From an uncultured Pseudomonadota bacterium (GTDB taxonomy: Bacteria > Pseudomonadota > Alphaproteobacteria > Rs-D84): a stretch of 64,000 nucleotides of DNA. The stretch spans positions 32,860 to 96,859 of the forward strand of contig CADBBQ010000001.1 of the NCBI GenBank assembly GCA_902793005.1, read 5' to 3'. Positions 1 through 64,000 of the stretch are shown here, one piece after another. Each line of letters opens with the position of its first letter. Positions within the stretch are counted from its first letter, which is position 1. Below the pieces are notes generated by a model. It was not told where the DNA came from and did not search any database. It saw only the letters and a list, made by a program, of their open reading frames with translations. The position numbers and the translations under genes were made by a program.

Positions 1-972
1 AATGCGCTGGAACACGGGCGGCTGCATTTGGATGATTATTTAATTGTATCAAATGCGGCGGCAAATGCCGAACCGGTGAAATTGGGTCTGCCTGCGGGTT
101 CCAAGATAAAGGTCGAAGATGCGATTAAGGCCGTCGCCGTGCACAGTGCGAACGATGTCGCGCGCGTGCTGGCCGAAAATTTAAAGGGCGGCAAAGAGGG
201 CAACTTTGCGTCACTGATGACCCAGGTTGCAACGGAAATCGGTCTGTCGAATACAAATTTTGAAAATTCATCGGGTTTGCCTGACGATGACCACTTGTCA
301 ACCGCGCGTGATATCGCGTTGCTGTCGGTTGCGGTGTATAAACATTTCCCCCAGTATTGGAAATATTTCGGAATTAAAAGTTGGACATACAACGGCCAAA
401 CATACACAAATGGAAATCGGTTGCTTTCATCATATCCGGGCTGTGACGGTATGAAAACAGGATTTACAAACAAATCAAAATATTCACTTGTTGCAACCGC
501 ATCGCGTGACGGCCGTCATTTGATTGCGGTTGTGTTGGGTGCCGATGACAAAGATATTCGCGCATCTGTCGCGACCAGTTTATTGAATCGCGGATTTAAA
601 ATGTTGGAAAATGGAACAGAACCGGTTGTGTTTAATTCGGCACCAACACCGACCCCGGCTGTGCCGAAACAAAATTATAATGCCACACCGATAAACGAAA
701 ACAATCCATTGGCAAAATACACGATAAATCAGTCCAAAAATAACAATATGGCGTCCGGTGCATCTGGCGTGCAATTTGGCGCATTTTCATCGCGTGATGC
801 CGCCCTGCGCCAGGTTAAAAATGTTGAACACACCTTGGGTGTTCACGCATCAATTGAACCGGCATCTGGCGGTTTGTTCCGTGTGCGTGTGAATAACATT
901 TCGGAATCTGTGGCGCAAAGTTTGCGTAATTCTGCGACTGCCGCCGGCATTGACAGTTTTGTGTTTCATTAA
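1..972 (+). CDS. D-alanyl-D-alanine carboxypeptidase (PBP5/6-type), 5'-truncated at the window edge, with a C-terminal SPOR domain
   Basis: The reading frame is open from nt 1; ORF 28-972 begins with an alternative TTG start. Conserved serine-type D,D-carboxypeptidase motifs are present (SGLPDDDHLSTARDIALL, KTG in CDGMKTGFT). The C-terminal ~75 aa (GVQFGAFSSRDAALRQV...FRVRVNNISESVAQSL) match the SPOR peptidoglycan-binding fold. Confidence 0.75.
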   Translation, partial: NALEHGRLHLDDYLIVSNAAANAEPVKLGLPAGSKIKVEDAIKAVAVHSANDVARVLAENLKGGKEGNFASLMTQVATEIGLSNTNFENSSGLPDDDHLSTARDIALLSVAVYKHFPQYWKYFGIKSWTYNGQTYTNGNRLLSSYPGCDGMKTGFTNKSKYSLVATASRDGRHLIAVVLGADDKDIRASVATSLLNRGFKMLENGTEPVVFNSAPTPTPAVPKQNYNATPINENNPLAKYTINQSKNNNMASGASGVQFGAFSSRDAALRQVKNVEHTLGVHASIEPASGGLFRVRVNNISESVAQSLRNSATAAGIDSFVFH

Positions 973-990
973 TGGTATCGGGCACACAAT

Positions 991-1584
991 ATGAATCCAA
1001 AGATAGAAAAATTAATTAAACAATTTGCGCGTCTGCCCCGTGTTGGGAATCGTGCGGCCACGCGCATAGTGTTATCTTTGCTGAACGATAAAACGGGACG
1101 CGCGACGGCATTGGCGGAATCTTTGTTGGACACCACTGCGACAATTCATCCGTGTCAAAATTGTGGTGTTTTAACAGATGCCGACACTTGTGAATTTTGT
1201 CGTGACACATCGCGCAGAAACGGCACATTGTGCATTGTTCGCGATATGGCGGATGTTTGGACATTTGAAAAATCCGGCGTATTCAAAGGTGACTATCACA
1301 TAATTGGTGGTGTGTTATCGGGTGTAAATGGCGTAACCCCGGCGGATTTAAATATTCAAAATTTACCTGCGCGTATAAAATCAGAACATATTACCGAGGT
1401 TATATTTGCACTGCCCAACACGATTGAGGGTAAAACCACCGCGAACTATATTATGTCGGTCATTGGTGAAAATGAAAATATAACATTTTCAGAATTGGCG
1501 TCGGGCGTTCCATTGGGCGGCGAATTGGATTATATTGATGACGGCACATTGACATTGGCGTTCGGGGGGCGTAAAAAATTATGA
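991..1584 (+). CDS. recR: Recombination protein RecR
   Basis: 197 aa with the N-terminal helix-hairpin-helix, a C4 zinc finger (CQNCGVLTDADTCEFC) and a Toprim-like domain (LCIVRDMADV...). The length is typical for RecR. Confidence 0.93.
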   Translation: MNPKIEKLIKQFARLPRVGNRAATRIVLSLLNDKTGRATALAESLLDTTATIHPCQNCGVLTDADTCEFCRDTSRRNGTLCIVRDMADVWTFEKSGVFKGDYHIIGGVLSGVNGVTPADLNIQNLPARIKSEHITEVIFALPNTIEGKTTANYIMSVIGENENITFSELASGVPLGGELDYIDDGTLTLAFGGRKKL

Positions 1585-2411
1585 CAGATAAAATATCATC
1601 TTTGCCACCGGTGTCCCAAATGATGCGCGAATGCGGAATGCTGGCGAAAAAACAATTCGGTCAAAATTTTTTATTTGATTTAAATTTAACTGGTCGTATT
1701 GCGCGCGCTGTGCCGAACATTGAAAAAATCCCCGTGGTCGAGGTTGGACCCGGCCCGGCGGGCCTGACGCGGGCATTGCTGTTGGCGGGTGCGTGCAGGG
1801 TTGTTGCGATTGAAATGGATAAAACCGCCGAACCGATTTTATCACGTGTTGCCGCCGCCGCAGACGGTCGTTTGACGGTTGTGTATGGTGACGCATTGAA
1901 AACAGATTTTTCAAAATTCGGATTTGATGAATATGCGATTTGTTCAAACCTGCCATACAATGTTGGCACCGAATTATTGATTCAATGGATTCATAAAATT
2001 GTGGATGGCGAACCGATAAAATCCCTGACATTAATGTTCCAGCGCGAGGTTGCCGACCGAATTATTGCGCGCGCAAATGACGATGCGTATGGCCGTTTGG
2101 CGGTGTTGGTTGGATTGACGGCGGACGCAAAAATTTTATTCAATGTTCCGCGCACTGCGTTCACCCCCGCACCCAAGGTTACGTCTGCGGTTGTGCAAAT
2201 AATTCCGAATACAGACAAAATAAAATTATTGGGAAAAAATCTGGCGAACTTGGAAAAGATAACTGCGAAATTATTTGGCACGCGTCGCAAAATGATACGC
2301 GGCATTATGCCGGATGTTGATTGGTCGATGTTTGGTTTAACCGGCACCGAACGCGCAGAAAACATACCACCTGAAAAATTTTTAGAAATTTCAAAAAAAG
2401 TATTGATATAA
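1581..2411 (+). CDS. rsmA: 16S rRNA (adenine1518/1519-N6)-dimethyltransferase RsmA/KsgA
   Basis: QNFL...EVGPGPAGLT SAM-binding motif and NLPYN catalytic motif. 276 aa. Start overlaps the recR stop by 4 nt (operon-like). Confidence 0.92.
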   Translation: MTDKISSLPPVSQMMRECGMLAKKQFGQNFLFDLNLTGRIARAVPNIEKIPVVEVGPGPAGLTRALLLAGACRVVAIEMDKTAEPILSRVAAAADGRLTVVYGDALKTDFSKFGFDEYAICSNLPYNVGTELLIQWIHKIVDGEPIKSLTLMFQREVADRIIARANDDAYGRLAVLVGLTADAKILFNVPRTAFTPAPKVTSAVVQIIPNTDKIKLLGKNLANLEKITAKLFGTRRKMIRGIMPDVDWSMFGLTGTERAENIPPEKFLEISKKVLI

Positions 2412-2464
2412 CTTTTCCTGATTTAGTATAGTGATTTCGTATCCAGAGGAGAGGGAGACCCGAT

Positions 2465-4174
2465 ATGATTTCATTGGAAGTATTACTGTTTTTTGCAATT
2501 ACGTGCGGATTGGTTTTTTTCTTTAAAAGTGCCAGGATTGGTGCATTGGTTGCATTTTTATTTACCGGAATTTTATCGGGCCCATATATGTTGAACTTGT
2601 TTGAATTAACCGGCACGTGGCAGACCCTGGGTGATTTAGGCATTTTATTTTTATGGTTTACGATTGGATTGGAAATAAATTTTTCGCGCCTGTGGAATTT
2701 ACGCAACACGATATTCGGATTTGGTGCCGCCCAGGTTTTAATGGTTGCGGTAATGTTATTTCCGTTTTTGTTTGAATTCACGACGTGGAATGTTGCGGGT
2801 GCGATAATGGTATCATTGCTGTTGGCGATGTCATCAACATCCACAGACCTGCAATTATTGGGTGACCGAAATCAGTTAAATTCAAATATGGGTCGCCAGA
2901 TTTTTTCCGTATTATTATTCCAAGATTTATTGTCAATCCCGCTGTTGGCGATGTTGCCGGTATTGTCGGGTAAATCATTTAATCTGGGCGCGACATTAAT
3001 AGATGTTGCGGTATTGTCGGTATTATTGATATTTGGCGTTGTCATCATCGGGCGTTGTTTAATGAATCCGTTGTTGCGCGCAATTGCGAAAATAAAATCG
3101 CACGAGTTATTTTTGCTGGTCATAATGTTAAATATCATTATGTGGGCGGTATTACTGGATTTGGCGGGTTTGCCATCCGGATTGGGCGGATTTTTGTGCG
3201 GTATGTTAATGAGTGAAACAATATACCGTCATCAAATAGAGGCCGAAATCAGTCCATACACTACATTATTCTTGGCGATATTCTTTATTGTTCTGGGTAT
3301 GGGATTGAATATGGATTTACTGTATTCGAAATGGTATCTGGTATTGGGCGGATTGGCCGGATTAATGTTGATAAAGTTTTTTGCGATATTTATGGTTGCG
3401 CGCGTTCGTCGCAATCGTGCACCTGAATCCGGATACATTGCATTATTGTTAACCCAAGGTGGCGAGTTCGGATTACTGATGTTGCAAATGATGCGCAAGG
3501 CCGGCATTGATGCGATACCAATTGTTGACCAAGAAATTTTAATTGCGATAATTGTATTGTCGATTATGATGACGCCTTTGTTGTTGGCGCTGTATGAAAA
3601 ATTGCGTCGTATGGGCAAATTGTCCCAGGTTGATGCGAAAAATCTGAAATCGGCTAAAACAGGCATTCAACCGGCGGTGGTGATATGTGGATTTGGTCGT
3701 GTTGGTCAAATAATTGCGCGCCTGTTGCGGGATCAAAATATACCATATGTTGCGATTGGCCTGAATGTGAATTCTGTAATGGAGGGTCGCGAAAACGGGT
3801 TCAATGCTGTATATGGCGACGCATCGAATATGGCAATATTGCGAGATTGTGGATTAAATTCTCGTACAACGCGTGCGGTGGTATTGGCACTAGATAATAC
3901 GGAAAACGCGCGCAAAACGATATTGTCTGTGCGTGCGATTGCACCGCGTGCGAAAATATTTGCGCGTGCGCGTAATTTAAATGATTCGCGTGTGTTAATG
4001 CGTGCCGGTGTATTGCAAACATTTCCCGAAACGATTGAATCATCATTTTTCCTAGGATACGGTTTATTGGAATTTTTGGGTGTATCTGATGCCAAGATAG
4101 AAAAAATCTTGACCGAATTACGCGCAAATAATTATGAAAAATTAGACCAAGAAATAACCCCCAACGAAAAATAA
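2465..4174 (+). CDS. CPA2-family K+(Na+)/H+ antiporter with a C-terminal TrkA-N (RCK) domain, KefB/KefC-like
   Basis: About 12 predicted transmembrane helices followed by a Rossmann motif (VVICGFGRVGQIIARLL) typical of KefB/KefC. A ribosome-binding site (GGAGAGGGAG) precedes the start. Confidence 0.8.
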   Translation: MISLEVLLFFAITCGLVFFFKSARIGALVAFLFTGILSGPYMLNLFELTGTWQTLGDLGILFLWFTIGLEINFSRLWNLRNTIFGFGAAQVLMVAVMLFPFLFEFTTWNVAGAIMVSLLLAMSSTSTDLQLLGDRNQLNSNMGRQIFSVLLFQDLLSIPLLAMLPVLSGKSFNLGATLIDVAVLSVLLIFGVVIIGRCLMNPLLRAIAKIKSHELFLLVIMLNIIMWAVLLDLAGLPSGLGGFLCGMLMSETIYRHQIEAEISPYTTLFLAIFFIVLGMGLNMDLLYSKWYLVLGGLAGLMLIKFFAIFMVARVRRNRAPESGYIALLLTQGGEFGLLMLQMMRKAGIDAIPIVDQEILIAIIVLSIMMTPLLLALYEKLRRMGKLSQVDAKNLKSAKTGIQPAVVICGFGRVGQIIARLLRDQNIPYVAIGLNVNSVMEGRENGFNAVYGDASNMAILRDCGLNSRTTRAVVLALDNTENARKTILSVRAIAPRAKIFARARNLNDSRVLMRAGVLQTFPETIESSFFLGYGLLEFLGVSDAKIEKILTELRANNYEKLDQEITPNEK

Positions 4175-4199
4175 TCCCAGCCCCCTCCACGGGGGCTTT
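4175..4199 (+). terminator. Rho-independent terminator after the kefB-like gene
   Basis: GC hairpin (agccccc-tccac-gggggct) followed by a T-run. Confidence 0.5.
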
Positions 4200-4200
4200 T

Positions 4201-5040
4201 TAGTGTTCAGAATAATTAGACAAAACGTTGAAAACGTTTTGTCATCCTGAGCGTAGTGAGATTACGTTGTGGCAACCCCACATAAGTAATCGAACGCAGT
4301 CGAAAGCGAGCGTTTCGCGAGCGCGGATCCAGGCATATTTGATGCCCTGGCGCATCCGCGCCACCCCCTCGGACATTCCCCTTCTTTATGAAAGAAGGGG
4401 TGGATTGTGAGCAAAGCGAACAAGACGGGGTAGTTGTGATTTTTATTTTTTATGGCGACTGGCGTCGCTCTGCACAACGTTGAAAACGTTGTGCAAAAAT
4501 TTATTGCATACGCAAAAAAATTTTTTCTATAATAACATCAGAAATCATCTGGGAGTTGATTTCGGAAGGCCTTAGAAAAGCCCGATTGACCCGGTGCAGA
4601 ACTTGCATCGTTATCCCACCCGTGCACGATTCGATTCGGTGCGGTTGTGTTTAACAATTCATTTTTTGCACCGACATTTATTTGTCGATATTTGATTAGA
4701 TAAATGTAAATTTTATTCCCGACTAAAAAACCCGCCCAAAACACATTCACATATTTTGGCATGGGTGCCGCATACAGTAATGTATGTGGGGTCATTGGTC
4801 AATTGATTTTTCTAACACCCTGCCGTTATTTTTTCCCGCTGATTTCCCAGCGGTTTTTTGTTTGTTTTGGAATATTTAAACAGGCCCCGAACCCAACTCC
4901 CTGTGTAGAAAACACACACAAGGCCTTTTATTCCAAACAAACAATCCACCGCACAGATTCCGCCCCAAGCGATAGCGTGGGGAGGGGGACCGCGCCAGCG
5001 GTGGCGGGGGTTAACAAAAAGAAAGAACGGGAGAAAAGCT
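4201..5040. repeat. Copy A of a conserved non-coding leader/repeat region upstream of a secreted-protein gene (second copy at 36181-37393)
   Basis: Long stretches with obvious similarity to 36181-37393. Shared blocks are the cttctttatgaaagaagg hairpin, the acggggtagttgtga block, the promoter-like ttgca(t/c)acgcaa...ttttttctataata, and ggtgccgc(a/g)tacag(t/c)aatgtatgtggggtcattg...tttgctaacaccc. The RBS context gaacgggagaaaa(g/a)ctATG is also shared. The ORFs predicted here (e.g. 4228-4410) lie inside repeat DNA. Confidence 0.7.
4503..4538 (+). promoter_or_regulatory. Putative sigma70-type promoter (TTGCAT-18 nt-TATAAT) within the conserved leader; the matching copy is near 36545-36580
   Basis: ttgcatacgcaaaaaaattttttcTATAATaac. 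The same arrangement (ttgcacacgcaataaaattttttcTATAATacc) is found in copy B. A perfect palindrome cacaacgttgaaaacgttgtg lies immediately upstream and may be an operator. Confidence 0.4.
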
Positions 5041-7269
5041 ATGATAAAGAAAATATTATGTGCGATGTTGGGGCTATTATTCACGATATCTGCAAACGCG
5101 GCATGCAATTTATATACAACAACAAATAGTTCTGCCGGATACATTGATGGAAGTGGTGTTGTACAAAACGCGAGCAGTTATTTGGCAACGGATTACATTG
5201 CGGTTAACTCATCAACCGAATATACCGTTTATATCAAACAGAACGCTGCCATTAGCGGTCACGGGGTTCGTATTGCGTTTTATGATACAAACAAACAATT
5301 TATTTCTCCGCGCCTTGGTGGCGATGCCCCAAGTGCCGGTCAATATATATACAATTTAACATCGCCTGCAAATGCTAAATATATCAGAATGTCAACATAC
5401 GACGGTAATAGTGTTGTCGACAGAACAATAGTCCAGGGTCGATATACCGTGGACACAATCCCAACAAATATGTCGCAATGTGCGACGTGTGACGGGACGA
5501 TTGTGAATTATGTTTCTGCAACTGGAACCGTGTCGCAATCTGGAACTCCAACACCAGACAATCCGATTTATCCAACTTTCTATACCCAGGGCAATATGGT
5601 CCTGCGCAAAGTTGGCAATGTCGCAGATTCTTACGATGCGTCAACGGGTAAAATCACTCGTCGCGTCGGTGTTGCTGTGTTGGATGGTACGGAGAGATGG
5701 GGTGCTCACGCCAGTAACGCAGGTTGGTTTCAATTATCAAGTGATATTTTCCCAACAGATGTTAATACAGATGCATTAAGTACACACTATAGGCAATACA
5801 CACATAATCCATCAAGTATGGCCAATCAAGACATTTTATTTGGACGTCCAGACAGTAGCACAGGAAGAGTTGTTATACGTGATGCTATAAACTTTCCTGA
5901 TGTAGGTCTTGCGGATGATTTTAAATCCTGGCTAGCGCAACAATATGCTGCGGGAACGCCCGTGACGGTTTACTATCCGTTGAAAACGGAAACGACCGAG
6001 GATTGGCCGGCGTCTTACTGTGAAACGCCGATTAAAATCGCTACAACCAAATACAACGAAACTGCATTCAGTCCGCTGAATACGGCGTTGGCGAATGCGA
6101 TTAGTGTGGTGGATTCGGTGGTGTCAAACACGATAACCCAGGCGGCGAGCATCGCGACTTTGCAGGCACAAAAGCAAACGCGGCCGGCGAATGACACTTG
6201 TCCGGCGTACAAACAATGTTTATTGGTTGAGGATGAAAACGGTGCCCCGCACTGGTACGAAATCACCGACCCGTTCCGGGATTTCGTCCGCCCAATTATC
6301 GCGAACAATGTCAACGCGGCATCGTCGACATCCACCAATGGTTATACACAATTGGAATACATCGAATCAACCGGAACACAGTATATTGATACGGGGGTAC
6401 AAGCAACGGGTGATCTTGATATTAAAACAAGATTTAAAATAATATCATACGGCCCCCTATTTGGTACACGAGATGTTGCTACAGGAGCATCGAATAAATC
6501 GGTTTGGGTGGCAGCTTTGGACGGAAGAACCATTTGGTTATACAACAATAAAACTACACATAACCATTTGGAAAAATTAAATTTAGATCAATGGTATGAT
6601 GCAGATATAAACAAAGGCGTGTTATCTTTTAATGGCAATGAAGTTGCGTCGTATGAAACAGAAAATTTTACTGGTTCTGATATATTTCTATTTAATACAA
6701 ATGAGGCCAATGGCACTCTTGCAAGTGGGGCTTCTGTACAAATATCATATTTCAAAATTTATGATGCATCTGGCACCCTCGTTCGCAACTTTGTTCCAGT
6801 TGTTAATAATACAACCGGGAAAATTGGTATGTATGACACTGTCGGTGGGCGGTTCTATGGCAATGCGGCGACGTCGGGTGATGATTTCACCGCGGGTCCG
6901 ATTGTTGAAAACGATGCGGATGTTCCGGGTATGAGTTGGACCGCAACATGGGCGGCGGATGCATCCACGGGTGTTTCAGCCGGCACGGTGTACGGCATCG
7001 CCCGGTGTAATACCCACCCCTCAACGGCAGGTAGCATCATTACGGACACCGCCAGTACCGCATTTAACACACTGGGAAGTATTTGTCACTGTAAAATGAC
7101 ATCAATAGATTTCGAAGGCAGCATATCGGACACAAACACCGCAAAATGGGTGCATGTTGACCATGCAAACGGCGGAACAAAGGTATGTCTACAACAATGC
7201 AGCACATGGTGTCGCGGTTTTACAACAATGACCGAACGCAACAAACCGGTATTATCATCCGTATTGTAA
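5041..7269 (+). CDS. Secreted or lipoprotein paralog A (742 aa) of a two-member family; function unknown
   Basis: N-terminal signal peptide MIKKILCAMLGLLFTISANAAC. A central block (IKIATTKYNETAFSPLNTALANAISVVDSVVSNTITQAASIATLQAQKQTRP...CLLVEDENGAPHWYEI, YTQLEYIESTGTQYIDTG) is nearly identical to 37394-38899, while the N- and C-terminal parts diverge. C-terminal motifs are shared as well (GKIGMYDTVGGRFYGN vs GVVGMYDTDNGVFYEN). Confidence 0.7.
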   Translation: MIKKILCAMLGLLFTISANAACNLYTTTNSSAGYIDGSGVVQNASSYLATDYIAVNSSTEYTVYIKQNAAISGHGVRIAFYDTNKQFISPRLGGDAPSAGQYIYNLTSPANAKYIRMSTYDGNSVVDRTIVQGRYTVDTIPTNMSQCATCDGTIVNYVSATGTVSQSGTPTPDNPIYPTFYTQGNMVLRKVGNVADSYDASTGKITRRVGVAVLDGTERWGAHASNAGWFQLSSDIFPTDVNTDALSTHYRQYTHNPSSMANQDILFGRPDSSTGRVVIRDAINFPDVGLADDFKSWLAQQYAAGTPVTVYYPLKTETTEDWPASYCETPIKIATTKYNETAFSPLNTALANAISVVDSVVSNTITQAASIATLQAQKQTRPANDTCPAYKQCLLVEDENGAPHWYEITDPFRDFVRPIIANNVNAASSTSTNGYTQLEYIESTGTQYIDTGVQATGDLDIKTRFKIISYGPLFGTRDVATGASNKSVWVAALDGRTIWLYNNKTTHNHLEKLNLDQWYDADINKGVLSFNGNEVASYETENFTGSDIFLFNTNEANGTLASGASVQISYFKIYDASGTLVRNFVPVVNNTTGKIGMYDTVGGRFYGNAATSGDDFTAGPIVENDADVPGMSWTATWAADASTGVSAGTVYGIARCNTHPSTAGSIITDTASTAFNTLGSICHCKMTSIDFEGSISDTNTAKWVHVDHANGGTKVCLQQCSTWCRGFTTMTERNKPVLSSVL

Positions 7270-7282
7270 TGTCTTTACCAAA

Positions 7283-7312
7283 TAAAAAACATCCGGCAAC
7301 GGATGTTTTTTT
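7283..7312 (+). terminator. Rho-independent terminator
   Basis: aaaaaacatccggcaacggatgtttttttatg: the stem catccg/cggatg followed by a T-run. Confidence 0.55.
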
Positions 7313-7371
7313 ATGTTTGCTTTTGTTGTGTGATATTGCTATATTTTCTGCGTTGATATAAAGGCGGAAAT

Positions 7372-7878
7372 ATGAAGGTTGCTATTAAATATTTATCAAT
7401 AATTTTTGGTGTCATATTATTGGACCAAATTGTTAAATCTTTATTGTTATATCTGATTACGGGGACTGTGCCGGTGGCGGGTAATGCGTGGGGTATCGTT
7501 GGGTATCCGTATATTATGGCGCGCGTCACCGATTGGTTTAATATTGTGTTTACTTGGAATCCGGGAACATCGTTTTCTTTGTTCCGTGCCCTGGGCGAGG
7601 GCGCACCCTGGGTCATCGTTGGCGCAACCGGGGTGATTTGTGCGATGCTGGTTTATTATATGTTTTGGCGCGCCGGGAAAAACGAGCGGTTGCCGCTGGC
7701 ATTTATTATTGGTGGCGCAATTGGGAACTTAATAGACCGTGTGCGTTTTGGCGCGGTGGTTGATTTTTTGGATTTTCATATTGGCGGACTGCATTGGCCG
7801 GCATTTAATATCGCCGATATGTTTATTGTAATTGGTGTTGCGTTGTATATAATCAATATAACTTTTCGTAAAAAATAA
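7372..7878 (+). CDS. lspA: Lipoprotein signal peptidase (signal peptidase II)
   Basis: 168 aa with four transmembrane segments and the conserved NxGxxF/FNIAD motifs (WNPGTSFSLF; FNIADMFIVIG). Confidence 0.9.
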   Translation: MKVAIKYLSIIFGVILLDQIVKSLLLYLITGTVPVAGNAWGIVGYPYIMARVTDWFNIVFTWNPGTSFSLFRALGEGAPWVIVGATGVICAMLVYYMFWRAGKNERLPLAFIIGGAIGNLIDRVRFGAVVDFLDFHIGGLHWPAFNIADMFIVIGVALYIINITFRKK

Positions 7879-7889
7879 AGGGTAAAATA

Positions 7890-9458
7890 ATGGTTGAGTA
7901 TCTGAATAATAATTCTGGATTTGCGGCGTGGAATGCGGCACAAAATCGCGGTGCACCGCGTTCGCGTTTTTCGAATTTTTTATGGTGGACATTTTTGTTT
8001 TTGGTTGCGTGGTGGATTGTTGGATTGTTTATGTCACCTGCGCAAAACGAAAATAAAAACGCGCCGGCGGCGGATGCGTCAATTTTGGTGGATGTGTCAA
8101 ATGTCCCGGTGTATGAAATTTCATCTGACACGATTGCGGCAAATGTTCGTGGCCTGCGCGTGTCAAATATAGATTTAAAAGATTTTGCAAAATCGGGCGA
8201 TGACAATACGCCGGTACGAATGCTGGGCGATGATGGATTTGTTGAAATTGGCCTGACGTCAAACGGCACGACCGCGCCAAATGCCACGACAAAATGGCAA
8301 AAATCTGGGGATAAAATGGTTTGGCGCAATGGCGACGGTGTGGAATTTTCTCGCACAATTACGGTTGATGGATATTTAATTCGCGTATCAGACACGGTTA
8401 AAAATAATACGAAAAACGGAATTTCTGTGGCGCCATACGCACGCGTGTTGCACAAGGGCGATGCATCGTCGTCGGCCGGCGTTTATACCGGTGCCGTTGC
8501 ATATGTAAACCAAGATGTTGAAAATAACGCGTGGCGTGATTTGGATAAAAAATCATACGCATACACAACGACAAATGGATTCGTCGGATTTGCCGAGCAA
8601 TACTGGGAAACAATTGTGCAAACCGATGCGCCCGATCAAACAATGCGTATGAAAAAGCAGGGCGATTTATACGAGGCCGCAACCGTTGCCGCGCCGGTAA
8701 ATATTGCGGCGGGAAAGACACAGACAATCACAACAAATGTTTTTGCCGGCCCGCGCGATGCAAATGTGTTGCGCACGGTTGACGCGACAATTAACGGTAT
8801 TGGCGAAACCATAGATTATGGTTGGTTTTGGTTCTTGGCACGGCCGATGTTGTGGTCAATAAATATGATTCATAAATTTGTGATGAATTATGGTTTGGCG
8901 ATTATAATCTTTACGATTTTAATTCGTATTTTGATGTGGCCATTGACGCGTAAATCATATACTTCGATGATTGCAATGCAGAAAATGCAGCCTGAATTGC
9001 AACGCGTGCAAAAATTATATGCTAATGACAAACAACGTATGCAAATGGAAATGATGCGTGTGTATCAAACGCACAAAACATCACCTATGTCGGGATGTTT
9101 GCCGATGTTGATTCAGATTCCAATTTTCTTTGCATTGTATAAAGCGTTATTGATTTCGGTGCAAATGCGTAATGCGAACTTTTTATGGATACACGATTTG
9201 GCGACGATGGATCCGTATTTTATATTGCCGATTTTAATGGGCGCAACAATGTGGTTGCAACAATATCTGCAACAAAATAAAACAGACACGAAAAACAAAA
9301 ATGATATAACGGCTCAAACCGCCCAGGTTATGAAATGGATGCCGATATTGTTTGCAATAATGTTTGCGTGGATGCCATCCGGCCTGGTGTTGTATTGGAC
9401 TGTATCGAATATATTTGGTATCGGCCAGATGATGTGGTTAAAACACAAATCAAAATAA
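7890..9458 (+). CDS. yidC: Membrane protein insertase YidC
   Basis: 522 aa: an N-terminal transmembrane helix, a large periplasmic domain, and the conserved C-terminal 60-kDa-IMP core (YGLAIIIFTILIRILMWPLT...MQKMQPELQRVQKLY...MSGCLP). Confidence 0.93.
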   Translation: MVEYLNNNSGFAAWNAAQNRGAPRSRFSNFLWWTFLFLVAWWIVGLFMSPAQNENKNAPAADASILVDVSNVPVYEISSDTIAANVRGLRVSNIDLKDFAKSGDDNTPVRMLGDDGFVEIGLTSNGTTAPNATTKWQKSGDKMVWRNGDGVEFSRTITVDGYLIRVSDTVKNNTKNGISVAPYARVLHKGDASSSAGVYTGAVAYVNQDVENNAWRDLDKKSYAYTTTNGFVGFAEQYWETIVQTDAPDQTMRMKKQGDLYEAATVAAPVNIAAGKTQTITTNVFAGPRDANVLRTVDATINGIGETIDYGWFWFLARPMLWSINMIHKFVMNYGLAIIIFTILIRILMWPLTRKSYTSMIAMQKMQPELQRVQKLYANDKQRMQMEMMRVYQTHKTSPMSGCLPMLIQIPIFFALYKALLISVQMRNANFLWIHDLATMDPYFILPILMGATMWLQQYLQQNKTDTKNKNDITAQTAQVMKWMPILFAIMFAWMPSGLVLYWTVSNIFGIGQMMWLKHKSK

Positions 9459-9482
9459 TAAATCTATAAAGGAAAATAAAAA

Positions 9483-10529
9483 ATGTTCAGCGTTATAAAA
9501 AATTTATTCGGGCCACGTGGAATAAAAATAACTGCGGGTGAATTGGCGACGAAATTCGGTCTGGAATTGCGTGGGAATAAAGATGTCGTTGTGCGTGGTG
9601 TTGCGCCAATCGCGGATGCGCGCCCGGGTCAGTTGGCGTTCTATTCCACCGAACAAAACAGTGCCGCGTTTAAAATTTTGCCAATTGACGTTTTGCGCAA
9701 AACGCGTGCGACGGTTATATTGCTGCAACCGGCGCAAATCAACGATGCGCCTGCGGGTGCAACTTTGTTGGTGACGGATTCGCCGCGTGGAAATATCGTA
9801 AAAATATTGGGCGAAATTTATCGTGAAAAACCACGTTTCGGGGTCAGTGCCGACGCCCGTGTCGAACGTGGTGTGTTCTTTCGTTCGCGTAAAACAAATT
9901 ACGTTGGCCAATTTGCAACAATTGAGCGTGGCGCGGTGATTGAACCGGGCGTAAAAATTTATCCCGGTGCATACATCGGTCGTAATGTCACATTGGGGCG
10001 GGGCACAATTGTATATAGTGGCGCACATATTGAAAACGCCACAATCGGTGCAGATTGCGTGATAAACGCAAATGCCGTGATTGGTAAAAATGGTTTTGGT
10101 TATACCCGCCAAGACGGACACAATATTTTCATCCCACACGTGGGACGCGTGGTGCTGGGCGACCGAGTGTCGGTTGGTGCGAATTCTTGCATTGATCGTG
10201 GCGCGATGACTGACACGATTGTGGGCAATGGCACGAAAATAGATAACCTGTGCCAAATTGCGCACGGTGTTGTTGTGGGGGCTGAATGCTTTTTGGCGTC
10301 GGGCGTTGGATTGGCCGGTGGCACGGTTATTGGTGACCGCGTGTTACTGGGGGGGCAAGTCGGCGTCGCCAACGGAATTCATATTGGCAACGATGTCGAG
10401 GTTGGTGCAAAATCCGGCGTATTCAAAAATGTCCCAGACGGCGCACGCATTATGGGTTACCCGGCGGCGGTAGGATTGGAATTTTTCCGCAACTATGCGT
10501 GGGTGCGAAAAAACGCGGCAAAAAAATAA
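9483..10529 (+). CDS. lpxD: UDP-3-O-acylglucosamine N-acyltransferase LpxD
   Basis: 348 aa with the LpxD N-terminal domain (ELATKFGLELRGNKDVVVRGVAPIADARPGQLAF) and left-handed beta-helix hexapeptide repeats. The catalytic-region pattern GFGYTRQDGHNIFIPHVGRVVLGDRVSVGANSCIDRGAMTDTIVGNGTKIDNLCQIAHGV aligns with E. coli LpxD. Confidence 0.85.
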   Translation: MFSVIKNLFGPRGIKITAGELATKFGLELRGNKDVVVRGVAPIADARPGQLAFYSTEQNSAAFKILPIDVLRKTRATVILLQPAQINDAPAGATLLVTDSPRGNIVKILGEIYREKPRFGVSADARVERGVFFRSRKTNYVGQFATIERGAVIEPGVKIYPGAYIGRNVTLGRGTIVYSGAHIENATIGADCVINANAVIGKNGFGYTRQDGHNIFIPHVGRVVLGDRVSVGANSCIDRGAMTDTIVGNGTKIDNLCQIAHGVVVGAECFLASGVGLAGGTVIGDRVLLGGQVGVANGIHIGNDVEVGAKSGVFKNVPDGARIMGYPAAVGLEFFRNYAWVRKNAAKK

Positions 10530-10560
10530 AAAAATTCGGCGATATTTTTCGCCGTTTTTT
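10530..10560 (+). terminator. Rho-independent terminator after lpxD
   Basis: aaaaaaattcggcgatatttttcgccgttttttt hairpin followed by a T-run. Confidence 0.55.
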
Positions 10561-10640
10561 TATCGGGCCCCACAAAATTCCAAAAGAATTTTGTGGGTAA
10601 TTTCCGGGCCCCGCAAAATTCCAAAAGAATTTTGTGGGTG
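10561..10640. repeat. Two tandem copies of a ~38-bp GC-rich palindromic element (gggccccRcaaaattccaaaagaattttgtgggt)
   Basis: Perfect inverted repeat cccacaaaattc-caaaag-aattttgtggg, repeated twice. Related copies are at 34666-34800, 61295-61395 and 61840-61925. Confidence 0.8.
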
Positions 10641-10642
10641 AA

Positions 10643-10807
10643 CTACATAAACCAAGTCCACGGTAATAATAATTTCATCTCGGTTTGATTGTCATAAACC
10701 GGGTCGCCGGTGGTATCAACATCGGGGACGGTATTTGATGTTATGTCTGCAACCTTGCCACAGCCGGACAAAAAACACACCACACAACAGCAAAATATAA
10801 ACTTCAT
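10643..10807 (-). CDS. Small putative lipoprotein (54 aa), below the ORF-track cutoff
   Basis: My own translation of the minus strand: MKFIFCCCVVCFLSGCGKVADITSNTVPDVDTTGDPVYDNQTEMKLLLPWTWFM, with a lipobox (FLSGC) straight after a hydrophobic leader. No similarity could be checked. Confidence 0.35.
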   Translation of the reverse strand: MKFIFCCCVVCFLSGCGKVADITSNTVPDVDTTGDPVYDNQTEMKLLLPWTWFM

Positions 10808-10941
10808 AATTCCACCCATATATTAATTATATTATACCATTTTTTTGCTATAAATTCAATGTTCGTAAATTCTTATTTGCATCATAAAACAAAAGGGTGT
10901 ATATTTGCCGAACGGCTTTTTTTAACAGAGGAATATTTATA

Positions 10942-11511
10942 ATGGATAATTTTGAGTATATGATAAACCCTGATGCATTTATGATGAAAAAATATTTTAA
11001 TTTTTATATGGATAAAGTTTTGCCTTTTGTAAAACAATATACAACCCAAAATCCAGATGGATGTCACGCGTTGGATAAACACACATCTGCGGTTGTGTTT
11101 CGTGGCATAGATTACGCATTGCATTTGAACACAAATCCTGTGCCGGTGGTATTTGCGTGTGCGTTTCACGATATGGCGCGAACAAATGACGGTATGGATT
11201 TTAATCACGGTCGGGACGCGGTGCCTGATGCGAAAAAAATAATGACGGAATTTTCCACAATGTTAAATGCCCAGCAACAGAAAAATGTAATTTATGCGAT
11301 TGAAAATCATACAACGGGTACGATTGCGCCAAATTATGTGTCGGCGTGCTTGTGGGATGCGGACCGGACGCGTATGTCGTGGGAGTACGGATTTAATCCA
11401 AAATTTTTCAATACTGCGCGTGCAAAGTATGTTGCATCACATCCGGCGGCGGATTATATAAAATTTCAAAAACAATTATTTCCAAATTTATTCTGGTCCC
11501 GCGAGTATTAA
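10942..11511 (+). CDS. HD-domain (metal-dependent phosphohydrolase-like) protein; hypothetical
   Basis: H...H (GCHALDKH) followed by the HD dyad (AFHDMAR) and a later D (LWDADRT), consistent with an HD-superfamily fold. The start was chosen at the MDNFEY methionine inside ORF 10897-11511. Low-GC neighbourhood. Confidence 0.45.
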   Translation: MDNFEYMINPDAFMMKKYFNFYMDKVLPFVKQYTTQNPDGCHALDKHTSAVVFRGIDYALHLNTNPVPVVFACAFHDMARTNDGMDFNHGRDAVPDAKKIMTEFSTMLNAQQQKNVIYAIENHTTGTIAPNYVSACLWDADRTRMSWEYGFNPKFFNTARAKYVASHPAADYIKFQKQLFPNLFWSREY

Positions 11512-11532
11512 AAAAACAGTCATAATAGAATA

Positions 11533-11563
11533 AAATGCCGGGATTTCCGGCATTTTATTTAAA
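11533..11563. terminator. Bidirectional hairpin terminator between convergent genes
   Basis: aaaatgccgggatttccggcattttattt: the stem gccgg-atttcc-ggc is flanked by A and T runs on both strands. Confidence 0.5.
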
Positions 11564-12425
11564 ATATTTTTATTTTAAATATCGGTAAACATTCAAATAA
11601 GTAAACTTTATTGTTTTTCACTTTTAATAACGGAATAAAGTTAAACAAACGTAATCTAAATCGTGTCGTCGAATTGCCACGATATTCAGCGCTTTTACAA
11701 AGTTTTCTCATAAATGGGTGTTTATCGCAAATTTCTAGTTGAACACAATCGTGCGCAAAAGCCATTTTTTGTGCTTGTTTATTTGTTGTGTTGCTTGCGA
11801 ACCAACGATAGTTAACCAAGGCTTCTTGAAAATTATAAAAGTGTGTAACATCCATTAATCTGGCCCATAACCTATAATCTTCGGCAGGACTATAATACTC
11901 TTCGTATTCTATATTGTTTTCTGTTAATACGGATTTTCTAATCATTGCCGCCGTATGGGCAATATAACAATCTTCTGTCAGCCATATTTTTATATCAGTA
12001 TCTTGCTCTGGGGTTTTGTGTAATTTGTTGCTTTCTTCAAAATACTGTAACCATCCAGATACAACACCAACATACGGGTGATTGTCTAAATAATTAACTT
12101 CTTTTTCTAGCCTTTTTTGTATAGAAATGTCATCGTGATCAAATATCGCAAGATATTCACCTTTGGACATTTTTATTAATTTGTTTCGGGAATATGTAAT
12201 ACCCATATTTTTTTTGTTTTTCGCATATTTTATACGGTTGTCGCGTTCGGCATATTTTAATACAATTTTTTCTATGCGTTTGTTGTCTGGGCTATCATTA
12301 AGTATTAAAAATTCAAAATCAGTAAAAGTTTGTTTTAAAATACTTTCAATCATATTTTTTAAATGAACAGGATTGGTATTATAAATAGGTGTTAGCACAG
12401 AAACTTTTGGTGTTTTTTTTATCAT
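11559..12425 (-). CDS. Family 2 (GT-A) glycosyltransferase
   Basis: The N-terminus (VSVLTPIYNTNPVHLKNMIESILKQTFTDFEFLILNDSPDN) is the classic GT2 nucleotide-sugar binding region, with DxD (FDHDD). 288 aa. Very AT-rich. Confidence 0.8.
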   Translation of the reverse strand: MIKKTPKVSVLTPIYNTNPVHLKNMIESILKQTFTDFEFLILNDSPDNKRIEKIVLKYAERDNRIKYAKNKKNMGITYSRNKLIKMSKGEYLAIFDHDDISIQKRLEKEVNYLDNHPYVGVVSGWLQYFEESNKLHKTPEQDTDIKIWLTEDCYIAHTAAMIRKSVLTENNIEYEEYYSPAEDYRLWARLMDVTHFYNFQEALVNYRWFASNTTNKQAQKMAFAHDCVQLEICDKHPFMRKLCKSAEYRGNSTTRFRLRLFNFIPLLKVKNNKVYLFECLPIFKIKIF

Positions 12426-12428
12426 ATT

Positions 12429-13394
12429 TTATAATCCTTTGTTTGAAAAAATACGTTTTATTACATTTTGTATAAAATGTTTCAATGTATATGTTTTGTC
12501 GTGTTTATAATTAATTTTTGTTATATATTTTTTATCAAAAATGCGATTTATTTCGTTATAATAATCATTGTTGTTAGTGTATTCGTGCGGCAAAAATAAA
12601 ATGTTTAAAAAAGTATTTATAATTAAATCGCAATCTTCTTTACTTTGTTGTTTCGCAATTTTATAAATACTGTGCAATATATAAATATCATCACTTACAC
12701 GTTTGTCTTGGTGTATTGGGTTGTGAATTATGCTGCAGGGGTTTGCACGGTAATTATAGAAAACAGAATTTTCAAAAAATATTTTTTTAGATTTTATAAA
12801 TGTTTTTAACAAAACGACATTGTCTTCATAAAACCTTCCGCGTGGAAATATAATATTATTGAAAAGTTCTTTTTTAAATAATTTGGACGCAACGCTACCA
12901 TTTGAAATGTATTTATATTTTAATCGAGATTTTTTTGCCATCATCCTGGGATGTTTGTCTAAATTAGTATATTTACCATTCTCATATAATCTCAAAATAC
13001 CACACGATATATCGCAATCGTATCTTAAACAATTTTCATATAATTTTTGATAAAAATCATCGGATACCCAATCGTCGCTATCTAAAAAACCAATGTAGTC
13101 GCCGGTTGCGTTTTTTAATCCAACATTTCTGGCACAAGACAGCCCAGAATTCTGATTCAATTTTATATACTTAATTCTGGGGTCTTGTTGTAAACGCGTC
13201 AGGTATTTAATTGTATCGGTATCAGAAGAGCAATCGTTTACAACAATAATTTCTATTTCTTTAAGAGTTTGGTTAAACAATGAATTTAACGCCTGTTCTA
13301 TGAACTCTGGTTTGACGTTATATACAGGTACAATAACAGAAACTTTTGGATTCTGGGATTTCGGTTGATTTAATATATTTATGTTTTTCTTCAT
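12429..13394 (-). CDS. Family 2 (GT-A) glycosyltransferase
   Basis: VSVIVPVYNVKPEFIEQALNSLFNQTLKEIEIIVVNDCSSD followed by DSDD. 321 aa. There is a 3-nt gap to the downstream GT2, so the two are probably an operon. Confidence 0.8.
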   Translation of the reverse strand: MKKNINILNQPKSQNPKVSVIVPVYNVKPEFIEQALNSLFNQTLKEIEIIVVNDCSSDTDTIKYLTRLQQDPRIKYIKLNQNSGLSCARNVGLKNATGDYIGFLDSDDWVSDDFYQKLYENCLRYDCDISCGILRLYENGKYTNLDKHPRMMAKKSRLKYKYISNGSVASKLFKKELFNNIIFPRGRFYEDNVVLLKTFIKSKKIFFENSVFYNYRANPCSIIHNPIHQDKRVSDDIYILHSIYKIAKQQSKEDCDLIINTFLNILFLPHEYTNNNDYYNEINRIFDKKYITKINYKHDKTYTLKHFIQNVIKRIFSNKGL

Positions 13395-13666
13395 AATAAT
13401 GACTCCGTGAAAAAAAGACCGTTAAATTTACGGTCGGGCATTTCCAAAATCATAGTACGAAGATTCTCTGCGCTTTTGGTAGAACCTGTTATATAGCGAC
13501 AGATGGCCCGACCACAACAGTCAGGCATAACGATGCGAAACATCATTTGCAAAAAAAACTTAACGATGCGTTTCGCACCGCGTACTATAAGACCTTGGAG
13601 GGCCAAACCCAAATTTAGGATTCACGATAATTATAAACAATAAAATGCGAAAAGTAAATACATTAT

Positions 13667-14686
13667 TTAAAAATTAACCTTTAATGCGGTGGCCAAGAAC
13701 GGCGTTTTTGTCGTCAATCCAACCGATGTCCATAATTCCATATTCTCGCTGTATTTATATCGGAAAGACGCAATTCCGGTATGGTCGTAATACTGTGGTA
13801 AATCGCGATGCCATATTCCGGTTTTCGAATACATATATGACAAAGATACAGAATAATTCAATATGTCATAACTGACGCCACTGCCAAATGATATACCGTC
13901 AGACGGCGCACCAACAGGATTCCGGTCATATATCGCAACGGCGGATGTACCGAAAATCCAACTGTTATATTGTATGTTAAATCCGACAGATGTTTGTGCG
14001 CGCCAATCGGCCGTCACATCCGCCAAATACGATGCAGGACTGTATCCGTCGGGTTTTTCCATAAATGACGCGCCCAACGAGAGTGCCGATTTTAATTTGC
14101 CATTTGGAAATCTGAATTTAACACCCGCATCCAATGCATAATCAAATTCATCGCCAAACGCCGCCGCCGACACACCGTATTGACCAACATTCGTTGGAAC
14201 ACTGACCAAATTTATGCGCGGCGTGCCGTCCCCAGACGAAACCGATGTGTTCGGTATAACATTTCCGCGTGGCGAAATGCGTTTATAAAACAAAGGTTTA
14301 CGGTTCACTCGCAATCCGCCGACATCGGGCACGCCAACGCTTAATTTGCGTGCGGCGGAATCGGTTAATCCAACCTCGATACGGCCAAAATCTTGGTTTT
14401 CATATAACGCGAATGCGTCGTGCGATATGTCGTGTCCGGCCAAGGCTTCTTCGTCCCAACTGTACACCAAACCAAATGTTTGACCGCGTGCCACGGCGTA
14501 ATTATACTGCGCGCGCAAATCAAAATCGCCCAAGAACAAAGTGTTTTTGAATTTGGGTTCGATAACACCGGCCGTCCCCATTGCGGTAAATTTAAACGCA
14601 CTGCGGCCATTGTTATATTGCAACGCGTGCCCCGGGGCAATAAACGCAAATCCGAACATCAATCCGCATAACAAATATTTTTTCAT
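13667..14686 (-). CDS. Outer-membrane beta-barrel (porin-like) protein
   Basis: Signal peptide MKKYLLCGLMFGFAFIAPGHA, alternating amphipathic strands rich in Y/G/S, and a C-terminal aromatic residue (...ALKVNF) typical of BAM substrates. Confidence 0.55.
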   Translation of the reverse strand: MKKYLLCGLMFGFAFIAPGHALQYNNGRSAFKFTAMGTAGVIEPKFKNTLFLGDFDLRAQYNYAVARGQTFGLVYSWDEEALAGHDISHDAFALYENQDFGRIEVGLTDSAARKLSVGVPDVGGLRVNRKPLFYKRISPRGNVIPNTSVSSGDGTPRINLVSVPTNVGQYGVSAAAFGDEFDYALDAGVKFRFPNGKLKSALSLGASFMEKPDGYSPASYLADVTADWRAQTSVGFNIQYNSWIFGTSAVAIYDRNPVGAPSDGISFGSGVSYDILNYSVSLSYMYSKTGIWHRDLPQYYDHTGIASFRYKYSENMELWTSVGLTTKTPFLATALKVNF

Positions 14687-15597
14687 TTATTTCCCCCCGT
14701 ATCACTTAAAATTGCATCGCGTAATTTTTGATACGCGCGTTCTTCGATTTGACGCACGCGTTCACGCGAAATCCCGTATTTCTGTGACAAAGATTCCAAT
14801 GTCGATACAGGTTCTGTCAACCGTCGTGCACGTAAAATTTCACGGTCGCGTTCCGGCAAGTTTGCCAGATGTTTGCGCAATAATTCATATCCGCGTTTTT
14901 TAAATTCCAATTGTTCGATACTATCTTCGATACCGATTTTATCATCAGATAAATTTGATAAAATATCGTGTGCATCCGGATCATTGTGTGCCGGTGCATT
15001 TAACGATACATCACGCGCACCAACACGCGTTGCCATACGCGATACATCTGTTTCAGACACATTTAAAAAATCCGCGATTTGTTTAGTCTGGTCCGAGTTT
15101 AAATTATTATCCATAATTCCCAATGCACGCTTTGCCCGTGATAAATTAAAGAACACGCGTTTTTGATTTGCCGATGTTCCAATTTTTACAATTGACCAGT
15201 TATTCAAAATCGTTTCATAAATTTCCGCCTTGATCCAAAACATTGCGTATGTTGAAAAACGAAAGCCGCGTTCCGGGTCAAATTTTTGTAATGCCTGCAT
15301 CAGTCCCATATTTCCCGATGCGATTAAATCCGCCATTGGCACGCCATAGTTTTTAAAATCATACGCCACCGACACAACCAGGCGCAGGTGCGACGCCACC
15401 AATTTTTCCGCCGCCACCGAATCCGAATTTTTAACCCATTTACTGGCATATTCGTATTCTTGTTCCGCCGATAATATAGGATACTTTTGAATACTTTGAA
15501 TATATTGGGCCAATCCCGATTCATCACTGACCCCACGGGCGGCGACGATACTGGTATTATTTGTGGCCGGCAAAGTATTCTTGATTTGCTTTTTCAT
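14683..15597 (-). CDS. rpoH: RNA polymerase sigma-32 (heat-shock sigma factor RpoH)
   Basis: Sigma70 region 2 (FDPERGFRFSTYAMFWIKAEI) plus the RpoH box (QKRVFFNLSRAKRAL), with regions 3 and 4 present. 304 aa. Confidence 0.9.
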   Translation of the reverse strand: MKKQIKNTLPATNNTSIVAARGVSDESGLAQYIQSIQKYPILSAEQEYEYASKWVKNSDSVAAEKLVASHLRLVVSVAYDFKNYGVPMADLIASGNMGLMQALQKFDPERGFRFSTYAMFWIKAEIYETILNNWSIVKIGTSANQKRVFFNLSRAKRALGIMDNNLNSDQTKQIADFLNVSETDVSRMATRVGARDVSLNAPAHNDPDAHDILSNLSDDKIGIEDSIEQLEFKKRGYELLRKHLANLPERDREILRARRLTEPVSTLESLSQKYGISRERVRQIEERAYQKLRDAILSDTGGNK

Positions 15598-15657
15598 AAT
15601 TTTTATAGTATATCATAAATTATAAATTATCAAGACCCATTGCATAGGAGTATATAA

Positions 15658-16320
15658 ATGGCAAATATTTTATCCCGCAAACAAAATTTAAAACCGGCCA
15701 CCCCAAAAAAAACACGTGAAGATTATGCCCAGGATGCCCTGTATCGCGAGGTGTGGGAGGATGTAAACAACGAAAAAACAATCGCATTTTTTAAAAAATA
15801 TGCGCGTCAAATGATTGGTGGTGCGCTGGCGATATTAATCTTGGTCGCGGGATATCAAATTGGTGTGCGTGCATATCGTGCACGGCAAATGGCGACGGCG
15901 GTAAATTATGAAACGGCATTGGAAAAAACCGATGTAAATGCATTGGCGAAAATTGGTGAAAACGCCCGTGGTGCAAACGCAGATTTGGCTTTGTTCCAAT
16001 CGTATGTGTTGGATAAAAACCGCGACATCACAAAACTGGAAAAATTGGCACAGGATGGAAACACTCGTGATTTTCGTGACTTGGCGCGTTTGCACGTTAT
16101 TGCGGCGCGTGGGGACGAAATGTCGGCACGGGATGTTGAAAAATATCTGTCGGATGTCGTTACAAAATCTTCGCCGTTTTATTACACTGCGATATTAACA
16201 ATTGCGCAAAAATATTTATCCCAAGGGGAAAGGGATGCCGCAAACAAATGGTTGGATAAATTGTTAAATGACCCGGATTGTCCGGCGGAAATATCTGGGA
16301 CGGTTCAAACATTGCGTTAA
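15658..16320 (+). CDS. Membrane-anchored TPR-like protein, YfgM-like (SecYEG-ancillary family); hypothetical
   Basis: A single N-terminal transmembrane helix (IGGALAILILVAGYQIGV) followed by a helical domain. It sits immediately upstream of a BamB-like lipoprotein, as yfgM does before yfgL/bamB in E. coli. Confidence 0.4.
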   Translation: MANILSRKQNLKPATPKKTREDYAQDALYREVWEDVNNEKTIAFFKKYARQMIGGALAILILVAGYQIGVRAYRARQMATAVNYETALEKTDVNALAKIGENARGANADLALFQSYVLDKNRDITKLEKLAQDGNTRDFRDLARLHVIAARGDEMSARDVEKYLSDVVTKSSPFYYTAILTIAQKYLSQGERDAANKWLDKLLNDPDCPAEISGTVQTLR

Positions 16321-16339
16321 AAAATTTTGGGGGGATTTT

Positions 16340-17077
16340 ATGCGTAAATATGTGTTGATTGTTTTATGTGTAATGTTGGTGGCGGCGTGTGATAAACACG
16401 ACCCAATTTTGCCTGGGTTTCGCACAGAAATTTTTAACACAAATACCAACCAAAAAATATTAAACGCGTCTGTTAAAAATTTGCCAGAATCCGCACCGAC
16501 GCGCAATGTTGCGGAATGTAAATATACAATCGATGCAACAAACACAGTACGCGATGATGCGGGGCGTAAAATTTTTGTTGGTTTCCCATCACCAAATTCT
16601 GTGGATATTGAAACAAAACCGATTTGTGATGGCGGATATGTTTATGCCGGATTAAATACCGGTAATATTGTAAAAATCGCACCAAAAAAACGTGATATTG
16701 TTTGGATGACGGATGTATTTGCCGAATCGAATATGACGGGCGGTGCGGCAACGGTGGATATTGTTGCACCATTGGTAATTGACGGAAATGATATTTTTGC
16801 CGCCGGTATGGGTGACGCATTTTGTCGGATAAATGCAATCAATGGTAACAAAAAATGGTGTGCATCTGTGGGAACGCGTTTTCCGTTTATCGTGTTATCA
16901 AATGTTGCATATATAATGGGTATGGACGATATGTTATACGCGGTGCGAACATCGGATGGGGCGATATATTGGCGCACAGAAGTGATAAAAAAAACGGCGG
17001 CTCCGATATATGAAAACAAACAAATCAGAATTGGTAAAAAACGATTCGATGCCGAAACCGGTGACCAGATTAAATAA
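16340..17077 (+). CDS. PQQ-repeat beta-propeller lipoprotein, short BamB-like
   Basis: Lipoprotein signal MRKYVLIVLCVMLVAAC. PQQ-like repeats are present (DGGYVYAGLNTGNIVKI; NDIFAAGMGDAFCRINAINGNKKW; DMLYAVRTSDGAIYW). At about 245 aa it is well short of typical BamB. The start is the internal ATG of ORF 16268-17077. Confidence 0.5.
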   Translation: MRKYVLIVLCVMLVAACDKHDPILPGFRTEIFNTNTNQKILNASVKNLPESAPTRNVAECKYTIDATNTVRDDAGRKIFVGFPSPNSVDIETKPICDGGYVYAGLNTGNIVKIAPKKRDIVWMTDVFAESNMTGGAATVDIVAPLVIDGNDIFAAGMGDAFCRINAINGNKKWCASVGTRFPFIVLSNVAYIMGMDDMLYAVRTSDGAIYWRTEVIKKTAAPIYENKQIRIGKKRFDAETGDQIK

Positions 17078-17435
17078 AAAAATCTGACATTTTTATGTCA
17101 GATTTTTTTTTTATATACCGAAACAATGCATCCGGTGTTTGAATCCATAATTTATTTAATCCGATTGCGTATTTTACATAATTCACACAAGTTGATTTAT
17201 TCGGATTAAAAATCAAGAACGGCACATCTATACGAATAAATCGCCATCCGTATTTTTCTAATTGTTTAATACCGCATCGATTTATTGAAATATATGCGAC
17301 ATTATTGCGCCCCACAAATTGATGCAGAATAAATTTATTTTTGTGTGATGTAATAATTGCGCAATGTTTAAAATTTCGACACAGCAATCGAACAATTGGT
17401 ATATGTGTTTTATATGAAAATCCAACAAGAATCAT
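17070..17435 (-). CDS. Hypothetical protein (121 aa)
   Basis: ORF only; no recognisable motif. Lies downstream of the virB10-like gene. Confidence 0.3.
   Translation of the reverse strand: MILVGFSYKTHIPIVRLLCRNFKHCAIITSHKNKFILHQFVGRNNVAYISINRCGIKQLEKYGWRFIRIDVPFLIFNPNKSTCVNYVKYAIGLNKLWIQTPDALFRYIKKKSDIKMSDFFI
17077..17112. terminator. Bidirectional hairpin terminator
   Basis: aaaaaaatctgacatttttatgtcagattttttttt. Confidence 0.55.
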
Positions 17436-17457
17436 TTTAATAATCCTTTTTTATACA

Positions 17458-17802
17458 TTAATCAATCCATCCATTTTTACGTGCCGCATTTTCTATTACA
17501 TCCATTGCGCAATTCCACACATACGCATCGTGATTTTCCGACCAGATATATTGATGTGGTGCGCGCCGCCTGTCGCCAAATTTTTTCATAACCGCCAATT
17601 GTTCATCGGTCAATCGCCCCGCCAAATACAGTTTTGTAATCAATGTTTCCACATCCAACAATTCACATACACGCCGTGCGCCCGCGCGGTGATTTTGTAC
17701 CAACCCAGATTGCACCGATTTTGAATACACAAACCAGAACCACATCTGTTCGGCATTGTGAAATTTTTCCGCATTATCGTTAATGTTTTTAACAGTATTC
17801 AT
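17458..17802 (-). CDS. Hypothetical protein (114 aa)
   Basis: ORF only; no recognisable motif. Confidence 0.3.
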   Translation of the reverse strand: MNTVKNINDNAEKFHNAEQMWFWFVYSKSVQSGLVQNHRAGARRVCELLDVETLITKLYLAGRLTDEQLAVMKKFGDRRRAPHQYIWSENHDAYVWNCAMDVIENAARKNGWID

Positions 17803-18020
17803 TTTTTTCTCCTTTTATGTTGTTTATTTTATAAACAAAAACAAGAACATTTGCCAAATATTACAACCCGGGGTTGAAATTCGAATCGAAAATTATATTG
17901 ATTAGCAATATTTTCCTATTTTTATTCGAATCGACGCATATTCTGTTTTTGTTATGTTTATTAAATAAAAAAAACACACATCGTTTGATGTGTGTTTTTT
18001 TACTGCGTATTTCCCTCGCA

Positions 18021-20477
18021 TCAGTTCATTTCTAATGGTGGGAAACAATCGCCACTGCCCGCCGGACAGCACGCAAATGGGTATTCCGAATCAGGTCCCA
18101 TTTCCGTATAAACTTCGCCCGGACAGCACCCGTTTGCATCAGGTGCCGCACCATCGCAATCCAAACTGCCAACCGTGTCGGCACCTGGGGTGGCGGCGGG
18201 TTGATTAAATGGATTGACGATGACATTTGTTTCATTACCGTCGGCATCTTTTTCGTATTTCAATCCCAAAATATCTTTATTGTATGCCTTGGTTTGTTCT
18301 TCTGTGCGGTTGTCGGCCGTTCCATATGTGTTTTGGAAAGCCTGTTGTTGACTGTTATAATACGCATCCTGCTTTGCCATATTAATCGCCGTATAGTTCT
18401 TGGCCTGGCAATAAGCCAACACCGTTCTGTAATCGTATCCCGCGTTTGATATTTCCAAAGCGGCATTATCTTTAATGCCCCAAACGCCCTTGGTATCTTG
18501 GCTGCAATATGGGTCCAAGTTAAACGCACGAACCTGACCAATCCAGGAAGAATCTGTTTTATCAACGGTCATTTTGCCTTTGACATCTTTCCATTCGCGA
18601 CGTTTTTTATCACTATATTTTGCAAAGGCGCATTTCTTACCCGCGTTTGGCCCGTTTTCATCGCCACAGGTTGCAATCAAATCAACCGGTGAATATACAG
18701 TAATGCGAGTGCCTGCGGCAATTGAAAATGGTGGAACCGTATTATCCAACGCATCAACCATCAATTTTTGTGCAACCTTGTTCCAGGCGGAAATAACCTC
18801 GTTCTTGGCCAATTCGGACGACCGTACCGTCCCCGATTGCACGACCGTGTTATTATCTAAATCAATTTGATTTACAAATGTATCTGCAATCGGTGCAATC
18901 ATATTCACCGCCGCCGGAATCACCGCCGTCAGCAATGGCATAACCATTTGTTCGATATAATCGGTACTGCCATAACCCGGGACACCAACACGCCCCTGGG
19001 AATCCGCAGAATAGGGGTCTTGGTCTTCGTTTTTGAAATTGAATTCAACGCCGTCTGGACGAATAAATTGATACCATTTAATTTCCATACGACCAATGGA
19101 TTTATATGGGCCGGGTAAATTACCACGCAGATAGCCCAACAACAAAGTCCCGGTTGGAATAATGACCGTGCGGCCATTATCGGAATAAACATTTCTGTCC
19201 ACGGTTGCACGAACAGGAATGCCACTGCCGCCTTTGCAATTGCCGTCGTTATCACAATCATACACGGACGGATCGGCGCGAACCTCGGACACTATTGTTG
19301 CCGGAATTGGTTTGAATTGACGCAATATAAATGTTCTGTCATATGGCATACTGGAATAAACCGATTCTGCTTCCTCGGCCGAACCCTTTAATGCATCTGC
19401 GTTCACAGAATTTACGATAAAATTCATACCACCTTCGGTTGGATTCATTGTCTTTTTTAAATTATTCATCCCGCTGGGTTTATATCCATCAGACACCGCC
19501 GTGCGTGTCGCGACAGCCGTCGATTTTGAACGCAATTTTGGTACCGAATTTGCGTTAACCGATGTTCCACGATGATCGGCATCCGTCCCAATTTTGCGCC
19601 CACGACCATCAATACTGGTTATAATCCCCGTATCCGGATTATAAATACCCGTTGGCTTGTTGCATTCGGTATCTGAAAAAGGATGAAATTCATATCGTCC
19701 CGATTTTGGTTTTATCCATCCGATTTGTGTTCCCGACATATCATATCCCGGCATCGCAAAATCAGAACACTTTTCAGGTGCACGCCGCCGTGGTGTTTCG
19801 ACCGGTGTGTTATTTTCAAAAATATTTTTATTCCCACCAACAATTGGTTCAGGCTCATCAAAATCTTCGTCATCAATCAGTTCGTTATCATCGGCAACAA
19901 TGTCATCATCAACCGGTATCGGTTGGGCCACTGGCTTTTTTTCTGGGGCAGGTTCTGGTTTTTTTGTGGCTCCAACGGCACTGACCGGGATAACAATTTT
20001 CGATGTTTGTAAATTCGTATCGCGTGAATCGTTTTTATCATACCATTCAACCAACAAAGTCACTTCGCCCGTTGTGTCCGCCGCACCCGGGGTAAATGTC
20101 ACATCAACCGAACACGGAATATCTTTATTCACCGGTTGATTAGTGCACCCGGCCGTATTCGCCGAAAACCCAGGTACCGAATTTTGCACACTAACCGAAT
20201 CAACAATTGCATCATATGTTGCGTTTATACGGAAAACTTGGCTGCGCTTTGTGCCAATAGGTGTTTTTGAAAAATCAACATTGTTTGGTGTTATCATCAA
20301 TGTGACATCGCGGTTTTGATGCACCACGGTTGGATTATTGACCGGGCGTGACCGTCCCACCAATAAAAACAACAAAATCAATACCACGACAAACGCCGCC
20401 ACCAATAACATCCAGCGAACCGCCTGGGGTGTTGATTCAAAGGTTTCTTTGATTTTGTCTTTGATTGTATTCGCCAT
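18021..20477 (-). CDS. VirB10/TrbI/ComB10-family protein with an N-terminal TM anchor, Pro-rich linker and a cysteine-rich C-terminal extension (818 aa)
   Basis: A transmembrane helix (MLLVAAFVVVLILLFLLV) and a Pro-rich segment (KKPEPAPEKKPVAQPIPVDDD). The conserved VirB10 C-terminal beta-barrel region (PVRATVDRNVYSDNGRTVIIPTGTLLLGYL...IGRMEIKWYQFIRPDGVEFNF...PFSIAAGTRITVYSPVDL) occupies roughly residues 400-620. About 200-250 further residues follow, ending in CDGAAPDANGCCPGEVYTEMGPDSEYPFACCPAGSGDCFPPLEMN. Confidence 0.8.
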   Translation of the reverse strand: MANTIKDKIKETFESTPQAVRWMLLVAAFVVVLILLFLLVGRSRPVNNPTVVHQNRDVTLMITPNNVDFSKTPIGTKRSQVFRINATYDAIVDSVSVQNSVPGFSANTAGCTNQPVNKDIPCSVDVTFTPGAADTTGEVTLLVEWYDKNDSRDTNLQTSKIVIPVSAVGATKKPEPAPEKKPVAQPIPVDDDIVADDNELIDDEDFDEPEPIVGGNKNIFENNTPVETPRRRAPEKCSDFAMPGYDMSGTQIGWIKPKSGRYEFHPFSDTECNKPTGIYNPDTGIITSIDGRGRKIGTDADHRGTSVNANSVPKLRSKSTAVATRTAVSDGYKPSGMNNLKKTMNPTEGGMNFIVNSVNADALKGSAEEAESVYSSMPYDRTFILRQFKPIPATIVSEVRADPSVYDCDNDGNCKGGSGIPVRATVDRNVYSDNGRTVIIPTGTLLLGYLRGNLPGPYKSIGRMEIKWYQFIRPDGVEFNFKNEDQDPYSADSQGRVGVPGYGSTDYIEQMVMPLLTAVIPAAVNMIAPIADTFVNQIDLDNNTVVQSGTVRSSELAKNEVISAWNKVAQKLMVDALDNTVPPFSIAAGTRITVYSPVDLIATCGDENGPNAGKKCAFAKYSDKKRREWKDVKGKMTVDKTDSSWIGQVRAFNLDPYCSQDTKGVWGIKDNAALEISNAGYDYRTVLAYCQAKNYTAINMAKQDAYYNSQQQAFQNTYGTADNRTEEQTKAYNKDILGLKYEKDADGNETNVIVNPFNQPAATPGADTVGSLDCDGAAPDANGCCPGEVYTEMGPDSEYPFACCPAGSGDCFPPLEMN

Positions 20478-20508
20478 AACTATCTGTCCGTATTTTGTTT
20501 ATCACATA

Positions 20509-22026
20509 TTATTGGATTCTGACCACGCGGCATCCCGATACTTGGAATTTCATCAGTTTATCGCACAATGTTTGTGCTTCATCAATGTCCGCCAATGGGC
20601 CAATGCGCAAACGATACATTGCGGCCGACGATACGCCCGAACCTAAATCGCCCACACCTTCGGTATCAATGGCAAAGAACACTTTGTTTTGATATGGAGT
20701 CAAAATTCCAGCACCACCATCGCCACTGAATTTAACTAACAAATCGTTCCAGTATTCTTCCAACGCCTTGGGTGATTTGTCAGACGCAAATTCCACCGCA
20801 ACCCCCGATTGATTAGATTTAATCAACGGAATATTTGATTGTGGCAAATACGAACCGGCTGTTTCGCGCACGGTTGGCATCATCGATGTCCCACCAGATG
20901 TTGTGGAAACATTTGTCGTATTTGTTGACGCACCGTATCCAGCCGGCATATAAACGCCCGTTGCCATTGGATTTGGTACATTTGACATATACATCGGTGT
21001 CGCGGTGTAATCCATTGTGCCACCATACATCGCCGACATATCTGCATCATACGCGATATTGTTTAATGATTGTCCAGACATCATACTTTGCGCAACATTC
21101 GCCTCGGCCAACGCCATAACCGATGCCGTGTCCGCAATCAAGAACGGTTTTTCACGTTTTTTGATACAAACGATGCGTTGACCACTGCGCAACACCATAT
21201 CACCCACAGCCTCGACAATTAATAATCTGCCGTCTTGACCATCGGTGCGGAAACCAACCGGGGATTCGCCACCTTCGATTAATAAAGACACCACCGGTCT
21301 TTGTGTCATTGCGATAACCTTGTCGCCAAAGTCAATATATGTAAATATTTTATCACGCCACACGCGTTCCGGCGCAATTACATAATCGTCCGGGTTTGGA
21401 ACAAAAATATCCAAATCAAATCTGAATTCAGACGGGTCAATTTTCATAGATTTAATCCACGCATAATCTTCGCCGTCAACGCCAACGGTATTCGATGCCG
21501 GCGCCGCCTTTTTAAATATAGAATTCATCCCCCCAGATTGGCGCTGTGGCGTGGCGGTCGCATTTGCAACCGTTGCACCATTGTCCAACACAATATCCAC
21601 CTGGGAATAAGAAATTTCCGAAGAATCTATTGTCCCGGGACTGGACAGGTAAAATATGTATTTATTTCCTGATTGTCCCGTCACAATCATATTTGTATCG
21701 GATTCGCTTGCCTCCATTGGGGTCACATAAAATGTTCGGTCGCCTTGGGTTGCCTCGATTTGATACAAAGATTGGTCGCCAACAACGGCATCAGCAATTT
21801 GTTCGCCGTTTGGCAATGTCACCATTGTCACCATACCATTGCGTAATTTTAAAGGCAAAACCGTCCCCGTTGACCACGCCAATTGTGCGTATCCGGGTTT
21901 CGTACTGCCGGCGGCCATATTTGCGGTTGGGTTTTCCCACGCGCGTTGTACAGCGGCATCGGCGACGCCCACAGACATCAAAATCAACAAAGACACTAAT
22001 CCATTGATTTTTAAAACTTTTAACAT
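20509..22026 (-). CDS. VirB9/TrbG/ComB9-family protein with a C-terminal low-complexity linker and SPOR-like domain (505 aa)
   Basis: Signal peptide MLKVLKINGLVSLLILMSVGVADA. A VirB9 N-domain (GDRTFYVTPMEASESDTNMIVTGQSGNKYIFYLSS) and a VirB9 C-domain (KIFTYIDFGDKVIAMTQRPVVSLLIEGGESPVGFRTDGQDGRLLIVEAVGDMVLRSGQRIVCI). Then about 200 extra residues: a S/T/M/G/Y-rich linker and a terminal SPOR-like segment (...YRLRIGPLADIDEAQTLCDKLMKFQVSGCRVVRIQ). Confidence 0.7.
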   Translation of the reverse strand: MLKVLKINGLVSLLILMSVGVADAAVQRAWENPTANMAAGSTKPGYAQLAWSTGTVLPLKLRNGMVTMVTLPNGEQIADAVVGDQSLYQIEATQGDRTFYVTPMEASESDTNMIVTGQSGNKYIFYLSSPGTIDSSEISYSQVDIVLDNGATVANATATPQRQSGGMNSIFKKAAPASNTVGVDGEDYAWIKSMKIDPSEFRFDLDIFVPNPDDYVIAPERVWRDKIFTYIDFGDKVIAMTQRPVVSLLIEGGESPVGFRTDGQDGRLLIVEAVGDMVLRSGQRIVCIKKREKPFLIADTASVMALAEANVAQSMMSGQSLNNIAYDADMSAMYGGTMDYTATPMYMSNVPNPMATGVYMPAGYGASTNTTNVSTTSGGTSMMPTVRETAGSYLPQSNIPLIKSNQSGVAVEFASDKSPKALEEYWNDLLVKFSGDGGAGILTPYQNKVFFAIDTEGVGDLGSGVSSAAMYRLRIGPLADIDEAQTLCDKLMKFQVSGCRVVRIQ

Positions 22027-22051
22027 CCCTTTCTTCCTTTGTTTTTTTATT

Positions 22052-22813
22052 TTAATTTGCTTGGCGTGTCCAATTTAACGGATCATATTGTTCTTGGTCC
22101 AAGATTTTGCCATCTGGGCCGATAACATTATATTCACTGACACGGAAACCCAACGGGTTTTCCATACGTTCCGCCCAACGAATTGCATTGTTTGCATTAG
22201 ATTCCAATTTCACGCGCAATCTGTATGGTTTACGATATTCCATATCCCCCAACGGCCCATAATTGCACACATATGTAAAACTGACATCATATGTATCGGC
22301 GGTATTTGATGCGACCGTATCAACCACAGAATAACTGGCCGGATATTCAACCGTGCACCGGACATCAAAAGCCTCGTCTAAATCTTGACGGATAACATTT
22401 ACCATATCTGTCATAACGAATTGTCCAAAAACCGTATCTGTTGAACGATTTTTGATAACCCCATCGTCGCTGTACGCCCATTTTGCACGCATAATCGCCA
22501 AATCAGGCACGATTTCATTACGTTCACGAACATATTCGCGAATAAATTGTTTTTTGTAATCGTCCAAATTTTCCGGCATCTGGGTCAACGTCAGTTCTTT
22601 ATCAGTTAAATTTTGCGATGTTAAAAAGAACACCTGGGGACGATTTAACGGGAACATTTTATCCAATGTCCAAACCAATACCCCCAGCACGACCAAGGCC
22701 GTTGCCATAACAAAGGTCATTAATCTAGATATCAAAACTGGCGGTTCTATGCGTTCTGGCACAGGTTTTTCTCCCCCTTTTATTAAATGATTGTAGAAAA
22801 AATATTTATACAT
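22052..22813 (-). CDS. VirB8/ComB8-family protein
   Basis: Short cytoplasmic N-terminus, one transmembrane helix (LMTFVMATALVVLGVLVW) and a periplasmic NTF2-like domain carrying the VirB8 signature NPLGFRVSEY. ORF 22052-22819 begins with TTG; an ATG two codons in (22813) is the likelier start. Confidence 0.75.
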   Translation of the reverse strand: MYKYFFYNHLIKGGEKPVPERIEPPVLISRLMTFVMATALVVLGVLVWTLDKMFPLNRPQVFFLTSQNLTDKELTLTQMPENLDDYKKQFIREYVRERNEIVPDLAIMRAKWAYSDDGVIKNRSTDTVFGQFVMTDMVNVIRQDLDEAFDVRCTVEYPASYSVVDTVASNTADTYDVSFTYVCNYGPLGDMEYRKPYRLRVKLESNANNAIRWAERMENPLGFRVSEYNVIGPDGKILDQEQYDPLNWTRQAN

Positions 22814-22997
22814 ACGCAAGTAAAAAATATATAAAACTTATCTGAAAAGTGCGCCCTGAAAACTGAACGCCGGGGCAAGTTTTTACTTGCGTTAAAATAA
22901 TTAAATCTTTATAATATTTTTCGCTTGATTTTTGCCAATGTTGTGCTAGCCTTGGCAAGAATATCGGTTATATCGTGCGCAACGGGTTTGTCTATCC

Positions 22998-23071
22998 AGG
23001 GGCTTAGTTCAACGGTAGAATATCGGTCTCCAAAACCGCGGATGAGGGTTCGATTCCTTCAGCCCCTGCCA
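22998..23071 (+). tRNA. trnW: tRNA-Trp (anticodon CCA)
   Basis: aggggcttagttcaacggtagaatatcggtctCCAaaaccgcggatgagggttcgattccttcagcccctgcca: a cloverleaf with 7-bp acceptor stem, anticodon loop ctCCAaa and encoded CCA. Its position before secE-nusG is canonical. Confidence 0.9.
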
Positions 23072-23140
23072 GAATCTTGGCCTTGCATAACCCGATGATA
23101 TTACTGATAAAGTCTGGACAAAAAAACAAGTGGATGCTTT

Positions 23141-23320
23141 ATGAAAAAAGTATTTGATTACATAAAATCTGTTCGCGCAGAATGGTTTAAAATTGTATGG
23201 CCATCGCGTGATACTGTTATACGTTCAACCATAATGATTTTGATATTTTCTGGGTTGGCGGCGTTGTTTTTCTTTGTTGTGGACAGTATTCTTAACGCAC
23301 TTGTAAATTGGATTTTCTAA
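23141..23320 (+). CDS. secE: Preprotein translocase subunit SecE (59 aa)
   Basis: My translation: MKKVFDYIKSVRAEWFKIVWPSRDTVIRSTIMILIFSGLAALFFFVVDSILNALVNWIF, the single-TM SecE core (EWxKVxWP). It lies between tRNA-Trp and nusG as in most bacteria, and is absent from the ORF track because it is under 60 aa. Confidence 0.8.
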   Translation: MKKVFDYIKSVRAEWFKIVWPSRDTVIRSTIMILIFSGLAALFFFVVDSILNALVNWIF

Positions 23321-23355
23321 CACTGGGGTAACAAAACACCAAAGGGGTATATGAA

Positions 23356-23889
23356 ATGGAAGATAAAATGCAGTGGTTTGTTGTTAATGTTCATACTGGG
23401 GCCGAAGATAAAGTCGCCCGTCAGTTGCGTGAACAGGTTGATAAACGTCGTTTAAATGCATACTTTGGTGAAATTTTGGTTCCCACGCGTGAGGTTGCGG
23501 AAATCAAGGGTGGAAAACGTGTTGTTTCTGAAAAGAAATTTTTTCCTGGATACATTGTTGTTCAAATGGTTTTGAATAATGAAACGTTTTCATTGATTAA
23601 ATTGATGCCTTTGGTTGTTATGTTTTTGGGTGCAAAAAATAAACCAATCCCGGTTACCGAGGAAGAAGCCCGTCGTTTGTTAAAACAGGTCGAAGAGGGT
23701 AATCGTGTTCCCGAAGAAATTATATACGAAAAAGGTCAAGAGGTTCACGTTATTGATGGGCCGTTCTCGGGATTCAACGGTATTATTTCCGAGGTTGATA
23801 ATTTGAAACAAAAAATGAATGTGACGGTCTTGGTATTTGGGCGTGAAACCGGTATGGAATTAGACTTTGCCCAGGTCGAAAGAGTTTAG
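23356..23889 (+). CDS. nusG: Transcription termination/antitermination factor NusG
   Basis: NGN domain (QWFVVNVHTGAEDKVA) and a C-terminal KOW (EVHVIDGPFSGFNGIISEVD). Confidence 0.93.
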   Translation: MEDKMQWFVVNVHTGAEDKVARQLREQVDKRRLNAYFGEILVPTREVAEIKGGKRVVSEKKFFPGYIVVQMVLNNETFSLIKLMPLVVMFLGAKNKPIPVTEEEARRLLKQVEEGNRVPEEIIYEKGQEVHVIDGPFSGFNGIISEVDNLKQKMNVTVLVFGRETGMELDFAQVERV

Positions 23890-24000
23890 TTTGGGTGTTC
23901 CAAACTGAAAAAAACACATTGTGTGTTTTTAATAAAATCCGTGGCAGATGGCCATATCGTACCACGGGGTTACTTGAAAAAACAAAAGAGGTAAAACAAA

Positions 24001-24432
24001 ATGGCAAAAAAAGAAGTAAAAAGTCTTGTAAAGTTGGTTGTCCCAGCAAAACAAGCAAACCCGGCTCCACCGATTGGTCCGGCGTTGGGTGCGGCGGGTG
24101 TTAATATCGCCGAATTCTGCAAACAATTTAATGACAAAACAGCCGACAAAAAACCTGGAATGCCAATTCCTTGTATTATCACTGTTTATACAGACCGCAG
24201 TTTTGAATTCGTTATGAAATTGCCGCCTGTGTCATATTACATCAAAGAAGCGTTAAAATTGAAATCTGGTTCTCATAAACCGGGTCGTGAATTTGTTGGA
24301 ACATTGAACAAATCGCAAATCAAAGAAATTGCTGAAAACAAAATGCCTGATTTGAATTGCTCTACCATTGAATCTGCGATGAATATCGTTGCGGGTCAGT
24401 GCCGTTCTATGGGTGTCAAGGTGGAGGATTAA
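24001..24432 (+). CDS. rplK: 50S ribosomal protein L11
   Basis: MAKKEVKSLVKLVVPAKQANPAPPIGPALGAAGVNI..., the canonical L11 sequence. Confidence 0.95.
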   Translation: MAKKEVKSLVKLVVPAKQANPAPPIGPALGAAGVNIAEFCKQFNDKTADKKPGMPIPCIITVYTDRSFEFVMKLPPVSYYIKEALKLKSGSHKPGREFVGTLNKSQIKEIAENKMPDLNCSTIESAMNIVAGQCRSMGVKVED

Positions 24433-24434
24433 TT

Positions 24435-25109
24435 ATGAAACAGACAAAAAGACAAAAAGTATTATCCGCATTGGATAAAGAAAAAGTTTACACAATTTCT
24501 GATGCGATTGAGGCATTGCGTCCATATTGTTCGTCTAAATTTGATGAAACATTGGAAATTGCGGTGCGTTTGGGTATTGATGTGACCAAAAACGATCAAA
24601 ATATTCGTGGTATGTTGTCTTTGCCAAACGGAACCGGTAAAACTGTCCGTGTTGCCGTGTTTACCGAAAATGCCCAGGACGATGCCAAAAAGGCTGGTGC
24701 CGACGTTATTGGTGGCGAAGATTTAATTGCCCGCGTATTGGATGGTAACATTGATTTTGATCGTGTAATTGCGACACCTGATATGATGCCAAAAATGTCC
24801 AAGGTTGCCCGTGTTTTGGGACCAAAAGGTTTAATGCCGAATCCGAAATTGGGTACGGTTACAACCAATGTTGCCGAAGCAGTCAAAACCGCCAAGGCGG
24901 GACAAATTGAATACCGTGCGGACAAAAATGGTATTATTCACGCCGGTGTTGGCAAAATGTCTTTTGCAACGGATAAATTGGTTGAAAATGCAAATGCGTT
25001 GATTGACCAATTGAAAAAGGTTAAACCTGCGTCCAGTAAGGGTCAATACATCTTGGGATGCAGTGTCGCAACAACCCAAGGCGCTGGCTTAAAGGTTGAT
25101 GTAAAATAA
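24435..25109 (+). CDS. rplA: 50S ribosomal protein L1
   Basis: MKQTKRQKVL...FDETLEIAVRLGIDV...RVLGPKGLMPNPKLGTVT. The start is the ATG after the rplK stop; ORF-track coordinates 24399-25109 include upstream read-through. Confidence 0.95.
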   Translation: MKQTKRQKVLSALDKEKVYTISDAIEALRPYCSSKFDETLEIAVRLGIDVTKNDQNIRGMLSLPNGTGKTVRVAVFTENAQDDAKKAGADVIGGEDLIARVLDGNIDFDRVIATPDMMPKMSKVARVLGPKGLMPNPKLGTVTTNVAEAVKTAKAGQIEYRADKNGIIHAGVGKMSFATDKLVENANALIDQLKKVKPASSKGQYILGCSVATTQGAGLKVDVK

Positions 25110-25132
25110 TATTTTTCAAGGTTTATATGTGC

Positions 25133-25172
25133 AAAGTTTGAACTTTGAACTTTGCACTTTGAACTTTGATAA
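25133..25172. repeat. TTTGAAC/TTTGCAC short tandem repeat (intergenic rplA-rplJ); an identical 33-mer occurs at 61938-61970
   Basis: ttgaactttgaactttgcactttgaactttgat is found verbatim at both loci. Degenerate relatives are at 36190-36228, 36490-36520, 36945-36985 and 44078-44175. Confidence 0.8.
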
Positions 25173-25318
25173 CAAGATTTCTGTCCGAGACTGATGGTGT
25201 GGCAACACTTAATTCCCATCATAGACAAAGAAAATTCTTTGGGGCAGAAAGCAAAGCCCCACCCACAAAACAATGTGGATGGATAAGTTAAACAAAACGA
25301 AGAAGTAAGGGTATATAG

Positions 25319-25798
25319 ATGAGACGCGAAGAAAAATCAGATTTGATTTCAGCGTTGCAGTCGTCCTTGAAATCCGCAAACGGTGTTTTCGTTATTGAAA
25401 ACCACGGTTTGACAGTGCGCGAAATGGAAACATTACGTAATGAATTACGTCCATTGGTGTCTTTGTTCAAAGTCGTGAAAAACCGTTTGATGAAGTTGGC
25501 GTTGGCCGACACTGATTTCGCACCTGTATCCGATATGATGAAACGTCCAACGGCGGTTGCGATTGCAACAGACGCATTGGCGGTCACCAAGGTTTTGGCC
25601 AAGTTTGCCGATGAACATCCGAACTTGACAATTGTTGGTGGAAAAATGGATGCGGATGTATTGGGTGTGGATGACATTGTGCAATTATCCAAGCTTCCTT
25701 CCCTGTTGGAAATTCGTTCTACTATTGCGCGTATTTTGGTTGAACCTGCATCGCGTTTGGCACGTGTTTCTGCAGAGTATGGAAAAAAAGAAAATTAA
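25319..25798 (+). CDS. rplJ: 50S ribosomal protein L10
   Basis: 159 aa, L10 family (KSDLISALQSSLKSANGVFVIENHGLTVREMETLR). Confidence 0.9.
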   Translation: MRREEKSDLISALQSSLKSANGVFVIENHGLTVREMETLRNELRPLVSLFKVVKNRLMKLALADTDFAPVSDMMKRPTAVAIATDALAVTKVLAKFADEHPNLTIVGGKMDADVLGVDDIVQLSKLPSLLEIRSTIARILVEPASRLARVSAEYGKKEN

Positions 25799-25822
25799 AC
25801 TAGAACTCACAAGGAGTAAAAA

Positions 25823-26188
25823 ATGGCAGACATTCAAAAATTAGTTGAAGAATTGTCAAAATTGACTGTTTTGGAAGCCGTCGAACTGTCCAAAGCATTA
25901 GAAGAAACATGGGGCGTCAGTGCCGCCGCTGCGGTCGCAGTTGCTGCGGGCCCGGCTGCTGCTGCTGCTGAAGAAAAAACAGAATTTGATGTCGTCTTGG
26001 CAGAAGCCGGCGCCAACAAATTGGCTGTTATCAAGGCTGTGAAAGATATCACAGGTTTGGGCCTGTCGGAAGCCAAAGCTTTGGTTGAATCTGCACCCAA
26101 GGCCGTGAAAGAAGGCGTTGCCAAAGAAGAAGCCGAAAAAATGAAGGCAACTTTGGAAGCCGCTGGCGCAAAAGTAGAAATGAAATAA
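25823..26188 (+). CDS. rplL: 50S ribosomal protein L7/L12
   Basis: N-terminal dimerisation helix, Ala-rich hinge ([19 protein letters not shown]) and C-terminal domain ([28 protein letters not shown]). Confidence 0.95.
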
Positions 26189-26328
26189 TTTTTACAAAAA
26201 ATTGCTAATCGCACAAACTTGCGATTCGTGTCCTGGCCCACCGAAAAAAATTTCGGTGGGCGTTGGGCGAAAATATATTACAAACAGTTTCGTTTGCAAA
26301 ACGCATAGAAAAAAAGGAATTTAAACCC

Positions 26329-29300
26329 ATGGCAGTCATCCAGAAATTTAGAAAATCTTTTGGCAAAAGTTTTTTGCAAACTCCACTTCCCGATTTGGTT
26401 GAAATTCAATATAATTCATACAAGGACTTTTTACAGGCCGATGTTGAACCGCAAAACCGCGAAAACAAGGGTCTGCAAAGCGTGTTCTTGTCAATGTTCC
26501 CAATCAAAGATTATGCCGGTATCGCGGATTTGGAATTTGTCGAATATACACTGGAAAAACCTGTATACAACGTCAAAGAATGTATGTTGCGCAATTTGAC
26601 ATATTCACGCAGATTAAAGGTGAAACTTCGCCTGATTCTGTGGGATGTTGCCGAAGATGGCAAAAAAACATTGCGTGATATCAAAGATCAAGAAATATTT
26701 ATGGGCGAAGTCCCATTGATGACCGAACGGGGCAGTTTTATCGCGGCCGGTGTGGAACGTGTTATCGTTTCCCAAATGCACCGTGCCCAAGGTGTCGTTT
26801 TTGCAACAACCAAAGAGGCTAAAATTGCGGGTAATCCGACAACATACACTGCGCGTATCATTCCTGAACACGGTTCTTGGATTGATTTCGAAGAATCCAA
26901 AGGTGTGATTTACGTTCGTATTGACCGTCGTCGTAAAATTCCGGCGACCGTGCTGTTGCGTTGTTTGCCCTGTGCCGAAGATGAAAAGAAATGGGTTGCC
27001 GACCCACGCAAACCGAGCATTCGTGGTATGTCTGATACGGAAATTTTATCGGCGTTTTATAAATCCATCCCATTATCGTTTGATGGCAAGGTTTGGGTTG
27101 GTGACACCGCCAGTTTCGAGGGTTTGGATAAATATCGCCTGAATTATGATTTGTTGAGTGTTCGTGGCGACAAAGAATTGGCGAACAAAGGCGACCGCTT
27201 GACGGTGAAACGTTTATCAAAATTGATGTCGTCGGCCAAACAATTTGGTATTAAATCGGAATCGTTGGTTGGTGAATATTTGTTCGAACCAATAACATCT
27301 GCGGGCGAAGTTATTTACCCATCTGGTACCGAAATAACGGACGAAATTTTATCTGATTTGGATAAAATGGGTGTCAAAAACATTTCTATTATTGCGATTG
27401 ATAACACAACCGTGACGGCCCATATGCGTAATACATTGGCGGCGGATAAAATCACAAATCGCGATGATGCATTGATTGAAATTTATAATGTTATTCGTCC
27501 GGGTGAACGTCCCACGGTCGAAGCCGCGTTGGGATTGTTCCTGCGCCAGGGCTTTGATGCCGCATACTATGATTTGTCGGCGGTTGGTCGTTTCAAAATG
27601 AACAAACGTTTGAAAATTGATTCTGGGAAACGTCCCGAAGACGAACGTTTGTTGACCAAGGCTGATTTCTTGGCGGTATTAAAAACATTAACAAATATTA
27701 TCGATCACAAAGACACAATTGATGATATTGATAATTTGTCGAACCGTCGTGTTCGTGCGGTTGGCGAATTGTTGGAACAAACATTCCGTACGGGTATGTT
27801 GCGTATTGAACGTCTGGTTCGCGAAAGTTTGTCTTCGCCGAACATTGCAAATATGCAACCCCAAGATGTTATCAATGTCAAACCGTTGATGTCATTGGTT
27901 TCTGAATTTTTGGGAACATCCCAGTTATCTCAATTTATGGATGCATATAATCCGTTGTCTGAATTGGAACACAAACGTCGTATTTCCGCTTTGGGTCCTG
28001 GGGGCTTGAACCGTGAACGCGCCGGTATTGATGTCCGCGACGTGCATCCGACACACTATGGCCGTTTGTGCCCAATTCATACACCCGAAGGTGCCAACAT
28101 TGGTTTGATTAACCATTTGGCTGCATATGCGCGTGTTAATGAATACGGTTTTATCACAACCCCATATTACGAGGTCAAAGATGGCAAGGTCACAAACAAA
28201 ATTGTATATTTGACCGCTGATGAAGAAGTGGGACACAAAATTGCCCAGGGTAACACCCCGACAAACGCGCGCGGCGAATTGACAACTGATGTTGTGACGG
28301 CTCGTGTTGATGGCGAATTTACAATGGTTCCAAAATCCGAGGTTGACCTGATTGACGTTGAACCACGCCAGGTGGTGTCCATTGCAACGGGATTAATACC
28401 GTTCGTTGAAAACGACGACGCTAACCGTGCATTGATGGGTTCGAATATGCAACGCCAAGGCGTGCCATTACTGCGTGTCCAGGCTCCATTGGTCGGTACC
28501 GGTATTGAACGCGAGGTTGCACGTGATTCCCGCACCGGCAAGGTTGCAAAACACAGTGGTGTTGTGGAATCTGTGGATGCAAACCGTATTGTGGTTAAAT
28601 GTATGAATTCCCGCAATGTCGTGACCGGTGTGGATATTTATAATTTGGAAAAATTCGAACGTTCTAACAGTGAAACATTGATTCACCAAAAACCATTGGT
28701 CAAAGTTGGCGACCGTATCTCTGCGGGCGACATTATTGCCGACGGTTCTTCGATGAATTATGGTGAATTGGCGTTAGGTCGCAATGTCTTGGTTGCGTTC
28801 GTGCCGTGGCGCGGATATAACTATGAAGACGCGATTGTGATTTCCGAACGCATTTCACGCGATGATGCGTTTACATCTGTTAAAATCGTGGAAAAAGAAT
28901 TCAAGGTGCGTGATACCCAATTGGGCCCAGAAAGTTTCACACGCGACATCCCAAATGTCAGTGAAGAAGCCGTCAAAAACTTGGACGAATCCGGTATCAT
29001 TTATGTTGGCGCACGCGTGAAACAAGGGGACATTTTGGTCGGTCGTGTATCACCAAAATCCGAAACATTATTGACCCCCGAAGAGGCTCTGTTGCGTAAC
29101 ATATTTGGTGAAAAGGCTTTGAACGTCAAAGATACATCTTTGCGCGTTGGTCCAAACGAAGAAGGAACAGTTATCGGTGTGAACATCTTGACCCGTCACG
29201 GTGTCAAAAAAGACGAACGCACCCAGATGATTGAATTGGAAAAAATTGCCAAAATCAATAAAGACCGCAGTGAAGAAATTGCGATTATTGAAAAAGGTTT

Positions 29301-30465
29301 CGCAGACCAGATTTTCCAAATGGCGGAAAACGAAACAATCGAAAATGGCACAGGCAGCATCAAACCATTTATTGGTAAAAAATTGACCAGTGAAGTGTTC
29401 GAGGCTATCCGTCCATCCGATGTTAAAAAATTGTCTGTCAAAAACAAAGAAATCCAGGCAAAAATTTCAGAATTGGTCGAACAACACAACATCAAATTGG
29501 CGGCTTTGAATGAAAAAGCCGATGCCGAAGTTGCGAAAGTGACCGAAAGCAATTCGTTAAGTGCGGGTGTCTTGAAAGAAGTCAAGGTTTACATTGCACA
29601 CAAAATGAAATTGCAACCGGGTGATAAAATGGCCGGTCGTCACGGAAACAAAGGTATCGTGTCCAAGGTTGTTCCAATCGAAGATATGCCATATATGGAA
29701 GACGGAACCCCGGTCGATATCGTTTTGAATCCGTTGGGTGTGCCGTCCCGTATGAACATTGGTCAGATTTTAGAAACTCACCTTGGTATGGCGGCGCGTT
29801 CATTGGGCCAACAAATTGGCGAAGTTTTGGACGAGGTCAAACAAAAACGTGCCGTAACCGACGATTTGCGTAATATTATGGGCAAAATCTATGGCAAAGA
29901 TGTCGCCGAAAAATTGGAAAAAATGACGGATACCGATGTCCGTGCCGAGGCCGCATTATTGCGTGACGGTGTACCAATGGCAACACCAACATTTGACGGT
30001 GCCAGCCCCGAAGACATTAAATCAATGTTGAAATTGGCAAAATTACCAGAAACCGGTCAATTCACATTGTACGATGGTATGACGGGTGAAAAATTTGCAC
30101 GTCCTGTGACCGTTGGTGTTATGTATATGATGAAACTGCACCACTTTGTGGATGAAAAGATTCACGCGCGTTCCGTGGGCAGTTATTCGCTTGTCACACA
30201 ACAACCTTTGTCTGGTAAGGCCCATATGGGTGGCCAGAGATTAGGTGAAATGGAGGTTTGGGCATTAGAGGCCCACGGTGCCGCACACTTGTTGCGCGAA
30301 ATGTTGACGGTTAAATCCGACGATATTACCGGCCGTAACAAAATGTACGAAGCCATCATTTCCGGCAGTAACGACATCCAAACCGGTACACCCGAAGCGT
30401 TCAACGTGTTCGTTCGTGAATTGCGTGGTTTGGGATTGGCGATGACACCTAAAAAAGTAGACTAA
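26329..30465 (+). CDS. rpoB: DNA-directed RNA polymerase subunit beta
   Basis: 1378 aa from MAVIQKF (the internal ATG of ORF 26263-30465, preceded by aaaaaggaat). Canonical beta-subunit blocks are present, including the rifampicin region (...FMDAYNPLSELEHKRRISALGPGGL) and NADFDGD-adjacent motifs. Confidence 0.97.
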   Translation: MAVIQKFRKSFGKSFLQTPLPDLVEIQYNSYKDFLQADVEPQNRENKGLQSVFLSMFPIKDYAGIADLEFVEYTLEKPVYNVKECMLRNLTYSRRLKVKLRLILWDVAEDGKKTLRDIKDQEIFMGEVPLMTERGSFIAAGVERVIVSQMHRAQGVVFATTKEAKIAGNPTTYTARIIPEHGSWIDFEESKGVIYVRIDRRRKIPATVLLRCLPCAEDEKKWVADPRKPSIRGMSDTEILSAFYKSIPLSFDGKVWVGDTASFEGLDKYRLNYDLLSVRGDKELANKGDRLTVKRLSKLMSSAKQFGIKSESLVGEYLFEPITSAGEVIYPSGTEITDEILSDLDKMGVKNISIIAIDNTTVTAHMRNTLAADKITNRDDALIEIYNVIRPGERPTVEAALGLFLRQGFDAAYYDLSAVGRFKMNKRLKIDSGKRPEDERLLTKADFLAVLKTLTNIIDHKDTIDDIDNLSNRRVRAVGELLEQTFRTGMLRIERLVRESLSSPNIANMQPQDVINVKPLMSLVSEFLGTSQLSQFMDAYNPLSELEHKRRISALGPGGLNRERAGIDVRDVHPTHYGRLCPIHTPEGANIGLINHLAAYARVNEYGFITTPYYEVKDGKVTNKIVYLTADEEVGHKIAQGNTPTNARGELTTDVVTARVDGEFTMVPKSEVDLIDVEPRQVVSIATGLIPFVENDDANRALMGSNMQRQGVPLLRVQAPLVGTGIEREVARDSRTGKVAKHSGVVESVDANRIVVKCMNSRNVVTGVDIYNLEKFERSNSETLIHQKPLVKVGDRISAGDIIADGSSMNYGELALGRNVLVAFVPWRGYNYEDAIVISERISRDDAFTSVKIVEKEFKVRDTQLGPESFTRDIPNVSEEAVKNLDESGIIYVGARVKQGDILVGRVSPKSETLLTPEEALLRNIFGEKALNVKDTSLRVGPNEEGTVIGVNILTRHGVKKDERTQMIELEKIAKINKDRSEEIAIIEKGFADQIFQMAENETIENGTGSIKPFIGKKLTSEVFEAIRPSDVKKLSVKNKEIQAKISELVEQHNIKLAALNEKADAEVAKVTESNSLSAGVLKEVKVYIAHKMKLQPGDKMAGRHGNKGIVSKVVPIEDMPYMEDGTPVDIVLNPLGVPSRMNIGQILETHLGMAARSLGQQIGEVLDEVKQKRAVTDDLRNIMGKIYGKDVAEKLEKMTDTDVRAEAALLRDGVPMATPTFDGASPEDIKSMLKLAKLPETGQFTLYDGMTGEKFARPVTVGVMYMMKLHHFVDEKIHARSVGSYSLVTQQPLSGKAHMGGQRLGEMEVWALEAHGAAHLLREMLTVKSDDITGRNKMYEAIISGSNDIQTGTPEAFNVFVRELRGLGLAMTPKKVD

Positions 30466-30551
30466 ATAATTGGGAATTGGCGCGGTGGTAATCGCTTTCC
30501 ATCGCCCATTTTCCAACAGCATCTTTAAAGCGACTTAAAGGAGCAAAATAC

Positions 30552-33500
30552 ATGACAAATATGTTGCAAAAGATATTTGGACAAATTGAAACCAAAGAAC
30601 AATTCGACGCGTTGCGTATCACCATCGCATCGCCAGAAGAAATCTTGTCTTGGTCTCATGGCGAGGTTAAAAAACCAGAAACCATCAATTATCATTCTTT
30701 GAAACCGGAACCCGAAGGATTGTTCTGCCAAGAAATTTTTGGCCCGGTCAAAGATTACGAATGCGCGTGCGGCAAGTATAAACGCATTAAAAACCGTGGT
30801 ATTATCTGTGAAAAATGCCATGTCGAGGTTGGACCATCCGCTGTTCGTCGTGAACGTATGGGCCACATTAAATTGGCAATGCCGGTGGCGCACACTTGGT
30901 TTTTACGCGAAGGAAAAATCGCCGTGTTGTTAAATAATTTGCCCCAGAAAAAGTTAGAGCAGGTTATTTCATACGATGCGTATATTGTTATTGAACCGGG
31001 ATTGACATCTTTGAAATTATACGATGTCATCAGTGAAGATGAATACCAGGCCAAAGTCGAAGAATTCGGTCCCGACGCATTCCGTGTCGGCATTGGTGCC
31101 GAAGGCGTTCGCAGCATTATTGCGAATTTGGATATGGGTGATGAACGTACACGTCTGCGCGCAGAATTGGCGGATGCAAAATCCGAACAAAAACGCAAAT
31201 TGTTAATCAAACAATTGAAATTGGTCGAAGCATTTTTGGATTCTAAAACAGAACCTGCGTGGATGTTGCCGGATATTTTACCGGTTATCCCACCAGATAT
31301 GCGTCCATTGGTCACATTGGATGCGGGGCACGTTGCGGCATCTGACTTGAACGATTTGTATCGTCGTGTGATTATTCGTAACAATCGTTTGAAACGTTTT
31401 ATGGAAATGCACGCGCCTGACATCATTATTCGTAACGAAAAACGTATGTTGCAAGAGGCCGTTGATTCCTTGTTCGATAACGGACACAAAGCACGTCCAA
31501 TGGTTTCGCAAAACCGTCGTCCATTGAAATCATTATCTGATTCTTTGCGTGGTAAATCGGGTCGTTTCCGTATGAATATGTTGGGTAAACGTGTGGATTA
31601 TTCCGGTCGTTCGGTTATTACCCCGGGGCCAACCCTTCGTATGCACCAGGTTGGTTTGCCGAAAACAATGGCATTGGAATTGTTTAAACCATTTGTATTT
31701 GCGCGTCTGTTGGCGGGTGGTTATGCAAACACATTGAAAACCGCGCGTAAAATGGTTGAAAACGGCGAAGATATCGTATGGGAAATTTTGGAAAAGGTTA
31801 TCTATCAACATCCTGTTCTGTTGAACCGTGCGCCATCATTGCACAGATTGTCGTTGATTGCGTTTGAACCAGTTTTAATCGAAGGCAAGGCAATTCGTTT
31901 GCACCCATTGGTCTGCAAGGGATTCAATGCCGACTTTGACGGTGACCAGATGTCTGTCCACGTTCCAATTTCACTCGAGGCTCAATTAGAGGCCCGTACA
32001 TTAATGTTGTCCACGAACAACGTGTTGTCGCCTGCGAACGGTGAACCAATGACCGTACCATCCCAAGATATGGTGTTGGGTATTTACTATATTTCGTTGA
32101 TAAACGGCGAACACGATGAAAAGAAGTCTCCACGATTCTCTGGTATGGACGAGGTTAAATTGGCGTTGGAAAATCACGTAATTACTTTGCACACACCAAT
32201 TTATGCGCGTATCAATGGTAAAACATATGCGACGACGGCGGGTCGTATGATTTTGGGCGAATTGTTGCCGAAATCTGACAAAATGCCGTTTGATTTGGTG
32301 AACAAAGTTATGCCCAAGAAAGCCATTGAAAAATTATTGGCAACCGCATATGAAAATTGTGGTGACAAGGCGATGATTTTATTGGCCGACGCATTGAAAG
32401 ATACCGGTTTTGAACAAGCGGCACGCAGTGGTATTTCCATCGGGTTTAACGATATCGTTATTCCAGAAGAGAAAGAATCTATGATTGCGGAATCGACACG
32501 CGCGGCCGAAGAAATCGAAGAACAATATCAAAACGGTTTGCTTTCTGGCGGTGAACGTCATAATAAACTGATTGATTTGTGGCAAAAAACAACCGATAAA
32601 TTGGGTGATTTGGCATATGCCACATTGGGTAAAACAACCGGTGAAAACTGGAATTCGGTGTATATGATGGCATTGTCCGGCGCCCGTGGTTCCAAGGGCC
32701 AGATTCAACAGTTGGCTGGTATGCGTGGTATGATGCAGAAGCCCGACGGTTCAATTATCGAAGTTCCAATTATTTCAAACTTTAAAGAAGGTTTGACTAT
32801 GTCCGAATACTTTACGTCCACCCACGGTGCGCGCAAGGGTATGTCGGATACGGCTTTGAAAACGGCAACGGCTGGATATTTGACACGTCGTTTGGTTGAA
32901 TTGGCGCAAAACACGGTTATCACCGAACACGATTGTGGCACACACGAATTTATTACTGCAAAACCTGTGTACCAAGGGTCCACATTGGTTGTGCCATTGG
33001 GTGATGTGGTTTTGGGTCGTACCGCTGCGCACGATATTGTCAATCCAATTACCAAGGAAGTTATCGTTCCGGCTGGTGAATTGGTCACAAAATCCGCGTC
33101 CAAGGTTATCAATGAATGCGGTTTGCCGTCTGCGGATGTGCGTTCTGTTTTGACGTGCCAAAGTGACGGTTTGTGTGCGAAATGTTATGGTATGGATTTG
33201 TCGCGTAATGCGCTGGTGCACGTTGGCGAACCGGTTGGTGTTATTGCGGGTCAATCCATTGGTGAACCTGGAACTCAGTTGACATTGCGTACCTTCCATA
33301 TTGGTGGTATTGCGGAAAGTAGTGCCGAAAGTCACTTTATTGAAATGCCTGTTGCGGGTCGCATTAAATTGATTGGTGTGAATACAATTACGAACAAATC
33401 TGGTCGTGTGGTTGTATTGTCGCGTAACGGTGAAATTGCCGTCGTCGATGACAAAGACAACAAATTGTTCAGTTGTGCATTACCATACGCATCAAAATTG

Positions 33501-34664
33501 ATTGTGTCTGAGGGCGATATGGTTGAAAAAGGTGCCAAGGTTGCCGAATGGGATCCATATTCAAACGATATTATTGCGGAAAAAGATGGAACCGTGTGCT
33601 TTAACGATTTGGTCGAAAATGTTTCGTTCCAAGAAGAAGTTGACGGCACAACCGGCATCACATCTCGCAAGGTTATCAATTGGAAAAACGTAACCAAAAA
33701 GGCATTAAACCCGTCAATCACATTGGTTGATGATAAAGGCGAGGTTATATCACTGGGTGGTAAAAAGGTTGCCCAATATATGTTGCCGGTGTATTCGGTG
33801 TTAAATGTTGCGAACGGTGACCACGTTGCCGCGGGTGACATTTTGGCGCGTATTCCTGTCCAGGCGAAAAAGACGGGCGATATTACCGGTGGTTTGCCGC
33901 GCGTCGAAGAATTACTAGAGGTTCGTCGTCCATCCAACCCGGCATTATTGGCCGAGGTTGACGGTACAATCGAATTAGAAGATGCAAAATCGAAAATCAT
34001 TATTCGCATTGAACCGACCGACGGAACGGCGCCTGTGGAATATGCGGTGCCCAAGGGTACAAACTTGTTGGTGCGCAGTGGCGATGTCGTGAAAAAGGCG
34101 GAAAAATTGGTTGATGGTGAACCTGTTCCCCAAGACATCTTGCGTATTTTGGGACAAAAGGCATTGGCGACATTTATGGTTGACCAAGTGCAACAAGTTT
34201 ATCGCTTGCAGGGTGTGACCATCAACGACAAACATATTGAAATTTTGATTCGCGAAATGACACGTCGTGTTGAAATTGCAAACCCGGGCGATACTGGATT
34301 CTTGATGGGTTCGGTTGTTGACCGTGTTGATTTCGAAGAAGAAAACGCCCGTGTTATCCGTGACGGCGGCCGCCCGGCCGAGGCTTCCCAGGTCTTGGTT
34401 GGTTTGACCCGTGCGTCATTAACATCGCGTTCGTTTATTTCAAACGCATCGTTCCAACAAACGACCAAGGTTTTGGTGGATGCCGCCATTAACGGTTCGA
34501 CCGATAAATTGGTTGGTATCAATGAAAACTTGATTGTTGGTCGTCTGATTCCAATTGGCACCGGCGCATATGTCCGCCGTGTTCGTGAAATCGCCAAGGA
34601 AGAAGAACGTGCGGAAAAAATTGCCCGCGAAGGTGGCGAACACCAACAATTGTTGGATATCTAG
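30552..34664 (+). CDS. rpoC: DNA-directed RNA polymerase subunit beta'
   Basis: 1370 aa with a zinc-binding N-terminus (CACGKYKRIKNRGIICEKCHVEV), the catalytic NADFDGDQM motif, and the bridge-helix/trigger-loop regions. Confidence 0.97.
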   Translation: MTNMLQKIFGQIETKEQFDALRITIASPEEILSWSHGEVKKPETINYHSLKPEPEGLFCQEIFGPVKDYECACGKYKRIKNRGIICEKCHVEVGPSAVRRERMGHIKLAMPVAHTWFLREGKIAVLLNNLPQKKLEQVISYDAYIVIEPGLTSLKLYDVISEDEYQAKVEEFGPDAFRVGIGAEGVRSIIANLDMGDERTRLRAELADAKSEQKRKLLIKQLKLVEAFLDSKTEPAWMLPDILPVIPPDMRPLVTLDAGHVAASDLNDLYRRVIIRNNRLKRFMEMHAPDIIIRNEKRMLQEAVDSLFDNGHKARPMVSQNRRPLKSLSDSLRGKSGRFRMNMLGKRVDYSGRSVITPGPTLRMHQVGLPKTMALELFKPFVFARLLAGGYANTLKTARKMVENGEDIVWEILEKVIYQHPVLLNRAPSLHRLSLIAFEPVLIEGKAIRLHPLVCKGFNADFDGDQMSVHVPISLEAQLEARTLMLSTNNVLSPANGEPMTVPSQDMVLGIYYISLINGEHDEKKSPRFSGMDEVKLALENHVITLHTPIYARINGKTYATTAGRMILGELLPKSDKMPFDLVNKVMPKKAIEKLLATAYENCGDKAMILLADALKDTGFEQAARSGISIGFNDIVIPEEKESMIAESTRAAEEIEEQYQNGLLSGGERHNKLIDLWQKTTDKLGDLAYATLGKTTGENWNSVYMMALSGARGSKGQIQQLAGMRGMMQKPDGSIIEVPIISNFKEGLTMSEYFTSTHGARKGMSDTALKTATAGYLTRRLVELAQNTVITEHDCGTHEFITAKPVYQGSTLVVPLGDVVLGRTAAHDIVNPITKEVIVPAGELVTKSASKVINECGLPSADVRSVLTCQSDGLCAKCYGMDLSRNALVHVGEPVGVIAGQSIGEPGTQLTLRTFHIGGIAESSAESHFIEMPVAGRIKLIGVNTITNKSGRVVVLSRNGEIAVVDDKDNKLFSCALPYASKLIVSEGDMVEKGAKVAEWDPYSNDIIAEKDGTVCFNDLVENVSFQEEVDGTTGITSRKVINWKNVTKKALNPSITLVDDKGEVISLGGKKVAQYMLPVYSVLNVANGDHVAAGDILARIPVQAKKTGDITGGLPRVEELLEVRRPSNPALLAEVDGTIELEDAKSKIIIRIEPTDGTAPVEYAVPKGTNLLVRSGDVVKKAEKLVDGEPVPQDILRILGQKALATFMVDQVQQVYRLQGVTINDKHIEILIREMTRRVEIANPGDTGFLMGSVVDRVDFEEENARVIRDGGRPAEASQVLVGLTRASLTSRSFISNASFQQTTKVLVDAAINGSTDKLVGINENLIVGRLIPIGTGAYVRRVREIAKEEERAEKIAREGGEHQQLLDI

Positions 34665-34665
34665 T

Positions 34666-34800
34666 TCCCCTCCCTTGGAGGGGAGGGCCGGCCCGGGCCC
34701 CACGAAATTCCCACAGAATTTCGTGGGTGGACACAGCCGGAGGGGTGGTTTCTCCCTTGGAGGGGAGGGGCTTGTCCCACGAAGCCTTGGCGAAGTGGGA
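34666..34800. repeat. Cluster of GC-rich palindromic elements downstream of rpoC, probably doubling as a terminator
   Basis: Hairpins cccctcccttggaggggaggg, gggccccacgaaattcccacagaatttcgtgggtgg and ctcccttggaggggagggg. Same family as 10561-10640, 61295-61395 and 61840-61925. Confidence 0.75.
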
Positions 34801-34878
34801 TGGCGGGGGTAAACTTTTCCTTGCAAAAACGGAATTATGAATTAAAATACATCGAACAAAAAATAAAAAGGATTAAAA

Positions 34879-35029
34879 AATGGCAACGCCCAGAAGTAAA
34901 ACAAGCAAAGCACGCAGTGCACAACGTCAATCACATGATGCATTAACCGTGATGCCATGTGGTGTTTGCAAATCTTGTGGCGAAAAGAAACGTCCACATC
35001 ATATTTGCCCGGCCTGTGGTGCGAAATAA
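34879..35029 (+). CDS. rpmF: 50S ribosomal protein L32 (zinc-ribbon type) with an apparent +1 frameshift after codon 14
   Basis: Frame 1 gives MATPRSKTSKARSA then TTSIT and a stop. The next frame gives ...QQRQSHDALTVMPCGVCKSCGEKKRPHHICPACGAK. Together they match the L32 consensus (MAVPKRKTSKSRR..RRSHDAL...C..CGE.KRPH..C..CG), with one extra base near 34921. Located upstream of plsX as usual. Confidence 0.6.
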
Positions 35030-35118
35030 TAAATAAAAAATAAGTATGGCAGATTTGGCAATCCTGTGTCATAATGGGGTTATCAAATCTGTTTTTTTAT
35101 GACAAAGGCGTAACACAT

Positions 35119-36165
35119 ATGACCAAGGTTATTTCCATTGATGCATTTGGTGGCGACAAAGGGCCACGGGTTGTTTTGGGCGGAATAAACCAATTTTTAT
35201 ACCAAAATGGCGAGGGCTCGGTTCATTTTCGCATATTTGGCAAGCAATCAACCTTGAACAAATTACTGGCGAAATTTCCGCGTGTTATGCGCAATTGCAC
35301 GGTGATTGACGCGCCGGATGTTATTCGTGGCACGGACAAGGTTCGCGATGTAATCCGTCACGCTGACGGGACATCAATGTTTATGGCAATCAAAGATGTT
35401 CGCGCCGGAAATGCGTCTGCGGTGGTCAGTGCGGGCAACACCGGGGTTTTGATGTCGCTGTCTAAATTGGCGTTAAAGACCGTTGATGGCATATCGCGTC
35501 CGGCGATAACGACGATGTTGCCGTCGGGCGGTGGTGATTCCCGTGTGGTGGTTTTGGATTTGGGTGCGAACCTGCAATGTGATGCCCAGAATTTATTTGA
35601 TTTTGCGATATTGGGATCTGTGTACGCGGAAACAATTGGGCATATGTCGCGTCCGCGCGTCGGCATTTTGAATATCGGTACCGAGGAAACCAAGGGTAAC
35701 GAAACCTTGCAAGAATTAAACCGCGTATTGACCGAACACCGTGACGAATTACCATACGAATACATTGGCTTTGTTGAACCAACCGACATCAGTGCCGGCC
35801 GGGTCCAGGTTGTCGTTACCGACGGCTTTACGGGCAATATTGTTCTAAAAACGGTCGAGGGTACCGCAAAATTGATAAAACGCGTCATAATGGAAAATTT
35901 CAAGAAATCCGTGCTGGCGATAATTGGTGCGTTTTTCTTGGTTCACGTATTCAAACGGTTAAAGCATAAAATTGACCCGCGTTCATACGCCGGCGCAACA
36001 TTTTTGGGATTAAATGGGTTTTCGGTTAAAACCCACGGGAACAGTGACGCCTTGGCATTTTCGAACGCGATAAAATATGCGGTGGATTTATCGAATGCGG
36101 ACTTTAATGGTGCAATACGCGAGCGTGTTGCGGCGGTCGCACGCATCCGTGATGAATTGGTATAA
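35119..36165 (+). CDS. plsX: Phosphate acyltransferase PlsX
   Basis: MTKVISIDAFGGDKGP...SAGNTGVLM...VLDLGANLQCD, the PlsX family. Start taken at the internal ATG of ORF 35074-36165. Confidence 0.9.
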   Translation: MTKVISIDAFGGDKGPRVVLGGINQFLYQNGEGSVHFRIFGKQSTLNKLLAKFPRVMRNCTVIDAPDVIRGTDKVRDVIRHADGTSMFMAIKDVRAGNASAVVSAGNTGVLMSLSKLALKTVDGISRPAITTMLPSGGGDSRVVVLDLGANLQCDAQNLFDFAILGSVYAETIGHMSRPRVGILNIGTEETKGNETLQELNRVLTEHRDELPYEYIGFVEPTDISAGRVQVVVTDGFTGNIVLKTVEGTAKLIKRVIMENFKKSVLAIIGAFFLVHVFKRLKHKIDPRSYAGATFLGLNGFSVKTHGNSDALAFSNAIKYAVDLSNADFNGAIRERVAAVARIRDELV

Positions 36166-36192
36166 AAAAACCGGCATATGCCGGTTTTTTTA
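36166..36192 (+). terminator. Rho-independent terminator after plsX
   Basis: aaaaaaccggcatatgccggttttttt. Confidence 0.55.
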
Positions 36193-37393
36193 GTGTTCAG
36201 AGTTCAAAGTACAAAGCACAAAGTACAATTATGGCAGGATAATTCATTCTCGGACATTCTCCTTCTTTATGAAAGAAGGAGTACCCGAGCAAGCATCGGC
36301 GCGCGAGGGGGAGGTAGTTGTGCACGGCGACAAAGTGAAACGGCGTCGCCATAAAAAAAATTAAAAATCACAACTGCCCCGTCTGACTCGTTGACACTCG
36401 TCATCCACCCCTTCTTTTCCCGTCCCCGCACAGCGGGGCCGCGGTTGAAAAGACGGGGAATATCCAATAATAAATAATTATGCCACAACTGAACTTTGTA
36501 CTCTGTACTCTGAAAACTGCACAACACCCGTTGTGCAAAAAAATATTGCACACGCAATAAAATTTTTTCTATAATACCTTTGTGAATCCGAAACAAGGGA
36601 GTTGGATTCCGGTGGCTTTAGCAGGCCTAAAAACTCCGGTGCAAAGTTTGCATCGTGACTCTCCCAATCTGAAAAACCGATTCGATAATCGGGATGATTG
36701 TGTTTGTTGCATCCATATTTTGCACCGACATTTTTATCACGGTGCCGGAGAAAATTTTTAAATCCCCCTGATGAAAATGTAAATTTTTCCCAGACTGAAA
36801 CCCCCATTATAACATTTTATGTTTGTCGGGGTGCCGCGTACAGCAATGTATGTGGGGTCATTGAGTTTTTGATTTGCTAACACCCCGGCCGCATTCCCGT
36901 TTTTGGATTTGGCGGTGTTTTTTATTTTTTCGCGACTGCGAAAAAATAACAGAGTTCAGAGTGCAAAGTTCAGAGTTCAGTTGATGAATTATTGAATTTG
37001 ACTGTGAACCCAGCCCCGGACATTCCCCGTCGCCAATTTTTACCGAGGTAAAACCGAGGATTAAAAATTGAGCGCCGCGCCGTAGCATTGCGCGTTTTGG
37101 GGGAACGAACCTTGTTTTGTCGGCGAAGGCGGGCAAACCCTCGCGTCAGCACAAAAAGAAGGGGTGGCACGAAACCGTCAGGTTGAGTGACGGGGTAGTT
37201 GTGAAAAAATTACCGCACGGTGGCGTTTTGTTTTGGGAAAATTAAAGGCTCCGAATTCAATTCCCTCGACACAACTGCGTTGTGTCTGCGGGGCACTCCT
37301 CGCTCACGACCAGTTGTGTTTAAACAAAACCAGGCTTTTTGTCCCGAAACAAATCCACCGCACGAACAAAAAGAAAAGAACGGGAGAAAAACT
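36181..37393. repeat. Copy B of the conserved non-coding leader/repeat region (see 4201-5040), longer and with extra internal repeat units
   Basis: Shares the cttctttatgaaagaagg hairpin, acggggtagttgtg units (three, one inverted), the TTGCAC...TATAAT promoter, the conserved block ggtgccgcgtacagcaatgtatgtggggtcattg, and gaacgggagaaaaactATG. Confidence 0.7.
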
Positions 37394-38899
37394 ATGAAAA
37401 AAATATTAAGCCTCGTACTGGGGCTGTTGTGGGCTGTGCCCGTATTGGCACAAGAAAATTATTTATCCGCACTGTCATTATCTGGCACTTTTGTTACGGG
37501 CGCCGAAAAACCATATAAAATCCCCGTACGTGTCAGCAACGGCGAAACATCGCAAACCGGATACATTTACGCCAATGCGCCTGTATATAAATTAAGTAAT
37601 TACGCCGACGTGGTTGATTTTCAAACGGGAAAAATTACACGCAATATTAAAAAAGATGTTTTTACCGGAGCAGAAGCCTGGGGATATTCCGGATATGCAC
37701 CGGGCAGATTATTTATATTTAATAACAACGCAAAAAAAGAACTTGCGCTGGGGGCAAGTAATTATTACCCATTTGTAAACAACATAAGCGAAGATATGCC
37801 AGATAAAAGTTTTTCCATCCAAGGATATTCAACAACCCAAAACGGCATATTTTTAAACGATAAAAGTTATACATCCGCGGCTGCGTGGAAAGCGCATTTA
37901 ACTGAATTATATAATGCGGGACGACCGTTGGAAATATATGTTGTGACAAACACGCCCACGGTCGAAGAAATTAATTTATCAACTTTGCCACAAATGTCTG
38001 GAAATGTGACATACCAAGTAATATTCCCAGAACCACAAATTGCAATTGCTACAACCAAATACAACGAAACGAAATTTTCGCCGCTGAATACGGCGTTGCA
38101 AAATGCGATTTCGGTGGTGGACACGGTCGTGTCGAACACGATTACTCAGGCCGGGCGGATTGCGACTTTGCAGGCACAAAAACAAACCCGACCGAACGAC
38201 ATTGCGGACGACAATGAAAAATGCCCCGCCGGCAAAAAGTGCCTGCTGGTCGAAGACGCCAGCGGTGTCCCACATTGGTACGAGATTGTAACAAGTCGCT
38301 TGCCCGACGGCTATACCGAATTGCAGTATATCGAAAGCACAGGAACGCAGTATATTGATACGGGGATTGTTGGAAAATCCATTGTTGGTATAGAATATGA
38401 TTTTACTATATTGAACGATATTACTGTTGGTAGTTCGTTATTTGGTACTCGTTTATACGGAAATGTTGGTAGCGGAATAAACTTTGGGCACTCTGCAGAC
38501 GGAAAAGTAACAGTAGATTTTTTTGACGGCTACAGATATACCAGTAATTTATCTTTTGAAAAAAATACCCCTTATAGATTAGTAGTCCAAAATAATAAAT
38601 ATACACTGTATAATGCTATTACTGGCGCGACAGTAGACTCGCATACTTTTAATGCCACGACTAGTGATTTGGAATATGTTGCTGTTTTATTTGGTTTAAA
38701 TAATGGCGGAAGCATTAGTGCGGCGAAAGATTCTGTAAAAGTCACAAGTTGTAAAATATATACGACTAATGGTACAGTGAACCTTGTTCCTGCTAAAAAT
38801 CCAGACGGTGTTGTTGGTATGTATGACACGGACAACGGTGTGTTTTACGAAAACAAAGGTACTGGAACATTTATCGGTGGACAGCCCGTATTTAATTAA
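37394..38899 (+). CDS. Secreted paralog B (502 aa) of the family that includes 5041-7269; function unknown
   Basis: Signal peptide MKKILSLVLGLLWAVPVLAQ, the internal ATG of ORF 37220-38899 with the same RBS context as paralog A. The shared cassette is IAIATTKYNETKFSPLNTALQNAISVVDTVVSNTITQAGRIATLQAQKQTRP...CLLVEDASGVPHWYEIV and YTELQYIESTGTQYIDTG. Confidence 0.7.
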   Translation: MKKILSLVLGLLWAVPVLAQENYLSALSLSGTFVTGAEKPYKIPVRVSNGETSQTGYIYANAPVYKLSNYADVVDFQTGKITRNIKKDVFTGAEAWGYSGYAPGRLFIFNNNAKKELALGASNYYPFVNNISEDMPDKSFSIQGYSTTQNGIFLNDKSYTSAAAWKAHLTELYNAGRPLEIYVVTNTPTVEEINLSTLPQMSGNVTYQVIFPEPQIAIATTKYNETKFSPLNTALQNAISVVDTVVSNTITQAGRIATLQAQKQTRPNDIADDNEKCPAGKKCLLVEDASGVPHWYEIVTSRLPDGYTELQYIESTGTQYIDTGIVGKSIVGIEYDFTILNDITVGSSLFGTRLYGNVGSGINFGHSADGKVTVDFFDGYRYTSNLSFEKNTPYRLVVQNNKYTLYNAITGATVDSHTFNATTSDLEYVAVLFGLNNGGSISAAKDSVKVTSCKIYTTNGTVNLVPAKNPDGVVGMYDTDNGVFYENKGTGTFIGGQPVFN

Positions 38900-39008
38900 A
38901 TACGGGTTGTAATGTGTTGGGGGCGGGCTTGTTTCCTGGGGCGACAATCCGATACAAATTGTGCGGGTCTTGATTTATAATAATGTCGCACAACCAAAGG
39001 AACGAGTT

Positions 39009-39230
39009 ATGGAAAAAAAGAAACAAAATCCCCAACACAAATCGTTAAAAAAAACACCGTCTAAAAAATCTGTGGCAACAAAAAAATCCAGTGTCGCAAA
39101 GCGTAAAAACGCAAGTGAAACGCATTGGATTGAATCGCGCGCCCGGTTGGTGAAAATTATGGAGGCCGCGGGTTTCGTGCCAGAAAAATGCGCGATTATG
39201 ATTACGCATCGTAAACGTCCCGACAGATAA
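39009..39230 (+). CDS. Small lysine-rich basic protein; hypothetical
   Basis: MEKKKQNPQHKSLKKTPSKKSVATKKSSVAKRKN.... ORF only; start taken at the internal Met of ORF 38961-39230. Confidence 0.3.
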   Translation: MEKKKQNPQHKSLKKTPSKKSVATKKSSVAKRKNASETHWIESRARLVKIMEAAGFVPEKCAIMITHRKRPDR

Positions 39231-39320
39231 CCCTAAAAAACAAAAATTCTGTGTAAAAAAACCGCCGGCAATTACTTGACGGCGGCTTCTCCTCTCCTTC
39301 CGGTCTCCCGGAAACTGTGT

Positions 39321-39653
39321 TTAGGCGGCACGGACGTGACGTTCTGCGCCCTCGGTGTCGTTATCCATAATCTTTTTCGCCTCGGCAAAAACCATTTCTT
39401 TGACTTTCAATGCCAAATCGTGTGTTTCCAAGCTTTCGGCCGCAACATCAAAATTATCGGTTCTGATTTGCAAAGACACATACGCACCGACCAATGACGC
39501 GCGTGATAAATCTTCGATAGAACGTGGCGCATTATTGTGACCAATATGCAATTCATCACTTAATGACACGATTTGTCTGTCTTGATTTACCCAAACGGTT
39601 GTGTTTAAAACCTGGTCCAGTGCAATCATTATTTGTTTGATATTTTTTTGCAT
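39321..39653 (-). CDS. Hypothetical protein (110 aa), possibly ZapA-like
   Basis: Size and a vague pattern (IEDLSRASLVGAYVSLQI) resemble ZapA. Divergent from mraZ. Weak. Confidence 0.25.
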   Translation of the reverse strand: MQKNIKQIMIALDQVLNTTVWVNQDRQIVSLSDELHIGHNNAPRSIEDLSRASLVGAYVSLQIRTDNFDVAAESLETHDLALKVKEMVFAEAKKIMDNDTEGAERHVRAA

Positions 39654-39942
39654 TGTGTGGGTCCCTCCTTTCCGGGTGTATTGGTTTGTTTGGTGGTTTA
39701 ACCTGTATTTACAAGCGTATTTACAAAATCAAACCATCGTTTGGTTGTTTTTATTTGCTTTTTTGCCAGAAAACCGGGGTTTTCAGGCGGTTTAGAACTC
39801 TTTCCCCATGTCTATACAAACAGTTTAGAACAAAAACGAATCGCAGGTCAAGAGAAAAAATGATTTATTTGAAAAATATTTTAAAAAATATCAAATTGTC
39901 TTGTAAAACCATAAAATCCCATAATTTGATTATGAATTGTCA

Positions 39943-39971
39943 TTGACAATGGAAAAATCGCGTGCTATTCT
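39943..39971 (+). promoter_or_regulatory. Putative sigma70 promoter for mraZ (TTGACA-17 nt-TATTCT)
   Basis: cattgacaatggaaaaatcgcgtgctattctg, with consensus -35 and near-consensus -10 at 17-bp spacing, about 55 nt upstream of the mraZ ATG. Confidence 0.4.
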
Positions 39972-40027
39972 GAATACACGAAGTACGAAGCGGGCCGGGA
40001 AAGTCCCGAAAAAATTGGGTTATACAG

Positions 40028-40471
40028 ATGTCATTGTTTCTCTCATCTTATGAAAATCGTTTGGATTCCAAGGGGCGGATTTCTGTCCCGGCGTCCTTTC
40101 GTGCTTCGTTAAACAATGAAAAATTTGCCGGCGTGGTGCTGTATCGTTCGTTTACAAATAATTGTATCGAGGGGTTATCAATGTCGCGTATGGAATCTTT
40201 GGCGGCGGCAACCGACAAAATGGGCGTGTTTGATAATACGTTGGATGATTTGTCGGCGATGCTGTTTGCTGATGCGCGGCCATTACAATTTGATGTGACG
40301 GGGCGCATTGTAATCCCGGCGGATTTGTTGGCACACGCGGGAATAGGGGACACGGCATTATTCGTCGGTCGCGGGAACAGTTTTCAAATCTGGGATCCGG
40401 CGGCGTTCCGTGCGGCGCAAGAAAAATCGTTGAAAAATCTGCGCGCGTCGCGTCCGAATTTGGTGATATAA
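40028..40471 (+). CDS. mraZ: Transcriptional regulator MraZ
   Basis: Two SpoVT/AbrB-like halves (NRLDSKGRISVPASFR; VTGRIVIPADLL) with the characteristic DxxxR motifs. 147 aa. Confidence 0.88.
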   Translation: MSLFLSSYENRLDSKGRISVPASFRASLNNEKFAGVVLYRSFTNNCIEGLSMSRMESLAAATDKMGVFDNTLDDLSAMLFADARPLQFDVTGRIVIPADLLAHAGIGDTALFVGRGNSFQIWDPAAFRAAQEKSLKNLRASRPNLVI

Positions 40472-40581
40472 CATCGCATATTTAATACCGAATTTTATCA
40501 GTCAAAAATTTAGCAAAAAAATTTAGCAAAAAACATTAGCAAAAAATTGCCGCAATCTTTCGAAAAATTGCGGCAAAATAA

Positions 40582-40612
40582 AAACCCCGTTTCCGGGGCT
40601 TTATTTTTAGTT
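40582..40612. terminator. Bidirectional terminator between mraZ and the convergent cysteine-rich protein gene
   Basis: aaaaccccgtttccggggctttatttttag. It is preceded by a 3x tandem repeat of aaaaatttagcaaaa at 40495-40540. Confidence 0.55.
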
Positions 40613-42958
40613 GCACGTTGTTCCAGATTTCATACTGCAAGTACCGCCGTTAGGGTTGCTGGTATTAGTGGTCCAAGTGCAAACCAGTCCTTTGGATGTC
40701 GTAGAACCATCAGAGTTCAAGCAATATCCACGCATTTCCCCACATTCGGTGGGATCTGTGATGGATTCACACGCCGTGCGTATTTCGGGTGTTGATTCGA
40801 ACATTTCAATACTGGCGTATGTGCCGGTTACCCAGGTTTTCATTTCGTTCGATGAAATGTTGCCAAAGATATTTCCGTTAACCGACATACACGTTTTGAT
40901 TTGGGCATAGCACGAATTGATTGCTGTTTTAGACTTTGTGCTGTCCGGGTTTGCATCATCATAACTGTTCGAACTCAGGCAGTTTTGAACATCTTTGACG
41001 CAGTCGGTTGCGTATGATGCCAACAATTCGTCTTGTTGCATTTTGATTTGCACCAATGCGCGTTGCATAAAGTTTTTAATAACTTCGTTGTCTTGTTTAT
41101 ATGTTTTTTTGCTGCCCTTGGTTTCATATGTGTAATCTTGGCATTTGTTTAAAACCTCCATACACATACCATAGTCTTTGTTTGAACTGTCGTCGTGATA
41201 TCCGATTTTGTTCTGTAAAAATCCAGACATTTTATCAGACGGTGTTTGTGCCGCGCCCGCAACCACGGTTTGATTTATGTAATCAACCAATGTGATTGCA
41301 TCGCCATTGTTGCCCGTGTTTGTTGGGTCTTTGGCCCACGGGTTTTTGGCGTTTGCACCAGTGCCGACGGTCCAAGTGTTAAACAAGTTTTCGTGTGAAT
41401 ATGTCGAACTGATAGAACCATCGCTGTTTTTGGATACATCTTCGGTGTTATTGCCCGGCATACTGCCCACGACAACCGCACCATTTACGATATATTGACC
41501 GGTTGGATCCATACAACTTTCGTAATCAGAACCGCATACATAATCGTCTTGCATACATGATTCCAAATTCTGGACGCATTGACGCAGGTTGTATTCGTTT
41601 TTATTTTGCGCAACCATCAAACGCGCGCGTTTCAAAACCTCTTTGGCGTTCGCGACGGTTTGTGTCATTTGTTGATTTGATTCGGTCAATGCGCGTTCAT
41701 ATGCCAAACACGCCTTGTCGATTTCCAAATCATATGAATTCGTTACAACGGCGGCGTCAACCCCTTGGGCGGTGCAAGAATTCAAGACAGATGCCCGGCA
41801 ACGCGCAACGGCGGTTTTATATAAAGATTCGCCACGTTGATTTGAAATGCTGTTGGTGTTGTTGGATGTTGTATTCATAAATGTACTTAAATCAAATCCA
41901 AAATCACCCATATCGAAATTTAATAATCCCGATAAATCGAAATTCATTGTGTTGCCCGTGTCAGATACCGATGCGGTGCCACTTTTTACATCGACAACCA
42001 TACGTTTTACGCGGTCCAAACTGGAACGCATAGCGGAATTATCCTTGGCATTTTTCATTGATAATTCGGCCTCGGTCTCGGCAAACAATGTTGTGATTTG
42101 GTCAGCCGATAACCCAATGTATTGAATGTCGCGTGCGACATCTTGTAATGCCTCGGTTGCGGCCTCTAATGCGGCCTCGGTCTTTTCATAATTCTTTAAG
42201 TTTTTGGAACAAGTGCAACGGCCTTGGTTATCATCCAACGCATTACAATAATTATCCATACACGATGCGTATTGCGCCTGGCAATATTCGGTCAGCGCCT
42301 TCATCGTATTCATTTCATTGGTGGTTTCTGTGGCAGATTCCGCGGTTGCAACCGGTGTTGTCGATGCGGCTGTGACACTTGCCGCACGAATAGAGCCGGC
42401 GCGCGTCGCAATCGATGCACGTGCCGCAGATGTTCCCCCACGGGATTGAACCACCGCGTTCGGATTGTATAAAGTTGTTGTTGTATTAATTGATGCCGCG
42501 CGTGCGGTTGAACCCGGACGTTGTTGTGTCGCACCGGTTGTGCTGGCGCCACGACGTGTTGATACAGATGTCGTCCGCATCGGTGTCGTTGTGCCACGTC
42601 CAGACACAACACGTGAACGCACGCTGTTTGTGCGCATTGATGGTGTGCGTGCCGCGCGATTTACCGCCGTCCGCGCCGTTGTCGTCGCGCGTGCACTGGT
42701 GCGCGGCGATGTTGCCTGGCGTGTGGTTTCAGGTTGCGCATCGTTTTTTTCTTCGACGGCACCAGTATCGACGTCATTTAACTCGACATCGGAAAACGTC
42801 AAATCTTCGTCGTAATATGTCGGTACAACCTCGGCAAAGGCCGGTAAAACCAACAAACTGCTAAGCACAACAACCAATCGTTTCATATTTTTCACTCCTA
42901 CTGTTACAAATATTTTATCATATTTAGGGGTATAAAACAAATAAAAAAATAAGTGCAT
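40607..42958 (-). CDS. Large secreted cysteine-rich protein (783 aa) with an N-terminal S/T/R/A low-complexity region; function unknown
   Basis: Signal peptide MKRLVVVLSSLLVLPAFA. Residues ~60-210 are low-complexity (TSPRTSARATTTARTAVNRAARTP...). About 40 Cys then follow in recurring C-x-C-MD-x-Y-C contexts (YCQAQYASCMDNYC...; CVQNLESCMQDDYVCGSDYESCMDPTG), ending ...CTWTTNTSNPNGGTCSMKSGTTCN. Confidence 0.6.
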   Translation of the reverse strand: MHLFFYLFYTPKYDKIFVTVGVKNMKRLVVVLSSLLVLPAFAEVVPTYYDEDLTFSDVELNDVDTGAVEEKNDAQPETTRQATSPRTSARATTTARTAVNRAARTPSMRTNSVRSRVVSGRGTTTPMRTTSVSTRRGASTTGATQQRPGSTARAASINTTTTLYNPNAVVQSRGGTSAARASIATRAGSIRAASVTAASTTPVATAESATETTNEMNTMKALTEYCQAQYASCMDNYCNALDDNQGRCTCSKNLKNYEKTEAALEAATEALQDVARDIQYIGLSADQITTLFAETEAELSMKNAKDNSAMRSSLDRVKRMVVDVKSGTASVSDTGNTMNFDLSGLLNFDMGDFGFDLSTFMNTTSNNTNSISNQRGESLYKTAVARCRASVLNSCTAQGVDAAVVTNSYDLEIDKACLAYERALTESNQQMTQTVANAKEVLKRARLMVAQNKNEYNLRQCVQNLESCMQDDYVCGSDYESCMDPTGQYIVNGAVVVGSMPGNNTEDVSKNSDGSISSTYSHENLFNTWTVGTGANAKNPWAKDPTNTGNNGDAITLVDYINQTVVAGAAQTPSDKMSGFLQNKIGYHDDSSNKDYGMCMEVLNKCQDYTYETKGSKKTYKQDNEVIKNFMQRALVQIKMQQDELLASYATDCVKDVQNCLSSNSYDDANPDSTKSKTAINSCYAQIKTCMSVNGNIFGNISSNEMKTWVTGTYASIEMFESTPEIRTACESITDPTECGEMRGYCLNSDGSTTSKGLVCTWTTNTSNPNGGTCSMKSGTTCN

Positions 42959-42959
42959 T

Positions 42960-43090
42960 AATCGTCATCCCGCGGTCGCGCGGGATCCAGTTTTGCGGAA
43001 CGCAAAACTTGCGTAATAATGCCTAATGACACAAGTTGACGCTTTGCGTCAACTGGATACCGGCCTGCGCCGGTATGACAAAATAACAAG
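42960..43090. repeat. Cluster of four consecutive GC-rich hairpins (dispersed-repeat-like)
   Basis: cccgcggtcgcgcggg; gttttgcggaacgcaaaac; agttgacgctttgcgtcaact; accggcctgcgccggt. The gcgcgggatccag segment recurs at 4319-4340. Confidence 0.55.
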
Positions 43091-43099
43091 GAACCACGA

Positions 43100-43429
43100 T
43101 TAGTGTTGTGCAATAATATGTAAAATAACACTGATGATGAATAATCCGGTTATAACACCCAAGAATATTTTCTGGGGCACGTGGTGGTCGGTGTGGCAAT
43201 CCGCGTCGTCACAACACGGGCATTCGCGTAAAACAAAAATCCAAGACACGCCCAACATTAATGCAGACAAAACAAAAATCCACGGTTCAATCCACTGGGG
43301 AATGTATTCGGCGTGGGCAACCTCGGGCGCAAAGAGTCCCACAATTCCCATTACTACCGGCAACACACAGCAAAAAATGTGTGGCAAAACCGTTGCAATG
43401 ATTCCCAATTTTACAATTTTGTTTTTCAT
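43100..43429 (-). CDS. Small integral membrane protein with a Cys/His metal-binding-like motif; hypothetical
   Basis: Three transmembrane helices plus CPCCDDADCHTDHH. Confidence 0.35.
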   Translation of the reverse strand: MKNKIVKLGIIATVLPHIFCCVLPVVMGIVGLFAPEVAHAEYIPQWIEPWIFVLSALMLGVSWIFVLRECPCCDDADCHTDHHVPQKIFLGVITGLFIISVILHIIAQH

Positions 43430-43558
43430 ATGTTTTTCTTTAAATAAAGTTTTTGTGTCCGCTTACATTCACTGCGTTCATTACAGCGAGACATCCGTTT
43501 CTCTAACTCTACATCTCGATTGCGGGTGCAATCTCGCTGTAGCGTAAGCGAAAGCGGA

Positions 43559-43633
43559 TGGTATCCCCAGCAGGAATCGAACCTGCATCAGAGGTTTAGG
43601 AAACCCCCGTTCTATCCAGTTGAACTATGGGGA
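43559..43633 (-). tRNA. tRNA-Arg (anticodon CCT)
   Basis: Reverse complement: gcgttcgtccccatagttcaactggatagaacgggggtttCCTaaacctctgatgcaggttcgattcctgctggggatacca, with cloverleaf, GTTCGATTC T-loop and encoded CCA. Confidence 0.85.
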
Positions 43634-43755
43634 CGAACGCAAATATTTTAATCAAATTAAAACATAAAATCAACTATTCGCAAAAAAACAAATAAATGTT
43701 GATTTTTTTATGCGTATCGATATAATAATTACGAAAAAACAAAGGGAAATTCAAA

Positions 43756-44046
43756 ATGGCAACGATAACCCGTAATGATTTGGCGTCCCGCCTGCGTGAC
43801 CAATTTGGGCTGACTGCGACGGATGCATACAAAATGATTGATATTATTTTCCAAGAAATTGGTGATGCATTAACCAATGGCGAGGATGTAAAACTGTCCG
43901 GTTTTGGTACATTTAAAATTTTGACCAAGCCTGCGCGCATTGGCCGTAACCCAAAAACGGGGGTGCCGGCGGTGATATCTGCGCGTCGCGTGGCGGCATT
44001 TCGCCCCAGTGCTGAATTTCGCACCCGCGTCGGGAATAAAGATTAA
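43756..44046 (+). CDS. Integration host factor / HU-family DNA-binding protein
   Basis: 96 aa with GFGTF...R.GRNPKTG arm (FGTFKILTKPARIGRNPKTGVPAVISARRVAAFRPS). The IHF-type proline arm is followed by a terminator (44046-44074). Confidence 0.85.
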   Translation: MATITRNDLASRLRDQFGLTATDAYKMIDIIFQEIGDALTNGEDVKLSGFGTFKILTKPARIGRNPKTGVPAVISARRVAAFRPSAEFRTRVGNKD

Positions 44047-44193
44047 AAAAACCGACCATCTGGTCGGTTTTTTCAAAGTTCAATTTTCAAAGTGCAGTCA
44101 ATGCTTCGAACAGGATTTTAATTGTTTTATAATTCATCATTTGAACTCTGTACTTTGAACTTTGTACTCTGGTAAAAAATCCTGATGGATTTT

Positions 44194-46194
44194 TTACCAA
44201 ATCTTTACTCTGCTTTCCGGTGCAACATACATTTTGTCGCCCGAGGCTACACCAAATGCGTCATACCAGGCATCAATATGTGGCAATATCCCGTTCACGC
44301 GCCAGCGTTCTAACGAATGTTCGTTTGTCTTGGTTTGTTTTAATATTGCCTCGTCCCGGATGTTGCCGGCCCAGTTTGTCGCGTATGAAATAAAGAATCT
44401 TTGTACATCGGTAAATCCGTCAGCACTCTCGGTGCGATTGCCAAAATTCATATACGCCGTATATGCAACCGTTATGCCACCATAGTCCGCCAAATTTTCA
44501 CCCAATGTAAATTCGCCATTTGCGTGCACATTTGGTGCAACAATGATGTTGTTGAAAAAGTCCCGCATAACATTTGCGCGCGCAACAAAAGATTTTGCAT
44601 CCGTATCCCCCCACCAATCGCGCATATTACCGTTTTCATCAAATTGACGACCGCTGTCATCAAATCCGTGTGTCATTTCGTGGCCAATCACCGCACCAAT
44701 CGCGCCATAGTTAAACGCATCGTCCGCCGTCATATCAAAAAATGGATATTGTAAAATTCCGGCCGGAAAACAGATTTCATTTGTTGTTGGATCATAATAC
44801 GCATTGACCTCGTGTGCGTTCATAAACCAAATGTTTGGATCTTTCTTTTGACCAATTTTATCCAACCAAAACCGGTCTTCGAATTCTGCAACACGAATCA
44901 TATTGTCGTATAAAGAATCGTCGCGGATTTCCAGTTTTGAATAATCGCGCCAAACATCCGGATATCCAATTTTTGCACGAAAAGTATTTAATTTTTTCAA
45001 CGCCTGATGTTTTGTATTCTCACTCATCCAATCCAATTGTTCGATGCGCATTTTTAATGCAGATTGCAAGTTTTTCACCAATGTCTGCATACGTTTTTTT
45101 GCCGCATCCGAAAAATATTTTTTTACATACAACCGCCCGATTTCTTCGCCCAACGACCCATCCAGCATTGCAACGGCGCGTTTCCAACGAGGCTTTTTTT
45201 CCGCCTGGCCGGATAAAACACGTGAAAAATCAAATGCAATGTCATATGTTTTGTCGTCTAAAAAACCGTCCGCAGAACTGATTAAAAACCATTTTAAGTA
45301 TGCTTTTAATAAATCTAAATCCACGGTGTTTATGATTTTAATAGATTCCGCAATCGGTTCGATTTGATTTACATTTATATATTCCGGTGCGATGCCGCGT
45401 GCGCGAAAATATGCGTCCCAATCAAACCCGGGCAGTTCAGATTTTAATTGTGCAATTGGCATTTTATGATAATTTGCAACCGGGTCACGCAACTTTTCTT
45501 TTTTAAAGAAAGATTTTGCCATACGTTTTTCCAATTCAAATATTTTTTTTGCGTCCACCTTTACACCAAAGTTTTCCATTTGTTTTGAAATATATTCAAT
45601 GTATTTTTTGCGAACCTCGACAGATTTATCATCATTATCAAAGTAATAATCACGTGACAAACCAATGCCGCCTTGGCCGATGTTATATAAATAATGTTCG
45701 CTGTCTTTTTCATCTAATCCAACGCCGTCACTGAAAAATCCGCCAGAAAACGTGTGAAATTTACCCAAAAATTCCGGCAACTCTGAACGAGATTTTATCG
45801 CATCAATTTGCTGCAAATATTTTGCAACCGGCGCAGTGCCGTCCGTGTTTAATTTTTTTTCATCCATTGCGATTTTATACAGTTTTCCAATTTTGCCTTT
45901 ATCATTTTCGGCAATATCACGCACGCGCGCCAAGTTAGTATTTACCAATACATCAAACATACCATACCGGGAATAGTCCGCCGGAATAGGATTTGCGTTG
46001 CGCCATCCGCGTGTTGCAAAATCATAAAAATCATCGCCCGGTTTAACGGTTAAATCCATATCGTTTAATTTTATTCCTGTATCCATTTTCTTTCCTTTTG
46101 TTTCAAAAAACGCAACCGCCAATGCCACGACCACGGCGCAAATTCCAATAATGTTCAAAAATTTATGTTCCATAAATCTACCCCAAAATATCAA
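44194..46194 (-). CDS. M13-family zinc metallopeptidase (PepO/neprilysin-like endopeptidase)
   Basis: HEMTHGFDD (HExxH) and ENLADYGG (ExxxD) motifs. An N-terminal transmembrane/signal segment. 666 aa. Confidence 0.85.
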   Translation of the reverse strand: MIFWGRFMEHKFLNIIGICAVVVALAVAFFETKGKKMDTGIKLNDMDLTVKPGDDFYDFATRGWRNANPIPADYSRYGMFDVLVNTNLARVRDIAENDKGKIGKLYKIAMDEKKLNTDGTAPVAKYLQQIDAIKSRSELPEFLGKFHTFSGGFFSDGVGLDEKDSEHYLYNIGQGGIGLSRDYYFDNDDKSVEVRKKYIEYISKQMENFGVKVDAKKIFELEKRMAKSFFKKEKLRDPVANYHKMPIAQLKSELPGFDWDAYFRARGIAPEYINVNQIEPIAESIKIINTVDLDLLKAYLKWFLISSADGFLDDKTYDIAFDFSRVLSGQAEKKPRWKRAVAMLDGSLGEEIGRLYVKKYFSDAAKKRMQTLVKNLQSALKMRIEQLDWMSENTKHQALKKLNTFRAKIGYPDVWRDYSKLEIRDDSLYDNMIRVAEFEDRFWLDKIGQKKDPNIWFMNAHEVNAYYDPTTNEICFPAGILQYPFFDMTADDAFNYGAIGAVIGHEMTHGFDDSGRQFDENGNMRDWWGDTDAKSFVARANVMRDFFNNIIVAPNVHANGEFTLGENLADYGGITVAYTAYMNFGNRTESADGFTDVQRFFISYATNWAGNIRDEAILKQTKTNEHSLERWRVNGILPHIDAWYDAFGVASGDKMYVAPESRVKIW

Positions 46195-47233
46195 CCAATA
46201 AATCGTCCAGTATTAAAATGCCGGCATCCGTTGCGTAAATTCGGTTGCCATCAATTTTAACCAACGCATTATGTGAATTTATAAAATCAAAATCCAGAAT
46301 ATTTTTTATATCATCATCAATCACGGTCCCGCGCAAAGTGCGTAATCCTGTCATTAATTTTTCGATTGCGCGTGTTTTATTGTCGATTGCATCAAATTGA
46401 ATATCGCCACCCGATTGTTCAAACCATTGGTTTTCCATAAATATACGTCCACGTGCGCCAAAACCTAAACCGATATATGGTGCGCCCGCCCAAATGTTTT
46501 CATTGTGTTGGCACGTGTGGCCCGCCGCGGCATAATTAGAAACCTCGTACCGGGGCAATTTTAAATTGTCTTGGATTGCCAGATACATATCCGCCATTAT
46601 ATTATTGTCGGGCATTTTTAAATTCATCCGCCCAAACGGAGTGTTTTTTTCAATCGTCAATTCGTATAAAGACGCGTGTTGCAATCCAATTTTGTTTATC
46701 TGGTCACATAACCGAATAATGTTTTCCACATTGTGATTGGGCAGGCCGTAAATAAAATCCGCACTGACGCGTATGTTTTTTTTCATTGCGCCATCCAATA
46801 ATTTTATTGCGGTTGTGGCATCGTGTCGCCGTCCCAAAAATTTTAATTCATCATCATCAAATGATTGAACGCCCACGGACAATCGTGACACGCCACATTT
46901 AATAAAATCGTCCAGTTTTTGTGTGTCCAATGTTCCCGGATTTGATTCCAATGTAATTTCCGCACATTCAGATAAATCAAATTTTGTCGCAATATGTTTT
47001 ATAATCTTGTCAAAAATATCCACAGGCATCAAACTGGGTGTGCCACCACCAAAAAATATTGTTGGTATTTTAATGCGGTCTAATTTATTGTGCCAAAAAT
47101 CAATCTCGGATAAAACTTGTGATTCATAAGATTCCCAATCTGGTGAAATTGCGCGTGAAAAAAAAGCACAATAATTGCATTTAGAAATGCAATATGGAAC
47201 GTGTATATAAATGTTGTGCGCTGGATTCATCAA
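46178..47233 (-). CDS. hemW: Radical-SAM family heme chaperone HemW (HemN-like)
   Basis: YIHVPYCISKCNYCAFFS (CxxxCxxC radical-SAM) and a HemN C-terminal domain. 351 aa. Confidence 0.8.
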   Translation of the reverse strand: MMNPAHNIYIHVPYCISKCNYCAFFSRAISPDWESYESQVLSEIDFWHNKLDRIKIPTIFFGGGTPSLMPVDIFDKIIKHIATKFDLSECAEITLESNPGTLDTQKLDDFIKCGVSRLSVGVQSFDDDELKFLGRRHDATTAIKLLDGAMKKNIRVSADFIYGLPNHNVENIIRLCDQINKIGLQHASLYELTIEKNTPFGRMNLKMPDNNIMADMYLAIQDNLKLPRYEVSNYAAAGHTCQHNENIWAGAPYIGLGFGARGRIFMENQWFEQSGGDIQFDAIDNKTRAIEKLMTGLRTLRGTVIDDDIKNILDFDFINSHNALVKIDGNRIYATDAGILILDDLLVDILG

Positions 47234-47321
47234 GGTTGATATTACACGTCAAAATAAAAAAATCCAGTAAATCATTTTTTTTATTGCATTGAATATAATT
47301 TTTGTTTCATAATATCAGCAA

Positions 47322-48768
47322 ATGAGGAAGGATTTATTCACTGTTTTGCTTGGAATTTGCGCGTCAACGGCCGCTGTGGCCAGTAACGAAGGGGTGCCTT
47401 CATACTATCAAAAAAACGCGACGTCAATGAATCGGGCGGGGTATGGTGCGTATCAAAATCGTGGTTATACAAATTATACTGGTGCCGGTTCAAAACAGGT
47501 TTTATCTTCGAAATCATATTCTTATAACGTTCCATCCGCGACCCAGCCACCCGCATACAAGGGTATGATGACTGCAAATGGTGTGTCGCGTGCGGCGTCT
47601 GATGACAACGGTTTTTCGGTTTATGGTGGATATGGACGTCGTTTTGCGGACTTTCAATTTACAACATCGGTCAATTCTGTCTTGGAATGGGACGATATGA
47701 TGTTTAACGAATTGACGGCGGGTGCGCGTTATAATTTTTCGGTCCGTAATTTTGATATGATGGCGTTTGGTGAATATACATACGGCAAAATGTCGTCGGG
47801 CGGTCTGTCGATGGATTATGATTTGCGTCCGTATGACGATTCGTATCCAAACGATGGAATATTTACGATTTCCGTTGGTGACCAAAGTGGCGATTCTCAT
47901 CATATGCGTTTTGGAATTGGTGCTCGTAATATTTGGGATATTGGTGGATGGAAATTAACACCAATTGTTGGATATGAAATTTTCAAACACAACCTGCAAA
48001 TGAACGACCATTACTATCCGAACCAAGGGGTATATATCCCATTGATGACGACCGATGGTGATTATGTGTTTGGTGACCCAAACAATTTGGATATTTATTA
48101 TGCTGTTCCAATTGACCAGGCCGAGGCTGCGGCCGAAAATTATTACCAGGTTTGTGTCTCGCCCGACCAAATTCAATTGGCAACGGTCAGTGCGACGGGC
48201 GGTTTAACTGTCGGTAACGCCAGTTTTCCTGATGTTGATGTTTTATCCGGATCAATGCGTTGTGATTGGTGGTGATGGTCCGATTATGATTTCCGGTAAA
48301 ACGCACGAGTATAATACGACGTGGTCTGGTTTTTATATCGGTTTGGAAATTGAAAAGCAAATGACATTGACCGATAAATTGCGTTTTTATGGTCAAATCG
48401 GAATGCCTAAATATTCGTCCGAGGGTATTTGGCCAAATCGTACCGATTGGCAACAAAACCCCAGTTTCCTGGACGAGGGCGACAACGGCGCATTGGCATA
48501 CCAATTGGAAATGGAATATACTATGAAATTGTCAGACCGGCTTAGTTTATCATTAAAGGCCGACACAAATTATTTCCACGTTGATAAAATTGGTGGTGAA
48601 ATTTATTGGGCCGAATATGTCGAATATACCGAGGTTCCTGCCGGTAACGATGATTATGATATTGTCGCAACAAAATGGCCGGCATACACCGAAAAGGTTT
48701 CCGACGCCTTGAAAGAGGCAACCTGGCGTTCATTCGGGTTGTATTTGGGACTGAAATATTCATTTTAA
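47322..48768 (+). pseudogene. Outer-membrane beta-barrel protein gene split by a +1 frameshift (ORFs 47322-48275 and 48232-48768)
   Basis: The first ORF has signal peptide MRKDLFTVLLGICASTAAVA and amphipathic beta-strands. The second ORF has no signal peptide of its own, overlaps in frame+1, continues the same style and ends ...LGLKYSF (C-terminal Phe signature). Confidence 0.5.
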
Positions 48769-48789
48769 TTTACAAACAGGGTTTGTCAT

Positions 48790-49821
48790 ATGAAAAAAAT
48801 TGGCGTGATATTATCTTGCGCGGCTTTTGTGTGTTGTGCGTGTCCGGCAAATGCGGCGCGTGGTGATTTTGATTTTGACCGTTGGAACGCGTTGATGGAA
48901 TCTGTGCGGAATATGGCGGTGGCGAAAAATATATCCGGCCCAACAATTGATGCAACATTAAAAAATCCGGTGTTTATTCCACGCATTGTTTATAACGATA
49001 AAAACCAATCAGAATTCAAATTGACGCTAGATGAATATCTGCGCCGCACGGTAAATGCCGAACGGGTGAGGGCCGGGCGCAATATGGCAAAAAAATATCC
49101 AACATTATTGGGAAAAACGCACGCAAAATATGGTGTGCCACGCCACGTTATTTTGGCGTTTTGGGGAATGGAATCAAATTATGGCTCGGTTAAAAAGGCA
49201 TATCGATTAAAGGACGCTTTTTTCACATTGATGTATGATGGGCGGCGCGAAAAATTTTTCACCGAACAATTACTAGCGTTAATGAAAATCACTGATAAAA
49301 ATGGCACCGACATAAATGATGTTTATGGCAGTTGGGCGGGTGCTATGGGGCATTTTCAATTTATCCCAACGACATTGTCGCAATATGGTGCCGACGGAAA
49401 TGGTGACGGAAAAATTGATATTATAAATAATGTCAGTGACGCAATGTTCAGCGCGGGAAATTATTTGAATAAATTGGGTTGGGATGACACGCAACCAATT
49501 GCGCGTCGTGTTTTGATACCATCTGATTTTGACGATGCGTTAACGGGTGGTGATAAAAAATATACCATTGCCCAGTGGGCCAAAATGGGTGTGTTAAATG
49601 CCGATGGTTTACCATTGACGGCGATGAACGAAACGGTCGGCCTGGTTGCGGGGTCGGAAGATAATGCCACGAATTTAGTATCATCGCCGGATAATGATGT
49701 TGAAATGACAACGATGCGTGTGGCGTATTTAACATATCCAAATTTTTATCGCATTAAACGTTGGAATAATTCAAATTGGTATGCAATTGCAATACACGAG
49801 TTGTCTGAAAAATTAAAATAA
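48790..49821 (+). CDS. Lytic murein transglycosylase (MltB/Slt35 family)
   Basis: Signal peptide. ILAFWGMESNYG matches the catalytic-Glu motif of family-3 lytic transglycosylases (AIWGVESNFG in MltB). 343 aa. Confidence 0.75.
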   Translation: MKKIGVILSCAAFVCCACPANAARGDFDFDRWNALMESVRNMAVAKNISGPTIDATLKNPVFIPRIVYNDKNQSEFKLTLDEYLRRTVNAERVRAGRNMAKKYPTLLGKTHAKYGVPRHVILAFWGMESNYGSVKKAYRLKDAFFTLMYDGRREKFFTEQLLALMKITDKNGTDINDVYGSWAGAMGHFQFIPTTLSQYGADGNGDGKIDIINNVSDAMFSAGNYLNKLGWDDTQPIARRVLIPSDFDDALTGGDKKYTIAQWAKMGVLNADGLPLTAMNETVGLVAGSEDNATNLVSSPDNDVEMTTMRVAYLTYPNFYRIKRWNNSNWYAIAIHELSEKLK

Positions 49822-49885
49822 ATCTGTTGCGATGGGGCGTTTTCTTTGCTATTCTTTTTCGGGTATATAAAAGGATACAAAACAA

Positions 49886-50848
49886 ATGTCTATAAAAGTT
49901 CGTGATTTCGAGGTGCGTTTAACCCGTACCAAAGAAGAACGCCGCCAGGTGCGCGCGTTGCGCTATCGTGTTTTTGTCGAGGAAGAGGGTGCGTCCGCTA
50001 CCGAAGAACAAAAAAATTTGCGCGAAGAATATGATTCTTATGACCGGTTTGCGGAATATTTGGGTGTGTTTCACAATGGAAAAATTGTTGGAACATATCG
50101 TATTATAAATCGTGATGCCGCGGAAAAAATGGGTGGATTTTATACCGAAACCGAATTTGATATTTCAAAAATAAAGCGGTCTGGGACAAATATTGCGGAA
50201 ATGTCGCGTGCGTGTGTTGCACCTGAATATCGCGAAAATGCATTGGTAATGCGCCTGTTATGGGTGGGGTTAGGCGAATATATTGTGCGTAATAAAATTG
50301 GCATTGTGTTTGGTGTTGCGTCTTGGACGGGAACAAATCCGGCGATGTCGGCCCAGGCAATTTCATATCTGTATTATAATCATTTGTCCCCGTTGCGCCT
50401 GCGTGCGACGGTTGATCCGACGAAATTGGCCGATGGTGTAAATCCAAAATTGACGCGAATGAATATTTTGCCCGCGGTCTTTGTTGATGCGGCCGAGGCT
50501 CGTCGTCAAATGACCCCATTGGTCAAGGGGTATCTGCGTATCAATGCAACATTTGGTCGTGGTGTATTTATTGATAAACCATTTAATTCATATGATGTAT
50601 TTGTAATGTTGGAAACACGCAAAATGGATGCATTATACAGAAAACGTTTCTTGGGCACGGATGAATCTTTCGAAGGGGAAAATTTCGAATTGCCATCGAA
50701 CTTTATTCAAACGTTGGGTAAAATTATAACAACACCTGCGGTTGGTGCGATGCGTGTTGTGCGTTCTGTATTCGCGTTTTTGCTGCGCGAAGACGCGGCG
50801 GATGCGGAATTAATTGCCGAAGATAAACCTACCGAAGAAGAGGAATAA
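49886..50848 (+). CDS. olsB: Ornithine-lipid N-acyltransferase OlsB-like (GNAT, COG3176 'hemolysin-like')
   Basis: The N-terminus (VRLTRTKEERRQVRALRYRVFVEEEGA) is the hallmark of OlsB-family acyl-ACP:ornithine N-acyltransferases. It is followed directly by a PlsC-type acyltransferase, as in the olsBA operon. Confidence 0.65.
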   Translation: MSIKVRDFEVRLTRTKEERRQVRALRYRVFVEEEGASATEEQKNLREEYDSYDRFAEYLGVFHNGKIVGTYRIINRDAAEKMGGFYTETEFDISKIKRSGTNIAEMSRACVAPEYRENALVMRLLWVGLGEYIVRNKIGIVFGVASWTGTNPAMSAQAISYLYYNHLSPLRLRATVDPTKLADGVNPKLTRMNILPAVFVDAAEARRQMTPLVKGYLRINATFGRGVFIDKPFNSYDVFVMLETRKMDALYRKRFLGTDESFEGENFELPSNFIQTLGKIITTPAVGAMRVVRSVFAFLLREDAADAELIAEDKPTEEEE

Positions 50849-50851
50849 AAA

Positions 50852-51694
50852 ATGAAAATAATGGCGGATAAATGTCGGGTTAATATTTTTGACACAATCA
50901 TTGCGGTATTTCGTGCGGTGCTGTTTGTATTGGTTGTTTTAATCCAGGTTCCGATTATTTTTATAATTCCGCGTGGTCGTTTTTCGGTTAAATATATGCG
51001 TTTTTTTATGTGGACATTGTGTTTTGCAACTGGTGTGCGTGTTCGTCGGCACGGAAAATTGACGGGTGCGCGTCCACTGTTATGCATTTGCAATCATATA
51101 TCGGTATTTGAATTGATGTCTATGCCGGTGGCGTATGGATGTTCATTTGTTGGGAAAATTGATATTGCGTCATACCCATTGGTTGGTTGGATTGCGAAAA
51201 AATTTGGTGTGGTGTTTGTTGACCGTCGTCCATCCCACGCTGTCGAGGCGATTTCCGATATGACCCGTCAATTGCGCAACGCGTCATATCCCGTCACCAT
51301 TTTCCCCGAGGGTACCACAACCAACGGTGCATATGTTCGCGAATTCAAATCTGCGATGTTTAATTTGGTGGATGCGGTCCCTGATTTGACAATTCAACCA
51401 ATGGTGATAACATATCGGACGCGTCGCAATAAATGCGTCAATGACCAGGTTCTGGCAAACGATTATGCGTATTTCGATAATGCCAAACAAACCCAGGGAC
51501 CAAAATGTGAACGCGAACGCAGTGCGTTTGGTCAAATATTTCATATTGCGCAACTGGGTGGGATGACGGTGCATATAACGGTATTGCCCCCGGTGTCCAC
51601 GGCTGGTATGGACCGCAAAGAAATTGCAAAGGTATTACACGAAATCGTATCGAACAAATATATGGAATTAAAAGATAAAGAAATAAAGAGATAA
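50852..51694 (+). CDS. olsA: Lysophospholipid / lyso-ornithine-lipid O-acyltransferase (PlsC family, OlsA-like)
   Basis: NHISVFE (NHxxxxD/E box) and FPEGTTTNG (FPEGTR box). An N-terminal transmembrane segment. Confidence 0.6.
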   Translation: MKIMADKCRVNIFDTIIAVFRAVLFVLVVLIQVPIIFIIPRGRFSVKYMRFFMWTLCFATGVRVRRHGKLTGARPLLCICNHISVFELMSMPVAYGCSFVGKIDIASYPLVGWIAKKFGVVFVDRRPSHAVEAISDMTRQLRNASYPVTIFPEGTTTNGAYVREFKSAMFNLVDAVPDLTIQPMVITYRTRRNKCVNDQVLANDYAYFDNAKQTQGPKCERERSAFGQIFHIAQLGGMTVHITVLPPVSTAGMDRKEIAKVLHEIVSNKYMELKDKEIKR

Positions 51695-51698
51695 AGAA

Positions 51699-53135
51699 AT
51701 GAAAACGGCAATAACTCCGACGCGTGCGGAAAATTTTAGTGAATGGTATCAAAATTTAATTGTGGCGGCCGATTTGGCGGAAAACGCACCTGTGCGTGGT
51801 TGTATGACGATAAAGCCATACGGTTGGGCAATATGGGAACTGATGCGTGACCAAATGGATAAACGGATTAAGGCGGCGGGCGTTCAAAACGCAAACTTTC
51901 CATTATTGATACCTATTGCATATTTTAATAAGGAAGCCGAACACGTCGCCGGTTTTGCCAAGGAAGCGGCTGTTGTCACACATTATCGTTTGAAAATGAT
52001 TGACGGTAAATTACAACCGGATCCCGATGCAGAATTAACAGACCCCTATGTTATTCGTCCAACATCCGAAACCATTATTGGCGAGGCTATGTCCCGTTGG
52101 GTGCAATCTTGGCGTGATTTGCCGATGAAGTTGAATCAATGGGTAAATGTTATGCGCTGGGAAATGCGGCCGCGTATGTTTTTGCGCACATCTGAATTTA
52201 ATTGGCAAGAAGGTCATAATGTTTTTGCCACCCACGAAGACGCAAATGCCGACGCGAAAAAAATGCATAAAATGTATGCGGATTATATGCGCGATGTTTT
52301 GGCAGCGCCTGTCGTTGCCGGCGAAAAAACACCCGAAGAACGCTTTGCCGGTGCCGACCATACATACACCGTTGAACAAATTATGCAAGATGGCAAGGCA
52401 TTACAGGCGGGCACATCGCACGATTTGGGACAACATTTTGCAAAATCATTTAATATTCAATATCTGGGGACGGACGGTAAATTACAATATGCTTGGACGA
52501 CCAGCTGGGGGACATCAACCCGTATGATGGGCGGACTGTTTATGATACATTCGGACGATGACGGTCTGGTTTTGCCGCCGGCCATTGCGCCATATCAAAT
52601 TGTGATTATTCCAATTGTTCGCGAAGAAAACACAGATGCATTAAATAAATATGCCGAAGATTTGGGCGAAAAATTACGCGAATTGGATTTGCGTGTATTG
52701 GTTGATACGTCTGATATGCGTGCGCCTGACAAAATGTGGAAGTGGATTAAACGCGGTGTGCCATTGCGTGTTGAAATAGGTAGCCGTGAAATGGAAAATA
52801 ATTCTGTCACAATTACCCGTCGTGATTTGGGCAAAGAATCCAAACAAACGGTGTCTGTGGATGAATTGTTGAAAATCGCACCTGATTTAATGAAACAAAT
52901 GCAACGCGAAATGTATGAACGCGCATTGGCGCGCCAGCAATCACAAATGCACGATGTTGAAACATTGGCGGCATTAGAGGGCGCATTGGAACGCGGCACA
53001 ACCGGATTTTTCCGCATTAAATATGATTTAACATTAAACGCGGAATTTGACGGATTGATTGAAAAATATAAAATCAGCCGCCGGTGTCTGGATGCGAATG
53101 ACCCAAGTTACGTCTATGTCGCAAAATCATATTAA
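51699..53135 (+). CDS. proS: Proline--tRNA ligase (short, eukaryote/archaeal-like form lacking the editing insertion)
   Basis: The N-terminus (TRAENFSEWYQNLIVAADL...YGWAIWELMRDQMDKRIKAAGVQNANFPLLIP) and class-II motifs 2/3 are conserved. 478 aa, a length typical of alphaproteobacterial ProRS. Confidence 0.87.
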   Translation: MKTAITPTRAENFSEWYQNLIVAADLAENAPVRGCMTIKPYGWAIWELMRDQMDKRIKAAGVQNANFPLLIPIAYFNKEAEHVAGFAKEAAVVTHYRLKMIDGKLQPDPDAELTDPYVIRPTSETIIGEAMSRWVQSWRDLPMKLNQWVNVMRWEMRPRMFLRTSEFNWQEGHNVFATHEDANADAKKMHKMYADYMRDVLAAPVVAGEKTPEERFAGADHTYTVEQIMQDGKALQAGTSHDLGQHFAKSFNIQYLGTDGKLQYAWTTSWGTSTRMMGGLFMIHSDDDGLVLPPAIAPYQIVIIPIVREENTDALNKYAEDLGEKLRELDLRVLVDTSDMRAPDKMWKWIKRGVPLRVEIGSREMENNSVTITRRDLGKESKQTVSVDELLKIAPDLMKQMQREMYERALARQQSQMHDVETLAALEGALERGTTGFFRIKYDLTLNAEFDGLIEKYKISRRCLDANDPSYVYVAKSY

Positions 53136-53136
53136 A

Positions 53137-53168
53137 AATAAACAGGGATTTTCATCCCTGTTTTTTTA
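53137..53168 (+). terminator. Rho-independent terminator after proS
   Basis: aaacagggattttcatccctgtttttttatt. Confidence 0.55.
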
Positions 53169-53229
53169 TTAAAACAAATCCAGTCAAATATGATATAATA
53201 AACAAAAAAACAACGGCAGGGGGGATTTT

Positions 53230-54153
53230 ATGAAAGTTGCAATTATTGGTTTGGGTTCTGTTGGTTCGGCGATTGCCACCGCAATTAAAAATACTGGCCT
53301 GGTGCACGAAATGGTTTTGTTTGACCGTGACGGCGTGCGGAGTGCCGCTGCGGCGGCGGATTTGGGACACGCATCCGCATTTTCGTTCGATGTAAAAATC
53401 ACGGCGGCAAATTCATATCGTGAAATCCGTGGTTCTGAAATCGTGGTTATTGCGGCCGGCGCAAATCAAAAGCCGGGACAAACCCGCACGGATTTATTGG
53501 ATGCAAACGCAAATGTTATTCGTGATATTATCCCACGTGTTATGGCAAATACAGACCCCAAAACGGTTAAAATCATTATGGTCACCAACCCGTTGGATGT
53601 TATGGTTATGTTGGCACGCGATTTGTCAGGCCTGCCGTCTGCGCGTGTTATTGGCACGGGTACGATGTTGGATTCGGCGCGTCTGCGCACGATATTGGCG
53701 CGGCAATTGTCGGTTTCGCCAATGTCAATCAATGCGTATGTGTTGGGTGAACACGGTGATGCAAGCGTGGTAAATTGGGAATCGATCAGTATTGGTGCAA
53801 TACCATTAAATGATTTTTGTAAATCAACAAAAATATCTTTGCCACAAACGACCCGTCGCACGATAGAACACCGTGTTCATAACGCGGCGTATGAAATAAT
53901 CCAGGGTCGCGGTGCGACGTGGGACGGAATTGCGGCGGCGGTAAATGATTTGCTGCGCTGTATCATAAATGACGAAAAAAGAATTTTAACCGTGTCAATA
54001 TGCGCGCCAAAAACAAATATTGCTATGTCGCGTCCATCGATTGTTGGGCGTTCGGGGGTAATAACGGTGTTGTCGCCACGTATGTCGCCATCGGAAAGCA
54101 AAGGTTTACAAGCGTGCACTCGTATTATCAAGAAAAATTACAATAATATTTAA
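53230..54153 (+). CDS. ldh: L-lactate dehydrogenase (LDH/MDH superfamily, Gln at the substrate-specificity position)
   Basis: NAD-binding region KVAIIGLGSVGSAIATAI. Substrate loop AAGANQKPGQTR (Gln rather than the Arg of LDH-like MDHs). LGEHGDASV catalytic His region. Confidence 0.72.
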   Translation: MKVAIIGLGSVGSAIATAIKNTGLVHEMVLFDRDGVRSAAAAADLGHASAFSFDVKITAANSYREIRGSEIVVIAAGANQKPGQTRTDLLDANANVIRDIIPRVMANTDPKTVKIIMVTNPLDVMVMLARDLSGLPSARVIGTGTMLDSARLRTILARQLSVSPMSINAYVLGEHGDASVVNWESISIGAIPLNDFCKSTKISLPQTTRRTIEHRVHNAAYEIIQGRGATWDGIAAAVNDLLRCIINDEKRILTVSICAPKTNIAMSRPSIVGRSGVITVLSPRMSPSESKGLQACTRIIKKNYNNI

Positions 54154-54228
54154 TGGATTTTAATCGTATTTATTCGTATTGATTTTGCGTTTATAGTTGT
54201 TGTGATAAACATTTGGGACACGATAATT

Positions 54229-54525
54229 ATGGACAAAATTCAATACGAACTTTTACCAGACGGTTGCGGTTTTTGTGCCAAGAAAGATGGGGAAAATATT
54301 GGCGAAATCACATTTGTAAAAATTGGTCTGGATAAATTGATGATTGAACATACCACTGTTGAATCGGAATATCAAAATTTTCCCATTGTTTTTAATCTGG
54401 TAAATTGTGTTGTGAATTTGGCGCGGCACCAGCATCGCAAGGTTTTAAATCGTTGCAACACGGCGCAAAATATTTTTATTGGCCATCCAGAATTTGACGA
54501 TGTGTTGCTAATGAATTCTCATTAA
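54229..54525 (+). CDS. Small GNAT-like (Acetyltransf_CG-type) protein; hypothetical
   Basis: About 98 aa whose pattern (ITFVKIGLDKLMIEHTTV...VNLARHQHRKVLNRC) resembles the compact GNAT_CG family. Weak. Confidence 0.4.
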   Translation: MDKIQYELLPDGCGFCAKKDGENIGEITFVKIGLDKLMIEHTTVESEYQNFPIVFNLVNCVVNLARHQHRKVLNRCNTAQNIFIGHPEFDDVLLMNSH

Positions 54526-54610
54526 AAATAAATATAAATTTTCATAAAATTATCTTGCGCGATTTGGTTAGTATTTTCTATAATCAAAGCAACAATGAAA
54601 AGGAGAAATT

Positions 54611-55123
54611 ATGAAAATCAAGATTTTATACGCGTTGATGGGTTTGTTTTTTGTGTGTGGTGCGCACGCGGCTGATATGACGATTTATTATTCACCAACG
54701 TGTCCGCATTGTCATCACGCGCGTGATTATGCATCGAATAATTTTATTTACGAATATCCAACAATGAATATCACTATGATTGATGTGACGGTGCCTGAAC
54801 ATCGTGCGTTATTCATTGATGTTATAAAAACGTGTGATTTTTCATCAGGTGGCGTGCCGGTAATAAAAATTGGTGATAAATGTTTCCAAGGATTTGCGGA
54901 ATCTATGGCGGATGATATGCGTGCGGCAATTGAAATTGATATGGATGACGCGGCAAAAAAATCTGCGGCGGATGTAAAGCGTGCAATCAGTGAAAACGGT
55001 GATGCATATCGTGATGAACATCCAACACCGGTTGCGACAATTACAGAATACACCGCGACGGGTGACGAAATGCGGAAAAAAAAACGACCGCATCGGACAG
55101 TAAATGGGCATCTTGGGTATTGA
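54611..55123 (+). CDS. Periplasmic thioredoxin-fold thiol:disulfide oxidoreductase (CPHC active site)
   Basis: Signal peptide MKIKILYALMGLFFVCGAHAA, then YYSPTCPHCHHA (CxxC). Confidence 0.55.
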   Translation: MKIKILYALMGLFFVCGAHAADMTIYYSPTCPHCHHARDYASNNFIYEYPTMNITMIDVTVPEHRALFIDVIKTCDFSSGGVPVIKIGDKCFQGFAESMADDMRAAIEIDMDDAAKKSAADVKRAISENGDAYRDEHPTPVATITEYTATGDEMRKKKRPHRTVNGHLGY

Positions 55124-55206
55124 TAATATTGGCGTTGGTTGTTTTGGGATTTTGTGTATCGGTTGCAAAATCAAAAAAATAAAACTGCATTCCAAGGATT
55201 TAAATT

Positions 55207-55998
55207 ATGTTTGATTTAACAAGTCTGGATTATGTTTATATTATTGTGTTGTTGGCATCCACGGTTTGGGCGACAATTCGTGGTGGTGTGTACGAAACAA
55301 TTGCGACACTGTCTTGGGTGGTTGCGGCGGTTGCGGCGCGTTTTACGTCCCCGTGGTTGGATGGTGTATTCCAAGATTGGTTTAAATTACCTGATTCGAC
55401 GGTTGTGACATTGGTTGCGTCGTATTTTGTGGTGTTTTTTGTGATATTATTGGTGGTTGGTTTTGTGAATCAAAAACTGCGCGATAAAATCCAAGAATCA
55501 ATGATGAATGTGACCGATCATACATTGGGCGTTATATTTGGTATTATTCGTGGAATTGTGGTTATGGGCATTGTGTATTGGGTTGCATTGTGGTATTATT
55601 CGGATGTACCGCATATGCCGCGTTGGATGGAAAATGCACGCACTCGTCCAATTATGCAATTAACCGCGGTAAAATTGGATGATTGGTTTGTTCCGGGTGA
55701 TGTAAACAAGTTATTGGCCCGTGATGTCGAGGGAACAAAACAAGCGGACGAGATTTATAAAAATTTAATAAATCCTGCGGTATCAACAATGAATGATATA
55801 AAAAACGGAACAAGTCGCCAGCCCAAGGTTGATGTGAATGACAAGACTGTTTCAAAACCGGAATCGACGGTTCGTCCGGATGCGGATACGGGATATAAAT
55901 CATCTGAGCGGACGGCGTTGGAAAAACAGTTGTTGCAAATAGAAACATCGGCGCGTGCGGCGGATGCAAAAAATAAAGAACAAAAAATCACAGAATAA
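55207..55998 (+). CDS. cvpA: CvpA-family membrane protein (colicin V production protein homolog)
   Basis: N-terminal CvpA pattern (LDYVYIIVLLASTVWATIRGGVYETIATLSWVVAAV) with four transmembrane helices and a hydrophilic C-terminus. Confidence 0.7.
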   Translation: MFDLTSLDYVYIIVLLASTVWATIRGGVYETIATLSWVVAAVAARFTSPWLDGVFQDWFKLPDSTVVTLVASYFVVFFVILLVVGFVNQKLRDKIQESMMNVTDHTLGVIFGIIRGIVVMGIVYWVALWYYSDVPHMPRWMENARTRPIMQLTAVKLDDWFVPGDVNKLLARDVEGTKQADEIYKNLINPAVSTMNDIKNGTSRQPKVDVNDKTVSKPESTVRPDADTGYKSSERTALEKQLLQIETSARAADAKNKEQKITE

Positions 55999-56083
55999 AT
56001 AAAAACATCAACCCCGATTGCATCGGGGTTTTTACATAGGTTTTGGTTCTTGGTGCATATTGATTTGCCTTGTGTAAAACGAT

Positions 56084-56557
56084 ATGTTATTAAAACCAAA
56101 AATTTATATCACGGTATTATTCATATACGAAGTTATTGCGGTAATGATGTTGCATTGTCAAACGATATGTACGCCAATGTTGGGCGAAACCGCGTGCGCT
56201 GATTGGTTTCGGTATTTTGCATTTTGTGTAGTTGTGCCCGGAGTCGTTGGTTTGATATGGATGTGGGTTAAAACGATTATTTGTTCATATCGTAATCGGT
56301 TTTTTCGTCGTGCGCGTGGTGCGGTCATAGATGCGTTTGATGGATTACGTGATAAATTAGCCGACAGAATTTCTCGCCAAGATATTGAAAAATATATAAC
56401 AATCGCATCGTTATATGGAATTCGTTATTATATGTCGCGCAACCCACGCTTTCGCGAGTTGTTACACGAAATTTTACCAGAAAGCGCCGAATGGGATTTG
56501 GACGAAGAACCAACCAAGGCGCGCACAAAAAATAAAAAGCGTCCGCGCCGAAAATAA
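56084..56557 (+). CDS. Hypothetical membrane protein (157 aa)
   Basis: Two or three predicted transmembrane helices and a basic C-terminus. ORF only. Confidence 0.3.
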   Translation: MLLKPKIYITVLFIYEVIAVMMLHCQTICTPMLGETACADWFRYFAFCVVVPGVVGLIWMWVKTIICSYRNRFFRRARGAVIDAFDGLRDKLADRISRQDIEKYITIASLYGIRYYMSRNPRFRELLHEILPESAEWDLDEEPTKARTKNKKRPRRK

Positions 56558-56606
56558 TTTTTGTTTTGCCAAGGACAAACATCGCCGCAATTGCGGCGAT
56601 GTTTTT

Positions 56607-58925
56607 TTATCGATTTTGTTGCAAAGAAAATTTTTCTTGTAACAATTTTTGCATTTCTTCAACATTTCGCAACTGGCGTTGTGTATCATCAGGATTATTC
56701 ATAACATCTTTGGCCAATCGTTTTATTTGAGCATCTAAATTACTGATGAAATTTTCTATTTGTACTTCCAAAGATTTAACATCAACCATTGTTGTGTGCG
56801 TTTGTGATACAGGACGCATAATCCGTGGACGTTTTTCGCGTGATTGATTTGCGGCGATGTTGTTTTTTTGTTTGTCCGCAATTTTTTTAGCATATGTTTC
56901 TAATAATTCAGACACATTTAAATAATCCGACCGTTCAACAAAATCTTTGGTAATCGTCACGCCATCCATATTTTGACCTTTGGCGGCATTTGGAATTGCC
57001 ACAGAATTATACATTTTTATTGCCTGTGCATTGTCGCCATGGGCGGCAAAGAAAGCGGTTGCAACCATAATTTTATCATCTGGGTTTATTGTCCAAACAA
57101 TTCGTCTGTTGTCGTTGTTTTCAATATGTTGTGATGCCGCGCGCCCAGATTTTATTTCAGTATTAGGAATAATTTGTTTAGTATTATTTTTATCTATATA
57201 TTGTAAAGGCGTATGTGGTGTTTGTGTTGCATAATTCATATTCACTTTGTTTATTCGTTCCAACACAGAATACAACAAATTCAAACTGTCGCCACAGGCA
57301 TTGCAGATACTTTTCCAAATTTGTTTTGGAATATATTTTTCAATTTTAATTGTTTGTTTTTCTTTTTTAACTTTTGCGACTTTTTTCTCTGCCTGGGTTT
57401 TAGGTGTTGATGTGGTTGTGGGCTTTGGTGTTTCACGAACGGCATCAGTGTTGTATATTTGCAACATCACCTGCTTTAACAAATCCAGTGATTCCATATG
57501 CACGCAAGTAATGGATTGACCGTTGTGCGATTTGGTGCCTGACTTAATTTGTTTGTTTGTTTTTATTGCCAGTCTGACTAATTTTTCCATATCTGCATCA
57601 ATGTCTTTGAAACGTGCATCCGCGCGACACAATTCAACAATTTCTTTACGACTAAGCCATTGTTCGGTTTTTGTTGTTGGGTCTGTTGTTTTTACGACCG
57701 CAACAGGCGCGGCAACATTTTGTTGTGCGTGTTTTTGTTCAATTTGATTTAACGCCGCCACTAAAATATCCTGTAAAGATAACGCGTGTTTTGAATCCCA
57801 AATTTCGATATGTGGATTTTTATCTTGGAATTGTCTGAATTCGCGCAACATTTGTAAATCTTTGGCGGTCGCATTCAGCATTGAACGTGATAACAAAATT
57901 TCACGCACAGATTTTGGAAATTTCATATTCAACAATTCTGAAAAATTTTTCACTGTTCTTGAAAAATCGATTTTCGTTGTGCCGTTTGGTATATCGCCTT
58001 TGAATAAATCCAGTTTCGTATTCGAACAGTCTAAACGTCCGCGAATGCTTTTTGGAAAAACGATTTTTTCGCGTGCACCGGAACAAACGAAATTAGAATT
58101 TATATCAATATTAGAAAAATCAAACGGGATTTTATTTTTTGACACATCGATTTGATGCATAATACGGTAATGTTTTGTGCCGTCTAATTTGAAAACGTCT
58201 GTTTGTGTTCCGTCTTCCAATACGATTGGTAATGCCGGTGGTACAGAATTTTTGATTCGCCCCAGGCAGTTATTAAATTGGTTGATTTTATATACCATAC
58301 CTGAATCGTCAAAAATCACAGTTTCAATAATTTTATTGATTTTTGACATTTTTTCAGATTCCGATTTTGTTGCTTCGATATCTTTTATCAGCAAAAACAG
58401 ATATTCGCGGAAAATTGCCTCGGTTCTGCGTTGACTGTCGGTAATTTCATTTGTGCGAATATTGTTTTCCGCCCAAGAATATAAAAAGTTTACATAATCG
58501 CGTTTTTCTGGGGTTTGTTCCAAAGATGTTTTTGGACGTATTATTAATTTTCTGTGTGTATCCCAGAAATCACGTGATTTTTTCAAACTGGATTCTTGTA
58601 TTGTTATCTTTTCTGTGCCAGATAACATATTTTCACAAAAATCTATAAATCCTTTTTCATCGCCCTGTATAGGGTTTGCTGTAAAATCATTGTATGCATT
58701 GGTTTTGACAATGAAATGATAATCTTTGGAAAAGTAATCCGTGGTATACACCGGCGAATTCACAGGGACAATCACAATGGCGTTTGTTTTGTATAATAAC
58801 CACGCCGCCGCACGCGGATTAATACTGTGCGGAAAAATCACGTGCGAAATCCCATCGCTTGAATCAATGTGTGCACCCATAGCCAGTTCAGCATATGCAC
58901 CAGATAACGATTTTTTTTGTGGCAT
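56607..58925 (-). CDS. Large hypothetical protein (772 aa), AT-rich, next to a serine recombinase; possible effector or cargo protein
   Basis: No signal peptide and no familiar catalytic motifs that I can name. A Lys/Thr-rich linker (TPKPTTTSTPKTQAEKKVAKVKKEKQ). The C-terminal part has a RelE/ParE-like pattern (RRIVWTINPDDKIMVATAFFAAHGDN). Low-GC codon usage unlike its neighbours. Confidence 0.45.
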   Translation of the reverse strand: MPQKKSLSGAYAELAMGAHIDSSDGISHVIFPHSINPRAAAWLLYKTNAIVIVPVNSPVYTTDYFSKDYHFIVKTNAYNDFTANPIQGDEKGFIDFCENMLSGTEKITIQESSLKKSRDFWDTHRKLIIRPKTSLEQTPEKRDYVNFLYSWAENNIRTNEITDSQRRTEAIFREYLFLLIKDIEATKSESEKMSKINKIIETVIFDDSGMVYKINQFNNCLGRIKNSVPPALPIVLEDGTQTDVFKLDGTKHYRIMHQIDVSKNKIPFDFSNIDINSNFVCSGAREKIVFPKSIRGRLDCSNTKLDLFKGDIPNGTTKIDFSRTVKNFSELLNMKFPKSVREILLSRSMLNATAKDLQMLREFRQFQDKNPHIEIWDSKHALSLQDILVAALNQIEQKHAQQNVAAPVAVVKTTDPTTKTEQWLSRKEIVELCRADARFKDIDADMEKLVRLAIKTNKQIKSGTKSHNGQSITCVHMESLDLLKQVMLQIYNTDAVRETPKPTTTSTPKTQAEKKVAKVKKEKQTIKIEKYIPKQIWKSICNACGDSLNLLYSVLERINKVNMNYATQTPHTPLQYIDKNNTKQIIPNTEIKSGRAASQHIENNDNRRIVWTINPDDKIMVATAFFAAHGDNAQAIKMYNSVAIPNAAKGQNMDGVTITKDFVERSDYLNVSELLETYAKKIADKQKNNIAANQSREKRPRIMRPVSQTHTTMVDVKSLEVQIENFISNLDAQIKRLAKDVMNNPDDTQRQLRNVEEMQKLLQEKFSLQQNR

Positions 58926-59014
58926 TTTGTCCCCCTGAAAGTGTTATTGATAAATAATATATAATACAAAAATACACTTTTGTCAATATATAATATAAAG
59001 ATACAGTTTTTATT

Positions 59015-59614
59015 TTACCACCCCATCCGATTTATAAATCGGGACAAAGTTGCGTGTTTCACCCCCACGATTTTTGCGATTTTATACCGTGTCATCCCCA
59101 TATCCAGTAATTTTTTTACCTTTTTTGCGTTATCAGACAATTTTAATTTTTTTGACTGCGCGGCAAAAGGACGCCCCAATCGCTTGCCGGACGCGCGTAC
59201 ACTTTCCAGGGACGCTTTTGTTCGTTGTGATATCAGGTTGCGTTCGATTTCCGCGGACAGACCAAATGCGAAAGCCATAACCTTGCTTTGAATATCGTTC
59301 CCCAATCGGTAATTTTCTTTCAGTGTCCATACTTGGCAATTTTTATTTAAACACGATTCTAAAATCCGCATAACTTCCAACAATGACCGCCCCAGGCGCG
59401 ATATTTCGGCGGCGATTAAAATATCGCCGTTATTCAAACTGTCTAATAATTGTCCTAATTTTCGTTTGCTTAACGCCTTGCGCGAAGAAATTGTTTCCAT
59501 TACCCATTTATCAATTAGAATATGATTTTTTTTTGCAAACTGTTCAATTTCGAACCGCTGGTGTTGCAGCGTTTGTTTTGTTGACGACACACGAATATAT
59601 CCGATAATAGCCAT
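59015..59614 (-). mobile_element. Serine recombinase (resolvase/invertase family)
   Basis: N-terminal catalytic domain with the nucleophile Ser (MAIIGYIRVSSTKQTLQHQR), a conserved RLGRS region, and a C-terminal HTH (TRYKIAKIVGVKHATLSRFI). 199 aa, the typical resolvase/Hin size. Confidence 0.88.
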
Positions 59615-59831
59615 TGTAAAATCCTTTGTTTAATAGAAATTAATCTAATAAACAATTGTGGACAATTTTTACAAACACAAATTAAAAAAATATTGGAGAT
59701 ACCGGAAATTAATTGTTTTTTGCATAAAAAAACGCCCATTGGGCGATTTTATAATTAAATTCGGAGACATAACCACACAATTTCAAAAAAGAAAATGCGG
59801 CCCGCCACCCGAAGCCCCCCAGGGCGAAACG

Positions 59832-59907
59832 TGGTGCCAGTTGTCGGACTTGAACCAACGACCCTCTGATTACAAATCAGATGCTCTACCAGCTGAGCTA
59901 AACTGGC
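59832..59907 (-). tRNA. tRNA-Thr (anticodon TGT)
   Basis: Reverse complement: gccagtttagctcagctggtagagcatctgatttGTaatcagagggtcgttggttcaagtccgacaactggcacca, with anticodon loop ttTGTaa, T-loop GGTTCAAGTCC and encoded CCA. Confidence 0.85.
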
Positions 59908-60000
59908 AATGTGAACAAATCATATATTTTTTATTTGATAATTTCAAGTGTTTTTTTATGCGTGCTTGCTTTTCGTAAAATCGTTGTTAAAATGATGCTT

Positions 60001-61293
60001 ATGAAAAAATTACCTGAACTTCTTGCGCCGGCGGGCACATTAGACGCATTCAAAACGGCTGTTTTATATGGTGCGGATGCAATTTATGCGGGATTGCCCG
60101 GGTTTTCTATGCGTGCGCGTGCAAAAATTGATGTTGATGGCGTAAAATCCGGTATTGAATTCGCGCACAGCCACGGCAAAAAAGTTTATTTAGCATTTAA
60201 TTTATTTGCGCACGAGCGGGATTTTGAAAATATGTCGCGTGTGGCCGAGGTTGTTGAATATTTAAAACCGGATGCATTAATTGTGGCGGATGCGGGCGTA
60301 TTGATGTGGTGCAAAGAAAAATTCCCCGATATGCCAATCCATATATCGACCCAGGCAAATATTTGTTCGGCGGCATCTGTTAAGTTCTGGCAATCGGCGG
60401 GGGCATCGCTGTGCGTTCTTGCGCGCGAGGTATCGCATCCGGAATTTTGTGAAATTCGTAAACAATGCCCAGATGTAAAATTGGAAATTTTTGTGCACGG
60501 TGCGATGTGTATGGCGTATTCTGGGCGGTGTTTGCTGTCGAATTATATAACGGGCCGTCCGTCAAATCGTGGTGCGTGTGCGCAACTGTGCCGGTGGAAG
60601 TATGATGTCATTTTGCGCGAACGTGAAAGTGGTGTCGAAATGCCAATCGACGAAGATGAACGCGGTGCCTATATTTTGAACAGTAAAGATTTATGCCTGA
60701 TGCCGCGATTAGCCGAAGTATTAGAATCCGCCCCGGACAGTTTGAAAATCGAGGGCCGCAACCGTTCCGAATATTATGTGGGCAGTGTTGTGCGTGCATA
60801 TCGCAATGCAATGGATGCGTGGGCGCGCGACCCGGTGAATTTCAATCCTGATGAATTTATGGCGGATTTAAATGTTTTGGAAACGCGTGGATACACAACG
60901 GCGTTTTTTGATGGGCCTTTGCCGGCGACGGCACACGATTTTGATACAACAAAATCAGATTCCGCATTTCACGCCGCCGGCGTTGTGACGGCTGTTGATG
61001 AATTCCGCCCCAGCCCCAACGGGGCGACCGGGGAGGGGGACCGCGTTAGCGGTGGCGGGGGTATTGTGCTTGAACTGCGTAACGAAGTGCGTGCTGGCGA
61101 CGAAATTACATTTTTATTGCCACGCGACAAATTCAGCATCAAATTGGATAAAATCCAAAACGCCAAAACTGGCGAATTTGTGCCAAAAATGTCCGCAGGC
61201 CAGGGCAACTCGATTTTAATACCGGTTGCCAAAATTCCGCACGAATATTTACCACAAATACAGCAATACATATTGGCATATAAACGCAAATAA
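60001..61293 (+). CDS. U32-family peptidase (YegQ/YhbU-like) with an in-frame repeat-derived insertion
   Basis: MKKLPELLAPAGTLDAFKTAVLYGADAIYAGLPGFSMRARA...VYLAFNLFAHERD...LIVADAGVLMW...HISTQANI matches the U32 N-terminal TIM-barrel consensus. The start was chosen at 60001 because ORF 59911-61293 overlaps the tRNA-Thr region. Confidence 0.82.
   Translation: MKKLPELLAPAGTLDAFKTAVLYGADAIYAGLPGFSMRARAKIDVDGVKSGIEFAHSHGKKVYLAFNLFAHERDFENMSRVAEVVEYLKPDALIVADAGVLMWCKEKFPDMPIHISTQANICSAASVKFWQSAGASLCVLAREVSHPEFCEIRKQCPDVKLEIFVHGAMCMAYSGRCLLSNYITGRPSNRGACAQLCRWKYDVILRERESGVEMPIDEDERGAYILNSKDLCLMPRLAEVLESAPDSLKIEGRNRSEYYVGSVVRAYRNAMDAWARDPVNFNPDEFMADLNVLETRGYTTAFFDGPLPATAHDFDTTKSDSAFHAAGVVTAVDEFRPSPNGATGEGDRVSGGGGIVLELRNEVRAGDEITFLLPRDKFSIKLDKIQNAKTGEFVPKMSAGQGNSILIPVAKIPHEYLPQIQQYILAYKRK
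61008..61062 (+). repeat. G-rich dispersed element (ggggagggggaccgcgNNagcggtggcgggggt) embedded in-frame within the U32 peptidase CDS
   Basis: 34 of 36 nt identical to 4977-5012 in the non-coding leader of paralog A. Here it encodes ...PSPNGATGEGDRVSGGGGIV... inside the ORF without breaking the frame. Confidence 0.7.
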
Positions 61294-61294
61294 A

Positions 61295-61395
61295 ATGCCG
61301 CCCCTGGTTCCCCTCCACCGGGCCCCAAAAAATTCAAATGAATTTTTTGGGTGGTTTTCGGAGGGGAGGGCCACGAAGTGGAGGGGTGGTTTTTT
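61295..61395. repeat. GC-rich palindromic element(s), same family as 10561-10640 and 34666-34800
   Basis: cccctccaccgggccccaaaaaattcaaatgaattttttgggtggttttcggaggggaggg. Confidence 0.7.
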
Positions 61396-61612
61396 ATTTA
61401 TGTGTTTTTACGGCGGTTAACGCCAATCCACGGTGCAACAACGCGCACAGCAAATCCGGTGGAATTGGTAATCGCCCGATTTCATACAAGTATAAATCAC
61501 GCGGCGATATTTTTAAAATTTCCGCCACGGCGGCTTTATTCATATGCAATGATTTGCGCGCCCGGCGTAATTGCTGGCCATACGCGCGTGCATCAATTAA
61601 AACAATAGACAT
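61394..61612 (-). CDS. XRE-family helix-turn-helix transcriptional regulator (small)
   Basis: YGQQLRRARKSLHMNKAAVAEILKISPRDLYLYEIG fits the HTH_XRE pattern. Start taken at the internal Met (MSIVLID) of ORF 61394-61669. Confidence 0.5.
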   Translation of the reverse strand: MSIVLIDARAYGQQLRRARKSLHMNKAAVAEILKISPRDLYLYEIGRLPIPPDLLCALLHRGLALTAVKTHK

Positions 61613-61839
61613 CTTCTCTCCTCCATTTTTAATAAAAAATACCGCGTAAAAAAGCGCGGTTGGAGGCAAGAAAACTACTGAAATAATTAAGGTAGTGCTG
61701 CTTATTCAAAATATTCGCAGCCCTCCAACCAGTTTGGTGGAGTTTTATTATTTCAAAGGGTTTTCTTGACCCACACTGGCAACACACCAATGCAATTATA
61801 TTCTAGCCGATAATCAACGCATTTGCAAATTTATTTTTA

Positions 61840-61925
61840 CCCCCTCCACCGTCTCACCGGGCCCCACGAAATTGAAAATTTCGTGGGTGGTTCACCGGTC
61901 CCCCTCCCCACGCTAACGCTTGGGG
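61840..61925. repeat. GC-rich palindromic element (gggccccacgaaattgaaaatttcgtgggtgg) with cccctcc flanks
   Basis: Perfect hairpin ccccacgaaatt-gaaa-atttcgtgggg. It is followed at 61938 by the 33-nt TTTGAAC repeat. Confidence 0.75.
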
Positions 61926-61930
61926 CGGAA

Positions 61931-62746
61931 TCATTTATTGAACTTTGAACTTTGCACTTTGAACTTTGATATAAAAATTCCGGCGCCAATCACAAACATT
62001 ACGCCCGATAATAATTGTCCCATTGTTAACCCCCAGGTTGTTAAAAATCCAATCTGGGCGTCCGGTGCACGAAACATTTCGCAAAAAATCCGGGCCACCG
62101 CGTACAGCATTGCCAACACGCCCGACAGCGCACCGGGATGTGATTTTAAATTTGTTTTCTTGTATAACCACCACATTAATATAAATAAAATTACGCCCTC
62201 GGTTGCGGCCTCGTACAGGGGGCTGGGGTGGCGTGGCGTGGTTGTGTCGCCACGGAACACGACTCCCCACGGCATATCGGTTGCGCGACCCATAACCTCC
62301 ATATTTATAAAGTTTGCAATTCGGCCAAAAAACAGGCCAATCGGCGCCAAAACTGCACATAAATCCAATAATTTCCACCCGTTTAATTTATTTTTGTGTG
62401 CAAATATAAAATTCGCAATTACAACCCCAATCAGACCACCGTGAAAACTCATCCCGCCGTGCCATACCATAAATATTTCCAACGGGTGCGCAATAAAAAA
62501 CGGCAAATTATAAAATAACACATACCCCAGGCGTCCGCCCAGTATCACACCCAAAATAATCGCGGTTAAAAAATCATCGCTTTGTTTTTTATCCAACATA
62601 ATTCCAGAATTTTTGTCGCGTATCATACGCAAAAACAACCAAAAGCAGATTAAAAATCCCGCGATATAAGCCAATGCATACCAACGAATATCAATGCCGA
62701 ATATTGACACCGCCACGGGCGAAATTGGATTTATAACAATTGCCAT
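61931..62746 (-). CDS. lgt: Phosphatidylglycerol:prolipoprotein diacylglyceryl transferase
   Basis: IRWYALAYIAGFL..., GGRLGYVLFYN, and the Lgt signature GGMSFHGGLIGV. Start at the internal Met (MAIVINPI) of ORF 61931-62794. Confidence 0.88.
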   Translation of the reverse strand: MAIVINPISPVAVSIFGIDIRWYALAYIAGFLICFWLFLRMIRDKNSGIMLDKKQSDDFLTAIILGVILGGRLGYVLFYNLPFFIAHPLEIFMVWHGGMSFHGGLIGVVIANFIFAHKNKLNGWKLLDLCAVLAPIGLFFGRIANFINMEVMGRATDMPWGVVFRGDTTTPRHPSPLYEAATEGVILFILMWWLYKKTNLKSHPGALSGVLAMLYAVARIFCEMFRAPDAQIGFLTTWGLTMGQLLSGVMFVIGAGIFISKFKVQSSKFNK

Positions 62747-62840
62747 TTTTATATCCTTTTGCGGAAATTGTAGTCTAAAAATTTGCAAAAACACAATAAA
62801 AAAAGCACCGAAAATCGGTGCTGAAAAAATAATTTTTTTA

Positions 62841-63131
62841 TTAACGTCTGCGTGATTTTAAATCGCACAGTTCACCGAACGGATTTTGTTGTAATACGCG
62901 TTTCGAAACACGTTCGCGTTCGATTTTTTCCAATTGGTTTTGTATGATTTCTTCGCAACGCGCACGAATTGCAGAATTTTTTTCGGTTTTTAAACGTTCT
63001 TGCATTTTTGCAATCGTTTCTTTGGCATCCGCAATAATTTTATCTTTGTCCGCCACGGTTTGACGACCGGTTGGGTACGGTAATACAGAACTGTAATTAC
63101 TGAAATTAAAATTAGCCACTTTTTTATACAT
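62841..63131 (-). CDS. Small hypothetical protein (96 aa), tandem paralog of 63156-63416
   Basis: Shares the pattern ...A(I/V)RA(R/K)..E..I.N.L(E/D).I.RE with the adjacent ORF. Confidence 0.3.
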   Translation of the reverse strand: MYKKVANFNFSNYSSVLPYPTGRQTVADKDKIIADAKETIAKMQERLKTEKNSAIRARCEEIIQNQLEKIERERVSKRVLQQNPFGELCDLKSRRR

Positions 63132-63155
63132 TTTTATATTCCCTTTAATTTTTTA

Positions 63156-63416
63156 TTAATGTTGACGAGCGCCACTTAAAATTTTCATAGATTCTTTTTC
63201 ACGACGAATTGTGTCCAAATGATTATAAATGCAATTTTCGTAACGTTTTGCGCGTACTGCATCGTTTTCTTTTTTAATTTCGTTCCATTTTGCGTGCATT
63301 TCACGAATGTGTTTCCAACAATCGTCAATGATGTGTTGTTTGTCGTTGCACGTTTGACGGTCCGGGTTGATGTATTCGCATCCGGTACCCTGATAATATC
63401 TTGCGCCTGTGGTCAT
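63156..63416 (-). CDS. Small hypothetical Cys-containing protein (86 aa), tandem paralog of 62841-63131
   Basis: CEYINPDRQTCNDKQHIIDDCWKH...AVRAKRYENCIYNHLDTIRRE. ORF only. Confidence 0.3.
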   Translation of the reverse strand: MTTGARYYQGTGCEYINPDRQTCNDKQHIIDDCWKHIREMHAKWNEIKKENDAVRAKRYENCIYNHLDTIRREKESMKILSGARQH

Positions 63417-63622
63417 AATTTTGCCTCCTGTGTATTTTTTTTGATTATTACAAAAATATTATAGTATAAAAAAATTATTTGTCAACCTTTAATAGATAAA
63501 ATATTTTATGAATATTTATTTTGTTGCGTATTTGCAATAAATATTATTTGTTTTTATTCTTGAATTTATGGGGTGTTTGTATTATATAATCGTTAGAAAA
63601 AAACAAAAGGAGAAAACAAAAA

Positions 63623-64000
63623 ATGACAGGTGTTCAAACAAATACAATGGACGGATATCTAAGACGGATTTTTGCATTAATGTTCGGCGCGGTTGGAATT
63701 ACCGCGGTGGCGGCGTACCTGACGATTTGGGGCGGGGGATTACGGTTTTTGATAAATGGTGCGGGAACCGGATTTTCGGTACTGTATTATGTTCTGTTAT
63801 TCGGCGGATTGGCGTTTTCCATCTGGGCCCAGGTTCGTGCGTTTTCATTAAAGCCTGCGACCGGCGCGGTGATGTTGATGTTGTATGCCGCGGTTATCGG
63901 CATTACATTGACGCCATTGTTGGCGGTATCCCTGGCGGTCAATCCGGCATCGATTTTATACGCATTTGTTTTATCGGCACTGATGTTCGCGTGTATGGCG
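63623..64000 (+). CDS. Bax-inhibitor-1/YccA-family (TMBIM) membrane protein, 3'-truncated at the window edge
   Basis: My translation: MTGVQTNTMDGYLRRIFALMFGAVGITAVAAYLTIWGGG...LYAAVIGITLTPLL. The N-terminus (Y.RRIF.LM...) and the multi-TM profile are typical of BI-1/YccA. Preceded by RBS aaaggagaaa. Confidence 0.5.
   Translation, partial: MTGVQTNTMDGYLRRIFALMFGAVGITAVAAYLTIWGGGLRFLINGAGTGFSVLYYVLLFGGLAFSIWAQVRAFSLKPATGAVMLMLYAAVIGITLTPLLAVSLAVNPASILYAFVLSALMFACMA

Follow-up and report, generated by a model that had tools for sequence, protein, structure and literature searches.

What is the function of a long untranslated leader that stands in front of two genes whose coding sequences are mostly unrelated? 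This question is raised by the window, a stretch of 64,000 nt from an uncultured alphaproteobacterium, in which two plus-strand genes for secreted proteins, paralog A (positions 5041-7269, 742 aa) and paralog B (37394-38899, 501 aa), share a non-coding block, a promoter and the context of the ribosome site. BLASTN aligned window 4487-4820 with 36529-36885 at 68% identity over 371 columns, and the invariant blocks named in the first-pass annotation were recovered in a MAFFT alignment of leaders A and B, confirming the claim that the upstream DNA is conserved in both paralogs. Two exact occurrences of the 19-mer AATGTATGTGGGGTCATTG were counted in the window, at 4779 and 36845, where 0.02 would be expected by chance. 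Homology extends past this first block, with A 4860-4952 corresponding to B 37232-37365. A leader length of roughly 500 nt had been given for both genes, which is correct for A (501 nt) and too short for B, where about 310 nt of inserted repeats bring the leader to about 812 nt.

A recent segmental duplication, named earlier as an explanation that would refute a function, was rejected on the different flanks: the neighbours of copy A are a Na/H-exchanger/TrkA gene and lspA, copy B has plsX upstream, and the flanking sequences are unrelated, as is most of the coding sequence. The proteins are 38% identical, over part of their length only. Maintenance of the similarity by gene conversion was likewise rejected, since each leader is nearer to leaders of other genomes than to its counterpart in the window, leader A being closer to L013 (82%) than to B (68%) and leader B being closest to L017 (84%); the suggested recombination or conversion tract between A and B was thus not supported.

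Five further copies of the leader (L013, which is the UBA3635 locus, L017, L023, L024 and L026) were found in assemblies of related gut and rumen Alphaproteobacteria, giving, together with window A and window B, seven copies from five sequence lineages. Every one of them is located upstream of a gene from one family of secreted lectin-like proteins. Scans for the exact 19-mer in genome and metagenome collections returned one useful new locus apiece, L013 and L015, with L014 and L016 being chance matches. The hairpin within the 19-mer differs between lineages, and look-ups guided by the protein sequences yielded more loci than these scans. The long leaders of other paralogs (L007, L009, L011) differ, nhmmer detecting no homology to the present leader. 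Nothing relevant emerged from the literature searched for this group of organisms.

To place the leader among known RNAs, the whole window was scanned with Rfam 15 (4227 models) at the gathering thresholds, which revealed three tRNAs only. Scans of A, B, L013, L025 and L026 with E-values up to 10 gave scattered sub-threshold matches, no family being repeated across leader copies, and a known RNA family was rejected on the scans of the window and of these individual copies. A phage origin was rejected as well; the proteins have no PHROG match, and the two-block pattern of the leader has no match in IMG/VR.

Upstream of the conserved block, a sigma-70 promoter is predicted for copy A at 4504-4533 on the plus strand (TTGCAT 4504-4509, a T-rich spacer of 18 nt, TATAAT 4528-4533) and for copy B at 36546-36575 on the plus strand (TTGCAC 36546-36551, 18-nt spacer, TATAAT 36570-36575). 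The consensus-like promoters with an 18-nt spacer described earlier thus hold for both copies; the hexamers are kept in 7/7 leaders, in each of which the -35/-10 pair stands at a constant distance from the 5'-terminal hairpin described below. From the promoter positions, transcription is predicted to start at about 4540-4541 in copy A and at about 36582 in copy B. At the other end of the leader, the plus-strand sequence GGGAG forms the Shine-Dalgarno element at 5029-5033 before the ATG of gene A at 5041-5043 (feature 5029-5043) and, on the same strand, at 37382-37386 before the ATG of gene B at 37394. The Shine-Dalgarno/start context is identical in A and B, as had been noted.

Next to each promoter in the window lies a palindrome, which had been read as an operator. 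Both are perfect: that of copy A (4471-4495, upstream of the -35 element) has 11-nt arms, TGCACAACGTT-GAA-AACGTTGTGCA, and that of copy B (36518-36537), as read from the sequence, has 8-nt arms, TGCACAAC-ACCC-GTTGTGCA. The palindromes are confined to window A and window B, being absent from L013, L017 (the ortholog of B), L023, L024 and L026, i.e. from five of the seven copies. They are built from the ends of dispersed repeats, the terminus GTTGTGCA being present in inverted orientation, and strain L004 has a different repeat at the position of the palindrome of copy A. The palindromes are real, but repeat-derived, and the operator reading was not supported.

One plus-strand fold, about 320 nt in length, is supported by the seven copies. 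In the consensus, which comprises 69 pairs with 95.9% of cells paired, compensatory changes were found in 22 pairs versus 2-9 in slid controls, and none of 500 shuffles attained the observed values; these counts come from the same seven sequences from which the structure was derived, a small and related sample. The strand of the RNA is fixed because G·U pairs account for 57 of 482 paired cells (12%), which on the opposite strand would be C·A mismatches. The fold z-score of copy A is -5.74 on the plus strand versus -4.27 on the minus strand; for B and L026 the plus-strand values are -3.82 and -6.96, respectively. Covariation, which had been proposed as the check on the leaders, is therefore present.

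The core of the domain (4572-4815, plus strand) is closed by a long helix, P1, whose 5' strand comprises 4572-4592 and whose 3' strand comprises 4797-4815. Eleven of the 18 P1 pairs show compensatory changes, as exemplified by CGAUUGACC/GGUCAAUUG in A versus CGGUUGUUC/GAACAACUG in L023. Inside the core are internal branches and the invariant blocks CCGGUGCA...UGCAUCGU, UUUUGCACCGACAUUU and AAAUGUAAAUUU. They are accompanied by a GNRA hairpin, CAUACA-GUAA-UGUAUG (4771-4786, plus strand), with compensatory changes in 3/6 pairs and a tetraloop that reads GUAA in A, GCAA in B and GAAA in L026. The structured domain of copy B (36582-36923, plus strand) has the same architecture as that of A.

No reading frame is conserved among the seven leaders on either strand, and the indels between leaders A and B have lengths that are not multiples of three. 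On these grounds, the 85-aa minus-strand gene annotated at ENA (L001 2498-2755, corresponding to window 4538-4795) was rejected. An in-frame leader-peptide ORF of the kind expected for a ribosome-mediated attenuator of the trp/his/phe type is not kept in the seven leaders either. The first-pass annotation had offered a riboswitch-like RNA or a thermosensor. For an RNA thermometer of the ROSE/fourU type, no consistent sequestration of the Shine-Dalgarno element was seen in the predicted full-leader folds, the element being unpaired in B and L013 and having varying partners in the other copies; this speaks against the thermosensor.

The 5' end of the predicted transcript forms a hairpin, P0 (4541-4563, plus strand), in which GAAAUC (4541-4546) pairs with GAUUUC (4558-4563) around a loop containing GGGAG (4551-4555). 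All six pairs are formed in every copy (100% paired), two of them with compensatory changes (GAAAUC/GAUUUC, GAAUCC/GGAUUC, GAAUAC/GUAUUC). The structure prediction points to P0 being an anti-antiterminator element. The 5' arm GGGAGUUGAUUUCGGAAG (4551-4568, plus strand) has alternative partners, namely P0, the 3' tail, with which it would form the antiterminator, and a box further downstream. The 3' tail (4817-4846, plus strand) can pair with 4541-4568 and overlaps the left arm and the loop of a hairpin resembling an intrinsic terminator, which is missing from the first-pass annotation. In copy A, this hairpin and its U-run occupy 4836-4859 on the plus strand (CCGCUG-AUUUCC-CAGCGG followed by U6), and a terminator scan flagged 4836-4853 plus T6. 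Copy B carries the same switch elements on the plus strand, with P0 at 36584-36609, a hairpin of GCCGC (36888-36892) with GCGGU (36912-36916), and the U-run at 36918-36923. The sequence GCGGU followed by U6-8 is kept in all seven copies (alignment columns 401-412).

The energies of the competing pairings were calculated for all copies. In 7/7 copies, the tail folded in isolation gave the terminator hairpin, at -9.2 to -12.9 kcal/mol, and the isolated 5' segment gave P0, at -9.7 to -20.0 kcal/mol. In the minimum-energy fold of the whole domain, the 5' end was paired with the tail in each of the seven. The penalty for enforcing the terminator was only 1.0-6.1 kcal/mol, compared with a total of about -110 kcal/mol, so that the two folds are nearly equal in energy; P0 then re-formed, again without exception. 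Since the antiterminator fold is thermodynamically favoured throughout, termination would depend on co-transcriptional kinetics. In a cross-duplex test, 5' ends of the A and B types paired with their own tails at -13.7 and -16.9 kcal/mol versus -8.7 and -9.3 kcal/mol with the tail of the other; the 5' ends of L024 and L026 showed no preference for their own tails. In the B-type, L024 and L026 leaders, the predicted terminator hairpin is split by an internal loop into 4-5 bp followed by 2-3 bp, and it may be weak. In all seven copies, each of which can adopt both folds, the predicted terminator and a helix of the presumed sensor domain thus exclude each other. Together with the covarying plus-strand fold, this supports the earlier proposal of a structured cis-regulatory RNA. 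An invertible promoter/terminator switch, an idea derived from the flanking inverted repeats, was rejected, as the block is inverted in no strain or species copy; the repeat arms around the leader block act like helices of an RNA, G·U pairs included.

Directly after the U-run of copy A follows a further predicted hairpin, P5 (4860-4943, plus strand), which carries the box CCGAACCCAACUCCC at 4887-4901. In copy B, the plus-strand stretch 37232-37396 holds P5 with the box CCGAAUUCAAUUCCC at 37251-37265, followed by the Shine-Dalgarno element and the ATG. A box complementary to the 5' arm is present 91-157 nt before the AUG in 7/7 leaders (consensus CCGAAYYCAAYUCCC), and in every copy no other site gives a better duplex with the 5' arm (-19.6 to -23.6 kcal/mol), the conserved arm:box duplex comprising 13-15 bp. 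The P5 stems appear in single-sequence folds only, their sequence varies between lineages, and RNAalifold did not recover P5 from a poor MAFFT alignment of the downstream region. Box-like sequences were also found 3' of other family genes (L007 3499, L009 6696, L020 1751, L021 3000). Judging from these predicted pairings, P5 with its box probably either refolds the read-through transcript or receives a short RNA.

None of the downstream secreted proteins of the seven copies has a Pfam or PHROG match, paralog A included. An AlphaFold2 model (mean pLDDT 68.8) revealed jelly-roll domains like those of pentraxin, LamG and CBM40 lectins (ConA/LamG/pentraxin-like), with two such domains joined by helices being modelled for paralog B. 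The model suggests that the family binds glycans. This gene context of secreted lectin-like proteins points to no metabolite and to no ligand for the RNA. In related genomes, the family genes and their leaders are found at differing chromosomal loci and in differing orientations.

Small repeats have entered the leaders at several places, which bears out the earlier view of the region as a landing pad for them. Leader A contains a dispersed repeat at 4955-5012 (no strand assigned) that, according to the alignment, is lacking in strain L004 and copy B; more copies lie at 61030-61061 and 61896-61932. In copy B, a mosaic insertion of small repeats of about 310 nt (36924-37230, no strand assigned) separates the terminator from P5, and similar insertions occur in L017 and L023. 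In these three leaders, a polymerase reading through would meet 300-400 nt of hairpin-bearing repeats between terminator and gene. The unit ACGGGGTAGTTGTGA had been reported three times within copy B; in the whole window it occurs at 36368 (minus strand) and 37190 (plus strand) around B, and the third occurrence, at 4425 (plus strand), is beside A. Strains that differ by a partial replacement of the coding sequence still share 96-100% identity in the leader, which may, from this sequence pattern, also act as an anchor for recombination. Assembly breaks within the leader are frequent. The RNA of a diversity-generating retroelement or retron was rejected because the leader has no similarity to coding sequence; no reverse transcriptase was detected among the Pfam-scanned genes or among the genes listed for the retrieved loci.

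The explanation we consider somewhat more probable than all others taken together is that the leader represents a new class of riboswitch-like transcription-attenuation leader. Its chief competitor, which we regard as rather unlikely, is a stand-alone gene for a trans-acting small RNA about 320 nt long, equipped with a promoter and a terminator. In that case, the 5' arm or the GGGAG loop of P0 would pair with the box of family mRNAs started downstream of the terminator, and expression might be coordinated among the paralogs. The predicted promoter and the terminator-like hairpin with its U-run, kept in all seven copies, fit such a gene, and so do the paired 5' and 3' ends, which are typical of stable RNAs; a transcript always stopping at the terminator would indeed be a stand-alone RNA. 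The complementarity of the 5' arm to the box of every leader looks the same in cis and in trans, box-like sequences also lie 3' of other family genes, and large insertions between terminator and box are tolerated. However, in the sequences examined, the element never occurs apart from a family gene. A stable small RNA has no evident need for a conserved fold that destroys its terminator, yet every copy has one within 1-6 kcal/mol. Furthermore, no promoter-like pair was flagged on the plus strand between terminator and ATG, by a scan that also missed promoter A, and the box, at its distance from the AUG, is located away from the ribosome site.

If nothing is sensed at all, the 5' hairpin and the compact fold could guard the mRNA from 5'-end-dependent decay, as the 5' hairpin of ompA shields its mRNA, or the long-range arm:box duplex could be a site at which RNase III trims the leader. 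Such a constitutive structural leader is in line with P0 starting within 1-3 nt of the predicted start in all copies, with the conserved duplex and with the antiterminator fold being the minimum-energy state throughout; it is nonetheless improbable, as it leaves unexplained both a conserved, covarying core of about 270 nt with invariant single-stranded blocks and a hairpin with U6-8 exactly where the 5' end competes. Least probable is a function at the DNA level only, as a recombination or gene-conversion anchor or as part of a mobile cassette, without any RNA function. The near-identity of the leader where the coding sequence of strains was partly replaced, the varied loci and orientations of the family genes and leaders, the dispersed repeats flanking them and the frequent assembly breaks all fit such a site, but compensatory pair changes and strand-specific G·U pairs would not be expected from it. 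Neither are the copies homogenised, given that A shares 68% with B but 82% with leaders of other species. A role in recombination can coexist with an RNA function; it cannot replace it.

According to the attenuation model that we favour, every leader would have a sigma-70-type promoter to itself, and the structured RNA made from it, about 320 nt long, would control transcription at the terminator that it carries, with the multi-branched core closed by P1 as the presumed sensor. In the OFF state, the first 25 nt or so would form P0 and the 3' tail would form the hairpin with the U-run, so that transcription would stop after about 320 nt. In the ON state, the same 5' nucleotides would pair with the 3' tail, lengthening P1 and taking away the left arm of the terminator, and the polymerase would proceed into the gene for the secreted lectin-like protein. 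What the computations show is how and on which strand the RNA folds, that the terminator is conserved, and that the competing pairings exclude each other in all copies; from this, we infer the start of transcription, actual termination and read-through in the cell, and a signal that biases the choice. This putative factor might be a small ligand, a protein or an RNA, binding either to the core or to the GGGAR loop of P0.

In its architecture, the leader resembles terminator riboswitches such as those of the large cobalamin or lysine classes and of the c-di-GMP classes, in that a conserved, covarying multi-branched domain closed by P1 lies in a 5' leader behind its own promoter, and an intrinsic terminator shares sequence with the 3' strand of P1, making folding of the domain and termination mutually exclusive. 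Riboswitches of the c-di-GMP classes control surface or adhesion genes. Unlike the terminator riboswitches, the present leader has no match in Rfam 15 even when E-values up to 10 are admitted, its core of about 270 nt is larger than most aptamers, no ligand is suggested by its gene context, and it has an extra 5' anti-antiterminator hairpin and a downstream complementary box. The logic of anti-antiterminator, antiterminator and terminator, with a trans factor deciding, is shared with protein- or tRNA-dependent attenuation leaders (Bacillus trp/TRAP, BglG/SacY RAT and T-box); however, GAG/UAG repeats, a RAT sequence, an Rfam T-box match and a leader peptide are all absent here, and the intervening conserved domain is far larger. 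T-box leaders are not usual in alphaproteobacteria, to which the present host belongs.

Features that may be shared with the processive-antitermination RNAs HK022 put and Bacillus EAR are a promoter-proximal structured RNA upstream of surface-related genes and transcription that must cross terminator-like hairpins and inserted repeats. In contrast to them, the present RNA, which has no sequence or Rfam similarity to either, base-pairs against one adjacent terminator, and no modification of the polymerase is known for it. With the large orphan structured RNAs HEARO, GOLLD, ROOL, raiA and OLE, the leader shares its discovery by conservation and covariation only, in uncultured or poorly studied bacteria, as well as its large, multi-branched form with a GNRA loop. 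It matches none of their Rfam models and differs in being strictly the 5' leader of one gene family with a predicted built-in terminator switch.

A more far-reaching version, to which we assign a low likelihood, would have the large RNA sensor gate a hypervariable glycan-binding family while the terminated product of about 320 nt also acts in trans, feeding back on sister leaders. The GGGAG loop or the 5' arm of the short RNA would then dock on the box of a sister leader, and the family would be coordinated or its expression mutually exclusive, amounting to an RNA-based control of surface variation.

Some consequences are visible already: gene callers annotate a spurious 85-aa ORF opposite the leader, and assemblers break contigs in this repeated sequence. 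Owing to its compact size, the element could be studied by termination assays in vitro and by probing of its structure, with no need to grow the organism. If the prediction is true, the leader would represent an uncatalogued class of structured regulatory RNA with a terminator/antiterminator switch, and orphan RNAs of such kind have led to new ligands or RNA-binding regulators. It would control a strain-variable, multi-copy family in a poorly known clade of uncultured gut and rumen Alphaproteobacteria, and could show how these bacteria decide on the display of host- or glycan-binding proteins.

Leader A (4487-4820) and leader B (36529-36885), which precede the genes of two secreted lectin-like paralogs, were found to be homologous, with 68% identity by BLASTN; the long invariant blocks quoted in the first-pass annotation were visible in alignments of both, and the 64-kb window contained AATGTATGTGGGGTCATTG exactly two times, where 0.02 occurrences would be expected. 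As that annotation had described, the copies share the promoter (TTGCAY, 18-nt spacer, TATAAT), a perfect palindrome immediately upstream of it and an identical ribosome-site context. Gene A is neighboured by a kefB-like Na/H-exchanger/TrkA gene and lspA, and gene B lies downstream of plsX; since these flanks are unrelated, as first noted, and the proteins are 38% identical over part of their length only, a simple segmental duplication is excluded. The conservation, initially drawn as one tract, stands as a first block, after which homology picks up again downstream (A 4860-4952 with B 37232-37365), B carrying ~310 nt of inserted small repeats relative to A. The embedded unit ACGGGGTAGTTGTGA, assigned three times to copy B, does occur three times in all, but with one unit beside A and two around B. 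The earlier description is extended by a terminator-like hairpin with a U-run in leader A (4836-4859); overall, the finding is confirmed, in a more specific form than the initial description gave it.

Exact-word scans revealed a copy in the related species-level genome UBA3635 (contig L013) and a strain variant of locus A (L015). Further copies were obtained by look-up of contigs encoding family members, upstream of P0123, the B ortholog (L017), of P0041 in GCA_046881955.1 (L023), of P0083 (L024) and, in a JGI metagenome, of another family gene (L026). An nhmmer profile matched these and the two window copies only, each of them preceding a family gene on its coding strand; the leader pattern had zero matches in viral contigs, and the long leaders of paralogs on contigs L007, L009 and L011 showed no homology to it. 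As far as sampled, the leader RNA is restricted to one uncultured Alphaproteobacteria clade and one gene family, a narrow phylogenetic range. Many metagenome contigs (L006, L007, L008, L010, L012, L018-L022, L025) break off 60-660 nt upstream of family genes, within or beside leaders, which is consistent with assemblers breaking at multi-copy sequence; the copy number per genome is probably above that seen. A second, unrelated leader type is conserved before other paralogs (L007:300-615, L009:3740-4001), with a perfect 16-bp hairpin and T-run, then ~190 nt terminating in GATTTTGCCAACACCCCG, an ending similar to the GATTTTTCTAACACCC block of the present leader.

For the seven leader copies (A, B, L013, L017, L023, L024 and L026), RNAalifold predicted 69 pairs, with 95.9% of cells paired in the consensus and compensatory changes at 22 pairs; controls with 3' partners slid by 1-3 columns had 2-9 compensatory pairs and none of 500 shuffles attained the observed values, the structure being derived from the same few, related sequences that were scored. 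The long helix P1, which closes the core, showed compensatory changes at 11 of its 18 pairs, such as CGAUUGACC/GGUCAAUUG in A and CGGUUGUUC/GAACAACUG in L023, and one hairpin kept its GNRA loop (GUAA, GCAA, GAAA) on a changing stem. G·U was counted in 57 of the 482 paired cells of the pair table; read on the opposite strand or as a DNA cruciform, these cells would be mismatched, which supports a plus-strand RNA. Fold z-scores against shuffles were -5.74 for A (minus strand, -4.27), -3.82 for B and -6.96 for L026, the single-sequence folds of these three having the same architecture, and no conserved reading frame was detected among the leaders. The leader block is an RNA structure on the plus strand, bearing out the structured leader initially proposed. 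Public gene calls place an 85-aa ORF antisense to it (4538-4795, minus strand; L001:2498-2755); its frame is not conserved in the other copies, so that the call is probably spurious.

All seven copies end in GCGGU followed by U6-8, and their 3' tails folded alone gave a terminator-type hairpin (-9.2 to -12.9 kcal/mol). The first ~50 nt folded alone gave hairpin P0, with GGGAR in the loop and compensatory stem variants (GAAAUC/GAUUUC, GAAUCC/GGAUUC, GAAUAC/GUAUUC); as the distance from predicted promoter to P0 is fixed in 7/7 copies, P0 would be at the extreme 5' end of the transcript. When folded whole, every copy paired its 5' end to the tail, extending P1 and consuming the left arm of the terminator, while enforcing the terminator cost 1.0-6.1 kcal/mol, with P0 reappearing unprompted in all seven. 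Lineage-specific terminators of the A and B types were matched by lineage-specific 5' ends (own pairs -13.7 and -16.9 versus crossed pairs -8.7 and -9.3 kcal/mol); L024 and L026 showed no preference for their own tail in this cross-duplex comparison. The leader's elements, an anti-antiterminator, an antiterminator and a terminator, are arranged as in attenuators and riboswitch expression platforms.

Right after the U-run, single-sequence folds revealed a second hairpin, P5, with stems varying between lineages, which was not recovered by RNAalifold on the poor alignment of the downstream region. P5 bears a box, CCGAAYYCAAYUCCC, located 91-157 nt before the AUG, that in 7/7 leaders formed a more stable duplex with the 5' arm (4551-4568 in A) than any other site of the downstream segment (-19.6 to -23.6 kcal/mol). 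Small-repeat insertions of 300-400 nt separate the terminator from P5 in B, L017 and L023 and disturb neither; the predicted folds showed no consistent sequestration of the ribosome site. The predicted arm:box pairing could work within read-through transcripts, in cis, or be made in trans by the short terminated RNA. Box-like sequences (CCGAAYYCAAYTCCC, one mismatch; L007:3499-3513, L009:6696-6710, L020:1751-1765, L021:3000-3014) sit 100-560 nt downstream of family genes without this leader, inside another conserved segment; by our estimate, chance alone would give ~0.2 such matches in the DNA searched.

No copy matched any of the 4227 families of Rfam 15, whether gathering thresholds or E-value limits of 5-10 were applied, and membership in a described class fails this direct test. 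The leader follows the logic of a transcription-terminating riboswitch or factor-dependent attenuator and is predicted to work like those. On a case that is computational throughout, a cis-acting attenuation leader responding to a putative signal appears rather probable. A stand-alone or dual-function small RNA, to which the trans form of the arm:box pairing would correspond, is a weaker candidate, all copies found lying directly before family genes. A leader with a constitutive stabilising or processing role, which would leave the conserved, covarying core and the hairpin with U6-8 unexplained, seems unlikely; a function at the DNA level only, for which strand-specific G·U pairs are not expected, is very improbable.

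The palindrome, first interpreted as an operator, was present only in the two copies of the window genome and absent in five of the seven leader copies (the B ortholog L017 and four other lineages). Strains L004 and L015 carry other repeats at its site, and an 87-nt deletion in L003 takes out both the palindrome and the promoter. The palindrome arms are formed by one end, GTTGTGCA, of a dispersed repeat abutting the promoter in most copies; being confined to the window genome and built of repeat termini, the palindrome is not a conserved operator and may have a local role. The remaining leader of L003 (2222-3003 versus window 4175-5043) is identical, and the loss of the entire promoter may represent either a naturally promoter-less (off) allele or an error of assembly.

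The view of the region as a landing pad for small repeats was sustained by repeat modules in intergenic DNA, including those inserted in leader B; such modules form clusters flanking the family genes on either side in all genomes examined (L009, L011, L017, L023). The mosaic of small dispersed modules covers 4370-4470, 4955-5012, 36190-36520 and 36924-37230, with further sites at 25139-25171, 44129-44174, 61030-61062 and 61896-61972, and includes hairpin units CCCCTTCTTT..AAAGAAGGGG, units terminating in GGGGTAGTTGTG(CA) and tandem-like AGAGTTCAG units. Between the kefB-like gene and the leader A promoter lies a conserved non-coding element of ~125 nt (4244-4368), without an Rfam match at gathering thresholds, that recurs 91.5% identical upstream of a different paralog, P0012 (L007:1-118), before an otherwise unrelated leader. 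Just after the kefB-like terminator, the hairpin GACAAAACGTT-GAA-AACGTTTTGTC (4219-4243) has its upper stem swapped for other complementary sequence in L005 (GACAAAAGCC-AAA-GGCTTTTGTC); the core of this hairpin is similar to the palindrome at 4471-4495.

Homologs of the A and B proteins were found in uncultured Alphaproteobacteria assemblies only, from gut and rumen samples, with several paralogs in many genomes. The family proteins carry signal peptides and had no sequence match in Pfam, PHROGs or PDB. An AlphaFold2 model of protein B (mean pLDDT 68.8) has two jelly-roll domains with helices between them, for which Foldseek returned pentraxins, LamG domains, galectin and sialic-acid-binding CBM40 (E ~1e-4 to 1e-5, target-normalised TM-score 0.5-0.6); from this fold resemblance only, we read the family as secreted lectin-like proteins. 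Among strains whose flanks agree at 97-98% and whose leaders agree at 96-100% identity, gene A contains replaced or unalignable segments in its C-terminal two-thirds (5703-7284 versus L005; 6396-6774 versus L004), the variants being 742 aa versus 616 aa (61% identity), or 84% identical. The coding sequence forms an island of divergence, suggestive of diversifying selection or cassette exchange. The leader-plus-gene unit also occupies differing loci and orientations among close relatives (L013:7236-8000 versus window 36400-38932; L017:3900-5003): in UBA3635, an A-type leader and gene are directed away from the mraZ-side flank, towards which gene B is directed in the window, and the B ortholog of another strain (L017) sits between a secretin gene and plsY, suggesting that leader-gene cassettes move.

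There are second-messenger riboswitches that control surface proteins, a setting resembling the secreted lectin-like gene context; the parallel serves as background and does not count as evidence. The leader is a candidate for a novel structured leader RNA class whose terminator/antiterminator switch is conserved; for RNA biology the evidence on the leader is both solid and novel, and it is testable in vitro.

Follow-up and report, generated by a model that had tools for sequence, protein, structure and literature searches.

The question raised by this locus is whether two proteins encoded in the same 64,000-nucleotide stretch of DNA (the window) share an internal block that was copied from one gene to the other, as the first-pass annotation proposed, and what such proteins might do. 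Gene A (5041-7269, forward strand) and gene B (37394-38899, forward strand) are the open reading frames originally delimited, and the public gene calls give the same products of 742 and 501 amino acids, respectively. Gene B starts with the ATG at 37394, behind a GGGAG ribosome-binding site; the same GGGAG is read ahead of gene A at 5029-5033 (+), and the block 5013-5058 around the start of gene A is 87% identical to 37365-37408. The two products are homologous (BLASTP E 1e-64, 38% identity between A179-611 and B55-490) and, judged by sequence, are true paralogues. They are the only family members that tblastn detects within the window.

Both N-termini look like signal peptides when the sequence is read, as had been claimed. 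Residues 1-20 of A (MIKKILCAMLGLLFTISANA; 5041-5100, +) are presumably cleaved off, and residues 1-19 of B (MKKILSLVLGLLWAVPVLA; 37394-37450, +) include a modelled helix at 2-12. Their appearance is of the Sec type, with K or KK followed by a hydrophobic run of 12-14 residues and then by ANA↓A or VLA↓Q. A canonical lipobox, [LVI][ASTVI][GAS]C, was found at the signal-peptide end of neither protein, which does not favor bacterial lipoproteins: A has NAAC, B has no cysteine, and in many homologues the site reads FANC or WAAC, where the residue at -3 is non-canonical. Nor was a surface-anchoring or outer-membrane export signal identified in the proteins. It should be noted that a Gram-negative protein with a Sec signal peptide alone reaches the periplasm and goes no further.

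Behind the signal sequence, gene A encodes a variable N-terminal domain (5101-5445, +; aa 21-135), whose fold is that of a CBM-type β-sandwich. A linker (about aa 145-177, modelled with low confidence) and the conserved mid, or "shoulder", domain follow (5446-6030, +), with the motifs TSATGTVSQSGTPTPDNPI, GKITRRVGV, and QQYAAGTPVTVYYPL and with conservation throughout the family. The mid domain of gene B (37514-38023, +; aa about 41-210), which is β-rich with one helix in the model, is divergent and aligns with A179-330 at low identity. Thus, the N-terminal parts do not "differ completely", as had been stated: B55-210 aligns with A179-330, including the family motif TGKITR, and A has an extra domain of roughly 150 residues. 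The constant core helix, which is the "cassette" of the first-pass annotation and the most conserved part of the family, occupies 6031-6186 (+) in gene A (aa 331-382, IKIATTKYNETAFSPLNTALANAISVVDSVVSNTITQAASIATLQAQKQTRP) and 38039-38194 (+) in gene B (aa 216-267). In the model of B, residues 221-262, the counterpart of this part of A, form a long helix. In heptad register, 8 of 12 hydrophobic residues of the gene A core fall at a/d positions, a pattern compatible with a coiled coil. A two-cysteine β-hairpin comes next, at 6199-6264 (+) in gene A (aa 387-408, CPAYKQCLLVEDENGAPHWYEI) and at 38222-38287 (+) in gene B (aa 277-298; model strands 283-287 and 293-297), in which C, P, C, L, L, V, G, P, W, and I are invariant in an alignment of 35 sequences. 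The C-terminal LamG/ConA-like "head" of A (6343-6900, +; aa 435-620, YTQLEYIESTGTQYIDTG to GMYDTVGGRFYGN...FTAGP) is homologous to that of B (38312-38899 including the stop codon, +; aa 307-501), and the identity of about 30% agrees with their earlier description as distantly related. Gene A ends with an optional Cys-rich extension and the stop codon (6901-7269, +; aa 621-742); such an extension, with a conserved CWC ... C..C...C pattern, is present in a subset of homologues and absent from B. A terminator-like hairpin with a 12-bp stem and a T-run lies 3' of gene A at 7284-7311 (+).

The internal block of high identity exists, but its identity was overstated. DNA identity, put at about 85% over 6019-6270, measures 72% (182/252), and the coordinates in B, given as 38046 onward, were shifted, position 6019 of A aligning with about 38027. 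The best blastn match covers 151 nt (6036-6186 with 38044-38194; 81%, E 9e-37), and a further match, 6335-6396 with 38304-38365, has 79% identity. In windows of 20 codons, amino-acid identity peaks at 0.85-0.90 over A335-384, against 0.05-0.5 in the flanks. Near-identity of this kind had been read as the signature of gene conversion, and a cassette that moved between A and B, or was recently converted, would agree with a pS that is lower in the helix (0.45) than in the flanks (0.64-0.73). Moreover, core amino-acid variants are genome-specific (pN 0.05-0.09 within a genome vs 0.17-0.47 between genomes), which fits some past homogenisation or lineage-specific expansion. In the core helix, however, dN is 0.15 and dS about 0.5-1.0 (about 0.7), and synonymous sites of the Cys hairpin are saturated, which rules out recent conversion; dN across the block is 0.04-0.2. 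Against copying also stand the pS of 0.33-0.58 among the about 20 core copies within one genome, the retention of the block in every one of the 540-plus homologues, and the modest DNA identity of the block itself. Between alleles of locus B (the window and P0072), the core is only 84% identical whereas the flanks are 97-99% identical, which shows that core and gene body move together. Since synonymous divergence is substantial, the identity of the core reflects mainly purifying selection and not recent conversion. A copied cassette is thus improbable, and for A and B it is largely refuted. The shared block is instead the constant mid-helix-hairpin scaffold of a whole family and is not private to these two genes.

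The family has more than 540 homologues, none of which carries a name beyond "hypothetical protein" or a Pfam domain, and the family is without annotation in Pfam, NCBIfam, and PHROGs. The 75 family loci come from 8 MAGs only, three of which have 16-24 loci each, and many loci lie at contig ends. A few alphaproteobacterial MAGs of uncultivated gut and rumen bacteria, including Candidatus Enterousia, each have about 20 family members at dispersed sites. Each protein consists of a signal-peptide-like start (99 of 120 homologues), zero to two variable N-terminal CBM-like or LamG-like modules, the mid domain, a conserved helix of about 45 residues, and the hairpin, usually followed by a variable LamG/ConA-like C-terminal module and sometimes then by a Cys-rich tail. 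The order of mid domain, KQTRP helix, and hairpin is fixed in most of the 120 homologues, with more than 10 architectures otherwise, and the invariant alignment columns all lie within B216-298. Both genes sit among housekeeping genes: kefB-like and lspA-yidC-lpxD for gene A, rpoBC-rpmF-plsX and mraZ for gene B.

LamG segments with 78-94% identity are N-terminal in some proteins and C-terminal in others, and giant proteins as long as 7,647 residues contain up to 13 repeats of the module (LEYIxSTGTQYIDTG ... GMYD). One of these (P0143) has it alongside 12 BspA-type LRR stretches and a Listeria-Bacteroides repeat, with a hydrophobic, anchor-like segment at the C-terminus. The module is thus common to the A/B family and to giant adhesin-like surface proteins of public genomes and metagenomes; unlike the dispersed small genes described here, the latter are single huge genes and lack the mid-helix-hairpin scaffold. 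At E up to 1e-10, a profile of the whole family retrieves 27,071 cluster representatives, many of the top matches hitting the LamG module only. This LamG-type adhesin module is therefore very widespread, and it has no profile in the libraries searched.

Direct evidence of mosaicism comes from strain comparisons. At both loci, strains with flanks 97-100% identical to the window carry unrelated gene segments. Strain L079 is 98-100% identical at locus A up to about 5500 and again from about 7284-7301, with a breakpoint at about 5500-5700; between these flanks identity drops to 23-66%, except for 83-87% across the core (6001-6200). A second strain (L081) is 100% identical over 5101-6300 and only 40-53% over 6401-6800, the head segment 6397-6773 having been replaced; P0019 and P0020 contain, at other places, modules that share 92-94% identity with the gene A segment. 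The comparison of locus B with P0072 gives the same pattern, 37444-38043 of gene B being unrelated in the other strain's allele, and that of L086 with L059 lends further support. Breakpoints fall in constant blocks, namely the leader and signal peptide, GKITRRVGV, YIDTG, and the C-terminal LVRNFVP / GMYDT. The mosaicism of A and B is genuine, and the variable modules are what is exchanged. Accordingly, the part of the earlier proposal that spoke of recombination stands, and the part that cast the shared block as the shuffled or converted cassette falls; its logic is reversed, in that variable lectin modules are exchanged and conserved blocks serve as crossover anchors. For the swapped segments, no donors were located within the same genomes; that paralogues rather than strains recombined is therefore a presumption.

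Families with conserved and variable blocks are known from antigenic variation, and the A/B family resembles Msp2/Msp3 of Anaplasma, pilE/pilS of Neisseria, vlsE of Borrelia, tprK of Treponema, and the Mycoplasma families in having many paralogues, constant blocks around variable segments, the replacement of segments among copies or strains, and reduced-genome, host- or partner-dependent bacteria as carriers. It has no sequence or fold relationship to any of them, however, and differs in exchanging whole lectin-type domains and in lacking a single expression site or silent cassettes, the copies examined looking complete. Programmed variation, whether through an expression site with silent cassettes, promoters inverted by the serine recombinase encoded at 59015-59614, or a diversity-generating retroelement, is in our opinion extremely unlikely. 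The block structure of this multigene family, the presence of that resolvase/invertase-type gene in the window, and the imperfect inverted repeats flanking promoter and leader at both loci would suit it, but the repeats are short dispersed ones that also occur elsewhere in the window. Among the 56 copies with at least 700 nt of upstream sequence, 30 have the full leader and all 56 a signal-peptide-type start, the latter by construction; no truncated, silent cassettes were seen among the copies examined. Full-length leader matches are all on the strand of the gene, none inverted, and strain contigs are collinear. The promoter was thus not found in both orientations, with the proviso that assemblies show the majority orientation only. 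Substitutions between A and B show no bias toward adenines, and no reverse transcriptase is among the annotated neighbours of A and B, which speaks against a diversity-generating retroelement.

The nature of these modules was addressed with AlphaFold2 (AF2) monomer models, which have a mean pLDDT of about 71, low in the helix and linkers and about 90 in the head of B (B308-489). Against the PDB, Foldseek matches the B head with probability 1.0 (E 1.6e-5 to 6e-4; TM 0.48-0.58 relative to target) to pentraxins, LNS/LG domains (agrin G2, neurexin LNS2), CBM40, trans-sialidase lectin domains, and CBA120 TSP2, at sequence identities of 9-15%. The C-terminal head as modelled is thus a ConA/LamG/pentraxin jelly-roll, and the β-sandwich is shared with the LamG/ConA-like lectin superfamily. 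Unlike that superfamily, the A/B family has motifs of its own (YxxLEYIESTGTQYIDTG and GMYDTxxGxFYxN) and no Pfam match: neither A nor B matches LamG, Laminin_G_3, or any other Pfam family at E up to 1. A PDB sequence search with the family profile gave no match either. It should be noted that lectin-type fold matches alone do not prove sugar binding.

The earlier guess of "tail-fibre / lectin-like" proteins is borne out by this fold and by phage matches of the head and mid domains. In BFVD, the B head matches a gut Siphoviridae protein (E 3e-13, 30% identity), and its best viral matches are uncharacterised gut phage proteins. The mid domain aligns with residues 213-403 of an ORF located just upstream of a GH25 endolysin on a phage contig (hhalign 99%, E about 3e-18 (2.6e-18)). 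The receptor-binding proteins (RBPs) and tail fibres of phages with a shoulder-neck-head layout, for example those of lactococcal phages, likewise carry a swappable jelly-roll head on a helical neck that follows a conserved proximal part; they too evolve as mosaics by recombination at conserved junctions, and domains of the A/B family match those of CBA120 TSP2, TSP4, and phage fibre proteins in fold. One may ask whether the genes are domesticated tail-fibre genes that supply the receptor-binding fibres of a phage-derived particle, i.e., a prophage, tailocin, or gene transfer agent. The homology of the mid domain to part of the ORF beside the endolysin, the occurrence of head and N-terminal folds in tail fibres and tailspikes, and a homologue directly upstream of T7-like scaffold and capsid genes all speak for such a particle. 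Signal peptides are normally absent from virion proteins, however, and phage fibres assembled in the cytoplasm would have no secretion signal. Signal-peptide-like N-termini are found in A, B, and the great majority of homologues, and the capsid-adjacent member also has one, together with a leader. Loci A and B lie outside any phage or prophage structural module, with housekeeping genes on their flanks and no virion genes; the about 20 chromosomal copies per genome are dispersed, many with their own promoter and structured RNA leader; and the family has no PHROG match. Fibres of a phage-derived particle thus have little probability.

We consider it on balance probable that A and B belong to an unannotated multigene family of exported, modular, recombining lectin-like proteins in gut and rumen Alphaproteobacteria, many of them with an RNA leader. 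The signal-peptide-like N-termini would direct export by Sec; the helix would form a coiled-coil neck, probably trimeric, as in phage receptor-binding proteins; and the variable modules may bind glycans. New specificities would be generated when paralogues, or the copies of different strains, undergo homologous recombination, with the constant blocks as anchors. With such a repertoire, an organism dependent on other cells could attach to, or recognise, its partners or the surfaces of a host, and we infer glycan-directed adhesion to partner cells as the function. Genomes of the Rs-D84/Enterousia lineage are smaller than 1 Mb and encode neither respiration nor the standard transporters; dependence on partners is predicted for these organisms, and incomplete sugar catabolism has been reported (PMC12306168). 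The argument from lifestyle rests on the sharing of the family with Candidatus Enterousia. The lack of standard transporters (PMC12306168), the CBM-like and LamG-like folds, and the polysaccharide-rich gut and rumen habitat could also point to glycan capture for nutrient scavenging, in the manner of surface glycan-binding proteins. This we regard as unlikely, given that no transporters, TonB-dependent receptors, or glycoside hydrolases are linked to loci A and B, that sugar catabolism is reportedly incomplete, and that a head on a coiled-coil neck with rapid module swapping would be more like arms-race recognition proteins. Secreted receptor-targeted toxins, or bacteriocin-like proteins acting on neighbouring cells with lectin modules as targeting domains, are quite improbable too. 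Toxins of this type typically have polymorphic, recombining targeting domains, as would be the case here, but no recognisable toxin or enzymatic domain was found (Pfam, NCBIfam, PADLOC), no immunity-like neighbour gene is conserved at both loci, and matches are limited to generic CBM folds.

The uncultivated gut and rumen bacteria with very small genomes are thought to live off other cells, which they would have to recognise. The lectin-like family accounts for several percent of such a genome (about 20 genes, each roughly 2 kb long, per genome of about 1 Mb). Being unannotated, built of phage-fibre-like and lectin-like parts, and reshuffled between strains, it is a strong candidate for the recognition machinery. 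More tentatively, the about 20 exported proteins might be phage-RBP-like trimeric lectin fibres that act as "host-range" determinants with which the bacteria select and retain the cells they feed on, swapping specificities at the anchors, while the leader RNA class would sense a common signal and so gate the entire repertoire; they would then be a bacterial counterpart of the receptor-binding arsenal of phages.

The common leader upstream of both genes, noted at the outset, is real. At locus A, a putative promoter (TTGCAT 4504-4509, an 18-nt spacer, and a perfect TATAAT 4528-4533; 4504-4533, +) lies in a stretch of 48 nt (4487-4534) with 92% identity to 36529-36576. It was omitted by a consensus promoter scan because its -35 element matches at 3 of 6 positions. 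The putative promoter of locus B (TTGCAC ... TATAAT; 36546-36575, +) is in register with it. The predicted leader RNA extends over about 340 nt ahead of gene A (4535-4872, +; nhmmer E 8e-98) and over 36578-36943 (+; nhmmer E 5e-103) ahead of gene B, the latter being a member of the leader alignment A4 (31 copies). At least 33 family members are preceded by a leader, the RNA is found only upstream of this protein family, and the leader model search did not detect it for about 20 copies.

The consensus structure of the 31 copies (RNAalifold) has 50 pairs, with compensatory changes in 22. Paired cells amount to 93.7%, against 83.4% in shuffles (reached in 0 of 500) and 36-47% with partners slid, and double-change cells to 174, against 57 and 25-37, respectively. 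The alignment thus indicates a conserved structure with covariation-supported long-range helices. At the end of the gene A leader, an intrinsic-terminator-like hairpin (4836-4853) with a T-run (to 4862) is conserved in the alignment, so that a terminator, i.e., a possible expression platform, stands between leader structure and ORF; expression would depend on read-through of the leader terminator(s). Rfam 15 gave no match for the leader at the gathering threshold, and extending the search to E 1 added no credible one. Long-range covarying helices are also a feature of large structured RNAs (riboswitch-type leaders; OLE, GOLLD, ROOL, and raiA), and riboswitch-type leaders share the terminator hairpin(s) between promoter and ORF; unlike those classes, the A/B leader has no Rfam 15 match and is confined to the upstream regions of one protein family. 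It is a new structured RNA that may act as a riboswitch or attenuator. Between the end of the leader and the ATG lie 19-451 nt (median 100), and the locus B leader has 99% identity to that of a strain with a different gene body.

Genes A (5041-7269) and B (37394-38899) belong to a family in which a constant scaffold, consisting of a mid domain, a core helix and a two-cysteine hairpin, is combined with exchangeable lectin-type modules, which has affinities to phage fibres, and many of whose genes are preceded by a structured leader. The first-pass annotation had drawn attention to these genes; its observation is partly confirmed here, and its interpretation is partly supported. The two ORFs are as it described, encoding 742 aa (A) and, from the ATG at 37394, 501 aa (B), and gene calls in public assemblies give the same products. 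The proteins are homologous (BLASTP E 1e-64, 38% identity, A179-611 with B55-490), and A has an extra N-terminal domain relative to B. The N-terminal parts, which had been taken to differ entirely, in fact align over a stretch, A179-330 with B55-210.

A 20-codon sliding window over A and B reveals a sharp identity peak at A335-384 (0.85-0.90 for amino acids, 0.77-0.83 for nucleotides) and a second at the YTxLEYIESTGTQYIDTG motif, with flanks at 0.05-0.5. The shared internal block is present, but the DNA identity claimed for it, about 85%, is too high: 6019-6270 is 72% identical (182/252), and its partner in B begins near 38027, not at 38046. Alignment by blastn pairs 6036-6186 with 38044-38194 (81%) and 6335-6396 with 38304-38365 (79%). 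The G+C content of both genes resembles that of the remainder of the window, and housekeeping genes surround them, kefB-like and lspA-yidC-lpxD at locus A, rpoBC-rpmF-plsX and mraZ at locus B. No further family member was detected within the window by tblastn. A candidate near 61013 proved to be a chance GC-rich stretch within an unrelated 460-aa ORF, and the 818-aa ORF at 18021-20477, equal in length to the paralogue P0012, was rejected because it is TrbI/VirB10-like.

The shared block is not private to A and B. In an alignment of 35 family sequences, every invariant column falls within B216-298, which reads IATTKYNE..F.PL...L...AISVVD.VVSNTITQA..IATLQAQKQTRP ... CPAGKKCLLVED..G.PHWYEI; the block is thus the constant core of the family. 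Motif bookkeeping over 120 homologues gives the same scaffold order, mid domain, KQTRP helix, Cys hairpin, in most of them, with LamG-type modules before and/or after the scaffold and an optional Cys-rich tail, for a total of more than 10 architectures. The N-terminus resembles a signal peptide in 99 of the 120. A conserved cysteine directly after the predicted signal-peptidase site (A[NA]C-NL, read from columns about 120-135 of alignment A2) is present at residue 22 of A and in many homologues and is absent from B; its surroundings depart from the canonical lipobox, and it might pair in a disulfide or be lipidated in an atypical way.

It had been proposed that the block is a cassette spread between the two genes by conversion or shuffling; a recent conversion of the core is one of the rival explanations. 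For A and B, recent gene conversion is excluded: by the Nei-Gojobori method the core helix has pS 0.45, dS 0.69 and dN 0.15, pS in the Cys hairpin is saturated, and pS in the flanks is 0.64-0.73. Among 74 copies, the amino acid sequence of the helix is genome-specific (pN 0.05-0.09 within a genome vs 0.17-0.47 between genomes), and synonymous differences within one genome are still plentiful (median pS 0.33-0.58). Such synonymous divergence indicates that the high identity of the block mainly reflects purifying selection on the scaffold, to which older homogenisation or lineage-specific expansion may have contributed. Programmed variation is another explanation to be weighed. Two forms of it do not agree with the data: the A/B mismatch spectrum has no adenine bias, for which a DGR is rejected, and full-length leaders are always co-oriented with their genes, for which reason an inverton is rejected on present data. 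The gene at 59015-59614 (-), adjoining tRNA-Thr at 59832-59907, encodes a small recombinase of the serine type, with a resolvase N-terminal domain and an HTH; no inverted promoter-leader segments were found, and a link of this enzyme to the family is not supported.

Comparison of strains demonstrates that segments are replaced at constant blocks. At locus A, strain L079 (product P0004, 616 aa) is 98-100% identical to the window up to about 5500; identity drops across 5500-5700, stays at 23-66% to 7300, with the core at 6001-6200 at 83-87%, and returns to 99% from 7301. In strain L081 (product P0002, 742 aa), 5101-6300 is 100% identical, 6401-6800 is 40-53% identical, and the rest 95-99%. At locus B of another strain, P0072 (469 aa) lies between the same neighbours as B: flanks are 98%, the leader 99%, the signal-peptide region 89% and the core 84% identical, 37444-38043 and 38336-38782 are unrelated, and identity is 97% from 38783 onward. 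Likewise, between L086 (an IMG/VR UViG) and L059 (RUG14746 contig 2), the flanks are 98% and the leader 95% identical, and the N-terminal LamG module is unrelated. Breakpoints sit in constant blocks, namely the leader/signal peptide, NPI...GKITRRVGV, YIDTG and LVRNFVP / GMYDT. Nor are modules fixed in place: the segment exchanged in P0002 matches the N-terminal LamG of the homologue P0109 at 78% identity, and the counterpart segment of A itself is 92-94% identical to modules elsewhere in P0019 and P0020. The proteins are mosaic and recombining, as had been supposed, but the cassette logic is reversed, since the exchanged parts are the variable modules. Short dispersed GC-rich repeats (4352-4460, 4940-5011, 36249-36417, 61013-61062, 61896-61932), which include the hairpin CCCCTTCTTT..AAAGAAGGGG, flank the leaders, also occur elsewhere, and are among the segments replaced between strains.

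The model of B (mean pLDDT 71.7) comprises a beta-rich mid domain, a long helix (221-262), a hairpin (283-297) and a confident beta-sandwich (308-489). Foldseek relates this C-terminal head to pentraxins, LNS/LG domains, CBM40, trans-sialidase lectin domains and CBA120 TSP2 in the PDB and, in BFVD, to uncharacterised gut Siphoviridae proteins (best E 3e-13, 30% identity) and to 'LamG-like jellyroll' and 'ConA-like' phage proteins. The mid domain has a tblastn match in one human-faecal phage contig, where hhalign aligns it (99%, E 2.6e-18) to residues 213-403 of a 442-aa ORF with a short collagen-like tract. A GH25 endolysin gene follows immediately downstream, a position that would be typical of a tail-fibre gene. 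The earlier guess of a tail-fibre- or lectin-like protein is borne out by the head folds together with this homology. The core helix fits a heptad register (8/12 hydrophobic a/d positions) and would form a coiled-coil neck, probably a trimeric one.

The LamG module extends far beyond the family. With E limited to 1e-3, an exhaustive search of 1.84 billion cluster representatives with a whole-family profile returned 39,285 proteins, 27,071 of which reach 1e-10 or better; many giant proteins among them match the LamG part of the profile alone, in up to 13 copies. The LEYIxSTGTQYIDTG...GMYD module, for which no Pfam model was found, is very common and occurs in proteins as long as 7,647 aa (P0121-P0212, e.g. 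P0143 and P0150), none of those examined being named. In P0143 (3,651 aa), it is accompanied by 12 BspA-type LRR stretches, a Listeria-Bacteroides repeat and a C-terminal hydrophobic anchor-like segment, a mix that places the module in an adhesin-type context.

The family itself is lineage-restricted, with about 20 copies per genome. Searching with A matched more than 540 proteins at E up to 1e-3, none with a Pfam domain; the few named homologues are all 'hypothetical protein' from 'Alphaproteobacteria bacterium' MAGs. A and B had no match in Pfam, NCBIfam, PHROGs or PADLOC, PDB sequence searches, including profiles from alignments A2 and A3, gave nothing meaningful, and the head of B had no tblastn match among INPHARED phages. 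No paper with the LEYIESTGTQYIDTG motif turned up in a full-text search, and the literature on Enterousia, RF32 and Rs-D84 yielded no description of the family. Two core peptide patterns, run against 185,579 species with a single genome for each, located 75 family loci in only 8 MAGs, a lower bound since the scan relied on these patterns; many of the loci are at contig ends. The MAGs are RUG14746 (24 loci), RUG13870 (22), UBA3635 (17), RUG13375 (8), Candidatus Enterousia onthequi (5) and two more. PMC12306168 describes Enterousia and the order Rs-D84 as having genomes smaller than about 1 Mb and as lacking respiration, a TCA cycle and standard transporters, and predicts an obligately symbiotic or parasitic life for them.

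Upstream of both genes lies a 48-nt block, 92% identical between the loci, that includes a perfect TATAAT (4528-4533 at A); a leader of about 340 nt follows it (4535-4872 at A, 36578-36943 at B; in L086 it spans 14-359). The window holds only these two copies; a profile search found the leader only upstream of family genes, full-length at at least 33 copies in other MAGs and always co-oriented. At about 20 copies no leader was detectable, and a profile from all 31 leaders added no full-length ones, giving split matches in L005 and L064 and a match in L015. The structure predicted by RNAalifold has 50 pairs, of which 22 show compensatory changes, and it includes two long-range helices, about 230-240 nt apart at locus A (some 360-400 columns of the alignment). 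Pairing holds in 93.7% of cells, vs 83.4% in shuffles (0/500) and 36-47% with slid partners; double-change cells number 174, vs 57 and 25-37, respectively. The 3' end is a terminator-like hairpin, with the ATG 19-451 nt further on (median 100 nt). Rfam gave no match, either at its gathering threshold or with E relaxed to 1. The leader may be a cis-acting attenuator or riboswitch-type element and is a candidate for a new class of these. An 85-aa antisense ORF in the leader of A (4538-4795 (-), from public gene calls) is probably spurious in view of this covariation. Short TTGAACTTTG / TTGCACTTTG-type units form dispersed arrays (25138-25179, 44141-44182, 61938-61979, 36194-36268, 36449-36523, 36950-36993), which at locus B make 44-nt imperfect inverted repeats around the promoter-leader.

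We read the family as a recombining multigene set of surface or secreted binding proteins, with parts that are unannotated, coupled to a new RNA element. The proteins would be exported by Sec, would bind glycans and would help the bacteria attach to, or recognise, partner or host cells, their expression presumably being controlled by the leader. Virion or tailocin fibres, nutrient-capture proteins and toxins are rival roles. For virion fibres, the phage affinities of head and mid domain might be adduced, and so might L086; the latter was rejected as evidence, since its family gene comes with a leader and signal peptide and the contig corresponds to a locus of a bacterial MAG (L086:1-9258 with L059, at 98% identity). 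Directly downstream of that gene lie T7-like scaffold and capsid genes and a weak terminase-like match, and the element may be a prophage or phage-derived.

Several other genes of the window deserve mention. A Cys-rich 783-aa ORF at 40607-42958 (-), called as 759 aa, starts with what resembles a signal peptide, contains a low-complexity region rich in R, T and S, and has no Pfam match; its product varies in length between strains (759 vs 483 aa). A 772-aa ORF at 56607-58925 (-) likewise has no Pfam match. Type IV secretion genes at 18021-22819 (-), adjoined by a 255-aa ORF, include an unusually long TrbI/VirB10-like gene (818 aa) and a CagX/VirB9-like gene whose product has a SPOR domain; they might play a part in a partner-dependent way of life or in the export of periplasmic proteins.

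Follow-up and report, generated by a model that had tools for sequence, protein, structure and literature searches.

Three consecutive minus-strand genes, in the order virB8, virB9 and virB10, were analysed in a 64-kb stretch of DNA (the window) from Candidatus Enterousia (order Rs-D84; genome size ~0.75–1 Mb), and profile searches identify their products as VirB8, VirB9 and VirB10 homologues of type IV secretion systems (T4SS). Our preferred reading, to which we assign a probability of about one in two, is that the trio is a T4SS scaffold which descended from an rvh-like system, is putatively anchored by a SPOR domain and functions with parts encoded elsewhere. The features are collected in Table 1.

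Table 1. Features of the trio and its surroundings, by position in the window
Feature	Position	Strand	Description
orf121	17070–17435	−	Conserved small protein; invariant C19, H24 and C83 (alignment); possible member only
orf114	17458–17802	−	Conserved small cytoplasmic-type protein; separate transcription unit, possible member only
Intrinsic terminator	17968–18001	−	15-bp stem and T-run, 20 nt past virB10 stop; closes B8-B9-B10 operon (promoter/terminator scan)
virB10-like gene	18021–20477	−	818 aa; from N- to C-terminus a short cytoplasmic segment, a TM helix, an Ig-like domain, a Pro/acidic linker, the 2-Cys mid-module, the TrbI barrel and its antenna helices, and the Cys-rich tail
VirB10 C-terminal tail	18024–18677	−	Residues 601–818; ten invariant Cys including two CC pairs
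VirB10 TrbI beta-barrel (predicted)	18678–19307	−	Antenna projection helix-loop-helix at ~residues 505–575, near-invariant
VirB10 mid-module, conserved	19563–19775	−	~Residues 235–305; invariant C237, C272, GWIKP and PTGxY
VirB10 Ig-like domain	20073–20300	−	Residues 60–135; choice-of-anchor D/ASH-like, periplasmic
virB9-like gene	20509–22026	−	505 aa: signal peptide, N-terminal domain and CagX beta-sandwich, low-complexity linker, SPOR
VirB9 C-terminal SPOR domain	20512–20805	−	~Residues 408–505; beta-alpha-beta-beta-alpha-beta
VirB9 low-complexity linker (S/T/M/G/Y/N)	20827–21126	−	~Residues 301–400; variable, gap-rich alignment columns
VirB9 CagX/TrbG core	21157–21885	−	Residues 48–290, PF03524
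virB8-like gene	22052–22762	−	236 aa from probable GTG start; mechanical ORF reaches 22819
Promoter-like block and Shine-Dalgarno, conserved	22763–22826	−	TTGCGT-18 nt-TACAAT, upstream of virB8
Distal arm of 13-nt inverted repeat	22880–22892	−	Paired arm in only 8 of 37 species
tRNA-Trp	22998–23071	+	Close to trio

The three proteins and their domains

The identities proposed in the first-pass annotation were borne out by HMM searches, in which all three proteins scored above their Pfam thresholds. The VirB8 match has an E-value of 2.8e-7 (31 bits, cutoff 23.2); the translation contains the NPLGFRVSEY motif, and the protein is a bitopic inner-membrane/periplasmic one. VirB9 matches PF03524 with E 2.2e-21 (77 bits, cutoff 34.2), while the match of VirB10 to PF03743 (TrbI) covers residues 391–596 with E 7.7e-15 (55.7 bits, cutoff 35). 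The scores against the NCBIfam equivalogs are far under their cutoffs (52.8 against 217.7 for VirB9, 56.3 against 220 for VirB10 and 44.5 against 300 for ComB10), and VirB9 and VirB10 are therefore divergent members of their families.

VirB9 has 1,589 homologues, the best 120 of which are full-length, and residues 185–320 are almost invariant in the alignment. The C-terminus of VirB9 was shown to be a genuine SPOR fold, RNP-like and in agreement with solved SPOR domains, and the fusion reported earlier stands. The PF05036 score is 21.1 against a gathering threshold of 21 and spans only 31 residues; outgroups score 25, 22.2, 21.7, 19.1, 18.8 and 17.3 bits. An hhalign comparison with the DacC-type SPOR of the same genome, at very low Neff, gave a probability of 5%, and PDB profile searches with the region returned no match. 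Canonical SPOR domains have a Gln in the beta-1 strand; the alignment of the VirB9 domain has an invariant Glu in that strand. The D,D-carboxypeptidase gene at 28–972, for which a SPOR domain had also been claimed, does encode one (E 3.8e-6). The SPOR tail of VirB9 had been described as non-canonical, a view that the same tails in canonical homologues would speak against. It is no peculiarity of this locus but family-wide, being present in more than 1,400 long VirB9 proteins housed in complete T4SS clusters, which counts in part against the earlier claim; in sister lineages SPOR-bearing VirB9 lies in complete rvh-like clusters.

For VirB10, 891 homologues were found, and among the best 120 listed most are of 770–850 aa, the closest being full-length. 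The TM helix, the Pro-rich linker and the near-invariant hydrophobic helix-loop-helix are legible in the homologue alignment. The Ig-like region has matches under the cutoff to NCBIfam choice_anch_D (E 2.8e-4) and Pfam ASH (E 0.057) and is common to the outgroups L092 and L095, in which, as in L091, the mid-module also occurs. Weak PDB sequence matches of the barrel are CagY, ComB10 and TrwE. The extended Cys-rich tail noticed in the first pass was confirmed past the barrel, its ten Cys being invariant across 24 homologues. It is, unlike SPOR-VirB9, the sole feature specific to Enterousia.

Operon structure, inheritance and selection

The trio makes up a single operon, preceded by a promoter-like block of its own and closed by a strong terminator. 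The true start of virB8 is most likely the GTG at 22762, because a conserved Shine-Dalgarno, AAGGGGGAG, lies 8 nt upstream of it and homologue alignments begin near residue 20. Further upstream, TACTTGC stands at a fixed −60/−61 in 23 of 37 species, together with conserved TCTACAATC and AAGGGGGAG. The inverted repeat which had been described as spanning the virB8 start is real and perfect (13 nt, repeat search), with its proximal arm at 22814–22826 overlapping the conserved promoter-like −35 hexamer. It does not span the start at the GTG.

Two conserved small genes downstream, orf114 and orf121, had been overlooked. The former follows virB10 in ~78 of 81 loci, being missing from L070 and L074, and has 55–68% identity; Pfam and PDB searches gave no relatives for either protein. 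A bidirectional terminator lies at 17076–17109, in the orf121 region.

The trio locus adjoins secE-nusG-rplK and has been passed on vertically in no fewer than 279 species. VirB10 is present in at least 279 GTDB species, and all of the 80 loci shown are from Enterousia-type gut or rumen MAGs. Over these 80 loci the order rpoB..nusG, B8-B9-B10, orf114-orf121 is constant despite rearrangements on either side, and synteny with housekeeping genes is identical even between species at 45–50% VirB10 identity. The tRNA-Trp gene does lie beside the cluster, as had been observed. Its closeness was considered as a sign of mobile-element insertion and rejected, as conserved housekeeping synteny explains it.

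Purifying selection acts on every segment of the trio, with dN/dS well under 0.3 throughout: 0.09–0.21 in VirB8, ~0.07 in VirB9, 0.10–0.23 in its linker and 0–0.16 in its SPOR domain, 0.003–0.07 in the VirB10 barrel and 0.11–0.26 in the VirB10 tail. An incomplete gene set, an adjoining tRNA gene and a host genome undergoing reduction would suit a relic, either of a degraded T4SS that has lost its function or of a conjugative or integrative element inserted at tRNA-Trp, but we regard such an origin as very improbable. The ORFs are intact in nearly all of 81 loci, no integrase, relaxase or direct repeats were seen at the locus, its GC of 0.46 is similar to that of flanking DNA, and the promoter-like block and Shine-Dalgarno are conserved. 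Conservation and selection, including the unchanged housekeeping synteny, effectively refute the relic.

Sister clusters and the missing machinery

Apart from the trio, Pfam and a Walker A scan revealed no T4SS ATPase and nothing else recognisable as a T4SS gene among window ORFs of at least 110 aa, and tblastn with the VirB4, VirB11, VirB7 and unknown ORFs of sister clusters gave nothing in the window, in agreement with the earlier observation that it holds no T4SS ATPase. VirB4, VirB11, VirD4, VirB6, VirB7, VirB2 and VirB3 were likewise found neither in the window nor within ±10 kb of the trio in 80 other species, and neither range showed pseudogene remnants of the missing genes. In the case of VirB7, neither the window nor 81 Enterousia loci contained a lipobox ORF or the SPCAC..LPEW motif; the motif search recovered four out of four sister VirB7-like genes tested. 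Sister VirB4 had no tblastn match in the reduced outgroup loci L091 and L092. These results cover the window (~7% of the genome) and ~20 kb per relative; the description of the trio as stand-alone is shown only over that range. A metabolic survey of Rs-D84 genomes mentions no T4SS (PMC12306168).

The kinship with split rvh-type loci that had been suggested is upheld by sister lineages, in which the order VirB8, VirB7-like, VirB8, VirB9, VirB10, VirB11 is found with VirB4 upstream. Five loci (L082, L086, L087, L093 and L094) contain VirB4, unknown ORFs, VirB8, a VirB7-like lipoprotein, VirB8, VirB9-SPOR, a giant VirB10 and VirB11. L083 and L084 have an equal layout with VirB4 outside reach, and L084 stops inside VirB10, hence VirB11 is outside reach too. 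The rvh order VirB8-VirB7-VirB8-VirB9-VirB10-VirB11 occurs in L082, L083, L086, L093 and L094, without VirD4; none of the sister clusters showed this coupling protein or a relaxase. L085 has a split cluster, B7-B8-B9-B10-B11, and is the only locus flanked by comM-like and comEC genes. VirB11 directly follows VirB10 in every sister locus reaching far enough, and VirB4 is usually contiguous.

Gene content traces a reduction series from these rvh-like clusters to the Enterousia trio. Intermediates are L095 (B7, two B8, B9, a B10 of 681 aa and B11 not adjacent), L092 (B8-B9-B10) and L091 (B9-B10), and at least three lineages have a reduced set, either B8-B9-B10 or B9-B10, in differing contexts. 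Homologous PilV-like prepilin genes adjoin B9-B10 in L091 and lie near the trio in L074. The Enterousia trio is without VirB7, the second VirB8, the unknown cluster ORFs and an adjacent VirB11, and its VirB10 was remodelled by loss of the giant N-terminus and gain of the Cys-rich tail. In tblastn the window VirB8 is closer to sister B8b than to B8a, which on sequence comparison makes it orthologous to the VirB9-proximal copy of sister clusters.

According to the preferred reading, the ancestor was an rvh-like T4SS of related uncultured Alphaproteobacteria, whose cluster of at least 12 genes was pared to one B8-B9-B10 operon in Enterousia. VirB8 would be the assembly factor in inner membrane and periplasm, VirB9 a ring in periplasm and outer membrane, and VirB10 the bridge from inner to outer membrane, with its antenna helices forming the outer-membrane pore. 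The SPOR domain on its flexible linker of ~100 aa may tie the ring of VirB9 to the glycan strands of peptidoglycan and would probably place the core complex at the septal or new-pole wall. Together with the disulfide-rich VirB10 tail, it may compensate structurally for the lost VirB7 lipoprotein. A VirB4-type ATPase and inner-membrane parts would have their genes at other places in the genome, a situation known from the split loci of Rickettsiales, and the scaffold may serve contact-dependent macromolecule exchange for a partner-dependent, biosynthetically poor bacterium; the lifestyle of Enterousia/Rs-D84 has been described (PMC12306168).

Against the preferred reading stand the absence of the other T4SS genes over the range searched and the silence of the Rs-D84 survey on any T4SS and, as regards the SPOR anchor, the invariant Glu and the hhalign probability of 5%. 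As VirB11 is next to VirB10 and VirB4 usually contiguous in sisters, dispersal in Enterousia needs at least two breaks, and wholesale loss of the remaining T4SS genes is equally simple. It is possible, if rather unlikely, that all T4SS ATPases and inner-membrane parts were lost, leaving VirB8, VirB9 and VirB10 as a trans-envelope conduit or scaffold that is anchored in peptidoglycan and works independently of an ATPase. Other T4SS genes and their remnants are locally absent from the window and 83 reduced loci, the reduction is coordinated and has parallels in the other reduced lineages, and the genome is extremely reduced with few recognisable transporters (PMC12306168). Possible uses are as an outer-membrane gate for a ComEC-type DNA importer or for a PilV-like type IV pilus, given the prepilin genes of L091 and L074; the trio might also be a channel through which partner-derived macromolecules are taken up. 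However, all T4SSs characterised to date have a VirB4 ATPase, as is generally known (PMC12857230), and canonical VirB8 bridges to the inner-membrane complex, so its retention suggests inner-membrane partners. The limited range of the absence data and the split loci in sister L085 and in Rickettsiales (PMC2653234) also weigh against such loss. That no T4SS ATPase or inner-membrane component survives in Enterousia and its closest relatives, and that VirB8-VirB9(SPOR)-VirB10 alone serves them as a motorless conduit anchored in peptidoglycan, is in our judgement doubtful; such a conduit might be energised only via the VirB10 inner-membrane anchor, or might be the gate for a ComEC importer or PilV-like pilus. 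If true, it would be the first T4SS core complex working without VirB4.

We consider it improbable that the trio brings DNA from the environment or from a partner into the periplasm, to serve transformation or as a source of nucleotides, and passes it on to ComEC as in Helicobacter. The absence of VirD4 and relaxase from sister clusters would fit, as would the comM-like and comEC flanks of L085, the existence of a ComB10 profile match, the lack of nucleotide biosynthesis in Rs-D84 genomes (PMC12306168) and the competence role discussed for rvh systems (PMC2653234). But ComB requires ComB4 (PMC12857230), and beyond B8–B10 no ComB parts were seen here. The NCBIfam ComB10 match (NF038092, E 1.1e-11) lies not only far from its cutoff but also below the generic VirB10 match, the comM/comEC neighbourhood of L085 is confined to that locus, and no competence gene is present in the window.

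Comparison with known systems

The VirB system of A. tumefaciens, Tra of pKM101 and Trw of R388 share with the trio a CagX-type VirB9 and a VirB10 with an N-terminal TM helix, a Pro-rich linker and a TrbI barrel bearing the hydrophobic helix-loop-helix. They differ in that no VirB7 lipoprotein was found beside the trio, where VirB9 is ~200 aa and VirB10 ~400 aa longer and the NCBIfam equivalog scores are about a quarter of the cutoffs. The minimal outer-membrane core complex is VirB7/VirB9/VirB10 (PMC12857230).

Helicobacter ComB is like the trio in being chromosomal and without VirD4 and VirB11, in its cooperation with ComEC and in the weak ComB10 profile match. In contrast, it has ComB2–4 and ComB6–10, of which ComB4, ComB6 and ComB7 were not found at the trio in a local search. 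To our knowledge, ComB9 and ComB10 have no SPOR or Cys-rich extensions. ComB had been cited as a B8/B9/B10-only module, which is incorrect, as it consists of homologues of VirB2–4 and VirB6–10 (PMC12857230).

The SPOR domains of FtsN, DamX, RlpA and CwlC, septal peptidoglycan binders, are borne by a division protein or a peptidoglycan hydrolase, whereas here the domain is fused to a secretion-system ring protein and adds a short helix and a Cys pair, C488/C499. Legionella DotK, which is OmpA-like, shares the idea of an outer-membrane complex tethered to the cell wall, but its fold differs and it is a separate subunit, while the SPOR of the trio is fused to VirB9. DotK is a component of the outer-membrane complex (PMC12857230).

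The rvh systems of Rickettsia, Wolbachia and Anaplasma resemble the trio in that they belong to Alphaproteobacteria with reduced genomes, lie on the chromosome and are inherited vertically, and their gene order with duplicated VirB8 is that of the sister lineages (PMC2653234). Split T4SS loci, a possible likeness, are the rule in Rickettsiales (PMC2653234). VirB7 may also be missing, for example in Wolbachia wMel, and the Wolbachia VirB9/VirB10 outer-membrane complex has been modelled without it (bioRxiv 10.1101/2025.08.29.673095). Unlike rvh, the window contains only one VirB8, with VirB7, VirB11 and VirD4 missing from its neighbourhood, and neither VirB4 nor VirB6 was found in it or within ±10 kb in the 80 species. 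Its VirB9 bears a linker and a SPOR domain, the latter not mentioned in the published rvh descriptions that we found, and instead of an expanded antenna projection its VirB10 carries an Ig-like domain, the 2-Cys mid-module and the Cys-rich tail.

VirB8, VirB9 and VirB10 in the window

The assignment of the three minus-strand genes to VirB8, VirB9 and VirB10, made in the first-pass annotation, is confirmed by Pfam matches above the gathering score for each of the products. Matches to the NCBIfam equivalogs for VirB9, VirB10 and ComB10 reach at most about one quarter of the cutoffs, and the three proteins are therefore divergent members of their families. The coordinates are collected in the table.

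Features of the window discussed in the text
Feature	Position	Strand	Description
orf121	17070-17435	-	conserved small gene; invariant C19, H24, C83
orf114	17458-17802	-	conserved small gene
terminator	18001-17968		15-bp stem and T-run, 20 nt past the virB10 stop
virB10 ORF	18021-20477	-	Pfam TrbI/VirB10, E 7.7e-15, residues 391-596, above gathering score
virB9 ORF	20509-22026	-	Pfam CagX/VirB9, E 2.2e-21, residues 48-290, above gathering score
virB8 ORF	22052-22819	-	Pfam VirB8, E 2.8e-7, above gathering score
inverted repeat	22814-22826 / 22880-22892		13 nt, perfect
tRNA-Trp	22998-23071	+	followed by secE, nusG, rplK, rplA, rplJ, rplL, rpoB, rpoC
secreted paralogues	5041-7269; 37220-38899	+	common module '...IATLQAQKQTRP...LEYIESTGTQYIDTG', no Pfam family
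339-aa ORF	13667-14686	-	signal peptide, no Pfam family
783-aa ORF	40607-42958	-	secreted, Cys-rich, N-terminal region S/T/A/R-rich, no Pfam family
two neighbouring ORFs	47322-48768	+	second (48232-48768) matches Pom, PF17251, E 1.6e-9
772-aa ORF	56607-58925	-	no Pfam family
199-aa ORF	59015-59614	-	serine recombinase-like by eye only
tRNA-Thr	59832-59907		adjoins the 199-aa ORF

The TTG at 22819, taken mechanically as the start of virB8, is almost certainly wrong, since a strong Shine-Dalgarno sequence, AAGGGGGAG, precedes an in-frame GTG at 22762 by 8 nt, homologue alignments of the ORF start near residue 20, and both this sequence and an upstream TCTACAATC block are kept across species. The inverted repeat that had been described as spanning the virB8 start is present, but with GTG 22762 as the likely start the start codon lies outside it. 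Its proximal arm, constant in position (-60/-61) in 23 of 37 species, forms with a TACAAT 18 nt downstream the promoter-like unit TTGCGT-18-TACAAT. The distal arm occurs in only 8 of the 37, so the repeat does not belong to the conserved features of the system; a conserved regulatory hairpin was ruled out, conservation being limited to the promoter-proximal arm.

The position of the terminator past virB10 indicates that the three genes form a single transcription unit. After a gap of 218 bp follow orf114 and orf121, a separate transcription unit with a second terminator at its end. Both occur beside the trio in about 78 of 81 loci, L070 and L074 being exceptions, and have no Pfam or PDB relatives, Pfam scans of all family members giving no consistent family; the relevance of these syntenic neighbours to the trio is uncertain.

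The remaining genes of the window are housekeeping genes (recR, ksgA, kefB-like, lspA, yidC, lpxD, an rpoH-like sigma factor, bamB-like, plsX, M13 peptidase, MltB-type SLT, proS, mdh and lgt). No T4SS ATPase was found within the 64 kb, as had been stated earlier, and the large ORFs without a Pfam family lack a Walker A motif. Those of 742, 783, 772 and 559 aa were rejected as divergent VirB4 or VirB6 because of this lack and because each has at most one hydrophobic segment, the 772-aa ORF none. Copies of the secreted paralogues lie directly upstream of virB8 in five related loci (L010, L011, L020, L046 and L052). GC falls to 0.37 in the stretch 56000-60000, which contains the 772-aa and 199-aa ORFs and may be a small acquired islet. 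The GC minimum of the window (0.317, at 12-14 kb) belongs to the stretch 11559-14000 with two family-2 glycosyltransferases, and the product of the adjoining 339-aa ORF is possibly an outer-membrane protein. Pom is a Protochlamydia outer-membrane protein family whose presence in an alphaproteobacterium is unusual.

The named homologues and the 80 GTDB loci come from Candidatus Enterousia and related gut and rumen MAGs, and among them is one closed chromosome, 958,618 bp long. Enterousia, of the order Rs-D84, has genomes of 0.75-1.0 Mb without TCA cycle, respiration or biosynthesis of amino acids, nucleotides and fatty acids, has few standard transporters and is probably partner-dependent (PMC12306168). 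That paper does not mention a T4SS in Rs-D84, and no description of one was found in the literature searched. The order rpoB..nusG / B8-B9-B10 / orf114-orf121 is syntenic in all 81 Enterousia loci (the window and 80 other species) and has been kept through rearrangements on the upstream side (L010, L011) and on the downstream side (L002-L013 versus the rest). The locus is a vertically inherited core locus. The adjacency to tRNA-Trp reported earlier stands; a mobile element inserted at this tRNA was ruled out by housekeeping synteny that is invariant in 80 species.

Terminal extensions of VirB9 and VirB10

Homologues of VirB9 (1,589) and VirB10 (891) were all from uncultured Alphaproteobacteria; among the best 120 of each, nearly all VirB9 homologues measure about 500-530 aa and most VirB10 homologues 770-850 aa. 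An alignment of 24 sequences shows near-invariance of the VirB10 barrel with its hydrophobic helix-loop-helix (about residues 505-575) and full invariance of ten cysteines in the C-terminal tail (residues 601-818): C604, C616, C658, C690, C774, C784, C785, C803, C804 and C811. Residues 60-135 in the N-terminal periplasmic part weakly match a choice-of-anchor-D / ASH Ig-like domain, and the same alignment shows a conserved two-Cys mid-module in this part. Pairwise dN/dS of the window against four relatives was 0.003-0.07 for the VirB10 barrel, 0.11-0.26 for the tail and 0.11-0.29 for the N-terminal half (residues 1-390), 0-0.16 for the VirB9 SPOR segment and about 0.07-0.13 for VirB9 overall, and 0.09-0.21 for VirB8. 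The full length of the closest homologues and the purifying selection on them rule out both frameshift artefacts and pseudogene decay, and the extended Cys-rich VirB10 tail noticed at first reading is real. The operon for VirB8, VirB9 and VirB10 is conserved and under selection. Profile searches of PDB sequences gave no meaningful matches for the VirB10 tail or the VirB9 C-terminus.

The SPOR domain that had been proposed for VirB9 is borderline by Pfam in the window protein (21.1 bits, with the cutoff at 21, for a match of only 31 residues). Independent divergent relatives score 25, 22.2 and 21.7 bits, and many close homologues have a precomputed PF05036 match. Alignment of the VirB9 C-terminus by hhalign with the SPOR of the D,D-carboxypeptidase from the same genomes gave a probability of 5% with a very shallow profile, a result superseded by structural evidence. 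The AF2 model of residues 388-505, built from a 22-sequence alignment including outgroups, has a pLDDT of 74, a pTM of 0.67 and the topology beta-alpha-beta-beta-alpha-beta; this predicted structure settles the question in favour of a SPOR fold. The beta-1 strand bears an invariant Glu ('AVEF' / 'IELG'), whereas canonical SPOR domains have Gln at this position.

Sister lineages and reduced clusters

An exhaustive VirB9 search of 1.84 billion representatives returned only 441 matches, among them proteins at 35-41% identity aligned over the full length including SPOR. With an outgroup profile a further large family came to light, comprising at least 1,407 long VirB9 proteins; those among the matches listed are 508-690 aa, many with SPOR. 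Five sister loci (L082, L086, L087, L093, L094) encode VirB4, four or five unannotated ORFs, VirB8, a VirB7-like lipoprotein (59-66 aa, motif 'SPCAC..LPEW'), a second VirB8, VirB9, a giant VirB10 and VirB11, an order that equals the rvh gene order of Rickettsiales (PMC2653234). Over the sister set as a whole, four to seven ORFs separate VirB4 from VirB8; none of them matches a Pfam family or has more than a single N-terminal hydrophobic segment. L083 and L084 share the sister layout, with no VirB4 within the 10 kb reached. The cluster of L085 is split, since only B7-B8-B9-B10-B11 is present; on either side lie a ComM-like Mg-chelatase-family gene and comEC (at 7164-8792 and 18865-21015), which hint at a possible link to DNA uptake. 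VirD4 was not seen in any of these eight sister clusters, whose VirB10s measure 1,397-2,831 aa, with one of more than 4,294 aa, and share only the barrel with that of the window.

Smaller sets occur in three other loci. The intermediate L095 keeps VirB7, two VirB8-like genes and the upstream cluster ORFs, has no adjacent VirB11, and encodes a short VirB10 (681 aa) with Ig-like domain and mid-module. An additional 283-aa ORF between its VirB9 and VirB10 (8241-9092, plus strand) carries a VirB9-N-terminal-like motif, 'GRDGDKYIFNLQS', and is therefore possibly a shortened VirB9 paralogue of the kind present in rvh systems. In L092 the order is tsf / B8-B9-B10; the VirB10 has 733 aa, shares 30% identity with residues 51-607 of the window protein and lacks the Cys tail. 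L091 has hpf / B9-B10. Near VirB9/VirB10 in both L091 (6835-9535, plus strand) and the Enterousia locus L074 (12127-15994, minus strand) lie tandem proteins of 400-460 aa with type-IV-prepilin-like N-termini; they are homologous between the two (E about 1e-11), with one weak match to PilV/Shufflon_N (E 1e-5).

These sequence comparisons show a stepwise reduction from the full cluster through L095 and L092 to Enterousia. We conclude that VirB9-SPOR is ancestral for the family as a whole, that the short VirB10 with Ig-like domain and mid-module originated in the reduced branch, and that the Cys-rich tail is confined to Enterousia, whose VirB8 matches the VirB9-proximal sister copy.

Partners, mechanism and known systems

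Homologues of VirB4, VirB11, VirB7 and the cluster ORFs, as well as remnants of sister-cluster genes, are absent from the window, the 81 Enterousia loci, L091 and L092, and a motif and lipobox search found no VirB7-like gene in the Enterousia loci. The earlier description of a stand-alone trio is to this extent borne out locally. We put the probability at about 0.5 that the system is complete but split, its partners being encoded elsewhere in the genome: VirB8 has been kept, L085 and Rickettsiales offer examples of split loci, and VirB4 belongs to every characterised T4SS. True loss of the other parts is the less probable reading; it draws on the joint disappearance of VirB7, second VirB8, cluster ORFs and adjacent VirB11, on the remodelled VirB10, on extreme genome reduction and on the reduced sets in three lineages. 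DNA uptake in the manner of ComB is a minority possibility, hinted at by the absence of VirD4 from the sister clusters, the genes flanking the L085 cluster and the missing nucleotide biosynthesis. ComB had been cited as a B8/B9/B10-only architecture, but it requires B2-4 and B6-10 (PMC12857230), so the trio falls outside it.

The two extended proteins are built as follows. VirB9 consists of a signal peptide, the conserved ring-forming core, a flexible linker of ~100 aa and the SPOR fold; VirB10 of a TM anchor, periplasmic modules, the barrel with antenna helices and a tail rich in predicted disulfides. The two proteins would form an outer-membrane core complex without VirB7, for which a Wolbachia model offers a precedent (bioRxiv 10.1101/2025.08.29.673095). 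The SPOR domains, extending down on their linkers, are predicted to bind glycan strands and so hold the complex in place within the wall, perhaps also directing it to septal or new-pole peptidoglycan; the VirB10 tail would stabilise or decorate the O-layer. Such a machine could serve contact-dependent import or export essential to a partner-dependent cell.

Enterousia, a lineage widespread in gut and rumen, presumably depends on a partner for its living (PMC12306168), and a strongly conserved envelope-spanning channel beside ribosomal and RNA-polymerase genes is a prime candidate for exchange with it. The VirB9-SPOR fusion suggests a simple mechanism for wall anchoring or septal/polar placement of a secretion machine, and the series of reduced clusters can reveal the T4SS parts that a lineage is able to do without. 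Should VirB4 prove to be truly missing, this would call into question the assumption that no T4SS-derived machine works without this ATPase, and the interest of the system would rise sharply.

No link of SPOR to VirB9 or any T4SS component was found in the literature searched. We consider the family a large, undescribed alphaproteobacterial T4SS family in which the VirB9 ring is fused to SPOR, a predicted peptidoglycan-binding domain. Compared with known systems, its component parts are of known kinds and their combination is new, the new elements being the VirB9-SPOR fusion family, the lineage-specific Cys-rich VirB10 tail and the extreme reduction to B8-B9-B10 in a genome of less than 1 Mb.
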